NCBI GenBank assembly: GCA_045837725.1
Contig: JBEWZL010000298.1
Coordinates: 1-64,000 of the forward strand
Direction: 5' to 3'
Source: Vermamoeba vermiformis
Taxonomy: Eukaryota
Length of the DNA stretch: 64,000 nt
This document shows, piece by piece, positions 1 through 64,000 of the stretch; position 1 is the first letter of the stretch; every line of letters starts with the position of its first letter. The notes beneath the pieces were generated by a model. It ran no database searches and was not told where the DNA came from. It saw only the letters and a list, made by a program, of their open reading frames with translations. Both the position numbers and the translations under genes were made by a program.

Positions 1-222
1 GCACCCCAAGAGTTCAAACAAGACATTGTTTCAGGTGCAAAATGGCTGGTGACAAGCTACATGTGTTTGGGAAAGAGTATTCTTTTTTGGATAATAATTT
101 GCTTGCCCTGAGCCATTGGAAAAATTCAAATTTGCTTTGTTTTTTGTTTGAGTTTTTAATGTTTTATTAATTCAGTTTTTACAAATTGTTACAGAAATAT
201 TAATATCAATTGAATTTCTCAA

Positions 223-3200
223 TTAGGACTCAGAAGTCATTTCTTCACTGTTATTTGAGAGAGAATCTGATTGGCTTTCACCTTCCTCCAAGTTAACTTT
301 AGCATTGTCAATAGGTTGAGCAGGGGCCTGTGCAGTAGCTTGAGTCTTAATGCCCAATGACTTCTCTTTGTCTGTGTCAACAGGTAAGCATCAACCGTCC
401 TAGAAAATGGCCATTAATTACCTTTTATCTTGCCCTCCAAAATGTCACGTTGAGCCTCAAGAGTGGCCAACTGTTTCTTCATAGATTCAAGCTCATCTGG
501 TGCATGCCAAGTCAGAACTGTCATGTTATGATATCATATATGATGCACATGTACCTCCATTGCTCGCTGAAGAGCCACTGCTCGTGGTTCCAAACGTCAT
601 GACATTCTCACGCTTGCTGAAATCTTTCTTGCCTGTGAGCACGTAGTACACTTTAGGAATGAACAAGATGGCCACTGTAGCGATGATACCCCACAAGAAC
701 GCAACAGATCTGAGATTTCGAGAGTTGGAATCTTTGTACATCAACAGTCGAAACACTTACCTTAAAAGAAAATCCAAGTTTCTGTCGCTGATACGAATGA
801 GATAGAGAATCAACAGAATGAGACCAGCGAAACACAAGTTGTAGTTGGTGAGAAGAATGAAACGAGCTTCATTGTATTCACTTCGCACTTTACGAGAACG
901 AATTCCAATGACAGTACCTGCAATGATCAACAAACCCTGCAGAGTGGTTCAGTATTACTTATAACAATCAAAGTCAAGCCGTGACTTACGTTGTAGACGA
1001 TCAATGTGATGGCGAAAGGCAGTTCGTTCTCATTAGAACAAGTGCGATAGTTGTTGACGGGACGAGCTGGATCCGGAATGTTATTCACTGCACGAGGAGT
1101 GAAAGCAGCGGACCAAATGGTCAACACGATCTATTCAATAGAACACATTAATCAAGGAGTTTAAACAGTCAATCAAACTCACAATCTCAGCTGCCACCAT
1201 GATAGCGACAAATCTGAACACAACAATGTTGGGCAGCTTGAGCACTTTCAACTTCTTGTACGTGAAAATGCGCCAAATACGCCACGTCTTGGCCAACAAG
1301 TTTCTGCGATGCATTATTAGTGAATGAAGGCGTCCCTTGAAATTGGTTAATTACCCGTAAATCATTGAAAATCCCACGCCCATCAACCAATAGCGCAAGT
1401 TGCAGGCCGCGTCGTCCATTTCCATCGTCCAAAAGAAGACTACAAGGGATTAGCAAACGATAGTACGAGTGATAGCATAGATGACTTACTGCCGGCAAAC
1501 ATGATTACAGCGCCGAGCAGAATGAGTTCGCAAAACAAGAGCGATGAAGCAATGATTTGAGGTCGTTTGCGCCACACAAAGAACAAAATCATCAGTGCAA
1601 TGGTCGCCAAACCACAAATGCCCGAGATAACCACAATGCCCAATTCAGCGGGTGTCGAGTACCACGCGATCACTTGCACACGTTCGGTCCAGTCAGGCAT
1701 GGGATAGATCACTGCACTCGCCGACGAGGCAATCGGCGCCACGATCTGATCGACATTGTCAACATCGACTTGTACAATAGCGCCGAGCGACGTTGCAATT
1801 TGACCAAAGGGCGAGAACTGCACTTGACCGTAGAAAGTGACCAGGTTGGCTTGATTTAACTTCTCCATCAGCGCGTCCTTGTTCGTGGGCGAGTCAATAG
1901 ACTCAGCTGCAACTTGCAAGATCATCGCACCGGCATACATTTGCGCGCCTTGGTACCTGCGCAAAGTTAGGCATGCATAAAACTATTGCAGTAACGTGAC
2001 TTACGTAGGCTCTTCATCATATTCATTCACATAGTCCAAGTAGAACAGCTCAGCACTGCCCTGAGAAGCGGTCTTGGGATAGTGTTGAGCACGTGACAGC
2101 CCATTCTCGCTGTTCGTACGGTCACTCAGACGTCTGTCCCACTGCACTGGACCAGTCACGTATCTAGCGCCTATGATTAGAGTTGCTTTTCATTAGTTCT
2201 CCTTAGTGCTCACCTTCCATCTTGACCGAGAGCAGCTTGGTACTGTTTAATACTGCCCAAGCAGACCGACAGAATGATAGCGTTAGGAGCCCAGTTAATT
2301 TCCTTCGAAATATTGACGAACTGTTGGCAAGCGAGATCGTAAGTGCCACCAATAACGATATCTGTTTCACTTAGTACGAGGAAAACGTTAACAAAAACAA
2401 TTTTACCAGGATTCAGATCGCGGATCTGTTCCGTCATGTTCTTGATGGCGGCAGTGTTGTCGGTAGTATAGGTAGATACACGAGGCAATTGGAAGGTCTT
2501 GAGCACATCAATGCTGTTATCACTGCAAGCTGCCAGTGCTCCGTCAGCCATACCACTATGGTAATTTGTTAACTCAACGCCATCCGCGACGAAAATAACT
2601 CACTTAGTAAAGGCAGCATTCTCCGAAAATACTACAGCAGTCTTTGCTCCAGCGACACGCATTAAAGATATGGCCGAAGGGAAATACGTCGTGGAGCCTA
2701 CAGATTCGCAACGTAAGTCTTTCGATTATTAATTATTTTAAACTTACCGGCAACAGTTCCTACAAGGTAGTTAAATCTTCTACCTGTCGTGGCAGTGCAA
2801 GGAGCAAGCTTCTTCGAATCACAAATGAAAATGTTTTCGGATGCCGCTCCACCTGCAACGGTACAAAATTAAATTAAAGCATCCAAAATATATATATATA
2901 TGCCAAACGGGTTTACCTGCTATTGTGGGCAATCCTGCAGCCTCAGTAATTAAAGCGGCAACAGGGGTGAGATCAGAACTGTACGGAGCGAAAACCGCAT
3001 GGATTTGTCCGTATACACCATTTACAACGTTTTGTGTCTCGTTCTTGGTCTTATTATTAAATTCTGCATCGATAGTAGATCCCACGTCGATATCAACAAC
3101 TTCAACAGTATAATTTTGGCCGTTGATCAGAAATCCGCCTCGCGCGTTTGTGTTCTTTTCCCACAAGTGCATCGCGTTGACCATAGGGACTACAATGGAC

Positions 3201-3319
3201 TTGAATTTGCCGGTAACAGGTTGAATATTGGCAATTCTGAACTTCTGCTGAGCTGCAACGGCATCCAGGTACAGAGCCGCGACAAAGATCAATAAAACAA
3301 AATACTGCTTTTTGATCAT
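223..3319 (-). CDS. Class C (GABA-B/Grl-like) GPCR: signal peptide, periplasmic-binding/Venus flytrap domain, 7TM domain
   Basis: Multi-exon. Signal peptide MIKKQYFVLLIFVAALYLDAVAA; PBP-like exons (VFAPYSSDLT; LVTFYGQVQFSPFGQ); class C TM motifs IIASSLLFCELILLG, KTWRIWRIF, YNEARFI, LFIPK; last exon ends ...EEMTSES-TAA at 223. Confidence 0.9.
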
Positions 3320-3535
3320 TTGGGCCACGCAAACGAATATTTGTATGTTGCTATTCGTTCTTTACAGATCAAATAATGAGCAACATAATTTTTTGTACCG
3401 GTTATGTGGCGCCCGAGTTAAAGAGAGACTTCGCCAAATTTGGAAATCGAACATGTTGTGAGACTCCGAAGGTGACTCTCGTTCCTGTTACTGTCATTGC
3501 TCTGAGCCAATCGAATCCAAGCCATTTCTTTGCCT

Positions 3536-5154
3536 TTATAAGTCGATTTTTTTGCCTTGCTCCAGATCGTCCTCCACAAACAAGACTTGGTCGCTCGAAA
3601 TAGCTGTTTGCTCTGTTCCTCTTAGCTTAGTCCACGCGCGACCGGCAACTACGCGTGTATATCTCCAACGAGCTTTGAGTGCTTTGTGCATACTTGAAGG
3701 AGCGTTGAAGGATCGCATCCGCGCAAGTGTTTTGGCTTCGATGAACTCTTTGGCCAGGGCACCCATGATACCACGCATGCCAAATGAGGCCCACTGGAAC
3801 TGACCTGACCATGGTCCTAATGCTACAGCCACGCGAGAAGCAGGCTGGCCCATGCTCGACAACGGCAGTCCGTGTTCTAGCGCTGAAATATTCTCAGCGA
3901 CAACAGCGCCCTGATGTTCAGCGTGTTGCGCCATCTTAGGCCAATCAACTGCTGCAACATCGCCGCATGCAAAGACATGAGAAAGGGTAGTGTCGTCAGT
4001 CACCTGAGTGGTCGCAGTAGACACGACTTGCAAGTACTGATTCACCGTAACATAACCGCGCTCGTTGATCACGTGCTTGAAGTGCTCGTTCATGAACGAA
4101 GTGTTCGGCTTAGAGCCCGCACAGAAGAAGGATACATCAGCCTCGATGATTGCACCAGTGCTTGTGATGAATGAATAGGCGTGGTCACTGGTGTTCGGCA
4201 CACGTTTGACAATCTTTTGACCGAGCATGACACGCACATTGCGAGACTCGAGCCATTGTTGTGCATGCTGGCCCATGTGCACGGGCAATTCGGGCATTAG
4301 TCGGTCAGTGGATTGTACGAGCGTCACTTGCAACGAACCGAACTGCGCGTCCACTGCAATCTCAGCAGCGAGTTCAGTGCCCGTGAGTCCACCGCCAATA
4401 ACGAGCACGTGACGGGCTCTGCCTGATTCCTCTTTTTGAGACCTGACAGAACTGCATTAGACTTGGAGTGCAATGCCAGAACTGACGTACATTACGACTT
4501 GAATGGTTCGATGAGCCGCACGCATAGCTTCACTTGTTTGACAGCAAATTAGCGGTGTAGTGCCATCGAGTTCCAGTTCAGGTGGTATGCGATAACTAGA
4601 GCCGGATGCGACGACGAGATAGTCGAACGGGATCTGCTGCGTAGTAGTCAAGCTGACATGATAAGGAGTCGCATGGTCCACACGTCCGACGACTACATTG
4701 ACGTGCGGCAAGTAGCTTTTGTGCAGTCTGTTGATCTCTTGCATTTTGTGGGGCTGAACCAACACGCGCAACACGCTCGGTGTAAATTCAAAGTGCGCTT
4801 TGTCGTCGATCAGCGTCACGTGACATTCGCGGGCTAGCAGGTGTGCTGCATAACTGCCTGAAAATCCTCCACCGATAATGACTACTCGTGCACGTGATAG
4901 CTTTGGCTCCTTAGTAAACGGATGAGTCGGAATTATTTTCGAAATAATAGTAAAAATCAGTTACTATTTAATATTTCAATAAATATTTGTTATCATACCT
5001 CTGCTCCACGCCACCACTTTACAATATTTGTTGTAGCTGGTAAACGCAATCTTGGATCGAAATATAGAACTTTGTAGAGATAGAACAATACAATCAATCC
5101 TGTATGACAGATCCAAAAAAATGCGGAGTAAAATTTGTTGATTAAATAGTTCAT
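3536..5154 (-). CDS. AIFM2/FSP1-like FAD/NAD(P)H oxidoreductase with N-terminal hydrophobic segment
   Basis: Two Rossmann motifs (IIGGGFSG; VIGGGLTGTELAAE), FDYLVVASGS, VFACGD; GT-AG introns; ATG taken at MNYLINKF. Confidence 0.85.
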
Positions 5155-5373
5155 TCGTAATACAGTCCACCAATCCAATCCGTGTCAGATCGACGTCATC
5201 CAAACCAAAATATTCGTATTGATCCTAATCCTTTTGTGGTAGCTATTACATATTATTGTATTAATGAGCGTTGTTGTCTGGGAGAAACTTTTTTTTCACC
5301 GCGCCAAAAGTTTCGGAAGTGTCTTTCTCTTTATTTGTTTTTGGATCTAGAAACTAACAGCACGTGCTGCAAA

Positions 5374-7764
5374 ATGAGATCTGTATTATTAATAAGCGTG
5401 GTGCTTGCAATCTGCTTCTCTATCGTGAGCTGCGTGCCCGCGAACGGCGTTTATGTGTCATTAAGAAGTGATATTATGAAAGAAATTGGCGAAGGTAATC
5501 ATGATATTAATTATCGGAATATTTTATAAATAATAACACGATAAATATTGGTTAAGCAAACCCGATCGTTTCTGAAACAATTCGTTGTTTTAACAGATAT
5601 TTATCCTTAAAATCAGTTTAATTACTAAAGATTACGCGATATTACGAATTTATATTAACGCGACGATCGATTAAGTTAACTCTAATAATTTGCCGCAGAC
5701 TTGTCACTAGAAATTGCTGATGTCGCCAACACCTACACCGCCACACCTGCTGTTAGTGGCGAGACTAGTGAAGTGAAATATACATTAAGCAACTTTTTAT
5801 ACGATATTGATTTGGAGGACTTTTATTACAACAACGGAGCCCCAACGAACACTTTTGGTTGGGCATCTTTTGACTTCATCTTTCAGGTACGTCTAATGTT
5901 ATAGCTTGTTATTACGACGCGTGTTTAAATAACAAACTCTAATGAAGTTCAATTACCACGTTTGCGCTCGCATTTGGCCGAATCCGTGCGAGGACGGCTG
6001 GGTCATAGTCTACACAACTGACAATCAAGTCAACCTGCAATTGAGTATGTATATTTATGCCATTGATCTTAACAATGTATCTTATTTATTCTATTAGCTG
6101 CCAATGTCTTGCTCAACCAACCTCGAGTCAACATCCAAGTTACTGCTGCCAACTTGCTGTTCCAACAGGGCGATATCGACATTTACGTGCAATGCACATC
6201 TACTTTGTGCATTATTCCAGTACGCGAAATTATAATTTGATTGTCCACGCTAACTGTTTCAGGTCGGCGACATTTCAAATGCCATTGCGCAACAATTCGT
6301 CCCTACATTCCAATCTGGTATCGTGACCATTGCCAATACCGCTTTGAACAACAAGGTCAACACGTATCCTACTACTATTGCCCTTCCTGAGTACGGATTG
6401 AGCTTGAACCTGGCTGGTGGATTTGAATTCTTGCCTGCTCAAGCTGACGCCAACCTCGTGATGTATGGTGAAGGTAAACCGACATATCCTCGTAATCGCA
6501 TCTCTAATGACTTAAGGTGTCTTTGAAAACGGCATCAAGAATCCCCCAAGCAATCCTCTGGTCGCTCCTCCAGATTCAGTTTTTACCAATCCGAGTCCCT
6601 TGCAAATCGTCGTTACGCAAGATCTGGTCGACGACTTGTTATTTGCTATTGCCACTGGTAAGTAGTTCGCCTGATTAGTCCATACCAAATCTAACCAATG
6701 ACGTCTAGATCCTCAGTACGTGGACATGATTACCAACCAAAACTTGCCTGCGGACAGGTAACTACGACATTAGCACATGCAATACGTACTCACAACATTC
6801 ACATAGTCCCGTGGTGTTGAACACGAACAGTTTCTTCTGGCAGTCCGTGGCACCAGGCCTCTCGCAGTACCCCAACACGAATATGAGTGTAGCGCTCAAA
6901 TTGGCCTCAAAGTCTGCTGTGTTGATCGAAGGTGGAGGTACGAGCACGTTAAATATTATAATTAGTTGCTAATAACGTCTAGGTCCTATTTTCGGTCAGT
7001 TGGCAATTTATGCTACGTTCAACCTGCTCAGCGGATCGACTGCTAAGCCGGCCTTCACCTTGGAGATTGATGTGTATCCTAATGTGTTGCTCTCTGTTAA
7101 GATGGTATGGCTAATTAGTTCATTAATCGTTGCTTATTCTAATTGCTGAAACAGATCGGTGCCAACACGTTGTTCGTCAACACCACTATTTCTACCTGGG
7201 GCTCACCTAACATTACTGTATTGAGCACTAGTGTCGGTGCGTATATTCAACAACTATAAGACCTCATAACACAAGTACTAAACATACGCTCAGGTTCCGT
7301 GAGCACGTTCGCCTTCACCTTTGCAATGAGTGGAATCCTCGCCCTGATCCCTTCACCGACCTTCAACTTGCCTATTCCTCCAGGTATGCATGGTCAATAT
7401 GATTTGAATACCCGATATTAATTATACGACTATGGTACAGAATTCGCGATGTCAGATCCGACTCTCCAATACGGCGTTGGTTACCTCGTTCTTGGTGCCA
7501 ATGCGCAGTATTTGACGCCTATTAATAGTATTACGTGCCCTGATGGCATTAAGAAGTGTCCTCTTCAAAACACCTGCTGCAAGTGGGGATGTAAGCAGCG
7601 GATCTCATCCGTAGTTTATGATAATTAATTATTATTTTGTAGCTTCGTACGGCTGCTGTACCTTACCGAATGCTAATTGTTGCGACTCCGGCTGCTGTGG
7701 TCAATTCTACCAATGCGTTAATGGAGGTTGTGCGCCAACTTCAGAAGTCAATTTGGGGATCTAA
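5374..7764 (+). CDS. Secreted BPI/LBP (TULIP)-like lipid-binding protein with C-terminal granulin-like domain
   Basis: Signal peptide, then NGVYVSLRSDIMKEIG (resembles the BPI N-terminal strand-helix), many short beta-rich exons, and a terminal C-C-CC-CC-CC-CC-C-C module. The BPI call is by resemblance only. Confidence 0.6.
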
Positions 7765-7952
7765 GCCCCAACGCAATGAATATAAACTGGGGCCAATTTA
7801 TTTAACCATATCACCGCGCGTTGATTTTTGAGACTTTTGGGTCCGACAAAAAGAGAAAAAGGCAAGATTTGGGGCTGCATCGGCAAGTACAAAAGCAATT
7901 GCTTTGATTCTATTTAAATTGATCAGTTACGCAACGAAACAACTACCTCAAT

Positions 7953-9757
7953 ATGTTATCCGCCATTTTAGCTCTAGCAGGGTCATCGCTGATTGTTTTG
8001 CTTGTCTTCAAGAGGCTCGCATCCATCAGATCTTCCAAGTCCTCTCTTGAAACAGTCAGCACTTTTTCAATCATCAAAAACAAAGGCCAACTGCGCACAT
8101 ATCTTAATAACAGAATTCTTAATAGCAAGACGAGGTTTGTTCAACTGAATATGCCTGGTTCACCAACAATTGTCATTAAAGATCCAGAAGACGCGAAGGT
8201 AAGCAATCAGAGTCACCAAAAAAACATATTCTGACGACGATTAGGTTATTCTATCTCAACCAGAACAATTTGTTAAGGCCGCTCCTCCTTTCACCAAGAT
8301 CTTGACGGATTTGTTAACTCCCTCGATTGTAGCTAGCAATGGCCAAGAATGGAGGTAAAATTTCAAGTACCCTACCCTTTACAATAGCTTACATAATATA
8401 GACGATTCCGTGAGGTCTTAAGTCACCCTTTCCATTTCGACCAAGTCAAGGAATGGGTCAACGATTTCGACCAGCTAGGCGACCAGTTACTTGATATTTG
8501 GGCTGAAAATCACTCCAATCAACCTCTCGAAGTAGTATCATGGCTCGCCCGCTTCACTGTTGATGTTCTTGGCCGCACTGTGTTCAGCACGAACTTCCAT
8601 GCCATGCAAGGCAAGACAGATAAAATCTCGCAGTATCTCGGTGAGATTGTACGACGTGTTGCCAACCCCACCGAGCTCATTGCTGGCGCCGTAAGTTTAA
8701 ACGACAACGCAATTCAAATGGGCGTTCTATAACCTCGAAACAGATCGAGCGAGTGACTGGCTACAACGTCGCTTTTGAAACCACGAGACAGTGCAATGAA
8801 ATAAGAGACATCTTTCAAGCGATGATTGATGAGCGAAGACGCATCTTGAAAGAAGCTGGTCCGAATCACGTGCCAAGCATCATTGATGTTATGATTCAAA
8901 GTAACGCCAATCTCAACGCAAACGAGGTACGCTGCGCGATATGTTAATTTGCACGATCTAATGGTCATCAATAGCTTATCACCAACGTATTGGTCATCTT
9001 CATTGCTGGGTATGACACCACAGCAACAGCGTTGAGCTTTTTGATGTACTACTTGGGCCAACATCCAGACATTCAACAGCGAGCCCGTGAAGAGATCAAC
9101 ACAGTGCTGAAAGGCAAGAAGATAGCTTCGAGCGATCTACGCTCGGTATGTACCGCTTTTGATTGTCTGATTTGCTACCTACTGACCCTTGCTCTGCAGT
9201 TACCTTATTTGACAGCCGTCATCAAAGAAGGCATGAGAATTCAACCGCCTGTTGGCCTCATCCCTGCTCGTGCAGCGGAAACTGATGTTGAATACGGAGG
9301 CGTTACATTTACTAAAGGCGTAAGCGACAACATGCTCAGTCACTGGGATCGCGTACTGACGCCGTGTGCAGACACAGGTTTGGCTAAGTACCTATGGCCT
9401 CCATCACAATCCAGAGTTGTGGCCTAGCCCCGAACGCTTCGACCCCGACAGATTCTACGTCAAGAACGAAGAAAATTCGAGACGACACCCCTTTGCTTAC
9501 ATGCCGTTCAGCATGAAGTCACGTGCTTGGTGAGCAGATTTTTTCTTAAATTTCCATTCTATAGCTAATGATGAATATGAAGTTTGGGCAATCAGTTCTC
9601 GTTAGTTGAGCAAACCGTATTTATGTGCTCGTTGTTGTCTCGCTTCCAGTGGACCTCGTCAGAACTCGAAGAAACAGCAGATCCCGTAGTCTCGAAACCG
9701 AATCGAGTCGTAGTGCAGTTAAAACCTATTGTAAATCCATCGCCATCATCCTTGTAA
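7953..9757 (+). CDS. Cytochrome P450
   Basis: N-terminal anchor, I-helix FIAGYDTT, ExxR (EGMR), PERF, heme loop FSMKSRAC(LG) spanning an intron. Confidence 0.95.
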
Positions 9758-9832
9758 ATAAAACAATCGAAATCCTTCCAAAATTAAAGAAATTCTGCGT
9801 CTGCTTTATTTAGCCTTGATCAATCAACAACG

Positions 9833-10770
9833 ATGGCAACAAAGTGGCAGGAAGGAGACAGATTAAAATTTATTACAACATTCGGTGAAGAGATCATTGG
9901 AAAAGTATTCGTTCACGAGCCCGAGACAAACACTTTAGTGATTCGTATCCTGACTTGCAACCACCTTTTATAGCCCATTAATATTTTATAAATTAATGAT
10001 AAAGTATGCTACGACTACAGCTATTTTTATATGCTTAGTTGATTTATTTAAATATTTCAAAAAAATTTATTAATTATTGTAAAGCCGTCCACGCGTTAAA
10101 ACCTGCTTATTCCTTAACCATTTACCTTCTTATTAAACAGAGGAAGCTTCATTTAAAAGCAAAAGGAATTTCAGAGTTATTAATGCACAATACATTGATC
10201 GGACCGCACCGGCCCCAGAAGAGCAAAACGAGCTTCACAGGCGAGAGGAAGATTTAATTAAAGTTGGACAGTTGAATTTGAAGCTATTAAGACAGTAAGT
10301 CAATATACACAAACGCCCCAAGTAGATTCTGAACGACTTTTTATCGTCTTCTAGACGAGAGGACGAAGCACTCGCAAAAGCCCAACAAAGTGTTAATAAG
10401 CTCGGCCAAGGTGTTAGTGCCCTTGCGCAAATTGTTTTTAATGAATTAGACAAAATGTAAGTAGTTTTCTGGTCCAAATCACATCTGTCACTCGACTCAC
10501 AGTACGCAGTTTACCGTGCCGATGGGAAGGCCAATCAATAGTAGTTATGAACGCAGTTCGTGTGGAGTCCCCGTACACGCTCGATGCATGCGTTGCAGTG
10601 ACCTCTACAGGCCAACGATCACTAGCTCAAGTTCAGAAAGTGGTACGTGCTGGTGGCTAGATCTGGGCACTTGTGCACCAGTGGTTTACTAATTTTTACT
10701 CACGCAATATTCATAGGTTGAAGGCGCACGAAAGAAGATCGAAAAACAAAACCCCGAACTGTTAAAATAG
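9833..10770 (+). CDS. LSM12: LSM12 homolog (Lsm domain + anticodon-binding domain)
   Basis: Spliced product MATKWQEGDRLKFITTFGEEIIGKVF...GQGVSALAQIVFNELDKILPCRWEGQSIVVMNAVRVESPY...SLAQVQKV matches the LSM12 pattern. Confidence 0.85.
9945..10140 (+). other. U12-type (minor spliceosome) GT-AG intron in LSM12
   Basis: 5' splice site GTATCCTG, branch site TCCTTAAC at 10111-10118; removal keeps the frame (VI-Q-EASF). Confidence 0.85.
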
Positions 10771-11179
10771 CCAATGTAATTAAAAGTACCCTTTCAAATT
10801 GTAACTATTGCAGAGCCATCCGCATCATGCAGAGAAGTGGAGTGATAACGCTTTCGTAATAACTTGATATCAATAACACCTCGGTGGTGCCTCAGTTCAT
10901 CTTACTTTGGTTCAGGTACGTAGATGCGGATCATTCGTTACTTTCGATTTTCTTCCAAAACCACCCTGCCCACAGTATTGCTGATCACTGCATGAATGGT
11001 ACGTCAATGCATTAAATGATCGAAACAAAATAACCTTCCGCGGCAGAGCAATCGAGTTTCACGGCCAATGGTGTACTTCAGAACATTGTGACGGGCGTCA
11101 AATCAAAATGATTGACAGGAGAGCCATAAAAATCGTCAATGTTCGTGTCTCATTTCAAATCCTTTCTTCCACGACAACC

Positions 11180-11992
11180 ATGAGAACCGTCTTGCTCGTA
11201 TTGTTTGCTTGCGTCGCCTTGTCGACTGCTCAATTTTGCGTTAACACTCCGGGCAGCTGCCTTCGCTTGCGAGGTAATCCCAGCTTGAACGGTGCTGTTA
11301 TTACTTGCGCCCCTCACGGTGCTCGTCTTACCTCCGACAACCAACAACGCGTTGCTGATGGCATGAACTGGCGTCGTGTCAAGTAAGAAACTAGAAGATT
11401 CGATCATAGGAAATTTTGACATTTCAATTTAATTGAGCTTGTTTACCGTTAAAAACGGTCTCAAAAATTATTGTAGATTCATCATAACATTAATTGCGCT
11501 TCGTTATATTAATCGAATTAATTTAGCCACAACGGCAACTGGGGATGGGCTGCTGCTCAATTCCTTCAAAACTGCGGTGCCTCTCCTCCTCCCCCTGCCG
11601 GTGGCGGTGGTGCTATTGGTGACTTGAACCGCTTCCCCACTTCCTACTCTACCAGCGGCTTCACCTTCACTGGTCGTCGTGCTCAAGTCCTCCACTTTTT
11701 GCGCGAGAGATTTGGTGCCAGCGCTACCACTTACAGCAGCCACTCCAACGGTCCTCTTGGCTCTGCTGATCTCTGGACTCAAGGTGCTCGTTGGGCTGTT
11801 GACAACAGAAACATGCCTCAAATGAACGCCATGGCTGACTTCATTGCTGCCAATCTGCGCGCTCTTAGCACTACTTACGTTATCTGGAGACAACGTATCT
11901 TCCACGTCAACAACCCTCAATGGAGACAGATGGAGAACAGAGGTTCAATCACCCAGAACCACTTCGACCACGTTCACATTACCTTCGCTTAA
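11180..11992 (+). CDS. Secreted SH3b + ARB_07466-like (LAS/M15-type Zn peptidase fold) putative cell-wall hydrolase
   Basis: Signal peptide; SH3b-like LRLRGNPSLNGAVI...WRRVNHNGNWGW; Pro/Gly linker; C-terminal H..D motif and YVIWRQRI...RGSITQNHFDHVHITF; one intron 11383-11526. Confidence 0.85.
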
Positions 11993-12301
11993 ACCTCCCT
12001 GTTATATGGTTTGAGTTTTTGTTAATCTACAGTGTGTACCTATGGCCCTTCCTCCTTAATATATAAAGCATGGTGCATTGTCATGCGAAACGAGTTCTTC
12101 ACTTCACTTTACGTAATCCCTTTTGGTCTGTTTGTCTATTGACACAAGCGTGTCTGACTCAGTTACTCAATTAGTATCCTGTTTGTGTCGTGTATTCGCC
12201 ACTCGGAAGCACATCCTTCGTGTTCTGGTCTATTTCTCCAAATAGCCACCAATAAAAAGATTTCGAACACGGCGGTGATTAATTTTTTTGCGCGCGTCAG
12301 A

Positions 12302-14867
12302 ATGGAGCCACTTGTCAGACTCGCTCTAAATGAATTAGCAGCATACGATGCGTTAGAATATAATATTAAGAGAGCAGCAAGCAGACCCGATCTGCTTGGC
12401 CTTTTCGTTCAACTCTTACCAAAAGAACTGCATGAAGAACTACTGAGCCGCGTGATCCGTCGCAATCTTCTCAACGATGATACAATCAAGTTATTCGTGC
12501 ACCCTAATTTAGTATCCCTCAAGCTCTCGGCTGCAACGTCGTTTATTTCAGATGCCACACTAGATTTGATACGCTCAGCTGGATCAAATTTGCGAGAATT
12601 ATCATTTTATAATTGCAATAATTTAAGCTCACCAGCGTTGTCTGCCTTGTTCCAGGTTTGAAATATATTCGAATTAATTTCAATTTTTAAAACTGAAATT
12701 GAAATTTATTTGCCAGGACCTGCACAATCTCGAGTTGATCAATTTTTCAAAATCTCCATCCTTTACCGCCGATGTAATGCACGCAATAGAGCACCACGGC
12801 AAGAAAATCAAGTCGTAAGTACTGTTTATAACAGGACATCCAAGCATCTCGTTAATCTTTTTGCTCTCTAGTATCATTCTCAATCGAAACCCTCAAATCA
12901 CCGATCAAGTGCTAACCGAAGAAGTATTTATTCGCGGCGGTGCTCGTTGGAACGAGATCAGTCTCTTGGGTTGCGCGAACATTACCGAGCGTGTCGTGTA
13001 CAGGCTTATACATTGCAGAAATTTAACGAAGCTCAATTTATCTCGGTACGTCCTTTGACGTTATTGTACGCATGGCTTATTAATTGTCCAACTAGATGTA
13101 CCAACGTCAAGTCATCAAATGCACTTGTCGATTTGGTTGAAAGCTGCAGAAATTTAGTTCATTTAAGGCTTGGTAATCTCAAGTACGATCGCACAATCTA
13201 TCATATATATGAGCGACTACTAACATAAGTGCAGGTGTGTGAACAACTCAGTCGTTCAAGCCATTGAAACATCGCTTGCCCCGCGGCTCATCAGTCTCGA
13301 TTTGTCGCGTACAGGCACGGGCTCAACACTCGCATTCATTCGATTGCTACAACACGCCCCTCTATTGCAAGAACTTCACGTTGACAACGTAGAAATGGAG
13401 CACTTAGTAGCACTGCAGACTTGTCTCAACATTCAAGAGATCCACTGTCAGTACCTTTTACCTTCAATCTTAACCACTGCCGATGTAAGCACTAATGTTG
13501 TTGCATTGCCTTATTTGGTAGTTAACTCGTCTTTAGAGGCAAGCTAGACTTGACTTAATGAAGAAATTCCTCACCATTTGCACGAGGATGCGCATCATGT
13601 ACGTCGTTTAATTATGCATTGGTACATATTCTAACTGTCCTATCACTAGTTCTGTAAATAAGATGGATGTACCTGCCGATTTAATCCACGTGATTTTAGC
13701 TAACAGTCCTAATTTGGAAGAATTAATGCTGATCAATTCGCAACAGCTCAACTATCAAAGCATATCTTTAGAAAGTCTACCAAAGCTCAAGCACTTAGAG
13801 CTTGGTAGCTGCAAGGATATTGACGATAAGTAAGTACTATTGATTTTAATGACGACGCGCTAAGCCATTGCAAACAGGACTATGGACTCGCTCTCGCTGT
13901 CGTATCCTAACTTGGAGTATCTTAATATTGGCCCTTCAACTGGCTTTACTTCTCTAGGTACGTGCAATTGACATTGCTATCGCATTCTTATTCATGAGTG
14001 TTACAGGCGTTAGTTACCTTGCTCGTGTAATTTCACTGAAGGAGCTCGATCTCTCGTACCTCACTTTGGACGATGAGATCCTGCCACACCTCATCAAACT
14101 AAGATATTTAGAGACCCTTGTGCTAAAGTAAGCTCTTTTTCTAGGACCTTTTCGAATTTGCATTTATTAACACAATTGTTCAGTTCCACCAAGATCTCAA
14201 TGAACACGTTACTCGCCGTCATCTCGCATTTGCCTTACTTGGATACACTCAATGCTCTGTCTTGCGAAAACATTTCAGGATTGCCCCTCGATAGCTCTCG
14301 CATAATCAAGGCTGGCTGTCACTCAAATCTCAAGCGATTAGATCTGTCCATGTCGATCAACTTGAGCGACGAGGCTCTGCTTGAAATACTCAGGCTCTGC
14401 CACAACCTCCAAACCCTGGATATCAGTGGCTGCCGATACATCTCATCTACTGTCGTGGAGCAGTTGTACACACTAGTGCCGCACGTTTGGGAACTAAAAA
14501 TTGCGAAAAATGATCGCATCTCCGAGGAAGGGTTTAGGACCCTGGCGAAACTTCGAAATTTGATTTCTCTTAACATATCTCTGTGCAATAATGTCACTGA
14601 TGGTACGTACCTGCCATTCTGAAATTCTGTAACTAATCATGATCAGATTTGGTACGCTTCCTGCTAGCGAACATTCCGAGGCTGAATATCATTCACTTGA
14701 TGGGCTGCAGTATTTCTGATAGTGCTGTGGACATGCTATTATATCACACTTCAACCTCACTGCACATATTAGCCATAATGAACACCCAAGTTACTCGGCT
14801 GACGGTTGAGAAGATCCGAGCTCGATTCCCCCATTTGAACGTGCACTTCCTCTCATCGAATAGCTGA
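12302..14867 (+). CDS. Cys-containing LRR protein (AMN1/RAD7/FBXL-like), possible BC-box/Cul2-box E3 adaptor
   Basis: Repeated LxxLxLxxCxxIxD units over many exons; N-terminal PLVRLALNEL...LPKELHEELL. Confidence 0.8.
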
Positions 14868-15085
14868 GGATTCTTGTTGACTAAAACAAGCATAATTACG
14901 AGTAATTAAAAAATATTTCAGCAGGAGATTGCAGGGAGATAAAGCGTAACGGCTCAGATCAGTCCAAAATAGGGCAACAAAATTTATTCGCATTATTCAG
15001 TACAGTTGGACTCAACAACATCTTTTATATAAACCATGCAATTTTGCTGAAGAAGTTTATTGAACCAGTGAACCAAACTTCCAGA

Positions 15086-16937
15086 ATGGTAAGTCTCATC
15101 CGCTCGTCTAAGTTTTAAATTATAATACTTGTTTCATTCTAAAGTATAAATAAATAAATTGTATGCGTGCCCACGGGTGATTAATAATTTTTAATTTTTA
15201 TAAAAACCAGATCGTCACTCGTCGATCGGTTATTAGTTTGCGCTAATATTACCACAATTTTACAATTATTTCATTTATCAATAGACAGGCGGGTAATTGT
15301 GCACTAATAATTTTGCATTGTGAATTACTCGATCCACGCAAATTAAATTTTAATTACCTATTCTTCAGACTTAACTAATTCGCGGTTATTTTTGCAGAGC
15401 AAACCAACGCCGCGTAGAAAGAGCTTGTCAGTGAACATTTCTTCCTCATCAAAACCGCCAAAGAAACCAATCTTTGTAACCAAGATCGGCAAGAAGGTGT
15501 TGGCGCGCAAAAGTCGACGAGGTCCAGACAGTGTCGAACTATTTTTAAATATGTTTTTAGAGAACAACGACGCACCTTATGCGCCTATTGACTATTATTT
15601 GGTGGAGAAGTGCGTGCGATTTATCGCCAAATCAAGTATGTATCTTACAAGCAATTGCCACGCGATGATGAAGCTCATTTGTATCGCTGATAGATCACGA
15701 CGAAAGCTTGAACTTGTTTGCAGCAAAGAAGATGCCTATGGGTGATGTTAGAACACTGTACAAAATGTGGAATCGTGATGTACCTCTCGAAGAATGGCCT
15801 ATCTCAGTCGTTGCGGCAGTGCTGAAAGTCTATTTGAAAATGCAAGAAGAGCCTATTGTGCCGCACAAATTCTACGAGCACTTCAAGCAATTGATATGTG
15901 AGTTGCAGAAGGTATATCGAAAGAATTTAAATATTGATTTTGTTTTTGTAGCGGACGAATCGAAAGATTTGGACCGACAGTTCAGACTAGTGAAAGAAAC
16001 CTTCAAATCGAATGGACCATTCAAGTGGATTTGCGCGTTATTCCTTCACTGGCGTGATGAGAGGAAGTTGCCGACATTTATTCTGAACGAAATGGCGAGA
16101 GATCTTGCACCTTTCTTAGTCAATTATAGTGAAAGTCCCGGAGGTCGTGCAGCCGAATATTTTGAAGAGTTCCCCGAGTTTTTGTTACATACAATTGACA
16201 AATTTGCCACACTTTTTGACTCACCAAACGTAAGTCTTTGTAATTGAATTTCCGTTCAGTGCTCCAACCGACGTCCTAACATGCTTCATTAGCCTGACTT
16301 GATTCATGGCTCTCAGTCTGACGCCAATTCGTTGCTTAAGTTCGACACATCACGGTCGAATTGGGAATCGAGCGACGAACACTCTACAGCGAGTGATGTT
16401 GGGTTTATTCGTGCCAGTGCCTCAGACTCACTTCTGAGCATTGGTGATAGCAAGTCGATGCCAGTATCGCCAGTAGGTCATCGTCGACATCGCGGCAAAC
16501 AAGAAGACAGTCCCGCTAGACTGCGATGGTCGGGCGAGTATCAAGACAAGCTCGAACAGGCACGCAAGGTCGCGGCGGAATTCTATTGGAATCAGCCTTA
16601 CAAGCCATTGCCGGCCAGACCTACCAAGGAGAACACGCGGCGGTACTCAGTGGCGGTGATGGAGGGCGATCACAATTCGACACCAGATTTGACCACCGTG
16701 AAAGAAGAGGAGAGTAGCGCAGACGTGGTATCTTCGCCCAGAGAACGCAAGCGCAAAAAGAAGTCCAGTAGTGTTAAAATGACGCTGCTGGCGTCGTACA
16801 AAGACGACACTGGTCGCGCGCACAGCAAAGAACTAACGGCACTGCCGATCACGACTCTGAACGACATTGTCGAGTGTTTGAAGGAGACACCGGAAGGCAC
16901 CATTAATATCAATAGTATTACTATTAAAATTGTATAA
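15086..16937 (+). CDS. RhoGAP-like domain protein (probable pseudo-GAP) with low-complexity C-terminus
   Basis: LVEKCVRFI, VVAAVLKVYLKMQEEPIVP and LARDLAPFLV-type helices of RhoGAP; first coding exon inferred to be ATG only (15086-15088, followed by gtaagt). Confidence 0.65.
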
Positions 16938-17180
16938 TATCCTTGTATCTAAAATAAATGTTCATAGAGAATTCAAATCCCGATCTGTGTTTTCATCCCG
17001 ATATCTCAGGGAAGCGAGTGACGTTTTGGTCAAAAATGGACAATTTCATAATTTATCAGTTCTAACTGTTTCGAGTACCATACTAGCGTTCTCTCTTATT
17101 AAAAAGACGAGACCTTTTAGCTTAGAGAACCAGCTAAGCGCAACGGTTCAAAAAGCGACGGATTTCAGGACCGAAGTGAA

Positions 17181-20100
17181 ATGCAATCAAAACTCCTGGC
17201 CGTTTTATTGATTACAACGGCGATATTATGTTATGTCGTCGCTCAAGGTGATCAACCCAATGGAATGTCGGTAAGTTGGTGGTTGTGATCAAGACTCCGG
17301 ATTTATGTTCGTTTGGAAGTTAAAATTTTCACTAATAATGTTTATGTGATAATTTCTATAATAATATTTTGCATAAATGAGCAAGGAATGTCCCGATTGT
17401 GGCAAATCTGAAGAACAAAAGTTCCGAAATACGAGCCCAATTCCTAACTTTTAATATTTAGATCGTTGGAACGACTAATTTCCCGGGGTTAGGCACCATA
17501 CGTGCTATAGCTTATTCAAGCGCAACGGGGACAGATGTGTATTACATAGCTGCCGACCACATTTTATATAAGGTAAAATACATGATATCTATATGATTAT
17601 AATACTTTTACACTACTACTTAATATCAATGAGTCGGCAGCAAACGAGCAGGCACGCGTTTGAAAATCTATTTTTAGGTTTCGGCATGTTAGGCAAATTT
17701 TTACAACTGATCCTTTTGCTTTTGCTAGGTTACTGGCAATGTCACTAATACTGCGAGTCGAACAACCATTTGGACAGGAGCCGCGGTCAATGACACAATT
17801 ATCTCACTGATGGTCGATACAGTAACAAACAATTGTAAGATCTCCAATTATGGGTATTCAATTCGTATTTTAACTCACAAACAAATTTATCCGTAGTATT
17901 TATTTGTACGAGTTTCAGCCGCTCGCTACGACGGTTCAATTTGTTGAACGATTTGGCTGCCAACGTGCGCGTCTACACTGCAGGAATTTCTCTGACTGTC
18001 CCTTGGATGGTACGCAAATCACGCGTCAGTAGCACTAAGTGTTAATCTATTTCTTAGCAATGTGTGTTGGACACACCCGGCACAACAACGGGTATCGTTT
18101 GGATCGCTGCCGGCACGAGCGTCGCATCAGTGCAAAGCATCTACGCCTCATCGGGCACATTCAGATCAACGGGAGTCAGTTCATCCACAGCCATCAACAC
18201 GGTCACGGTCGATGATGCCAACGTGAGTAGCGGCTCTTTGTAATGCCTAGAACCCAGTTCTAATGTCACGTGACAGGTCTATTGGGGTGCGGCAGCAGGC
18301 AGAGTGTTAAAAACACCAAAGACCAATCGCAACTTGGTCACTGCTTCAGTCACATTCAAAGTTTTATCCATCGGCGCGGTACGTCGTGTGTTCAGTGCAA
18401 GCTCAATCAAGACTAACAAATGCATGTAACAGGTCCTAGCCTCAGGCTACAACCCCAACACGGGCCTCTTGTATTTCTCTAGCGACACTAGTCTCGTCAG
18501 CGAGGTAAGTCGACCTAGCCGAGTCGTTGTAGCTAGTTATTAACCACCCATTTGCAGATCAAAGCAGCCACATTCGGATTCGCACGTATTTACCCGGAGA
18601 ACAACGTGCAGTTCCCAGTCATGGCACTCGACACCACTAACAATGCGATGGTGTTGGCTGCGTACGACCCTTCAACTGCAACACTGTACTTTTATCGAGT
18701 GTCACTGAGCGGCGATCAAATGGAGCGCTACGCCACAGTGACAGCAGGCTCAATGAACGTGTCCTCAGTGTTCATTGACAGCACTAATCGCATGATGTAT
18801 TGGGGTTCTACTTCGGGCAATTTGGTCGGTTTGAGTGTCGCTAATTGTGCGAGGACTTGTTTGGACTGTTCGAGCGACCCTGATTATTGGTGGGTGCTAC
18901 TTGTACAAATGCTTGTCAATCTAACCATTATACAGCGGCTTCTGTTTGAGCTCAAGAACGTGCACAGGATCTAACGGCTGCACTGGCACTAACTGGCGCA
19001 GAGTTGGTAGCTACGAGTGCCCTGGTAAGTCAGACGACACATCATATATCATTGCAGCAAGCTGATAATTTGTTTGCAGTGTTGACAACCGTCACACCTA
19101 GTTCTGGCTCAACAGCTGGTGGTACAGTGGTGAAGATTGGTGGTTCGTTCTTGTTGGACGGATCGGTGATTGACAGCAGTGTGGTGGGCTGTGTTGTGGA
19201 CAGCAAAACTGTCTCATCGACTTCAGTGACTTTCAGCGAGGTCACTTGCACCACTCCGAGCAGAACTCAAAGTACGTACGCTATGCGCAATATTTCTCGA
19301 GGCATTGCAAGTTAACCCACACCAATAGGCGCTGCTACGGCTACCGTCGATTCCTACGTGACCTGGAACAACGTACCTTGGGCTGACAACACGGTGCCGT
19401 TCCAATATTACAGTAAGTGCTTGGCGACCGTTAATATGAAGCACGTCGATTAATGTTTTCAGGATGTGAGAGTTACGGCAGCGATTGTGCCACGTGTTTT
19501 GCAAACCCTGAGTGTGGTCTGTGCGGCGCTACAGGCACGTGCTCAGCCAGCCGTTCGTGTTCATCAGGCTGGACCACCGTGTGTCCATGTAAGTTTGCAG
19601 TGCCTTGTACGAGTGTCGTTCTAACACCGCGCAGCAATCACTTCGTTCTCACCAACGAGTTCGTCTATTCTTGGCGGCGTCACCATCACAGTGACTGTCT
19701 CGCCCAGCATTGTAACGTCAGTGAGCTACAGATGTCTGTTTGGCTCTATTTCAGTGGCCGGTAAGTGAAGTTTCATTGTCTCGATCCAAGTACTTACTCT
19801 TTTTTAGCCACTGTCGTCTCATCCACTCAACTCACGTGCGTAACACCCGCCTTGTCATCTGGCCAATGGAGTTCATTAAGCAACGGTGACGCTGAAGTGC
19901 CAGTCTCGTTGAGTGTTCAGCCCACGAGTGGCAGTGCACAGCCAATCTCGACCATTACCAGCACAAACTTTTTGTTCTACGATTGCCCGTCGTACGAGTC
20001 TGACTGTGCGCGCTGTGTCGATCAGTTTGAAACTGTGAAACGAAAGCCTGAGTGCACTTTTTGTTTTAATAGTCAGGCCTGCAGCTACACCTCGCAGATC

Positions 20101-23100
20101 ACAAGCTCTTGCAACACTACCGGCAGCTGTCCTTGTAAGTCATCGTCAACGGAGCCGGCTGTTCAAATCTAACAACATTCAGTTATTACCGCGGCCAATC
20201 CACCCACGCTTCACACGTCTGAAGTACAATCGGCTGGAGTCACCACCGTGCTGTCATTCAGCGGAGCAGTGGGTACCGTGAAGTGTGCTTGGGACACGGG
20301 CAGCGTCAATCTCATCGCCAACGGTGTGACAGCGACCTCGGTATTGCTCGGGTGAGTGTGCAGTAACCTTGTCACTTGTTGCAGTTGTTAATCACATCGA
20401 ACAGCGCCGGTCAACTTCAATGCACCATTCCTGCTGGTCTTTCAATCGGTGATCACACGGTGAGTTTGTGGACCTCGCTCAACTCCACTTTCTATCGACG
20501 CGTCACTCCGAACTTGACATTCAAGATCTACGACTGTTCAGTCACTTCTTGCGAGTTGTGTTATGACGCCACTGACAGACCAAAGTGTGCGTGGTGCTAC
20601 GAGGACTTGGTGTGTCAATTCAACACCGCTGTGTGCACGACGCAAATCACGGACCCAGCGACTTGTCCCGTCATCACATCGCTCTCTCTGGACCACGATG
20701 TCATTCAGGGAGGTGTTACTATCGATGTGCGACCCAACTACCCACTTGCCACGTTTGCTACTATTAACGTAAGTAATACTAATGACCTATGATAGCATTG
20801 GATTTAATGATTCCTATCAGTGTAACTTCAACGGAAATGTCCGCAGCGCTGCGCATTTCAACGACACAACCGTGCAGTGCTTAGTGCCCCCCGCAGCGCA
20901 AGCAGGACAAGTCAATTTGCAGCTCGAATCAGGAGGTGTAGCCCTCACTCGTGCCACCAACTTCACGTACTACGATTGTTCGCTGGTGACTGGTGGCTGT
21001 GAGAACTGCATCACTGATTACACCTCGCGCTGTGGCTGGTGCGGTGCTTCGTGCGGCTTTGGCAACTGCACTGACTCTGGCAATCCTGTCACTGAAGTCT
21101 GTCCAAGTACGTGCTCTCCTCGTTAATTGACCAATACTAAGCTTCGTACAGGCATTACTAGCATCTCCCCCGCTGTTGGTTATGTTGACGGAGGTGATCC
21201 CGTGCTGATCCGCGGTGGTCCGTTCTACTCGCGTCAAGGTTATATTTACACGTGTCTCTTTGGAACGAGCATTGTCTCTGGTAAGTAGCACTGATATCTC
21301 AGTTTTACGAGCACTCACACCTGTTGACAGGTGAGGTCGTTGCAGATCCGCTCAACGCTGAAGCACTGGCGGTGCAGTGTTTGACTCCTGGCGGTGGATT
21401 TGGCACAGTCGCGGTCAAAGTGTTCGTCAACGGCATTCAAGTGCATCCTGGTGCTAATGTCACGTTCACTTTCTTCAGTAAGTCGCGCTCATTGACGCAC
21501 GAACCTTATCCATTCTAACACGACTTCTATCAGCGTGCGATGCTATTGGCGGAGATACGTGCAGTAACTTGTGCACGGCACAGCAGTACTGTGGCTGGTG
21601 CGTCGAGTCCAGTGCTTGTTTGCCTCAGAGTCGATGCACGAACAAACTCTTCTTGGAGGAGTGCATCAGTAAGTTCTTGCAACGGGCACACCGACCTCGT
21701 GACTAATGATTATTAGGCATTCAACTCTTGCCCACACACGTCGAGTTGTCGCAGCCAGCACAAACCATCGACATCGTTTTTTCACCGAGTCTGAACTTCA
21801 ACACGACTGGACTGACCACTAACGGCACTAGCTCTAAACGACTCATTGAAGCCGAGTCCGGCAGTCTTGTGCCCTCACAAGTCGAGTGCGATTGGGTCGG
21901 ATATCTCAAGTAAGTGTTCTTGAGGCCTCAGTACCAGTTTGTTTGCTAAATCTATCGCCACAGGACCTCTGCTTACATCCGCGATGAATCCACGCTGTTC
22001 TGCTCCACACCGTCAATTGTGAAAGAGTCAGCTGCGGCCTTGCAAATCTTGTACAACGGCGTGCTACTCGTGCCTACTGTGCAATACAACTTTGTCTCGT
22101 GTGCTGAGGTGGACTCGTGCGTTGAGTGCTCAAAGAAAGAGTTGTGTGGCTGGTGCTTGGAAGACAATGCCTGCAGCGTAGACTTCTTGTGCACATCACA
22201 GTGGGTGAATCGAGATTGTCCTAGTAAGTCCCAGTCAAAGCCTAAATACCTCGTCATTGTACTAATACATGTTCAGCACTGGAGTCAATTGACCCGTCAG
22301 TCATCAGTGAAGCAGGTGGCGTCAACTTGACGATCTCGGGTCGTTATTTCTTGGACAGGTGAGTGTGCATTGCAGAGTCACTTGTTGCAGATGCTAATTC
22401 TGTTGACAGTCCGAGCACTTCAGTCACTTTTGGAAGCAACGTCACTCTGTTCCCCAGCGAAGTGAACAGCTCTCGAGTGAGTACATTTTTTTATCGGTAT
22501 ACTTTCGATGACTTAATATGTTGTCTTCTAGCTTGTAGTCGTTGCACCAGCAGGTGTGGCCGGCAAGAATGTTGACGTTAAAGTGCTGTACAAGGGCGAG
22601 CTGTATGCTGTAAACACGCTCATCATCGGCTACACAAGTGAGTATCGCAGATGTACATGTATTGCACATCGGTATTAATGCTCTTCGTTAGACGACGGCT
22701 CGTTGAAGCAAGATCAAGTTGCAGGCCTCGTCTCTGGTGTTGTAATTGGTGCCGTAGTTCTCGCGGGTGTGGCTGTATTCCTCGTGTTGTACCTGCGAAG
22801 AAAGGCGAAGAAAAATCGCAAGGGCCTATTCATCGAAATTAAGGAGCCTGACTACGAAAAGGTCGCGTACTTGGAAGATTTGAATTCACAGTGGCGTGTC
22901 ACAGCTGACGATGGCTACAAGTTCCTCGAAGATGTGGTGATGAGCCGTGACCGCACATTCGTTCAGGCCCTCGCTAAAGTCACAACGCCCACCGAGCTCG
23001 ATGTCGTAAGTACCCTTTGATTGCACCGTCGTGGTATGCCTTGATTTTAACGTGACGATTTAAGATTGGTCGCTCGTTGATTTACATCAGCCACGCCAAT

Positions 23101-24186
23101 GGACGCAGCGCTGAAATGCTCCAATTCTTCTGCAACGAGACAGTGCGCGCGGCTGCAAGTGAGAACACCATCTTTAGAGCGGACAACTTGGCGACCAAGA
23201 TGTTCAAGTTCTACAGCAAGCTCGTCGGCTCGCGCTACTTGTACTTCACGCTCGTCAAACTGATTCTTGAGTTAAACACGGTCGCTGAAGAAGAAAAGAA
23301 GCGTCAAAATGAACCAAAAGAGCTCACGCTTGAAGTCGAGAATTCCGTCTCGATTTTGAACATTGAAATGGAGGTTGATCCAACGCATCTGGATCCGTCT
23401 AAGAACATTGACACAGAGGCGAGCAGTCTGCAACTAGCGCTGTTCTGTCAGAAGATCTTCACAGCGATCAGAACCAATACGGATCGAGTTCCGCCCGAGC
23501 TGCGCCACGTGTTCATGAAACTCGACGAAGTGATCAACGAACGATTTGGCAGTCAAGACGCAGTGTACAAGGCGATTGGAGGCATGATGTTCTTGCGATT
23601 CATTTGCAACGGCATTACAAATCCGCACTACTACGGCTTGCTGGAAGGACCGCCCAATCCTATCGCGCAACGCCAACTGATTTTGATCGCCAAGTTGTTG
23701 CAGGCCTTGGCGAACATGTCGCAGCGAAGAGAAAACAAGTTCATGGAGACGATGTTCGAGTTTATTGACAAGAACGTGAACAAAATGAAAGAGCTCTACG
23801 ACGACGTGTTGAAGCCGCCCAATAATCGCGCCTTGAACGAAAAGATGCAAATGGATCTCAAAGTCCCCGAGCAAGTGCGCCTGAACTCATTGGCCAACAT
23901 GCACGAGCTGATCAACCGAACTCAGCCCAAGTTGCGCAAGATCTTCGAAGAGATTGACGACGAGGACAAGTCTCGTGCGATGATTGAGACGTTGGACGCC
24001 ATCATTACTCGCTATGGAGAAACGCCTGAAAAGATTAAGCGCCAAGAGTCGAAGAAAAAGATGAAAAAACAGCCCAACTCCAGGACCGAGTTGCTTAGTG
24101 CAGCGCCAAGCACGTCATCGATTAAAAAGGGCAACGCTTCTAAGACTGAGCTCGTGAGTGGGCCTAATTCTAGCTCCACGAACTGA
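17181..24186 (+). CDS. Plexin-like type I receptor: beta-propeller, 7 PSI+IPT/TIG units, TM helix, RasGAP domain
   Basis: Signal peptide MQSKLLAVLLITTAILCYVVA; repeated CxxC...CG(W/F/L)C PSI motifs alternating with IPT motifs (TPSSGSTAGGTVV, SPAVGYVDGGDPV); TM VAGLVSGVVIGAVVLAGVAVFLVLYLRRK; RasGAP IFRADNLATK and FLRFICNGITNP. Confidence 0.9.
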
Positions 24187-24335
24187 GCGCTTTGTATGTA
24201 TAATAAGTAAACGTGTATTTTCTAATTTGAGTTAAAAAACCGAACGATCAAAAAGCAGCGAGCACTCATGAAAGGCCAATCAAAAGATAAAGAAAACGTT
24301 TCAGAAATAAACTGACAATGCAACAGTCGAAGAGC

Positions 24336-25581
24336 TCAAAGCTTGCCCCTCTTCTTTTTAATAACTACAACGGGGACGGCAATGGCAGCGACTACTACAA
24401 CAACACCCACGGGGATTACTATGGCCACAACAGTGTTGACGTAAGCTTCGTACAATTCATAGGGCTGTGCGTCGGTAAAATTTTGCGTGGTGACAGCTCC
24501 TGTCTCGATGTGCCAAGTGTTGACATTCACCCAGCCAAGTGTAAAGCCTTGCCTAGAAGGATGGCGAGTGTAATATACTCCCATCAGAGCGATTAATTGT
24601 TGATTTGTTGCGTCGAACAGCGCTGGCCAAAATCCAGGCACGCTGCACATCAACTTCAACACGAGTACTGTGGTCGGATCTAATGTCGTTTCGTCCACAA
24701 AGTACGTGTTGTATGACACAGGACTGCCCACTCCGATTAAATATCCTCCGCTGGACAAGCCCACGAATTGTGCCCGTCCAATGTTGTACGGTCCATATTC
24801 AGAGTCGTACGACGCTGTGTTGTTCACTGGAAGGTCTACCAAGGAGGTATACGCCGACTTGCTGTTCAGATCCACGATTGTCAATGTATTAGATGAGTAA
24901 CCAAAGTGCAGCACGTAAACTTTGCTTTGATCCGAAGATGTCTGTTGATGTCAAGCAATTAATCATAATACCCTCAAGTAACAAAACACTCTAAAGCTAT
25001 TTACCCAATAATAAAGAAGGTCCGCAGCACTACCGCCAGCGAGTAGAGGGTACTTGACATCCACTCCCAAGTTTGAAGATGTGAGTTGTCCAGTTCCATT
25101 GCTCGCGAGAGAAAACTGCCAATCGGTAGTAACTTGATTCTACAATAAAATGATCAAAATTTGAATTGATTGGGTGCAAGCTTACGGATGCAGACGAAGT
25201 GGCAAACAAAGGAAGGGACACCGGAGATAAACTCAGCTCTCCTCGCTGCAAGTCAAAGACTAGGTCCCTCACTACTCCGCCAGGAGGACCAGGTCGAGCA
25301 TCTCCCGGATGGTAAAGATAAGCATTGAAAGTGATCCTGTTAAAATCATCCTTGACAAATGCCACTCGATCAATGCGAGACATCCTAATCATTTGTTAGC
25401 AAACTGATTTTAATGTATTACCCCGTTAATGTCCAGCTTACGTCAAATCTGGCACGTTGTTCAAATCAACACCCAAGCGCACTATCATTGTATCATCCGT
25501 ATTTATGGTCTTAATTGGATAGATAGGTTGACTAACTACATAGGCAGTCAAAAGAATCGCAATAATAAGATTTCGAAACAT
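24336..25581 (-). CDS. Uncharacterised type I membrane protein
   Basis: Signal peptide MFRNLIIAILLTAYVVS, beta-rich ectodomain over 3 exons, TM VVAIVIPVGVVVVVAAIAVPVVVI and short KKKRGKL tail. Confidence 0.75.
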
Positions 25582-25958
25582 TACAGTAGCGGATCGATTC
25601 TTACTGTTCTGACAGCATAGATGTTAATTAAATGCTACGTCTTAGAAAAATGTACGTAAATACCTTTTGTGTTGCTGTCAAATAGAGGTTATGCAATAAT
25701 GAATTACTTCCCCACCACCCCACGACAAAATGACAGTGCTGTCAGCTTGTCAACAAGAATAAACGGCGAATATTTCGGTAGTTTCCAATTGCGTAATTAT
25801 AAATACGTTCAGAAAAGTAATCATATTTAAGATTCGCGCAGCAAGACCAAGATCCAAGATACGGCAAAGGTTATATCAGCATCGCCACTAATGGTTTGAG
25901 CACGGGACTGGAGAGCTCGTAGACCGTGCACGCCGAGTCAGCATAGCTGCCCGCTCTG

Positions 25959-26522
25959 TCAGCACCGCGTAAACAGTTCAAATAGTGACCAGGATGGGTC
26001 CGCTGTCACTGGCGCGCTGCTGATGGTAGTGTTCTTGCATCGAAATTCAAACTGAGAACTGAAGAATTGAATGCGACAAAAGCTTCCAGCATCAATAGAT
26101 CCTAGCTCAACCGCTCTATTAGGCCAATTAGAAATCATTTGACTTTGACCACATGTCTCTAGCGGGGCCGAATCTGAGCAAATTCAATGGTTAACCGAGA
26201 ATCTTATTAATTGCATTTCTTAATGGAAGTCCTACCAGTAGAATCCACCGTCATAGTAAAGAAAGGGTTTGGCTCGCTCAGCGTGCTTGGATTGGCGATG
26301 TTAATTGCAGAAGAAGGAGGCGTTGGTAATTGAGCAGAGAAGTACTGCGCGAGGCTAATATTACGGTAATTGGTTACTAGAATGCTATGACGCCAGTATA
26401 AATAATATTCATAACGCTGTGACTTACTTAGTTGATATCGAGTTCCAGTCCGTTGCTGGGAGCTGCGCCTTAGCACCCAAGAGTGCCAGTACGACGATAA
26501 GAAGTTTTAGGATAGGTACCAT
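25959..26522 (-). CDS. Small secreted protein of unknown function (about 145 aa)
   Basis: Signal peptide MVPILKLLIVVLALLGAKA; two GT-AG introns keep the frame to a TGA at 25959. Confidence 0.5.
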
Positions 26523-26692
26523 ATTGAAATACGACCTATTCTATTCGCTCAAACTGTCAAAATAACTATCAGATGAACCGAATCAAAGATACGTAGCGTG
26601 ACAGCTGTCAAATTAAAATACAAATTTATGTTGACATGCAATAGTTATCTACATTACCTAACTACTAATATACAATGATTATGGAGTATTCC

Positions 26693-29614
26693 TTAAGCCT
26701 TTGCAAAGCCAGCAGGAAGACCAAAGACACTGAAGTCGACAGTGGTGTTGAACTGCCCGTCAATAGACACATCCAGTGGACCAGTGACATCGAGAGAAAC
26801 AGTGCCGCCCAATGCCCCGAGCAGACTGATGTCAAAGCTTAACAACGTAACGGCCAGCTGTTGTGTTGTGAGTACCGATTTGGGTGATATTTTGATTGGA
26901 TTTGCACTCAGGTCCGATATCAATGTACCGAGTGTGTTGCCCTTGAAGTAAATTGTGTTGTCGATCTTGTTGATCCACAGCGTAGTGTTGAATGGATTGT
27001 TGATGGTCAGCTTGGTACCGATTGACAAGTCCAAGTTCAGCAGCAGTTGTGCATAGGTGACCAGTTTAGAGGTCTGACCAGGCAACAAAGTGCTCGTCTG
27101 CAAAGCTTGGAAGGCAGGCAAGAGGAAGGAATAGGCACTCGCATTAGCACTGCCAGTGAGTGCCAGCGATTGATTGACACCTGCCAAGAACTGCGACAAG
27201 AACGAGCGGCCAGGCACTTCACCAGGGTGTTGATAAGCAGCACGACCGCTGAGCTCGGTCCACTCGCCCATTGCAACATTGAACTCGGGGACTATTGTTT
27301 GTCCAATGTACGTGTCGTTGAAGTACAGATCCATCGACACAGCACCGAGCTGGAGATTGACATTGGAAGGGTTGTACACGGCTAGTGTGAGGGCCATGTA
27401 GATACCCGCTGCATAGCCACCAACAATCTCGACTTGTTTGACAATTATCGTGCCTGGTTTAAGTCCGTCAAGACCTGTGAAACAAATTCTTTGTGAGAAT
27501 TGCTCGTTCAAAGGAAACAATAAATATTACCTAGAATAGAAGCAGAATTGACGACCTTAAGACCCGACAGATTGACATTGCCGATGGGCAGTGTGGCGTT
27601 GACATTAGTAGTGCCCTGCATGGTGATCGAGGTCTCGTTGGAGAACACAAACTCATTCACGAACTGCGCAAAGTTGTCAGGCTGCACCGTGGTTGTGGAG
27701 AGCAATTGAATCACGTAGCTGAGATCACTGACTTGTGTCATGACTACACTCACTGCTTGCATTCTAGACGTCACCAGGCCCGTGCTCGTGAGTAGATCCA
27801 CATCCATGCGCACGTCGTTCAAAGTGATTTTTGACGCGTTGCCGAGTGGATTGAGCACTTCAATAAACACGTAACCGTTCAGTGCGAGTTGTGTCTCGCT
27901 CTCCAAGATCATGGTGAGATTATTGATAATTAAATTAGTCACTAGCAGAGTCTCGTTCGCGACTAGTTTCGTGTTCAATTTCATCGCTTGCAACGCTGAT
28001 AAATAAAGGCCAATATTTGTTGCATTTTCTGAGCCGCGCGCCATAACATCCGAGACTTGACCAGTTAAATAGCGGGACATTAATTCGCCTGCCAAAACTA
28101 AGTCCTCCGGTACTAACTGACCGCGCATGGACATGACATTATCTGATATTGGTATGAATAATTAGTACTAGCATTGTGGTCTGTTGTTGATAGTTAATCA
28201 ACAAATCGAAACGAAAAAAAGATTTCGAGCGGCCCGCTCTCTAAATTTAGCATTTTAAGTATTGCAAACTCCGACTAATTAGTACAAAACCTTAAATAAA
28301 TTTAATATGTTGAATTTAGGGGTACCTAGATACTTACCTTGTGTGTACATGCTAACATTGGGAGCTGCGAGATATCCCATGAATGAACCTTTGTACTCCA
28401 TTGCCATCTGCAAATCACCGAGCGGTATCATAGACACTACGGAGGGATTATTAACGCGCACTGACATTATCACAACAATCTCCGTGGGAGTGGATTCGCT
28501 CAGATCGAACACCACGATTGTTACGTCCGGCAAGCTATTGAACGCTATTGATATGAATGTTGTCGTCAATAATATGAAAACTAATATCATAATAAGTTGT
28601 CGCTTATATTAGCCCTGTGCACGTACCACTGATCTCCACATCCTTGTCGAAATTGACATTTTGAAATGTCATTCCAATCGCATCAATAGTCGACGAGCCC
28701 ATTACTCGCCACACTACTGAAGGTGCGCTGATCAATATCTCGCTGAACTCGTTGAACACGTCCGAGCTCTCCACATTGATAGTCGTGTCAATCACCAGAT
28801 CTGTGTCGCCGTTGCTCTGTGCTGTGACGGGAGGCATGACGAATGCGCCTAGTTTCTTATCATTGACATATATCTCGAGCGCGGTCTCTTGAATGTTGGC
28901 CGTAAAAGGACTCGTATTGGTCAGTTTGCCTCGCGCATACATTCTGAAGCTCGAGTCTGTCGGCTGCGTGATGTTGACTTGTGCGAAGTGAATGGCTGCC
29001 TCGTCGACCACTGACTGCACGATGGCTGGAATAATACCGAAGAGCAATATAAGGATGATGATAAACGCAACGAGGATTGATCCGACGATGAGCGCAATCT
29101 TCCATCGAGCTAATTTGGAGCCCTTAGGCTTCTCGCGCCACCATCTCTTCTTGCCGACTGAAGACTTGAAGTTCTTGACCTACAAAGGACGTCGGTAGTC
29201 AATCAGCGTCTCTGAAACAAAGAGTGGATCTGCATCCATAGCTGTACTTCAAAATAAAGGCTGGCACTTAAATGCTGTGCCGTAATGGTGGTAATAGTAA
29301 TATGCTAGTATGGAGAATAAAGGTAATAACAAGGAAGATACGATTGAGAATTTCGAGTGATTATAATTGCCGGCTCGCAGCTAAGAATCTACTAATACGT
29401 GACTAAACATTATAATAACAAATTGAATGCAAAGTACGCCTTTTAGTTGAACAGATCCGAAAGTGAGGGATCAGCGTTCAAGGGCGTGTCATCATTTTAA
29501 TTCTACGTTTAAAAGATTCTCATGTTAAAATCAAGCTAACAATCGCTAGCTTATACTTACTGATTGGGATAGACTGAAGCTGGTCGCACTTTTCAAAGGC
29601 ACTTCGTCGCCCAT
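26693..29614 (-). CDS. Type II membrane protein with tandem DUF3712/LEA-2-like domains (Tag1-like)
   Basis: Basic stretch + single TM, then repeated NPS(V/N)V...LG and NPFNT motifs typical of DUF3712 repeats; first exon MGDEVPLKSATSFSLSQS is inferred. Confidence 0.8.
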
Positions 29615-30181
29615 CTGGAGACGTGTTACTGCTAATCCTGAATAATAAAATAATAAGACACTGCCAAAAATTGAAGATTTATGTCTACTTACGAAATAAG
29701 CAACTCCAAGCGAAATCTATTCGGGCCAATAATAACTGTGTGAGCGGGAACAATTGATTTTACGTTGGAGACATTTTTAGGCGTATCAAATAGCCTCGGA
29801 ACACGAAATTAAGCAGGCATAATTACATCGCTAATTGAATTGAAATTATATCGTAATGAGATCGTTTCTGGCTCACAGATGTGATCTTGTCTGGGCTGTG
29901 CCTAAACTGCAAACTTGTTATAGTATTAACTCTTTAGTGTAACAATTAGATATCATGACTTTCGTCACAATTGGTTGTTATGTGTTACAGAAACAAAATT
30001 GTTCTGAGACATCAGTTGGTTTACTTTAGTTTCTGCCCAAGGCAGCTATGATACAATCAAAAAGTGGCTAAGTATTAATTACAAGTGACGAATAAGCGTC
30101 TTCGAATCAAAACTATACAAACAATTTGGACCACGATCGCGGGACTCAAAAAAGCAGTATCTGATCTGCCCATGTGAGCAC

Positions 30182-33100
30182 TTAACCATCGTCAGCAGTC
30201 GCTAGGGCTGTGTTCAACAAGATGTTCTCGCGTTGACTGTTGCTGCTGCCGTGATCAATCGTAGACTTGCGGCTCTTCGAAGGACTCTTGGGCTTGAAGT
30301 CAGATCCAGTGCTCTTCCTCTTCGACTCGTCGCGGTCAGCGTCCTTGAGTGGCAGTGGTGTGATCGTGAAGCTGTTCGATGAGGGCACGCTGTTGCTGTT
30401 CACTTCACGACGTCGCGCGTCAGGACTCGACGCACTGCGCTTGTCTTTGATGTGATCCCCTGAAGGTATTTTGTCACGGCTCTCACGGCGCTCTTTGACA
30501 CGTGTCATCTCTTCATCGTTCAGACTCGCGTCAATTTTGCTGCTGCTGTTCTTGAGTGTTCGCTTCGGGGCCACTTCGCTCATAATCAGACTGCCGCGCA
30601 TGCTGCTTCGTTTCTTCTCGTCAGCCATGGCATTGACAGCCACTGTAATCATCTCGCGCAGCATGTCCACGCGAGCATCGGACAATTTCTTCTTGAAAAT
30701 CGGAATCTCACCCATGATACCGATCTCAGAGTTGATCACTATGAAGGAGCAGTTAGTTACTTGATATTACAATCTTACGAATAGAAGCTAACGTACTCTT
30801 GCTGAACAAGAAGTTTCTGAACTCCTGAGTCTCAGAGAAGATAGGATTCAGCAGCGTCGGCGGGGCAAGGGGCACATTGGGCTTTGTGGCAATGCTCAGT
30901 CGATATTGCACGCGGCCGTCTTTGTCTTTTGTGGACTCTTTTTGTACAATAAGGAAGAAATCTAAAGAACGCGATTAGTACAAACAACATTGAATGCCAC
31001 CGAGCACTACTCACGATTGAACTGTGACTTGATCGCTGTCGGATCGAACTGCGTGTTGCCCTCTTTGTACACGAGCACCACGACGTCGTTGCCAACGTGT
31101 TTCTTGCGCTCCAACTGCTGTGCCTCTTCAGAGTCGAATGGCAGCAGTGTTGCGACGTGGAACAACAGCTCTTTGCCGTAATAAGACGTGTACACGGCCT
31201 TGGTCTTCTCGCTGTTGATGCCGCCGTTGTACTTGTCCCAGCCGTCGAGTGAAATGGTCTCGCCCAAGAACCGCAAGAAGTGTTTGTACTCCTTGCTGAC
31301 ACTTTGGTTGGAATACATGTCGTTCTCAGTCGTTTGTCCGTCCTTCATGTACAGCACACCAAACTTGTACTTGGTGACGTGAAATCTGTTCTCAAAGTCA
31401 ATAATCTTGTCGCTGATCATGCTCGGTGAGTCCACGTGACGCAGCAGTGAGATGGGCACGTCACAGCCGAAGATCTGACGCGTGAGATATTTGAGCATTT
31501 CTTTGTCCGAGTGACCGACCAAATGTGGCACAATGCGCTTGGTAATGCCCTAATTAAGTAATGGTCTGTTAGCAGTGGTTCATGAATCATATCACGTGAT
31601 CGATCGTACGTTGCGATGCAGCACAAGAGCATATCGGTCACGCGCAGGGTCGTGGGGTGTGGCAGCAATGACAAATGGTCCGACATCGAGTTTGGCACCA
31701 GTGCCCGCAGCATCAGGGTCCTCTTCGCCGCGACAGAACCACACGTCGTGCTCCGTTTTGAGGAAGAAATTTCTGTAGAAAGTGACGTCGTTCAAGAAGA
31801 GTGGCTCGCTGAGATCAATGTTGCTGTTGTCCTTCGCTGCAATGTCGCCGCACTCGTACACGTAGTTCTTGCTCTGCGGCGCTAGCAGTGGTGGCAGATT
31901 GCCAGTCGTGTTCGCTGTCGGATTGGCGGGCTGTTGACCACACCACAGTTTGACATCTGACAGCGCACACCACGTGTCGTGCGGGAATACTTGACAATAG
32001 GTACGCAAACTATCGCTGACTCTGTAGGGCGGTTAGGCTAATATAAACTGAGGAAAGGCTGACAAGGTACGTACAGATCCAAATCAGGTAAGTTGCCAGC
32101 GAATTCCTCTGCGTGTTGGAAGATGATTTCTCGCTTGTTTGTCAGGACAAACAGACCGCCCAATTGCCTAATTTGGAAGTCAGCACGATGAGCCAGATAC
32201 ACAGCGTCAAAAAGTGTCACTTACAAAGGATCACCCGAGTCTTGAGAGTGAAGAGGACTAGGAGCAAAGCCTGAATGTCGTGGGTCAATATCATCGCGCT
32301 CTAAGGTCAGACCCGTCCCCGTCAGTCATGCGGTGAATCGTGTCACACACTTACCTTCACCAATCGCGTTCTTCGTCTCCGTCAGTGCCTTCAGTGACAC
32401 GTGATATTTGACTCCTCGTTTGCAGTTCAGTGCGCGGTACAATTGACGTTGTTGGTCCAAAAAGATTTTTCCTAATTAGGAAACCGTCAGCATAACGCCG
32501 AGACTAAGAAACAAAGTCGCATCCGTACCTGGAAAGTCGAATTCTTTTTTAAACAGCTTGGCGTGCGTGGCATTTCCATTGCCTATTGCTACTATACTAA
32601 CACCCCTATATTATTCGACGGTCATTAATAATCCATACTTGCACTAATGAACCAGATCGTGAGCTTACATTTCTTCAAAAAATGCTCTGCGCTCCAGACA
32701 GTGCTTAGTTAACCGCCTACATAGCATGCAACCAAATTGTCTTAACATAATAAGCAGCGTTACTTTGCCGACAACACGATGTAACGGAACTTTGTTGCCG
32801 CGTAGATCTTCGACTTGGATGTCAAACAGATCTAATGCAATTCGTCAAATACTGCTATGACTATTAGCGTAAGTATCATACCTGCTTGTTTGTCATCGTC
32901 CTCAGATGAAGCCATCATCTCATCTTTTTCGACAATTGGAGCAAGATCTAACCGATCTCGGAGTTAATTCCAAATACTTTTGTATACATAATTGACCAAT
33001 CAACTACGTACCCTGAATGCAGTTGTGACATTCTTGATCTTTCTCCCACTCGTGGAGTAACTGCGAGGCTGTTTGAGCGAAATCACGAACTTTGTTCATC

Positions 33101-34036
33101 GCCGCGATCCATTCGTTTCGCTCTTCAGTTGTCGAGGCTTGCAGCGAATACCTATAAATAGCATTAATATAATGTCGCTTTCCCACGATGTCCAGTATTG
33201 GCACGAGATCCTCTGCCAAAAGAACGTAATTTGTGTTCACCGTTCGAGATAGTGCCGAGATACAATAGAATGCCTCTCCGTCAAGATTAAAATCGTAAAG
33301 CATCATCGAGTCGGTGATAATTAAATATGATTGATAGTAGTACTGGCTGATTTGGCCACAAAAAGTCAACTTTTCTGAGTGACAGATCGACGCTTACACT
33401 TTGCCCGCTTTAGTTTTGACATTGAATTTGCAAGTGTTCTTTTCATCTTTCTCCATCTTAGCGCCTTCTAATGAAATAGTGCCTAGCTGCTTGCATTTTA
33501 AATTCCCAAGTGACTTTTCATCCTGAAAATGAACACTCCGTTAATTTGGATGCAATCAATTGATACACAAATTACAATCAAATGCAGATTATATATAGAC
33601 AAATATCTGATTTCTGGATAATATAAGAAAACCATGGGCAGTTGGAAGAAAATTGAATTTTTAAAATTTTTATTTGAGCCCAATAACGTTTACTTCTTTT
33701 ATCAAATTGTGTATATCATAGATTGCGTAGTCTTACCGAATAATATGTCATATATTCATTCAATTCATCTAATTCAAACCAGCATTCTTTGTATTTTTGA
33801 ATTAATTTGTTGCCCTTTTTCAAACTGAGCCATCCCTCGCGTTTGACAACACTATGGCTTCGTTGTCTATTCACTGTCTGCTGTTGTTGTTGTCTCCATA
33901 GCCGCTCAGCACTATTCTGTATCATAAAAAACGCATATTAATTAACGATCTACAACTAAAATTTCGTGAGTCAAATCCATACCCGCTTGGGCGAGAGATT
34001 GTCAGACGTAATACTGTTATTATTGTTGTTGTCCAT
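30182..34036 (-). CDS. PH + AhpC/TSA-like (PRXL2) + Rap/Ran-GAP protein
   Basis: PH (KREGWLSLKK...YSLQASTTEERNEWIAAM); thioredoxin-fold LIMLRQFGCMLCR...IFLDQQRQLYRAL...QLGGLFVL; RapGAP YKFGVLY, FHVATLLP, RKKHVGND. Confidence 0.85.
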
Positions 34037-34496
34037 CCATAACCGTTCTATCAATCACACCGAGTGTAATGTGTGGTCTTGTATTACTATTTTTTGCGTT
34101 TGATTATTTTTCCTGCCAGTCACAATTTTGACACGCCGATCATTTCCGTTGACATTTTCATCGACAAGCACATATTGATCCGCATCAACATCACTCCACT
34201 AGGGTCCTACATTCGTATTAGGGGAGTGCTTTTGATCGGAAAACGAGTTGTCGGAAAATCGCGGTTATGGTAGCAGATTTGCTACAAAATACGTAATTCG
34301 TAACATAAAATATAGAATGATCGATATTAGTATATGATAGTAATAATGATCGATTGTTCGTCGATCTAATTATTTTTATTAAACATAAATTATTCCTTCA
34401 ATTCAAAAATCACATATTTGAATCCAAAAATTTTTGACATCATCAAGATTTAGAACATATTGTTATATATCACATGCGCTATGACCATTGATCTTC

Positions 34497-36624
34497 TTAT
34501 TTGCGACCTTTGTCGTACTCAATGTGAATACCACCTCGTGAATCCATTCGATAGCCCTAAAATAGGTTTAGTACGCTATAAATATCGATTTAAAGATAAA
34601 TTATCCCAATCCCGGATTAGGCAATACTAATACTCCGTATACCGTTATTGTTGCATCATATACTCGCTAGACTTACCTGCAACAAAGATCGGGCCACGTA
34701 CGCGCTGTCCGGATCTCGGAAGTCGACGAAACAAAACGAGTTCTTGCCCTCTTTGTGGATCATACGCACTTGAACAAAGTTGGGGATGAATCGGAACAAG
34801 TTGGTCAGCTCCTATAATCAACAAGAGAGTTAATTTTTGTGCACGAAATCACCACATCCGGGATGAGACGCACGCGTTCGGTGGCATCAGGAGGCAAGTT
34901 ATTAACATAGAGTGTCGACGAGGCCTGGTAGTTAGGTACGCTGTATAACGCTACAATTAGTACTCGTGTTAGTCCCTACTGCTCGGATGCGACTCACCGC
35001 TCAACATTGTACGACGTGATGCCCATGTCTTGAAAGAACGGCAGAACAGTGCGCTGAACAGAGCGCTGTTAGACACCTGTCACGTGCGAGCAGTGCTGAA
35101 CTCACCTCCCAGTGCACGGGGTCAATGAAGCGAGGTCGTTCTCGCTCTTCGTAGTAGCCATTCGAGGGTCGATCACGTGACTGGTACTCGCGATCACGTG
35201 CTCCATTGCGCTCTGGACTGCGGTCTCGATCTGAGCGGGGTCTGTCGTGACTTTGCGAGTGTTCGCGTGGCACGTGCTCGCGTGGCATGTACTCGCGAGG
35301 TCTGTCTCTGCGGTGGTTGTAGTCGCCGTTGTGGTCCTCGCCGCGACTTCTGCGCTGGTCTTCACGATCACGGGAGGGACTGTGGTCATCGCGCGGTGCT
35401 CTGTCGTAGTGATCTCGCTCGTCATCTGGTCTAAAAATAGACAGAGTTGATTCACTGAACGAGGTGACTAACAAAGATTTGATTTCAATTTTAAATGGCT
35501 AATCACTGCTAAGTATTGATATTCGATTGACTTATTGTCTAATTATAGCATTGGAATTGCTCCATATTAATATTGCATCAAAATTACTCCGATCTGATCT
35601 GACGGATTTGACTTTCAAAAAAAAAGTGTCTGATCTATCATTTAGAACGCGGTAAATATAACTCGTTAATTGAACTATAAATAGCGATATTGACCATTAC
35701 TGCCAGGTTAAATTAGGCAAATAACTCGCTAAATTAATCGAGTGACACGTGTCATTTTGATATACCTCTCTTTCTGCCTGTCATTTCGCTCCTCTTTTTT
35801 CTCGTCTTCGCGGTGACGTTCTCGAGATCTGTCACGTGATCTGTCGCGAGGTGACCGGTCACCACGTGGTGCAGCAGGGTCGTGTTCGCTGCGTCGATAT
35901 TTGCTGGGTCTGTAATAGTCCTCGTAACGCTCGTAGACCTGATCGGGATAGTGGCCCTGGCCTCGGTCCCAATGCGGGTCTCTGTCTCTAACGTACAGCG
36001 CTGTTAATAGGGCTCTCTTAATAGCTTGATGCACAATATTCACCTGTCCATAGAGTCACCTGCTTTGCGCTTGCGTGAAGGAGCTCTCGTTGGATCAAAT
36101 CCGTTGTCCTGCAACGAATAATTCGGTTGATGAGTGTGATGAATACTAAGACTAGGCGCGGCATATGAATCTACCTTGTCATAGTAAATACGACAAATAG
36201 GGCCATTTTTGGTGATTGGTTCCTCTCTCATGACGTGCAAGAAGTGCGACGCTTCTTCAATGGATCTGAACTCTACAAATGCTCTGTTTGGAAACTGTAT
36301 TGTGATGCTGTCATTAATAGGTCTCCATAAAGAGATTATAGACATCGTCTCCACAATTTTACTGTTTGACGGAAGAAAAGTCCCATCTGTCATTATTTGA
36401 AATTATTGTTTAAAAAAATCAGAATTAAATCCTAAAATACTCCAATCATGCTCTCCACTAATATAGTCATCCAAAGTGTCTTATATAGTCAATACCCGTC
36501 TTAAAGCAACAAATCCACGGAATTTGCTAAACTTCCTCTCCATCTCTTCTGTCGACAAGTCCTCTGGCGGCTCTTTAACAAATACAACCCTCGAGGGCAC
36601 ATTCAACATCTTGGACTCGCTCAT
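34497..36624 (-). CDS. Two-RRM RNA-binding protein with Arg/Asp-rich linker (RBPMS/U1A-like C-terminal RRM)
   Basis: N-terminal RRM (SRVVFVKE...AFVEFRSIEEA), RD/RS repeats, C-terminal RRM STLYVNNLPPDATERE...FCFVDF. Confidence 0.8.
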
Positions 36625-36868
36625 TGTGCTGTCGTTTGTTTGGTGCTTCGAGCGAGAATCTAAAGGACAGAAATAACCCCAAAAGATCGTGACTTTATGT
36701 CTCACAGCCCGTCTCCCAGTGACGTATTTGACTTTAAATAGCGCCATATATGCTCCATAACAATAGCCATTGACATATTATATAATCGATCCTCTTGTCG
36801 CGAACTATTTTACATTTATTTGCATATTAATTTCGGATTTGTTTTTCTGTTTTTGAACTAGAATCTGA

Positions 36869-37384
36869 TCATACACCATCGTCTAGAATAATAATATGAG
36901 TAAAATGTGTTATGATAATTAAATAGACACTAAATGGAAACATACCTAATAATCTCAAAAGCCACCAAAGGAGATATTCACCAGCGAGCGCTGCAAGCAG
37001 ATTTGATAAGCCCATTGAATTTATTCTACAAATTAAATTATTACATGTCTATGATACATATTATATGCCATTCCTGACTTACCGTTTGTTTAAATCTTCG
37101 AGTAAATTAGCAGATTCTATCCTATAATTATCATTTCGACTTTTGCTGTTGTTACTATTACTACGCATAAATTGACTATCAATATCGATTTGTTGCGTAT
37201 TAATGTTAATTCTATGCTTGTTTAATGACTCTGGAAACGCAGTGAAAGACTTTTGCTGGGTGGTTTCTGATCTGCTTGCTACATCTGTCTTTCGTGTGCT
37301 AAACAAAGCCTTTGTACATTTTTTCGATACTCTGGATGTAATTATTGAGCTTATTTGCCTAGTAACAAGCACTCGTTGCCACAT
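36869..37384 (-). CDS. Small putative mitochondrial protein
   Basis: Presequence-like MWQRVLVTRQISSIITSR; 3 exons splice in frame to ...EYLLWWLLRLLDDGV*. Confidence 0.5.
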
Positions 37385-37513
37385 CTTGACAAAACAGAAG
37401 AAAATAAATGCGCCGCGCAAAAACAAATCTTTTTGTTTGAATTTAAATTAATCCAAAACACCACTGTTTATTGTAAATAATATTAGCATCATTTATATAT
37501 TACTCTAGTCCCA

Positions 37514-39325
37514 ATGCAAGCCAACGTGGTCATTAGCAATGTCGATCGCTTGTTCGCATCTGGCCAATTTGAGCAGGCCCTTGAAGTCTTGGAGTAAGAA
37601 TTGACACATAAATTAATATAATATTCTAGACATTTTAATAAGGAGTAATTGTCATATCTCACCAGATCAAATAACAAAGCTGATCTTCCTTTGCGTGAAA
37701 AGGTTCAATTATTGCTTTACATGGCCAAGTGTCATCAACAACTCAAGAATTTTAGTCGAGTAAGCATTTAAATATTATCCTACCTTATAAGAGATTGGCA
37801 GCTCATAGGAATGTACAGGTGAATAAACTTGCTACATCCGCTATCGACTTGTACACGACCACTACACTGACTAATGCCAACGAGAATATTGTACTCGCCA
37901 AAGAGGATAACGAGCTGCTAGCGCTACTATATTCAATACGCTCAGTAGCCCAAGAAGAGAATGAAAAGATCAGAGATGCAGTGGCTGACTTGGAACGCGC
38001 TATGAGTCTTAGCGAGACAATGAGGCACGGGTATGAATCATAGTAATGCATATATATCGTCATTGTCCTCTGACGCGTATGTTCCTCAGATCCGCGTACA
38101 GGCAGCGTCTGACTCGCCTCAAAACACTGCTGCAGCGCATTGCCAATGAAGATCGCAGCGGTGAGTTCACCGACTACTATCGTACCATATATAGACTGCA
38201 CATATTACGCAACCTGCCGAGTACTGCAGCACTCAACACGCCTTACCGCGTTGACTTTCGTTTGACAAACGAGTTTGGTCTGTTCAAGTACGAGGAGATT
38301 TCGCAGCACGTGGGTTCATTGCCGATGCACATGACAGTGCTCGACAAGCACGGCCGCGTGTTGAATGGATCGACATTAGAAGTGCGCGTGGTGGGTGAAG
38401 ACAAGTACGTGAAACAGTCTAGTGAGGCATGCACTCGAACTGACCAATCACAATTAGAGCTGAGATCACTGCACGAGGGCGAGCGAGCTTTATGATTGCA
38501 TTGAGTGCTGGGCCAGAGATCAACACTAGCGACTCTATTCACATCGCATTCTCTGTGCACGGTGCGCTGAAGGACTACGTGATCCCCGTGCTGACTGCAC
38601 CGATCTGTGTCGCCAGTCACGTGACTGACAGCAGCGAGGAAGTCGTGCCTGACCCCTACGAGTACAGACTGTTCCCAGTGCAGGGCAAGCACGTGATCCT
38701 CAAAGAACAGATCTGCGAGATTGCAGGCAAAGTGTGGGACTGTGCGCTCTTGTTGATCAGATTCTTCGAGCGCGAGCAGATCTCGTTCACTGGCAAGCGA
38801 GTGGTGGACATTGGTTCAGGCACTGGCATCAGTAAGTTGTAACTCTCACCAGCTCCTACACAATACTCATATACTAGTGTATTAACCGTCATCACTACAG
38901 TGGGTCTAGCATGCCGCCAACTTGGTGCTGAACACGTCATGCTCACTGATCTGGACAAGGCACAAGAACTGTTGCGCGCTAATATTGCACTCAATCAAGG
39001 TCCTGGTGAGAGTGAGCACGTGACTACTCATTGCCTATTTTGGGGTGATCAAGCGCAAGCTCAAGCTCTCAATCCCCCTGTAGATCTGGTAGTCGCGACT
39101 GATGTGATCTACGAATACAAGTTCTTAGATCCGCTGATACAAACACTCACCCACCTCTCCGGTCCCAATACAGTCATATATCTCGCGTATCGATCACGAG
39201 GCCTCACATCCGAGCAAGAACAAGAAGCCTTCACGAAATTGAAGAGCACGTTCAAAGTACAGCAGACGCAATACGTTGAAAAGGATTTCTTAAACATATC
39301 CATATGGGTCTTGACAGCTAAGTAA
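37514..39325 (+). CDS. TPR-like N-terminus + METTL21/family 16 protein lysine methyltransferase
   Basis: GKVWDCA, VVDIGSGTG, MLTD, DLVVATDVIY motifs; helical TPR-like N-terminal exons. Confidence 0.85.
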
Positions 39326-39562
39326 ACATTAGTTTTAGGATTAAATAATGTGAATCTTGACATTAATCTCAGTTTATCCGTTGCCGATAATAATTTTTGA
39401 TTCAATTTCGTTTAAAATTTTAAAATCCACGACACCATTTGTTATTCGTATCAATATAATTGCAAGAACCATGTTTTCTAGAAATACACTTTATTATTTT
39501 TTCGCTTTTTCAATTTTACATTCAGTTATTTACATCCGAAGTCCTTGAACCGTTTTACGCTC

Positions 39563-40222
39563 TTAAGGGCGAACGCATTGAGAAGGTTGGCAAGGAGAGT
39601 CAGGGCAGGTGTGAGTAACACGACGAGCGCAACCAGAGCGGCCCGGAATGTAAGTGGGCCAGGGCAAGAGAGGATCAGCACCCTCGTCGTAGTTCAAAAC
39701 ACCTTGTTGTTGCAAGAAGCGAACAGAGTCGGACAACCATTCAGTGAACTCGGTGAATTGAGTACCATCGAAGTTGGTCTTGCCGAACCAGATATCGTTG
39801 ACGACAGACTTGACGCCAGCTTGAGTAGTTTGTCTGAATTGGACCTTGACGGCACCGTTGCGGGTAGCAGCGTCAATAGCAAAGCCGTCAGCTTCAATGA
39901 AGACGGAGACGTTGTTGGGGCGAGCAGTGGGCACGCAGAAGCCGTCAATGTCAGCCAAAGCAGCAGTGAGGCCGTTGTAGCGAACGAAGAGGTAAGAGAA
40001 GAGCACATCCTCGTCGAAGACTTCAATCATCTTGTTTCTGTTGCAAGTAGTGTATGATTCAGCAAAGGAGAAGAAAGCACGTTGAACGCGACCACGATAG
40101 CCGACGAAGAGAGGGCCGTTGTAGAAGACGTTCTGTGGCAAGTCGTATTGCTGAGCTGAGAAACCTTGAGCGGCGATAAAGCCGACAAAGCCAAGAAGAG
40201 CGATCAAGACAAGCTTGTTCAT
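39563..40222 (-). CDS. Intronless secreted protein, NTF2/SnoaL-like core with Cys-rich tail
   Basis: Signal peptide; strong C/T-ending codon bias; MIEVFDEDVLF...YNG pattern resembles SnoaL; tail GCARRVTHTCPDSPCQPSQC. Confidence 0.7.
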   Translation of the reverse strand: MNKLVLIALLGFVGFIAAQGFSAQQYDLPQNVFYNGPLFVGYRGRVQRAFFSFAESYTTCNRNKMIEVFDEDVLFSYLFVRYNGLTAALADIDGFCVPTARPNNVSVFIEADGFAIDAATRNGAVKVQFRQTTQAGVKSVVNDIWFGKTNFDGTQFTEFTEWLSDSVRFLQQQGVLNYDEGADPLLPWPTYIPGRSGCARRVTHTCPDSPCQPSQCVRP

Positions 40223-41004
40223 CTTGTGTTGTGTAATTGTGTGTTGATTGGAATTACGGTGTGAAAAATTTATTTATATCTTTTCCGTTACCGATCACGT
40301 GACTGCCGATAACTAAATTATTAACTGTCGGCAAAGATTTGCGCGAGATTGCAATAATAATTATGTGTGAATTGATTTAGAATTCGCTCGTGACATCATT
40401 GTCTAACGCAAATTACATTGTGAGGACAGAGCCAGACAGACTAAAGACTACGTCGGTCAGATCCTCACCGCATCCTCACTAGTCGAGCCGCCACAGCGGA
40501 AGAACTCGCAGAAACTGAATCGACACGAGTTGAATCATAAGCTTTCGTGTGTAAATCAGTCATTAGTCTTCACAGTCTTCGAAGACTCGATTCTCCTTAA
40601 AGCATTGCAGTAGTTTCGTTAGCGATAAAAATAATTATTGGATAATCTCCGCTGAGCTCGTGAAAAGAAGCCCGAAGTTCTTTCGCATGGAATTCTAATT
40701 CTTCTGTGTTGCGCGCACAATCAACTCAGTCATCATCGAATACAACTTGTGAAATAAGCATCCTGAACGTTCGGCGGACGAACAACCCGTGACCCAGATC
40801 CAGGGCTGCAGCTTATCAGCTCAAACTGTACTCTCCTATCGCTCTCTACAAGATTTTATTGGTTACAGCTCAACCAGCGTGTAAACAGGCCTCGAGCCAA
40901 AGATATGAAGTAATCGTTTGGAGGAGTTCCCTGGCGTTATTTCTGTTGATTAGTTTTTATTTCAAAACTATCTCGCCGTTGAGGACGATAACGATACTAA
41001 GAAC

Positions 41005-41060
41005 AACACTGTAGTCTAAGATAGCACAGTAGACTAGCACAGTAGACTAACACTGTAGCT
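41005..41060. repeat. Short degenerate 13-bp tandem repeat (AGCACAGTAGACT/AACACTGTAGTCT)
   Basis: Two identical and two variant copies in an intergenic stretch. Confidence 0.6.
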
Positions 41061-41620
41061 AGTGCAGTAGTGTTGGTTGTGTCAGTGGTGTACTGGCCTT
41101 CACACACCTGTGTTGGATGGTAACGGTCAAATGCGAAACGGCGTTAGTGATCGAGATGAACATTCAGACACGGAATCAATCCCGTATGAATTAATTATAT
41201 TATCTCAACACAGCAAGTGAAGTTAATTACCGTAAGACTAACTGAAGCTTGCGCATTTACATCTGCCCTTTTGATTAGTGAATTCGGCTATCACAACGAA
41301 GTTTAATTACATAATTATTGGTAGGTTTTTTTTGCAATTATTTACTACCAACAAAGAAAAAAATTTTTGAATCTTGTGTACTGTGATGTTGCCGTCTGCT
41401 CGGCGATCTCTGAGCAACTGAGGCATTGCATCGAATGTGGTTAACGTAGTCGTGTTCGGCATATTGAAAGGCATTGATATTTTTCGATAACTTTTTCGCG
41501 TTGTGCATCCGCAGACTTTCAGTTTGGGAACTTCAAATTTGCCTACCGCGCGGAGCCGGAACAGAGCTGATACGCGGAAAGAGACATACATAAATACCAG
41601 TAGCATACTATTGTTCTATC

Positions 41621-42455
41621 ATGTGGAAACTAGTCACAGCACTCGCAGTGTCAACTACAACTGTAACCAGCGCCATCTACGCATCAAACTCGCGCAGCAA
41701 CACTACCGACGTAGCAGCAGCAGTCAGCCAAAAAACAATGAAGCCAGCCGTATTGAAGGGTATCTATTATATTCAGAATTAATTATCAGACTTGGATTTA
41801 GCAATATACTAATTACCGTTTTTTTCAGAGCATCCAGTTTATCAGGAGATGAAAAGCAGCGAGCACCTAAAGAAATTACGTAAATTTACTACAGAGGAGC
41901 GCGAACGACATGGCTTTAAAGGTAACAGATCAGATCCCGATGCGTTTGACATTTTTTGATTGCCGACTAAGTTAATTAACTTGCAATCTAATAGGCCAAT
42001 CATTTACTGCCGACAACAAAGTCAGCATGGTCTACTTCTGGAACCCGAGCGAGAAGCAGTTCCATGGTCTCGTTCACTTTTCCAACCTCGCAGAGGGTCC
42101 GATCGGATGTGCTCACGGTGGATCCATCGCCACTGTGCTCGATGAGAGGTGCGTGTGATGACATTGTCCTAATTATACTGCGCATGTGTTTAATAATGTT
42201 CTCAGTTTTGGTCGCACGGTGTTCGAGGCAGAGGGAATTGCAGTCACAGCAAATCTGAACGTCAATTACAAAAAATTTGTACCGCTCGATTCAACGAAGA
42301 AAATTGAAGCTAAAATCGATCGAGTAGAGGGCAAGAAAGTATTTGTCAGCGGCAAAATCGTGGATCCAATCGATGGCACGGTACATTCAGAAGGTACAGC
42401 CTTATTTATCAAATACGACTATTCAAAACACGCCAATCAAAACAAAAAAGACTAA
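41621..42455 (+). CDS. THEM4-like hotdog-fold acyl-CoA thioesterase
   Basis: EGPIGCAHGGSIATVLDE and VTANLNVNYKKFVP motifs; possible targeting peptide. Confidence 0.9.
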
Positions 42456-42775
42456 ATAGAGCACTTGTACATATATTCAACGCACTGTAACAAATAAACT
42501 GTAAATAATACAACACGTTATTAGATTACAACAGTTTGATCTGAACACGATAAATGGGTGAATGCGGACAACAGGTAAATAAAGATATTTATGACAGACA
42601 TTGATATTTACAATGGCCAATAGGACCTCGATATGAAATGTACAATCCTCGCAGAAAAATAAATAATTACAACAGGGAAAATTGAGCGCGTTAGTTACAA
42701 GCCGAAATAAAATTGAATGGCGAATGAATAGCGAAGTGGTTCGAATATATATCACAGTGATTATGAGGGGGCTAT

Positions 42776-44786
42776 TTACAGGGAGGTGTTGAGCAAGTTG
42801 AATCCGTCTTCGTGCTGCAAATGACACGTGTCAATTAGGGTGTCGCGTAACTATGTGAAATTTCATACCTCAGCGGGGGTAAAGCGGCGATAGTTGGGCA
42901 GTGAGCCGTGCTGCGAAGAGGGCGCGGCATTGTCAGTCGAGAACTGCTGCTGCTGCTTGAGCCACTTGATCTCTTCGGCCTGCTGCACCACCACGCTGCA
43001 AATAACACGTGTCAGTACCACAGATATTTTCACTGAACTTGCGTGGTGTCAAAGTCTACTCACCGCTGCAGTTTGACAATCAGTTCGTGCTGTTTGCGCA
43101 TCTTCTGCTCGAGTTTGTCGTACTGCTGCTGATTGATCTCCAAGAACTTTTTGATGGGTTCGTAGCGACACGACTCGCGCAGATGAGTGCCGAGCTCTGA
43201 CCGATTGCCGCGGTACTCGCAGCCATATTCTTTGTGCAGACAATGGACCTTCACCAGCGGACATTCGCGCTGCAAGTGTTGTTTGAGCTGTTTGCGCCTG
43301 AACACGGCCTCGCAGTTGTTCGGGCACGTGATTTGTTCTTCGGGACAGTGCGCGCGATGTTCGGCGGAATATTGCTGCAGATAGTGCGAACTGCACAGTG
43401 GGCAGGTGATCACTTTGAATGAACAGACTGCATCGTGACTGGGCTGATCTTTCTTTCTGATTTTAGCGCCGCAGCCCCGATTGGGACAGTCCACCAGTTC
43501 ATATTGACAGTTCTCCACGTGTGATTTCAATTCGCTGACTGGCACGATGGCGGGACAACCATCCGCGTCTAATAATAGAATCATGAGCGGGGGTGATCGC
43601 TAAAGTATAGTACTGCATACCAGGCACCCAGAAGTCGTTCAGATCCAAAAAGAAATCTCCTTCATCGACGCGTGGTGCACCGCCAGGCACGGGCCAATTG
43701 AACTCAATGCGATCAGTGCTCGACACGTCATCTGCTTCAGTGCGCAGTCGTACTCCCCACCGACACCTCGCTGGCAGCACTTCGATTGCCTAATTAGGAA
43801 GTCAATTTCAGTTGATACACTTGTTATGGCAAGAGCCAAACTAGACATACTTCAACTATCTCCTGATTGACGGGCAGTTCTTTTGGACCACCTTTGGGAA
43901 ATTTCATGACGTCGCGACAGAGCGGACAGTAATTGCTGTGTGCTTGACCTGACGTCCAGACTTGCTCGAGACACGGGCCACAGAAAATGTGACCGCAGCC
44001 TGGAAGAGAGCGCGGCAGTTTGAGCAGTTCATTGCACACTAAGTGCAGGTCAGTGACGCGTGTTCAGTGAAACAGATCACGGGACTTACCGGCGCAAATC
44101 GCCCACGACGGCACGCGCACCAAGAGGTCGTCAGTGGTGGGTGCGTGCAAGTAGTGACTGAGCGGCGAGAGACCAGTCTCTGAGGGCTGCGAGCTCTGAC
44201 TCGAGTTGAGTGGCGTGCTCAGACTCGTCGGGGTCACTAATATGTCGCGCGGACTCGTGGCCCCTTGTGCTGGTGAGGCTATGACACCTGTCGCGGCAGT
44301 GCGGTCATTGACAGGTGTCTTCTGAAAGATGTCTTTGATTGCTTCACTGAAACTCTTGCTCCGTTCACGAATGATGGTGAGCACGGACATGGGTGACTGG
44401 CGCTGATTGGTGTTCGAATTGGTGTTGCTCTCAGCCTGGATCGGTATCGGCGCAGTGCTGTCAAACAAGTTCTCGTCCATATTTACAGTGTTGTTATTGT
44501 TGGTGTTGTTATTACTCCGCGCATTGCTGTTGGCTGGAGAGTAATTCATATTTACAGATGTGCTCGAGTACGTGGGGGCACTGCTACCCGGTGTAATGTA
44601 CGTGTTGTAGTTGTTGTAGTTGTAATTCCGCCGCGAGAATATTAATCGGTCTGAAAACAGTTTGTTGCCGGACAAAGTTCGCGCTGCGTTTGTGTTGTTG
44701 TTGTTTGTGGATCGACGCTCTGATGTTGGTTGGCGCGAGCCGTCATCTTGTGTTAGAAGCTCGTCCCAATCCTCTTCGTCTAGCAT
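42776..44786 (-). CDS. TRAF-like RING finger + TRAF-type zinc fingers + coiled coil (no MATH domain)
   Basis: RING (C..C...LPGCGHIFCGPC...CPLCR), tandem CPNRGC/CPLC/CPNNC fingers, Asn-rich N-terminus. Confidence 0.85.
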
Positions 44787-45499
44787 ATTGATTTCCTATC
44801 CCCTTTCAAGATCTGAGTAAAATTACAATTATTAATAAAAACAATTTTAGATGAAATAAATTGAGGCTGTAATAAAAATGAAAATAAGAAATTTGGAACA
44901 TATAACACGCATATAAATTTTTTTAAGCAAAGAAACAGATAAATACAGCCTCAAACAAAAGTTCAGTCTTTAGATTTACCGAATCGAGGGCAAATTGATT
45001 CTGTCGTGCAGTATACAAAGGTCTAGTACCGAAAACTCGTACAATATATGTGATTCGTCCGTATTTTGATATAGTTGAACGAGTTGTGTTGGTGTTAATC
45101 GAGTTTTTTTGTTGTTTAGAAAATTCGTAATCGCTGCATCACCCCACGAATTGACGAATGGCTGCAGAGAGTGAAGATCGGATGATGTGCTATCGAGAAG
45201 AATCAAGTAAGGTCCTTGCAAGAACGAGAAGAATCTTTTTCTTCGCGCAATCAAATGTCGATCCGTCAATCGAGGGTAAAAATAGAAAATCCTGAAATTG
45301 CAGCGATTTGGACAAGTGACAATTGATCCTTGGATATTATTTATCGAAGAGGTGTACATGAATTGACTTCTGCGACTTAGCCGCATGACTGCAGAAATTT
45401 CTAGCAAATTGCTCGTAAATCCGGTTTGAGTTCAAACAATTTTAACTGTACATGGTGTCTGTTACAACAAATGCAGTATATATAATACATGGTTCGACG

Positions 45500-48125
45500 T
45501 TAATCATCGTTCAATTCATCATACTCGGGTTCCCAAACCTGCAGATGTCCCTGATCGTCGTAGACAGCTTTGGCTTGTTTGGACCAGACGCGCGTGAGGG
45601 CAATAGAGACGGTGATAGGTATCTCGCCAGTCAGCTCTTGCATGGCCTGACACACTATCTCTTCAATCATGCGTGACTCCTCGTTCCAGTCGCAGGTCTC
45701 GGGTATCTCCAGCAAGATCTCGTCGTGAATGAAGCCGACCAACTTGTACCCGACTTGCATCAGATTCCACATCGCTAACTTGGCACCGTCAGCTGCGAGG
45801 CCTGAGAACGGTGTGTTGCACGCTTGAGTGAAGCCAACTCGACCGCGGATGCGGCCAGTGAGCGTGACAGTCGCGCGTCCAAACAGTCGCTTGAAGAGCT
45901 CTTCGTTGCCCGTCACTTCAGGCTGCGACACGTGCGAGGACAGTGTGCGGTACAACTCGCCCGTGCGACACACTTCCATGAGTCCGTTCCACACTTTCTT
46001 GACAAAGTAGGGGTTGTAGGGCTTGGAGTCTTTCTTTCTTATCGCTTGACCGCGCACAATGTTTCTGATGCCACCAGCCACGGCAGGAGATCGCTTTTTG
46101 TTCCACGAGAACTTGCGCCAGCACGTGTCAACATCAACGCCCAAGTTCTCAGCGAGCGTGTCCATCTCGGACTCTTTCAAGTAGTGACTCAGCTCGGGGT
46201 ACACGCGCTCAATCAACATGGCACGGAACTTTTCGGCCTCTGCAAGGACGAGGAATATGAGTCAGTGGCCTAGTGTAATAGAGAGAGGGTCATTTACCTT
46301 CGGGCTCGAGTGCGACACCATAGGCTTGTTGTGCATAGACACTCAGACCATTCGCTGTGAGACCGCTCGGAATGCCGAAATTAATCGCTTTCGCTTGCTG
46401 TCTCAACGAGCCGAACTTCTTCTTGAGCTCTGCATTGTCTTTCCACGTCATGAACTCGGTCAGGGGCACGCCTTCAATCATTGCAGCTGTGAAGCAGTGC
46501 GGGTCAATGCCTTGAATGATCACATCGGCCAGCACTGAGAAGCCGTAACGAGCCTTGCACACAGCAGCGAGGGTGCAGAGCTCGATGAAGTCGTAGTCGA
46601 GGGCCACTAACACGTGACCAGGCGAGGCCTTGAAAATCTCGCGAAATCCTCCCTTGCGCGGAGTCTGTTGAATGGGCGGGTTGTGCGCTGATGTGCGACC
46701 ATTGCGCTTGATGACAGAGTACTCGGGGTGTGCTCGATCAGATTGCAAGTGCGACAAGAATGCAATGTAATGCGCCGCTTGTTCCATGTCAATCCACGTG
46801 CGAATGAACTCGTTGTAGTCTGCGTACTCTTGCCAGATCTTGGTCGAGGTTGAAATTTTGGGGCCAGTGGGAGTGATTTTTTCGGGGATAGTCACGGCAA
46901 TGTTGTACGTGTCTCTGATCTCTTGCGCGGCTTCTTGCAGCAGTTCTTCCAATCTCTTCGTGATCACTGCTGGCTTCTGCGTGTCGCCCTCGCGTTGTGG
47001 CACAATGACACCGTCCTTGACAGTCAAATCGAACAGTCCTTGGTACTTGGTGTTGGCAATCAGCTTCTGCACTGCGGCCATCATTCTCTTCTCGAGCTTT
47101 TGTCGTGCTTTGTCGACGCGTGTCAAATCAATGCTCATGCCGTTCTTGGTGATGTCCGCCAATACAATGGCGCCCTTGACTTGAATGCCCTCGCTCAGTG
47201 GTCCATAAGCATCGAGGGCATTCACGAACATTTCTTCGTTGAGTTCGTTCATCAGACCTACGGCGAGTTGATACAACTTCTCGTAGACGATTTTAATCAC
47301 AATTGCATCGCGAACAGCGACTTCAGTCAGCTCCAAGTCTTCGTGAATGGGTGGCTTGTTGCTGCAACTCAAATGTCAATTACGAGCGTCAAAAAAGTAA
47401 ATTTTTCAACTTACGCCATGAATTTGTAGCTCGTGGACTCTTCATAATGACGCTTGCCGTATTTGTAGCGATCAGTCGCAAGTCGCAAGTCACTGAACTC
47501 CTCTGCGATTGCTTCCAACTCGCGACGAATGGTGTACTTGTCGTCCAGTGCTAATCTGACGAGTATGTCCAACAAATGAACATCACGCATGCGACATTCA
47601 TTGACAATCTCCCACCACCACTCCAAGGCCTCGGCCGCATCGTTATCCGCAAAGTAGGTGCGCATTAAATGGAAATCCAAGGCTGCATCTTGACACACAA
47701 AACAATAGTCCTTGTGGTGCTTTACAAAATCAGCCAAATGATTTTTTGGCACGACGCAATGTTGTTCTCCTGATTATAAAGCATAAATATCTAGTCTTCG
47801 GTCGCAGTTAATTTCTTATAAATTTACCTGTGCTTGCTACGGCAAATAAAACGTTGTCTTGCAAAGGGCGCAATCGGTCTTCTTTAGTAAAATATTTGAT
47901 ATACTCTTCGTCCTCAGCTCCTTTAATTATTAATTTAAAAGCCAGAAATTTGGGCTCTGGAGCAGTTAAAGATCCGTGCTGTGGTTTCCATATGAAGAAG
48001 TTGTGTTGTGATTGTGATACCACTGTAGGATAATATTCGGTGATTTCTTCTTCACTCGGCAAAGGCTCAATCGATTCTTCAGAGCGAGCTGAAGGGATGA
48101 CAGCTTGGATCGCAACTTCAGTCAT
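45500..48125 (-). CDS. Family A DNA polymerase, bacterial/phage-like type, degenerate 3'-5' exonuclease domain
   Basis: GRTSAHNPPIQQTPR, motif A DYDFIEL, motif B RQQAKAINFG, NTPFSGLAAD, motif C FIHDEIL; 3 GT-AG introns. Confidence 0.92.
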
Positions 48126-48359
48126 CGGTTAACGTGCAAATTACCTCTTACGCTAAAATAAATAATTAAGGTGCGCTTCAGTTGAGGTAACGCAGTAAAG
48201 CAAATGAAAAAAATAAAAAAAACAAAGTTCTTTTCCTGGAAGTGAATTGAATGGTCTTTTTGTTTTTTTTGCGCTCTTCTTCTTTTTTAGCATTTCAAAA
48301 CTTGCAATCAACAACAGCTCCAGATATATCTTATTTATTGCTGGGTATACAAGACAAAA

Positions 48360-50916
48360 ATGGAGTATGAAGCGCCAAGCCCAATGACGTAAGTACTATT
48401 CAACCGCCATTGATTTTATTTTACCAAAATATATTAATTAATTTATTTTGTTAGTGCCGAACAAAAGGCATTGATTGCACAGGAAGATGATGCTCGAACT
48501 TTATTCGCAGATAACCCCAACTCGTCTCAGATCTCTGATCCACACTTGCTGCTTCTTAATGTTTACGACAACGCAGACAATTTCAAATATGAAGATGAAA
48601 CTCCTGAAGAGGTAATTAAAAAGCAGAATAGCAACGCAATAATATTCAAAGGCGAAATTCTAACTTCTACGAAATCTATTTAGAAAAAAGTGCCCAAGTT
48701 GTTGACTCAAGAACGAAAGCTCGGTCTTACTGGCCCATCTATATTGCCTAAGGAAGATTTTTTGAAAAATTGGAATCAGTTCACTGGAGGCATCTTGGAT
48801 GGTCTTGACTGGACAAACGTCTTTGCTGCTGGTGGTGCTATTTTGGCTTGCCTTTCTAAGGAACAAGAAGGATACAAGAGCTCAGATATTGATCTTTTTG
48901 TTTACGGTCTGGATAATGACGAGGACGCCAACAGAAAGGTAAATCCAAGCTCACAAAAATATCTTGTGCATCCAAAACTTATTTTTCTGATGTTCGTTTA
49001 ATTAGTTGAAACAAATCCACAGCCTTGTCGTGAGCAACACTAAGGGTGCTGGAGAGGTGATCAGAACGAGCAGAGCAGTCACCATTCTCAACTCCTATCC
49101 TTACCGTCACGTGCAGATCATTCTTCGTCTCTATCGCTCGCCTGCTGAAGTGCTCTTAGGCTTTGATATTGACGCCTGCACATTTGGCTTTGATGGTCGT
49201 GATGTCTGGGCTATGGAGCGTGGTCGTCGTGCCCTCAACAAGCGCTACAACTTGGTCAACAAGTCGCGCCGTTCAATGATTTACGAACAACGTCTCTTCA
49301 AGTACAGCAAGCGTGGCTTTGCTGTGGCAGTGCCCAACTTGGACAAATCAAAGGTCGATCCTGCGTTGTTCAACAAACGATTCAAAGAGCTCGGTGGCTT
49401 GGCCAAGTTGCTGTGGTACGATCGCAAGGCCAATTTGAACAAAGCCAACGGCAGTCCCAACTTGAAGAAGAAAGGTGGCGACGGTGAAGAAGGCGAGATG
49501 TCAGACTACAACGGAGAACTGCCCATTCCTTGGGGTCCCAACTGGGAGTCTGGTCAAATCATTCAAATGTTGAACAACCGCGACAAGACTCATTTCTTCG
49601 CCAACTATCGTCGTGCCAAGAAAGAAGGCGTGGATGTCAAGCAGAAGAAGCATCACCACATGTTCATCACTGGTATTGATCAGGCTATTGTTGGTGGCTC
49701 GTTCTGGTGCCGCTTGTGTCAAAAGAAAATGTACTTGGACGAAAACGACAGCACGGGCAAATACGTCAAGAAACCAATCGAGTGGATCAAAAACAACCCT
49801 GCCTATCAAGACATTGACAACGGCTTCAAGCGCTCGTTGATGACTGGTGCATTCAACTTGCCCATCGAAGAGAACTGGGAGCTCGGCGCTTATGTCGGTT
49901 CAGGTGTCGCGAGCACGCAAGTCACTGGCCTCTCGAGCAACACTGGCGGAGTACCTGCCTCGAGTGCTCCTCGTGCTGCAGAACCACAATTCGCTGCTTC
50001 AGTGCCTTCGTGGATCCCTCCTGTCGCTCCTGCCACACCCACCAGAGAACCATTGGCCACTCCCTCGGTGCCCTCATGGATTCCACCTACTAGCGCCAGC
50101 TACTCACCCGAATCACCGCCCGAGAAGTTCAAGCCCTCCTCGTACTCCGTGCCCTCGTACATTCCTCCCGCTGTCAAGACACCTGTTGCCACCGCTGCTA
50201 AGAAGGGTGGCGATGAAAAATTCAGCTGCGCAGTGTGCAACAAGACATTTTACTCTGAGAATCAGAAGCGCAAACACGTGAGAGATTCGGGACACTTGCA
50301 GCCGATGGGTGCCGCTGAGCCCGAGAGTCCTGGCTACTACCCCGCACCTTCCCTCTCTGCTCCCACCACCTTCGCCACTGTCGGTGCCAATCAAGCCTCG
50401 TTGTCTGGCTTTGGTCCTCAACCCGGTGCCACTTCGTCGTTCTATCAACTCTCTCCCGCGCAACAACCACAGAGCTCGCAGCGCATTGAAGACTTCCAGC
50501 CTCTACTCAGCACACCTGTCAGCAACAAGTACGACATCCCTTCGGCCTATCAACAGCCGCGTGCCTCGCCCTCGTCATTCAACATTGGCTCTTCAAACAC
50601 GAGCTCGTCAGTGCCGCAATACACCGCACCTCAACCAGTGCAATACAGCGCACCTATTGTCTCGCAATCAGTGTCCGTGGGCAATTACAGCAGTCACGAA
50701 CAGAGCGGTGAAGTCAGACCCACCACCAAGCTGTTGATGCTCGTCGCATTGTGCTTCAAACAAGGTGCTATTAATGCTCAAGAGAAGGGCAGATTGAAAG
50801 ATTTGATTATTGCCGGCAACGAGCTGATCTACTCTGCAGTGGAGGTCTATTTGATCGATCAAGACCTCGATGAACTCGTTGACACTTTCAAGCGCATTTG
50901 CCGATTGTCTAATTAA
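48360..50916 (+). CDS. Pol-beta-superfamily nucleotidyltransferase-like protein with C2H2 zinc finger and C-terminal helical domain
   Basis: AAGGAILACL...SSDIDLFVYG, QIILRLY...FDIDAC, RLFKYSKRGF; C2H2 CAVCNKTF...HVRDSGH; P/S-rich linker. Confidence 0.8.
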
Positions 50917-51189
50917 GTTGTAGACTAATCGGTCTTGTCATATATAACCTTTTTGTATTTTCATAAATGTTTGAATCGAAGCCAATCGTCCTACGTTCCT
51001 GGTTCTGTTAAGCCTTTCGAAAGAGTTAAATCACCTTAAAGCTTTCTATTGCTTTCGAGGCGATGGTTGAGAAGAATATAACGATCACTGCTTTTTTTGA
51101 AAATTTTGGTGTTTTTTTTGACTGCATTGTAAAGCATCAGATTCGAATTCTATTTACAGAGCAGTATTCGTTAATTTGCAATTCACTGA

Positions 51190-54100
51190 TTACTTGCGCT
51201 TCTCTTTCTCCAACGAATTGGATCGCGATGAATGCGCAGAGCGTTGTTGCACCAGCACGCGGTGTTGCATGGTCTGCAGTTCTCGCTGTAACTCGGCCGT
51301 GATCAGCGTGGAGATGTTGATGGTCCACTCTTGCTTCTGCTTCTCAGTGCTCGCTTGCAGCACATAGGTCTTGTTGGCAATGGTCAGTGCGAACCCTGCG
51401 TGATATTAGCGAGCGATTCATGAACGAGTGCGACAGGTGGATCATACTGGTGGCAGACAGATTGGGCTCGAGTGTGCAGTCAGCGAGGGCAAACTGTTTC
51501 TTCAGCTCGTACTGCAGCTTGCCACTGCTCGTCTTGCGCGGCTTGGTGATGAGCAGCATGTCGTTGAACAGAAACACGTGACATGCCACTTGCTGTTTTT
51601 GGGCATTGATAAAGAACAGCGCGCCCTCAGTCTTGTAGGTGCGGTGCGGGGCAGTGATTGACACTTGCTGACGTGTCTTGCTGTCACCCTCGCCGTACAC
51701 GAGCAGCTGTTGTATTTGCAGCACCACTTGATTGCTGTCGCGCTGTCGCTTCTTTTCGTTGATCAGATCTGCGGTGTGCTGTGTTTGACACGTGTCAATG
51801 CATGAACAACACGGAACTGTGACTCACCTTGATTTGCTGTGCCGCGGACAAGAGTTCATCGTCGTACGAGACTGAATTGCCTGATTTGGTCAATTCTTCC
51901 AACAGCAGCACGTAGCGCGGTATACGCTGCACGGGCATGATGAGGTAATCGGCCAGGGACAAGCGCCCTGGACTGCCTCCCGCTGAGGGCTGACCTGCGC
52001 ATTTCTGGTGGCACGTTATTACTAAATTTGGTAATTGAATCAGACTTACATCGATAAATTCCTTGAACGGCTTTTGTTTCATGAATTCTTTGAGTAATTC
52101 CGCTGCTGTCTCAAAGTCGTTGCAATAGTCCGCGTATACTTTGAGATACTCGCTCTAAATATGGTCATTAGCCAAAAGTATCATATGATCTAAAAATAGC
52201 CTTACAAATTTGTTGAACACGTGACCGAGTCGTGGTGCACTGGGCCGGAGATCGCGTTCAGATTGCAATTCAGTGAATAGCTGTTGATTGATGTTCAGCA
52301 GCACTGGCAGATTTGAGAACAGTCGTTTGACATCTGTCACACTGATCACGTGACTCGCTGTCAACAGCGGATTCATGAACCGTTCAATCACCGTTTGCAG
52401 ACTGTTCACGTAACTGCGCTCTGTTTGCAGAATTTCATCGATCACGTGATGATACTTCTCGCTGCTGCCTGATCGCGTCACGTGATTGCGCGCAGCACTC
52501 GTGTTGACACCTGTCACCGTGAGGTGATCGCGATGAATCACCACGGGACTGGCACAGTGCACGGTCAGTACAAATTTGGCAAGTAGCCCTGGTTGAAGAG
52601 TCGATGGCACGATGTACCACCACTCGTCGGCACGGTCTATTTTTAGCTCCACTCCGACCTCACGTGCTCGCTTGTACTCGCTGGAGGTCACAATCTCGCC
52701 GCGTGTCATTGGTGCGGTGGCGTCGTTGACACGCAAGATGTCAAACCCAATATGGTGAAGTGTCAAATCGGAGTCTGCGCTCTGCTGCAACAACACCGTG
52801 CACGGCCCTGGTTGAGCCACGTGCACGAGACACCATGGATTCTGCATCCACGCACTGTCACGTGATTCGCGCGCACCACCAGAGCACGTGCTCGTCCACG
52901 CCGCAGCGAACTGCACCGAGTGCCAGTAGTCACGTGCTGCACGTGTCATGTCATCGAGTGTCACGTGCTCGGTGCTGCTAATGATCAATTCGTAGTCTAG
53001 TTCCAAATTAGGAAATTCCGTGAACGGAACAACCACGTAGTCAGTGCGAGTGTCAAGGGGCACGTGATGATCGATGAGATCGGAGTGCTCCGATGACAGG
53101 GGCGGAGGAATGACGTGATCACGTGTCGTCAAGAGAAATTTCTTCTTAGCTCCCAATGGCAGCGAAGAATTCACTGCATAACTGCAAAGACCAATCGACT
53201 CGTTGACTCTCTTGGCTGATTTGTCTGGCCGTTGAATCTGCGCTATAATTAGCTTCAATGGATCAACGAGCAACTTACCAAGATGAGCGAGGTATTTGCC
53301 AGCTTTGTCTCGCTATTTGGAAATTTCAGCAAATAATGTGGATTATTCCGCCACGTCACGTGATCCAGTCCTCCACCAGATGTCTCTTTGCTCCACTTGC
53401 CTTTTATGGCAGTCATCTTTCGTTGCGTGACTTTGCTAATCGTCACGTGGCACGTGCTTGATGTTGACAGGGCTGTCAAAGTGAAGTTTCCACCGCTGGA
53501 GTGACGGACCAGCGGAATAATTGTTATCTTGTCGCAATCTCCCAAACAGAAATCTATTTCGGGCTCTCTCTCACGCGCTATCTTGAGTATGGCAGTGCCT
53601 TTACCATATTTAGTAGTCAACACCGCTGATCTCAAATCGGTCAATTTGTCACGTGACTGCCATGGAGCCAGTGCCAGCCCTATTTCCAAATCAGGCAATG
53701 CACTGGTCAGCACGAGACTGAGCACGTGATTCGCCTCCATCAAGTCACGTGATCCATCAGCTTGTTGTTGCGGAATTTCATCAAGTGTCAAAGTGAAGTG
53801 TTCGTAGATGATTGAAGAGCGGATCTGACACGTCTGCACCAGCGGCGAGGTGACACCACGTGTCATGCAGTTGTTGGTGACAGTACTCAAGCTGTGGTCT
53901 AAAAATAAACGTCTGATCTGCGCACAGTGCTGTCACTGACACGTCAATCTCACATGTCAAACTCGCGTACGGAACAATCAGCCACATGTCACTCGTGTCA
54001 ACGGTCACACGCACTGCAAGTGTCAAAAGTGTCAAACTCAATCTTATACCGACAGATCACTTACCAGTGTGCGAGGCAGCAGCCCTGGTTGAGAATCGTT

Positions 54101-55483
54101 GACCAATCTTTGACTGACTCAGATTGCGATCATCCTCAATGCGGAGTGACTCTGTTGACACGTGTCAATATCAAACGATAAATTCTCGCAATCACTTACT
54201 TGGGGCTGCTAACAGGTAAAAACCGTAATCATCGTTCGGTCTGTCCAAATTAGGTAAGTCGATACTGACGGACACCTCGAAGTCAGTACACTCTGTTCTA
54301 TTTTTAGTCACATCAGGCACGAGCAAGTACTGCCAGCGATTGGTCACGTGCCCAGCTGAGTGTCGGTGTCGATACTGCACCCTGTTCACCGAACGCACTG
54401 TCACGTGGGTGTCGCGCGTGTGAGTGAGCTGCAGTTCAAAGGCACCTGTTGTTCCGCACTGAGCAGTGGCAGGTACTACCACAATTTCCTTATTAGTACA
54501 TCCCTCGATCAGGGCGTGTGCTTCAGTGTTCAGTGAAAAGTCGCTCATAGACAGCACTGTCGCATCGTAATTCTCCGCAGTGACACGCATGACAGTCGCG
54601 TCATCGAGCAGTGTTGGTGCAGACCAGCGATTGACACCTGTCGGCTGGAGTGTGGCCAAATATAGTCCGATGAGGTCTTCAAAGTCTGTGCGGGGCTGTA
54701 TCAGTGTCACGTGCACCTCGCCATCGGAGATCACCCGATACTGCGGATTGAGATAGAACTGCGGACTCAAAATAGAACCGCCACTGCTGCGTGCTGTCCA
54801 CTGACCCTGCGTGACACGTGTCAATGTGCGGCCTGTGAGTGTTGTAACGTACCTTGACAGTGACGGTACAGAGTTCAGCGGATGAAATTTCAGTCAGCTG
54901 TGATATTCGTGCAGATACACAGCCCTGGTCGATCACGTGACCGCGCAGAGTGAATGGCGCGCAGTGATTGGGCTCAAAGGTGCAGGGCATCAGCACCCAT
55001 CGTGTCACGTGATCAGCGCTCTCGGGGGTGACTTCGACTTGACATTTGACTATTAATAGCAGTGTTAGTGTCGTTCAGTGAATGAAATGTCATGCAGCGA
55101 CCCTTACCGACTTGACTGCGCTTGAATGCTTTGTAAATGGTGCGGTGTGCATTCACATCCAGCACTCGACCACCAAATGATTCTGAAAGTTTGTATTTAA
55201 ATGATTGCACGATTATTAATAACAATTAAACAACATTAAATACCTTTGTAATCGAATATGTACAGGCCTAGAGGTGTAGAAACTGACGGGCTGATCCGCT
55301 CCAAAGTGAGTACTAATGTGCAATGTCCAGTAATCTCTATCAAATATTGTCTATTATTTCGCCAACTAGGGTAATTCAAACACCCTCCTGCTGTGTGTAG
55401 ATCCCACGAAGACTGATCGAAGCACATTAGTACAAATATTGCAAGCTAGTTCGACTACGTACTTGAAGTACTATCTCCCCCAT
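51190..55483 (-). CDS. Tandem calpain domain-III (C2-like) repeats + DH-PH RhoGEF
   Basis: Repeats of W...(S/A)GG...NPxY (e.g. AGGCLNYPSWRNNRQY, KGKWSKETSGG...NNPHY); DH EILQTERSYV, LIMPVQRIPRY; PH VFLFNDMLL...QEW. Confidence 0.85.
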
Positions 55484-55658
55484 GTATTAGATCTATTGAA
55501 GTGTATTTGAAATTGAAATTGCTTTGAAATGTATGCGGCCAAATTAGTACAAATTTGAAATCTCGTGGAAATTTAAGAACTCTGAGACACAGCATAACGG
55601 TTAAGGTGCTATTTACAAAGTGTTAGGTATCAGATATATCTACATCACATAGAATGCA

Positions 55659-56479
55659 TTAATCGTCATTATCGACATTCAAGCTCGTGTAACCAGAGCC
55701 TTTCTGTTCAGATGCAGGCTTGATCAGTCGACTTTGTCTGAGCTGTTGATGCAGACCACTCGCATTGAGATTGGTCGGTGGTGCTGCAGTTACGGGCAAT
55801 AAGGACTCGCGCTCTAACGACACCGATCAACAACAGAGCAGTGGCGAGCTAGATCCAGTACGTACCGGGTATGATGGGATGACCGCGCAGTGAGCGGTGC
55901 AAGAAGAAGGCAAACAGACCTCCTACGACCTTGAGAGCCATACCAAAGGCGAGCAGTATAATGTAGTAGTTGCTGCGGTGAGGTGTCAGTACACAACAGT
56001 CTCTCCTATGCACTAGGCGATATCGCTACATACGACAGCGAGGTGGCGGTGCCGAGTGTGTGTGTCTGCAAGTACTGCGCCCACAACAACAAGCGCGCTG
56101 TGTCGACGGCTGTGGAGAACACCGAGCAGAACAGGATGTACTGGAACGGAGTCAAGGAAGCATTGGATGGTAGCGTGTATTTAAGCATTTGTACTGATCG
56201 AATAGTGGCTGTACAATGATTTAAATACTTGAAATTGAAAAATAAAAAAATCGAAAATAAATAATCGCTTCTAGGATACTGCCAACAATGAGCTCTTATT
56301 GTTCCGATACCATCCTATATAATATTAAAACATTTATAATTAACAAATAAAATCTTACCGTAAAAGCCAAATAGCGACAAAACCAGATTGAGATCTGACA
56401 ACAAGAACAGCGAGTTGAGGATGCTGAGCAGTACTTGGCCTACAAGTACTATAAGAAAGAATGTGCGCACCAAACTCAT
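55659..56479 (-). CDS. Small multi-pass (about 4 TM) membrane protein, AGTRAP-like
   Basis: Five exons splice in frame: MSLVRTFFLIVLVG...GWYRNNKSSLLA|YILFCSVFSTAVDTARL...YIILLAFGMALKVVG...NVDNDD*. The family call is tentative. Confidence 0.6.
56141..56279 (-). other. U12-type GT-AG intron
   Basis: 5' splice site GTATCCTA; branch site TTCCTTGAC ending 10 nt before the 3' splice junction; phase-0 in-frame join LLA|YIL. Confidence 0.85.
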
Positions 56480-56639
56480 GGAAGTTGTAGTGCCGAATAT
56501 TCACGCGACTAGTCGAATGAAAAGTGGATCTGCATAAAATAATTTATCAGACACGTGACAGCAGAACACAGCTGCTCACAGTACTGTTAGGAAAGATATT
56601 AGTATTCGACAGATATTGATATAGTTGTAGTGCGTTGAC

Positions 56640-58262
56640 ATGTTGCTCACAACGCTCACTCGATCCACTTGGCGAACACTGAACTCAGGCAAAAGTAATT
56701 TTCAATAATTGAGATATTACTACATAAAGGCCATATATTTGTAATAGTGTGTCAGAAAATTAATTAAAAATATTCTAGAATTTGTAGAGAGCAGATCCAG
56801 CCTCACATCTGTGTTCGTGCGTCACCAGTCCACTGACTTGAAGCGCGCATCACCACAAGGTACCACGCACGCTATAACTGCAACACTACTGACACCCCTC
56901 AGATGTGGAGTTCATTCGTCAACGGCGCGCAGATCCCACGAACAAATGTCACAATCTGCCGCCGCACATTGAGCAGTACGTGGGCATCAATCTGCACAAG
57001 CGCCTGCACCATCCACTCAACACCATCAAGGGCATCATTGAGAACTACTTTGCGAACGATTATCTGCCCAGAAACTTCACCAAGTACGCTGCCTTGTCTC
57101 GAGCCATTACCAAATTAGGCAATCACTTGTACTGACGCCATTCACTGAACAGAGCCGACAACACGCGTCAAATGCAGGTGTTTGATGACCTGAGTCCAGT
57201 GGTCACTACGCAACAGAACTTCGATGCGCTGCTCATACCACGTGATCACGTCAGCCGTTCACTGAACGACACGTACTACATTGACAGCGAGCACGTGTTG
57301 CGCACTCACACCAGCGCACACCAAGAGGAGCTCATGAAGCGCGACTACCGCTCATTTCTCGCGACTGGTGAGTGACAGCCTGCATGCCACGTGACACTGA
57401 CTTGCCTAATTAGGTGATGTGTACCGCCGCGATGAGATCGATGTGACGCACTTCCCCGTGTTCCATCAGATGGAAGGTGTGCGCGTGTTCGATGCGCGCG
57501 AACTGGCCCTGCTGTCACGTGATCGCAACGATGCAGACCCCATTCAAGCAGTCGGAGCAGATCTCAAGGCCGCACTCAGTGGTCTCGCGCGGAGATTGTT
57601 CGGAGATCACGTGGAGATGCGCTGGGTCGATGCGTACTTCCCGTTCACTGAACCGAGCTGGGAACTCGAAGTGCAAATGGAGGGCAAGTGGCTGGAAGTG
57701 CTGGGCTGCGGCGTGATCAATCGTGCCATCACGCGCAACTGTTTCGCGCAGAACAGCAGTGCAGATCCCGCGCAACACGTGCAGGGCTGGGCATTTGGAT
57801 TGGGGCTGGAACGATTGGCGATGCGGCTGTTTGATATACCAGACATTCGACTGTTCTGGTCGCAGGGTGAGTAGCGCTCGATAGTATACTATTGGGGCTA
57901 GTACTCATCGCACTTTGAGAGCAGATCCGCGCTTCATCGAGCAGTTCAGAGCGGGATCCATCCACAAGTTCAAGCCGTTCAGCAAACACCCAGCTTGCTT
58001 CAAAGACATCTCGTTCTGGCTGAGCAGCGCTGACTTCCATTCAAACAACTTCTTCGAGCTCGTGCGCGAGATTGCGGGAGATTTAGTGGAGGACGTGCAG
58101 CTCGTGGATCAGTTCACGCACCCCAAGACGCAGCGCAAGTCTGTTTGCTACCGCATCAACTACCGCTCCATGGACCGCACCCTCACCAACGAGGAGATTG
58201 ATGCGCTGCAACGACAATTGCGCGAGAGAGTACCTGTCGTGTTCAATGTGGAGCTGCGATAA
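56640..58262 (+). CDS. FARS2: Mitochondrial phenylalanyl-tRNA synthetase
   Basis: Presequence; [54 protein letters not shown]-terminal FDX anticodon-binding domain. Confidence 0.97.
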
Positions 58263-58504
58263 CAAGCCCGTGTCGTGGATGTGCTGACCACATCTGGCTT
58301 GAGAATGTTGTGAATAAAAGAAGAGCCCGTGTATTTATCTGCATTCGTATAGGTATAATCAGATCCGTCCCCTCGTAGCACGGTGTCAGTTGCTCCGTCA
58401 TTCAACGCACGTGACGGCTGATGGAGCACGTGATTTTCTCGTGAAAATACGAAAGCACCAAATCAACAGCGCAACCAACACGAATAGGCACAACAGCACA
58501 CACC

Positions 58505-60805
58505 ATGATGAGCTCATTTCAAGATCGCATGGAGGCCTGTCCTATTTGTGCGGCCTTGATTCCCAGTGCGCAGATTGAACTGCACGTTAATGAGGTGAGT
58601 GCTGCACGCTGTCGGGCCTGTAACTAATGCTGGTATTGCAGTGCTTGTCGAAGATGGACGTACAAGACAATCCACAACCACAACCTGACCCGCAACCTCA
58701 ATATCACCCAACCAATCCCTTCTTACAACCTCAACAACCGAATCCAGATCAAGACATTGTTAAATTTTTAATGGAAGAGGAAGAGCGTATTAAAAATCAG
58801 CGACAATTAGAAGAGCTTGAAAATGAAAGGTAATTCTTATTATTATAATAGTGGTAATTTTATTAGTCATTTTCGCACGCTGCGGAATTCTGGCGATGAA
58901 TTAGCGTGCACTGAGAATGCACCGATAATGCAGTACGCATGCTGATATACATCTCCAGACTGTTAAAAGAGCTGTTGGAACAAGAGCGGTTAGAACTCGA
59001 ACAAGCACGCCGTCAGCGCGAGGTGATGGATGAGCAGTACGAGTGCGCGCTCTGTCACTTGAAATTCGCATTTGAACGCATGCTGTTCTTGGATGTGAGT
59101 CACTGAGGCCTGTATATATATATGCACCACAACTAACACCCCCCGCAGAGCTGTGGCCACTACTTCTGTCAGCTCTGTCTCGCCAAACACGCCACTGCAC
59201 ACGTGGACGAGAAGCGTGTCGGTGAAATTTCGTGTCCGCACTGCACCACTCCACTCACCGCGCTCGAGATCAAGGTGCGTACTGGCACGTGACAGGTGTC
59301 ATCGTTGCGTGTCACACTCACGTTCTATATTTAGACGCTGCTGACCCCCGCCAAGTACGACGAGTACCTCACGCAGTCCGTGACCGCCGTGCTCGCCGCC
59401 AATCCCGCGCAGTTCACGCAGTGTCCCAATCAGCAGTGCGGCGTGGTGATTGAGCGCGTGCATGCCACCAGCGCGAATGAGAGCAAAGGTGAGTTGGGCC
59501 CTGATGGACGTCCGCTCAGTGAAGTGGCACAGCGCCACAAGAACGAGTTTCGACTGCGGTGTCGCGAGTGTCAAACAGAGTTCTGCGCCAGCTGTCGTCT
59601 GGTGCCCTATCACTTGGGATTCACTTGCGAACAGGTACGTCGTTCACTGAACGCCACGTCACTGCGTATACTGACAAGTGCCACCAGCACGCGGTGTACC
59701 TCAAGTCGCAGCACTGTCGATTCTGCGACACGCCGCTGAGTGCCGAGAACACACTGCGCGGTCACAGCTTGGTGTGCACGGAGCAGGACTGTGCGGCACG
59801 TGTGCTCATCTGCTGCGACAAACAGCTCGCGTGCGGACATCCGTGCGGCGGTGTGAAGGACGAGGCCGTGTGTCCGCCGTGTCTGCGCTGCGAGGGGAGT
59901 GCGCAACAGAGCGGCGAGGACTACTGCGCCATCTGCTGGACCGAAGCACTGCGCCAAGCCCCCGTGGTGCAGCTGGAGTGCGGGCACATGCTGCACTACG
60001 AGTGCTGCAAGAAGAAGATTGAGAGCAAGTGGTCGGGGGCCGTCATCTCCTTCGCCTTCTTGGACTGTCCGCTCTGCAAGAAGCGCATGCACAATCCCGC
60101 GCTGCAGGCCAGTCTGCACGAGGTAGTGGCGCTGTATCAGGACGTGGAGAGCAAGGCCCTGCAGCGCTTGAAGTACCTGAATCAGGAACAGTGCAAGGAC
60201 ATTACGGACGAGAAGAGTCGCTTCTACAAGGACCCCACGGGCTATGCACTCAACAAGTTCTGCTACTACCTCTGTTACAAGTGCAAGGTACGTACTGTGG
60301 GCTCAGTGTAGCGCCGAGTACTCACTCTTAATGCGCGCAGAAACCCTATTTTGGTGGTGAGCGCGACTGCAATGCGGAACAGCGCGTGGCTGACTACAAC
60401 CCTGCTGAACTGGTCTGCGGTGGCTGTTCTAATTTTGGCAACAAGAACTCGTGCACCATACACGGCAACGACTTTATGTACGTGTTACCCTATCTATATA
60501 TATACCGCGTACTGACCGCACTCGTTCAGTGAATACAAGTGTCGCTTCTGCTGCAGTGTGGCGTGTTGGTTCTGTTGGGGCACCACGCACTTCTGCGAGC
60601 CCTGTCACCGCATTGCCACCGAGATTGCTAAGCGGCCGAAGAAAGGTACGTAGTGTCTGGCTAGTGTCTGGCTAGTGTTGCAGTGACAGTGACTCACACA
60701 CGTGTTGCAGATCTGCCCAAGTGTACCTGCACGGTGCCACATCCACCCAACGGCGAGGAGTACTGTCTCGGGTGCTCGTTGTGTCGCATTCAACAAGAGT
60801 TTTGA
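58505..60805 (+). CDS. E3 ligase: UBZ + RING1 + IBR + MYCBP2/PHR-type RING-H2 and tandem-cysteine (RCR) domain
   Basis: CPICAALI...HVNECL; CALC...CGHYFCQLC...CPHC; CPNQQC...CREC...FCASC...YHLGFTC; CAICWTE...CGHMLH..CC; PYFGGERDC; YKCRFCCSVACWFCWGTTHFCEPCH. Confidence 0.9.
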
Positions 60806-61004
60806 GCGCGTTGTACATAATAATAATAATCGGAGCACTGAGGTCCCTCTTGTATTATAATAAAGACCTGTCGATCTGAATGAAATCTCACGCGCAGCTG
60901 AAGATTTTGCGCGCCATTTTCTTTCGAGCCTTGTTTCGTTATCTCCGGCCTCATTACTAGCACAGGTCAATTTATTTTATAGTAGTGTGCTCGCATATTT
61001 ATTC

Positions 61005-63293
61005 ATGAGCAGTAGGAACAGACCTGAAGAGTACGTTGAGCAGATCAGACAAAAAAAGTTGAAAATTAATAATTTTAGTGAATTTATTTTGCCGAATATA
61101 TTTATTATTCCGCAATATTATGCACCAAATAACACGTGAAAAATAAATTTAACATTAATATAATATTTGCTGGATCTAACGCTCACAGGGAGGGCAGCCA
61201 AACACGGCGCAAGAGACGCATAGTGCCACCACCAGCGAGCAAAGAACAGCCCAATATTTACAAATATGGACTCAGAACACCTCGTCGCACGGGCAATGAG
61301 GGTGAGGCAGATGCACCCAGCGCAGCGGAAGAACTCGAGAAGGAAGTGAAGCAGAACGGCACGAACACCAATGTGACACGTGTCAATGTGGAGCCCGAGC
61401 AGCCAGCAGCCCCTGTCGCGCAAGTCGTCGCAGTGCCAGTACGTCCAGCAGCACGTGTCCAGTCACGTGTGCCGTGGAGTGTAGTGCTGGCACCGCTGTG
61501 GTACCCCGTGTGGATCACGTGGCTGTGCTGCTACACCGTGTTCAGCGTGCTGACGTACTGGGACACGGTGCTGCTCGTGCACCTGCATCAGTTCTACCGC
61601 TACACACTCGGAGCACGTGATCGCGCACGTGATTATCATCCCACACAACTCGGTCGCACACTGCTCACCGCACTGCTCGCTGCGGCACTGCTCTGGACAC
61701 TGCTGTCGCGGCCTGGGCACTCGTCCCTCAACCAGGGCACGGCGCAGGACCTGCACGAGTTTGAAGCCCTGAGCGAGGAATTGGAGCACGTGAAGAGCAG
61801 CACACGTGATCTGCTGGCACGGCTCGAGTCAGTACCGAGTGCGACACGTGTGCAGCTGTTGGAAGAGCACGTGCGCACACTGGACAAGAGCGTGGATCAG
61901 CTGAACAAGCACGTGACTGGCCTGAAGAGTGGCAGCGAGGGCACGAGTGTGGCGAGTGTGAGTGAGGAGCTGTTGCGTGACATGAGTGTCTCGATCAGCA
62001 CGCTGCAGAACAATCTCGCCAACACCGCGCACAGGTACGTAGCGATTGCAATTCACTGAACGGCAACACTGACACGTGTCAGCCTCGAGGACAAGGTGAC
62101 CATTCTCACGGAACGATTGGCCGGACTGTCCCTCAGCTTCGATGCCCTCACTGAGCGCGTCAATCAGCAGACCGATGCACTGCGCGCACAGGTGCTGGCC
62201 GATGAACAGTTGCAACGCTTGATCGATCAGCGCATTCAACGCACACTCGAGTCAGATCCGCGCCTCAACAGACCGGAGGCACTGCCCAGCCTCACCGCTG
62301 AGCACGTGCACGCACTCGTGGAACGCGAACTCGCTGCATTCATGAACGACAAGGTGCAGACCCTGGTAGATGCCACGCTGCGCGATCTCCGCGGTGAGAT
62401 GCAGCAACAGCTCCAAGCGGAGTCACGTGCCAGTGTAGCGCGCGAGAGTGAACTGCGCAGTGCCCTGATCGATCACGTGACACAGCTGTTCAGTGAACGC
62501 ACGACACGCGTGGAGCACACGAGTGAGGGCACAGACAGGGCGTGGATTCAAGAGCAGATCCGTCGTGCCTTGCATCGTCACATTGAAGGTTCGTACTTGA
62601 ACATATATGATAGAGATATCACTAGACAATATGTGATACGCTCATATTGTAACACCACCACGTGATATTGTTGCACCCCTCGCACCGCACTGACCCCTGG
62701 CAGGTGACGTCACCGCGCGCACGGACTACGCACTGCTCACCGCTGATGCACACATTTACAAGCCCCTCACGCACTACGCACCACTGCCACCACCCGAGGC
62801 ACGTGCTTCCTCTTGGGGCTGGATCACTTCCTTATTTGGCAGTACCCCACGTGTGCGCACCCCCCACGGTCCTCGCGTGGCCATTCACCGCTCAGGGCCG
62901 CGCAGTGTGGGCGAGTGTTGGGGCTTTGGCGGTGCGCAGGCCAATCTGACGGTCAAACTTAGTCAACCCATCACTGTCAGTCACGTGACCATCGATCACC
63001 TGTCACGTGACATTGCGTACAACATTGAGAGTGCACCGCGCGAGTTCCAGATCTGGGCCGTGAATGCGACGCACGCAGATCCAGCGCACTCACCGCGCAC
63101 CTTGCTCGGCACCTTCGAGTACGACATTGAGGGCGAGCCTGTGCAGACCTTTGCATTGCCTAATAAGGCTATTCCGACGCAGTACATCACGCTGGCCATT
63201 CTGTCCAATCACGGCCACTACTACACGTGCTTGTACCGCTTCAGAGTGCACGGCACACCGCTGCAACACTCCGCGCCCAGCACCGTCAATTGA
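61005..63293 (+). CDS. SUN-domain nuclear envelope protein
   Basis: Hydrophobic/TM segments, coiled coils, DYAL...GECWGF...HVTIDH...SAPREF...SNHGHYYTCLYRFRVHG. Confidence 0.95.
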
Positions 63294-63465
63294 GCGACAT
63301 CTGGCCTGGAAGGGACTGCAGAACTCACCTGTGCGATATTCCTGTAAAATAAAGACACGTTGTATATAGTTGGTGCGTGCTGTGCAGTCCTTGGCCCTGG
63401 TAGAGGTGTTGTGCGACATTTTCAGACCAGTCAATTAACACCTCAAACTCACATCGAGCACACCA

Positions 63466-64000
63466 ATGGCTGATAAGACTGTGTACAAGGTCGTATTCGT
63501 GCGTCACGGCGAGTCCGTGTGGAACAAAGAGAACAGATTCACTGGCTGGACTGATGTCGATCTCTCTGAAAAGGGTGTCGAAGAAGCGAAACAAGGTGCT
63601 CTTGCTTTGAAAAATGCGGGTATGTACTGCGTATATTTAATTCCATGCATTCCGTTCTCCACCAGCACGCAATTATTAAAAGATTTTTATTGAAAATTTT
63701 TGCGTTGAATTTTCGTGAATCTGCAATCAATTCGCTGACTGACACGTACAGGCTTTGAATTCGATGTTGCCTACACTAGTGTGCTGAAGCGAGCTATCAA
63801 GACGTTGTGGTACGTGTTGGAAGGCTTGGATTCGTACTGGTTGCCCGTCACTCGCGACTGGCGCTTGAACGAGCGACACTACGGCGCACTGCAGGGCCTG
63901 AACAAGGCTGAGACCGCAGCACTGCACGGCGAACAACAGGTGCTCGTGTGGCGCAGATCGTACGACATTCCACCCCCCGCACTCGAAGTGTCAGATCCGC
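63466..64000 (+). CDS. gpmA: Cofactor-dependent phosphoglycerate mutase (3'-truncated by window edge)
   Basis: [50 protein letters not shown]. Confidence 0.97.

Follow-up and report, generated by a model that had tools for sequence, protein, structure and literature searches.

Short words, palindromes in particular, that are hyper-abundant and ignore reading frame are known from bacteria (HIP1, uptake sequences), and their cause is still debated. The USS/DUS of Pasteurellaceae and Neisseriaceae are bacterial, non-palindromic and tied to natural competence, and they are maintained by transmission bias rather than by gene function; we know of no process of this kind in eukaryotes. As a protein-binding site, CACGTG is the core of the USF/TFE 'CLEAR' consensus GTCACGTGAC, of the yeast Cbf1/CDEI consensus RTCACRTG and of the plant G-box. 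Transcription-factor sites are normally few and located in promoters, and the Cbf1 site CDEI has the layout of a single RTCACRTG beside an AT-rich CDEII and a CDEIII element. Palindromes of the TGACAGCTGTCA type are sites of TALE homeodomain dimers (MEIS/TGIF/PKNOX). For HIP1 in cyanobacteria, PMC5861425 gives an enrichment of 15- to 300-fold. In the literature searched, neither a CACGTG-rich eukaryotic genome nor TGACACGTGTCA as a genomic element was found.

The window, i.e., the whole 64-kb stretch of DNA analysed here, was picked for its CACGTG richness, and everything below is based on this one window and on 7 kb of one relative. It contains 106 copies of CACGTG, while 100 dinucleotide-preserving shuffles of the whole window yielded a mean of 22.2 (standard deviation 5.1, maximum 38), none of them reaching 106. 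The enrichment is thus 4.8-fold, or about 5-fold, across the window, and within the hot 4-kb bins it reaches 7- to 11-fold: block 52001-56000 holds 27 copies against 2.4 expected from local dinucleotide content, and block 60001-64000 holds 23 against 3.1. The hand counts of the earlier note proved exact, with 27 sites starting in 52218-55006 and 21 in 61377-63224, and the stretches it described as sparser contain 14 sites (1-21333) and 2 sites (49000-50900).

The earlier note had named a local Markov model and codon shuffling as controls under which the enrichment might disappear. It persists under both. With an order-2 model, 4.4 copies are expected in the first hot block against the 27 observed, and CACGTG is the top-ranked hexamer of the window (o/e 3.9); it keeps this rank at order 4, with 212 occurrences against 160 expected when both strands are counted (z 8.3), while the remaining 15 CACGNN words occur 23-57 times each. 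Synonymous-codon shuffles of the hot ORFs yielded 14.8 copies on average (maximum 23) against 47 observed, and those of the other ORFs yielded 16.4 (maximum 25) against 32; the corresponding expectations under codon permutation are 4.2 and 7.5. Hence, the CACGTG excess is neither a base-composition nor a codon-usage effect. CpG shows no depletion in the window (o/e 1.06).

Gene models are the output of an ad-hoc predictor, apart from three introns near 60.3-60.7 kb that are confirmed by RNA reads. According to these models, 78 of the sites lie in exons (o/e 4.1), 16 in predicted introns (o/e 6.4) and 12 in intergenic DNA (o/e 3.5), a class that includes undelimited untranslated regions; the respective densities are 2.2, 1.9-2.1 and 0.59 per kb. 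Short introns account for 11 sites in 94 predicted introns (2.1 per kb), and one of these 11 sits in an RNA-confirmed intron. The exonic sites are distributed 42/25/11 over the three reading frames, so that the word is confined to no single frame and is found in exons of different frames and in introns, just as the earlier note had claimed. The RNA reads share the species label and, being 95-99% identical to the window at a 95% identity cut-off, come from another strain. They reveal GT..AG introns of 52-65 nt, which marks the sequence as eukaryotic. RNA depth is 1-30 on the genes neighbouring the two hot genes and about 0 over the hot-gene bins 52005-55339 and 61343-62676, where low expression and divergence are inseparable at this cut-off.

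Two hot blocks stand out. Hot block A (52218..55011; 27 CACGTG in 2.8 kb) corresponds to the 5' 2.8 kb of a calpain-III/RhoGEF gene; it takes in exons and three introns, and one of its sites falls shortly before the predicted start. This gene (51190..54990, minus strand), modelled with our own predictor, has 10 exons and 28 sites; according to Pfam its product carries calpain domain III-like repeats followed by RhoGEF (DH) and PH domains, and its true start may be further upstream than modelled. Hot block B (61377..63229; 21 CACGTG in 1.85 kb) runs across a SUN-domain gene with a C-terminal Sad1_UNC domain (61189..63293, plus strand; Pfam), which the predictor wrongly joined to an upstream RING gene at 58939-60771. 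The first exon of the SUN-domain gene contains TGACACGTGTCA at 61374..61385, in the frame xCA CGT Gxx, and two sites within the SUN domain (62982..63009, plus strand) encode the family-conserved SHVT and LSRD. At these two sites the word arises from codon choice on conserved residues. An origin of CACGTG as 6-bp in-frame insertions was considered and rejected, given the SUN-domain sites align gap-free with family-conserved residues. A third gene, for an organellar-type phenylalanyl-tRNA synthetase (56640..58262, plus strand), is moderately dense, with 6 sites (3.7 per kb), of which those at 57239 and 57292 are kept in the relative. The best named matches of its exon are about 60% identical and belong to many groups, among them Closterium, oomycetes and green algae. 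The SUN and plexin-like genes have their relatives among metagenome or transcriptome proteins. The window also encodes a class C GPCR, a TRAF zinc finger and numerous regulators of the Rho/Ras/Rap type, a repertoire loosely reminiscent of amoeboid protists.

Site density is highly uneven among the 22 gene spans (G 119.7, p 8e-16). Introns follow the same pattern, with sites in three of seven introns in the hot blocks versus eight of 87 elsewhere (p 0.033), and denser genes tend to a higher GC3 (0.59-0.71 versus 0.50-0.59 in site-free genes). Density is a property of the gene or block, and not of the protein.

The word extends beyond its core to R-N-CACGTG-N-Y, with a purine at -2 in 90/106 sites and a pyrimidine at +2 in 84/106, and this symmetric flank preference recurs in every frame and also outside exons, both within introns and between genes. 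The purine bias at -2 is specific to the full word (0.82 versus 0.52-0.63 in sibling words), T at -1 reaches 0.41 versus 0.20, and C is disfavoured. The extended forms pointed out in the earlier note are indeed frequent, with 20 copies of TCACGTGA, six of GTCACGTGAC and eight of GACACGTGTC in the window, all eight of the last being TGACACGTGTCA. Flank pairs are complementary somewhat above the level set by their marginals at ±1 (41 versus 31.4) and ±3 (37 versus 27.4; n = 106), and no more than expected at ±2, 4, 5 and 6. E-box/G-box sites have the identical core, a symmetric flank preference and the two-fold symmetry expected for a dimer, and they share the purine at -2 and the favoured T at -1, from which GTCACGTGAC/T arise as frequent 10-mers. 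In contrast, the classical plant and Myc-type flank CCACGTGG is nearly absent here (1/106). Known E-box/G-box sites are also few, being located in promoters, enhancers or point centromeres, whereas here 78/106 lie in predicted exons and a gene may carry 20-30 of them, up to 28 per gene span. The setting of the sites in this window, coding DNA with a G+C content of about 50% and roughly one site every 100 bp, does not look like the CDEI layout of point centromeres.

Introns hold the word in a distinct setting. Eight of the 11 short-intron sites are positioned 4-10 nt upstream of the 3' splice site, adjoining or overlapping a branch-point-like TGAC/CTGAC, and the intronic consensus is A-T-T-G-A-CACGTG-T-C-A. 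In the predicted intron 54152-54199, TGACACGTGTCA (54156..54167) lies 7 nt before the 3' splice site, and its ATTGACACGTGTC is kept in the relative while the remaining intron has diverged. The copy at 54812..54823 lies 8 nt before the 3' end of predicted intron 54807-54852, its counterpart in the relative being TGACA-GTGTCA, and that at 62070..62081 lies 4 nt before the 3' end of the predicted SUN-gene intron 62035-62082. In the RNA-confirmed intron 60646-60710, CACGTG at 60699..60704 lies 6 nt before the 3' splice site. The pattern TGACANNTGTCA, i.e., TGACA-NN-TGTCA, has 12 copies in the window versus 0.17 expected, a tentative likeness to TALE sites that includes one copy of exactly TGACAGCTGTCA (26599). 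Unlike TALE sites, however, eight of the 12 are CG-centred and therefore belong to the CACGTG family (the other four have different centres), and five of these eight sit at intron 3' ends, on the branch-point-like TGAC.

The conservation tests applied to HIP1 in PMC5861425 were repeated on the window, using a 7.3-kb orthologous stretch of a relative with 76.5% identity. That stretch is also CACGTG-rich, and hot and cold stretches coincide between the two. Exactly conserved are 19 of the 34 window sites, which equals 19 of the 23 sites of the relative; control palindromes of equal G+C are conserved in 12/42 cases (p 0.020 against CACGTG), one-off words in 16/50 (p 0.042) and all hexamers of the alignment in 1854/7329. 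Third codon positions are identical in 47/56 cases (84%) inside sites versus 1032/1642 (63%) outside (p 0.0005), while first and second codon positions inside sites do not differ from background. For reference, identity of the calpain-III/RhoGEF gene by codon position is 0.85/0.89/0.63, and that of introns is 0.60. With the enrichment, these values show a word that is actively kept at the nucleotide level and that is concentrated in particular transcription units, the calpain-III/RhoGEF gene and the SUN-domain gene. Fifteen sites are specific to the window and four to the relative, an excess that may be due to ascertainment, given the window was chosen for richness. Beyond the 80%-identical relative, the top matches listed for the hot exon reach at most 31% identity, which is too distant to polarise site gains at the level of residues, and these outgroup homologues served for the His-Val counts alone.

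The word has also left its mark on proteins. Among dipeptides, His-Val shows the strongest excess in the hot genes, with 22 pairs versus 4.9 expected, and it is the top excess dipeptide outside them as well (32 versus 13.4). In the hot ORFs, CACGTG spells 22 of the 23 His-Val pairs (5.5 expected), and Val-His shows no excess (6 versus 5.5). The 149 distant homologues of the hot exon contain 155 His-Val pairs versus 159 expected, and the 80%-identical relative contains 7 versus 1.6, so that the His-Val excess is specific to this lineage. Codon choice and amino acids alike are visibly reshaped by the word. Taken with the codon shuffles, the intronic sites, the symmetric, frame-independent flanks and the conservation at silent sites, this lineage-specific His-Val excess supports the core proposal of the earlier note, that the signal resides in nucleic acid and not in protein, and does so more strongly than independence of frame would by itself.

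The likeness to HIP1, also proposed there, stands in part. As with HIP1 (GCGATCGC) and the alternate cyanobacterial palindromes, the word is a short GC-containing palindrome over-represented in genes in all frames, and between genes; as in PMC5861425, it is conserved above control palindromes and one-off variants, and codons are more conserved inside it, here in one species pair over 7.3 kb. In degree the likeness is loose, however, as the enrichment is about 5-fold across the window and about 10-fold within the hot blocks versus the 15- to 300-fold given there. Moreover, the genome is here a eukaryotic nuclear one with spliceosomal GT..AG introns, the word is other than GCGATCGC, consisting of a hexamer core with degenerate symmetric flanks and not of an octamer, and its distribution is strongly uneven between genes. 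With USS/DUS it shares a short word running through coding DNA in all frames, a peptide imprint and unevenness among genes.

The explanation we favour, though only tentatively, is that the word is read on double-stranded DNA by a dimeric protein of the E-box/G-box type, its arrays marking a domain. On this account R-N-CACGTG-N-Y matters as nucleic acid: particular transcription units have acquired it, both in introns and in exons of every frame, and it is kept against mutation at the expense of codon choice and amino acids. The reader would be an abundant, two-fold symmetric, sequence-specific DNA-binding protein, bHLH-ZIP or bZIP like, and arrays with a site roughly every 100 bp would set entire gene bodies apart as a chromatin or regulatory domain. 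What the data show is an enrichment that does not depend on coding, has symmetric flanks, concentrates in certain genes and comes with extra conservation; the DNA-binding reader and the marking of a domain are inferred. The one point favouring a dimeric reader is the palindromic, symmetric 10-bp form; we know of no precedent for 27 such sites in one coding region, and the 40 ORF/exon translations scanned within the window yielded no HLH, bZIP or DNA methyltransferase domain. The extra conservation is equally expected from site-restoring repair or conversion, and the clustering near 3' splice sites is more in line with a role in RNA or splicing than with a chromatin mark.

A molecular drive comparable to HIP1 or uptake sequences is possible, if doubtful: a sequence-specific enzyme system, be it an orphan methyltransferase that recognises CACGTG and is linked to mismatch repair, or else a mismatch or conversion bias in heteroduplex DNA, would create and restore functionless R-N-CACGTG-N-Y sites, and their density would track how active recombination or repair is locally. 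A model of this type was put forward for HIP sequences by Elhai (PMC4390886). Put as a eukaryotic counterpart of HIP1 or uptake sequences, with repair, methylation or gene conversion continually writing the word into protist transcription units, the proposal is likewise doubtful. A palindrome with symmetric flanks resembles an enzyme recognition site, protein sequence is overridden (12 of the 14 exonic sites that differ between species do so by an amino-acid change, versus 279 silent and 244 replacing codon differences gene-wide), and the higher GC3 of denser genes is as expected if density follows conversion. In the hot blocks (5.1 kb), nearly every ACGTG belongs to a complete palindrome, with only six NACGTG/CACGTN one-off words versus 49 CACGTG, while the rest of the window holds 99 versus 57. 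One-off neighbours in the hot blocks number 37 versus 54 in order-2 simulations, but the trinucleotides of the word itself inflate this null, so that weight is given to the raw counts alone. Among the one-off words, CATGTG/CACATG alone is clearly low, with o/e of 0.25 and 0.48 at orders 1-2 against 0.77-1.97 for the others, but this deficit is nearly gone under order 3 (14 versus 18.7). A VSP-repair-like signature was therefore rejected, the deficit being mostly accounted for by a general scarcity of CATG and TGTG. The CpG ratio bears no sign of methyl-cytosine decay, the scanned translations of the window include no methyltransferase, and a uniform drive limited only by protein constraint predicts the opposite of an intergenic enrichment below that of hot exons. 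Similar conservation of HIP1 is read by Xu et al. as selection, and not replenishment (PMC5861425).

We consider it unlikely that the signal acts at the RNA level, with self-complementary CACGUG (UGACACGUGUCA in introns) binding a protein or pairing with other copies in pre-mRNA, and so controlling the splicing, retention or silencing of particular transcripts. The similar exon and intron densities, the lower intergenic one, the position of intronic sites at a branch-point-like element and the retention of that element in the relative within an otherwise diverged intron all suit such a role. Yet exonic sites are scattered through long exons without gathering at junctions, intergenic DNA (untranslated regions included) is still 3.5-fold enriched, and flanks that are reverse-complement symmetric in transcription orientation are expected for duplex DNA and not needed for an RNA motif. 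More improbable still is a general palindrome-forming mutation, in which near-palindromes would start from constrained half-sites, such as the branch-point-like TGACAC, and be made perfect by template switching. Of perfect palindromes with arms of at least 5, there are 125 versus 68 in order-2 simulations (maximum 84), or 106 versus 67 (maximum 83) without CACGTG-centred ones, and the 12 copies of TGACANNTGTCA, four with non-CG centres, and the flank complementarity at ±1 and ±3 point the same way. However, a large share of the general excess consists of AT-rich simple sequence, the remaining flank pairs have no excess complementarity, and the dominance of one hexamer centre and the silent-site conservation are left unexplained. 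An artefact of base composition, codon usage or a protein motif repeated in repeat-domain genes is scarcely credible. The hot genes do favour CAC (57 of 70 His codons) and GTG (80 of 127 Val codons), the calpain-III/RhoGEF gene is made of repeated calpain-III-like domains, and some SUN-domain sites encode family-conserved SHVT and LSR. But the enrichment withstands every Markov and shuffle control, three frames and introns are all used, and His-Val is enriched where Val-His is not; we regard this reading as refuted by the codon shuffles, the conservation at silent positions and the distant homologues free of a His-Val excess.

The signature known from bacteria (frame independence, proteome imprint and silent-site conservation) is here found in an intron-bearing nuclear genome, concentrated in particular genes and common to a related species. 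If it is genome-wide, this lineage would offer a second, independent system for the question of selected signal versus biased repair or conversion. Should the drive be true, a word of only six bases would behave in evolution as a selfish or system-level element within a nuclear genome, overriding synonymous and amino-acid choice until His-Val leads the excess dipeptides of the proteome. The case shows that constraint at the nucleotide level can measurably shape eukaryotic protein sequences; codon-based and dN/dS analyses in this lineage would be biased, and motif-based promoter prediction would be misled.

The 64-kb window contains 106 copies of CACGTG, against 22.2 ± 5.1 (maximum 38) in 100 dinucleotide-preserving shuffles. 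An earlier note, made from the sequence alone, had counted by hand two dense blocks, and its counts proved exact: 27 sites start in 52218-55006 and 21 in 61377-63224, while the left third of the window and 49000-50900, described there as sparser, hold 14 and 2 sites, respectively. Given the local dinucleotide content, 2.4 sites are expected in 52001-56000, where 27 are present, and 3.1 in 60001-64000, where 23 are present; a trinucleotide model yields 4.4 for block A (52218-55011). Outside block A and block B (61377-63229) the count is 57 against 18.5-19.9, an approximately 3-fold excess. Across the window, CACGTG heads the over-represented hexamers with an order-2 model (o/e 3.9) and again with the maximal order-4 model, which predicts 160 copies on the two strands where 212 are present (z 8.3). 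The remaining fifteen CACGNN words reach 23-57 copies each against these 212, other ACGT-core palindromes 6-17, and other CANNTG words 4-30; only the complete palindrome is enriched.

The earlier note had named Markov models and codon shuffling as treatments under which the excess might vanish, and it withstood both. Within the hot blocks, coding segments defined by ORFs hold 47 sites, against 14.8 (maximum 23 of 500) under synonymous-codon shuffling and 4.2 under codon permutation; in the other coding segments the corresponding values are 32, 16.4 and 7.5. An artefact of composition or of protein sequence as the source of the excess is excluded to our satisfaction, and we regard it as scarcely credible.

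The sites share a fuller form, R-N-CACGTG-N-Y, with a purine at -2 in 90 of 106 copies, a pyrimidine at +2 in 84 of 106, and a preference at -1 of T > G > A > C; the contrast form CCACGTGG appears once. This flank rule applies whichever reading frame a site occupies, and to intronic and intergenic sites as well; with sites oriented by transcription, it is reverse-complement symmetric. It belongs to the full word, whose purine fraction is 0.82, compared with 0.52-0.63 in sibling words. Flanks of this kind would be expected from a reader that has two-fold symmetry and recognises duplex DNA. Of the extended forms GTCACGTGAC and TGACACGTGTCA, the latter forms a sub-family of eight copies in the window. 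The form TGACANNTGTCA occurs 12 times against 0.17 expected, at 26599, 30496, 35743, 42822, 51786, 52328, 52505, 54156, 54812, 59290, 61374 and 62070. Eight of these copies have CG at the centre and four have GC, TC, CC or GG; the inverted repeat TGACA..TGTCA may therefore constitute a motif independent of CACGTG.

Perfect palindromes with arms of at least 5 number 125 over the whole window, against 68 in order-2 simulations. Part of this general excess is AT-rich simple sequence; GC-containing examples are GGTGACCGGTCACC (35850) and GGTGACGTCACC (62703). A 12-mer palindrome, ACGTGATCACGT, in which two half-words overlap around GATC, lies at 53113 and 57240, and the copy at 57240 is kept in the relative described below. 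As for other word biases, the tetramer furthest below expectation is CCGG (100 copies where 171 are expected, o/e 0.58), and the most depleted hexamers are the CCGG-containing CCCGGC, CCGGTT, CGCCGG and GCCCGG, together with CCCAGG/CCTGGG; CCTAGG is absent from the window and GGGCCC occurs once. Despite the CCGG deficit, CpG overall is not depleted (1.06), and these deficits look like site-specific avoidance or decay.

Genes were modelled with our own small dynamic-programming predictor, whose models are approximate and fuse some neighbouring genes. Block A lies in a minus-strand gene whose product has calpain-III-like repeats and, after them, RhoGEF and PH domains, and block B in a plus-strand SUN-domain gene. 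The model of the calpain-III/RhoGEF gene is supported by its identity to the relative, which is 0.85 and 0.89 at the first and second codon positions but falls to 0.63 at the third and to 0.60 in introns. The window sequence is eukaryotic: at 60.3-60.7 kb, RNA reads of the same species label span introns of 52-65 nt with GT..AG ends, and among over-represented hexamers GTAAGT ranks second. The RNA-seq runs match 44001-64000 at only 95-99% with many fixed differences, so their source is a different strain or sibling species, and it is with reads of this origin that coverage of the two CACGTG-dense genes is close to zero. Elsewhere, a long multi-exon gene at 18007-24153 (+) has relatives of plexin-like architecture, with TIG/IPT, PSI and RasGAP domains combined; those found in the search are without exception metagenome or transcriptome proteins. 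Further genes, at 223-3319 (-), 8151-9533 (+), 42776-44786 (-) and 37514-39325 (+), include a class C GPCR with a periplasmic-binding-type domain, a cytochrome P450, a TRAF-type zinc-finger protein and a protein-lysine methyltransferase; RhoGAP, RapGAP, A-family DNA polymerase and LEA_2/DUF3712 genes are also present.

By these gene models, 78 sites are exonic, 16 lie in predicted introns and 12 between genes, with o/e of 4.1 in exons, 6.4 in introns and 3.5 in intergenic DNA under class-specific dinucleotide expectations. The occurrence in differing frames and in introns, as first noticed by eye, is borne out: 42 exonic sites read CAC GTG, 25 xCA CGT Gxx and 11 xxC ACG TGx, the last frame being constrained by TGx, which can encode nothing but Cys, Trp or stop. 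It is as nucleic acid that the word acts, and it leaves an imprint on protein. His-Val is the top dipeptide excess (22 against 4.9 in the hot genes, 32 against 13.4 in all other models) and is spelled CACGTG in 22 of the 23 pairs of the hot ORFs; Val-His is not enriched. In 149 distant homologues of the hot exon, His-Val occurs 155 times against 159 expected, and in 120 homologues of the window's phenylalanyl-tRNA synthetase (PheRS) 119 times against 125, while close relatives have 7 against 1.6 (hot exon) and 4 against 1.1 (PheRS). The excess belongs to the lineage and not to the protein families.

Density differs strongly across 22 gene spans (G 119.7, 21 df, p 8e-16), the word being concentrated in particular transcription units: exons carry 9.6 sites per kb in the two blocks against 1.15 elsewhere. 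Within the calpain-III/RhoGEF gene the 5' 2.8 kb is dense, and the last 1 kb holds 2 sites. Introns follow the state of their own gene, since sites occur in 3 of the 7 short introns within the blocks but in 8 of the 87 outside them (p 0.033). Together, the 94 introns of at most 80 nt contain 11 sites in 5.2 kb (2.1 per kb), and RNA reads confirm one of the 11 introns concerned. Eight of these 11 sites lie 4-10 nt before the 3' splice site, usually as aTTGA-CACGTG-TCA, in which TTGAC/CTGAC resembles a branch-point element at the equivalent place in other introns. The relative keeps the ATTGACACGTGTC of intron 54152-54199, the remainder of which has diverged; two further introns retain a near-copy there. 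More generally, a TTGACAC or CTGAC element stands 10-25 nt before the 3' CAG (e.g., introns 54014-54064, 54152-54199 and 51779-51827) and, judged by sequence, looks like the branch point; it is kept in the relative, while the 5' halves of introns diverge. A 15-mer, CACGTGACAGGTGTC, has exactly two copies, at 35072-35086 (-) and 59286-59300 (+), both in predicted introns, of unrelated genes, and each 11-19 nt past the 5' splice site; with three copies bearing 2 mismatches, the total is 5 against 0.2 expected.

Conservation was assessed for this one window against 7.3 kb of one relative, found by a metagenome scan with the hot exon. The relative is represented by two contigs from a single organism, whose 4264-nt overlap is 100% identical; they are the orthologous counterpart of 50.1-57.5 kb of the window, and 76.5% of nucleotides match across 6084 aligned columns. 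The relative has 21 sites in 6.3 kb against 3.05 expected, and its site-rich and site-poor places coincide with those of the window. Exact, contiguous conservation holds for 19 of 34 window sites in the aligned region and 19 of 23 of the relative's; an apparent conserved site at 57388 is an alignment artefact and was scored as non-conserved. In the same alignments, conservation is 12/42 for palindromes of equal G+C (p 0.020), 16/50 for one-off variants (p 0.042) and 1854/7329 for all hexamers. Exonic sites are conserved in 17 of 28 cases against 1491 of 4975 exonic hexamers (p 0.0013), and the first 30 sites in 17 against a class-matched expectation of 7.9 (p 0.0004). The clearest result is the codon-position contrast: third positions are identical in 47/56 cases inside sites and 1032/1642 outside (p 0.0005), while first and second positions inside sites do not differ from background identity. 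Of 14 exonic sites differing between the species, 12 do so by amino-acid change, against 279 silent and 244 replacing codon differences gene-wide; site turnover therefore runs through the protein sequence, and silent positions within sites are held. The word is held against mutation in two species. Conservation and codon-position tests were applied by Xu et al. to HIP1, the cyanobacterial highly iterated palindrome, (PMC5861425), and CACGTG gives the same outcome. Private sites number 15 in the window and 4 in the relative (p 0.019), which is no evidence of biased gain because the window was picked as site-rich and there is no outgroup.

The most likely explanation, which we hold tentatively, is a dimeric DNA-binding reader marking gene bodies. 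This reader would bind the symmetric word in duplex DNA, and the arrays would serve as the marks; it is favored because the symmetric 10-bp form occurs in all sequence classes and the pattern is gene-wise. HLH, bZIP and DNA methyltransferase domains were absent from the 40 window translations scanned, a subset of predicted exons. Somewhat less probable is that a HIP-like drive through repair, methylation or conversion writes the word, as proposed for HIP sequences (PMC4390886). Such a drive and a dimeric reader would account roughly equally well for the way the word overrides protein sequence and for how scarce incomplete words are in the hot blocks; against the drive, CpG decay is absent (o/e 1.06), the CATGTG deficit collapses under an order-3 model, and enrichment is weaker between genes.

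An RNA-level or splice-linked role, which we consider unlikely, draws its main support from the clustering near 3' splice sites, as does the seeding of palindromes by a constrained half-site. A general mutation process that perfects palindromes, with which the window-wide palindrome excess agrees, is more doubtful still. In the open-access full texts covered, neither a CACGTG-rich eukaryotic genome, nor a highly iterated palindrome in a eukaryote, nor a 12-mer extension of CACGTG as a genomic element was reported. We class the CACGTG arrays of this amoeba with the known frame-blind, conserved, over-represented palindromic words.
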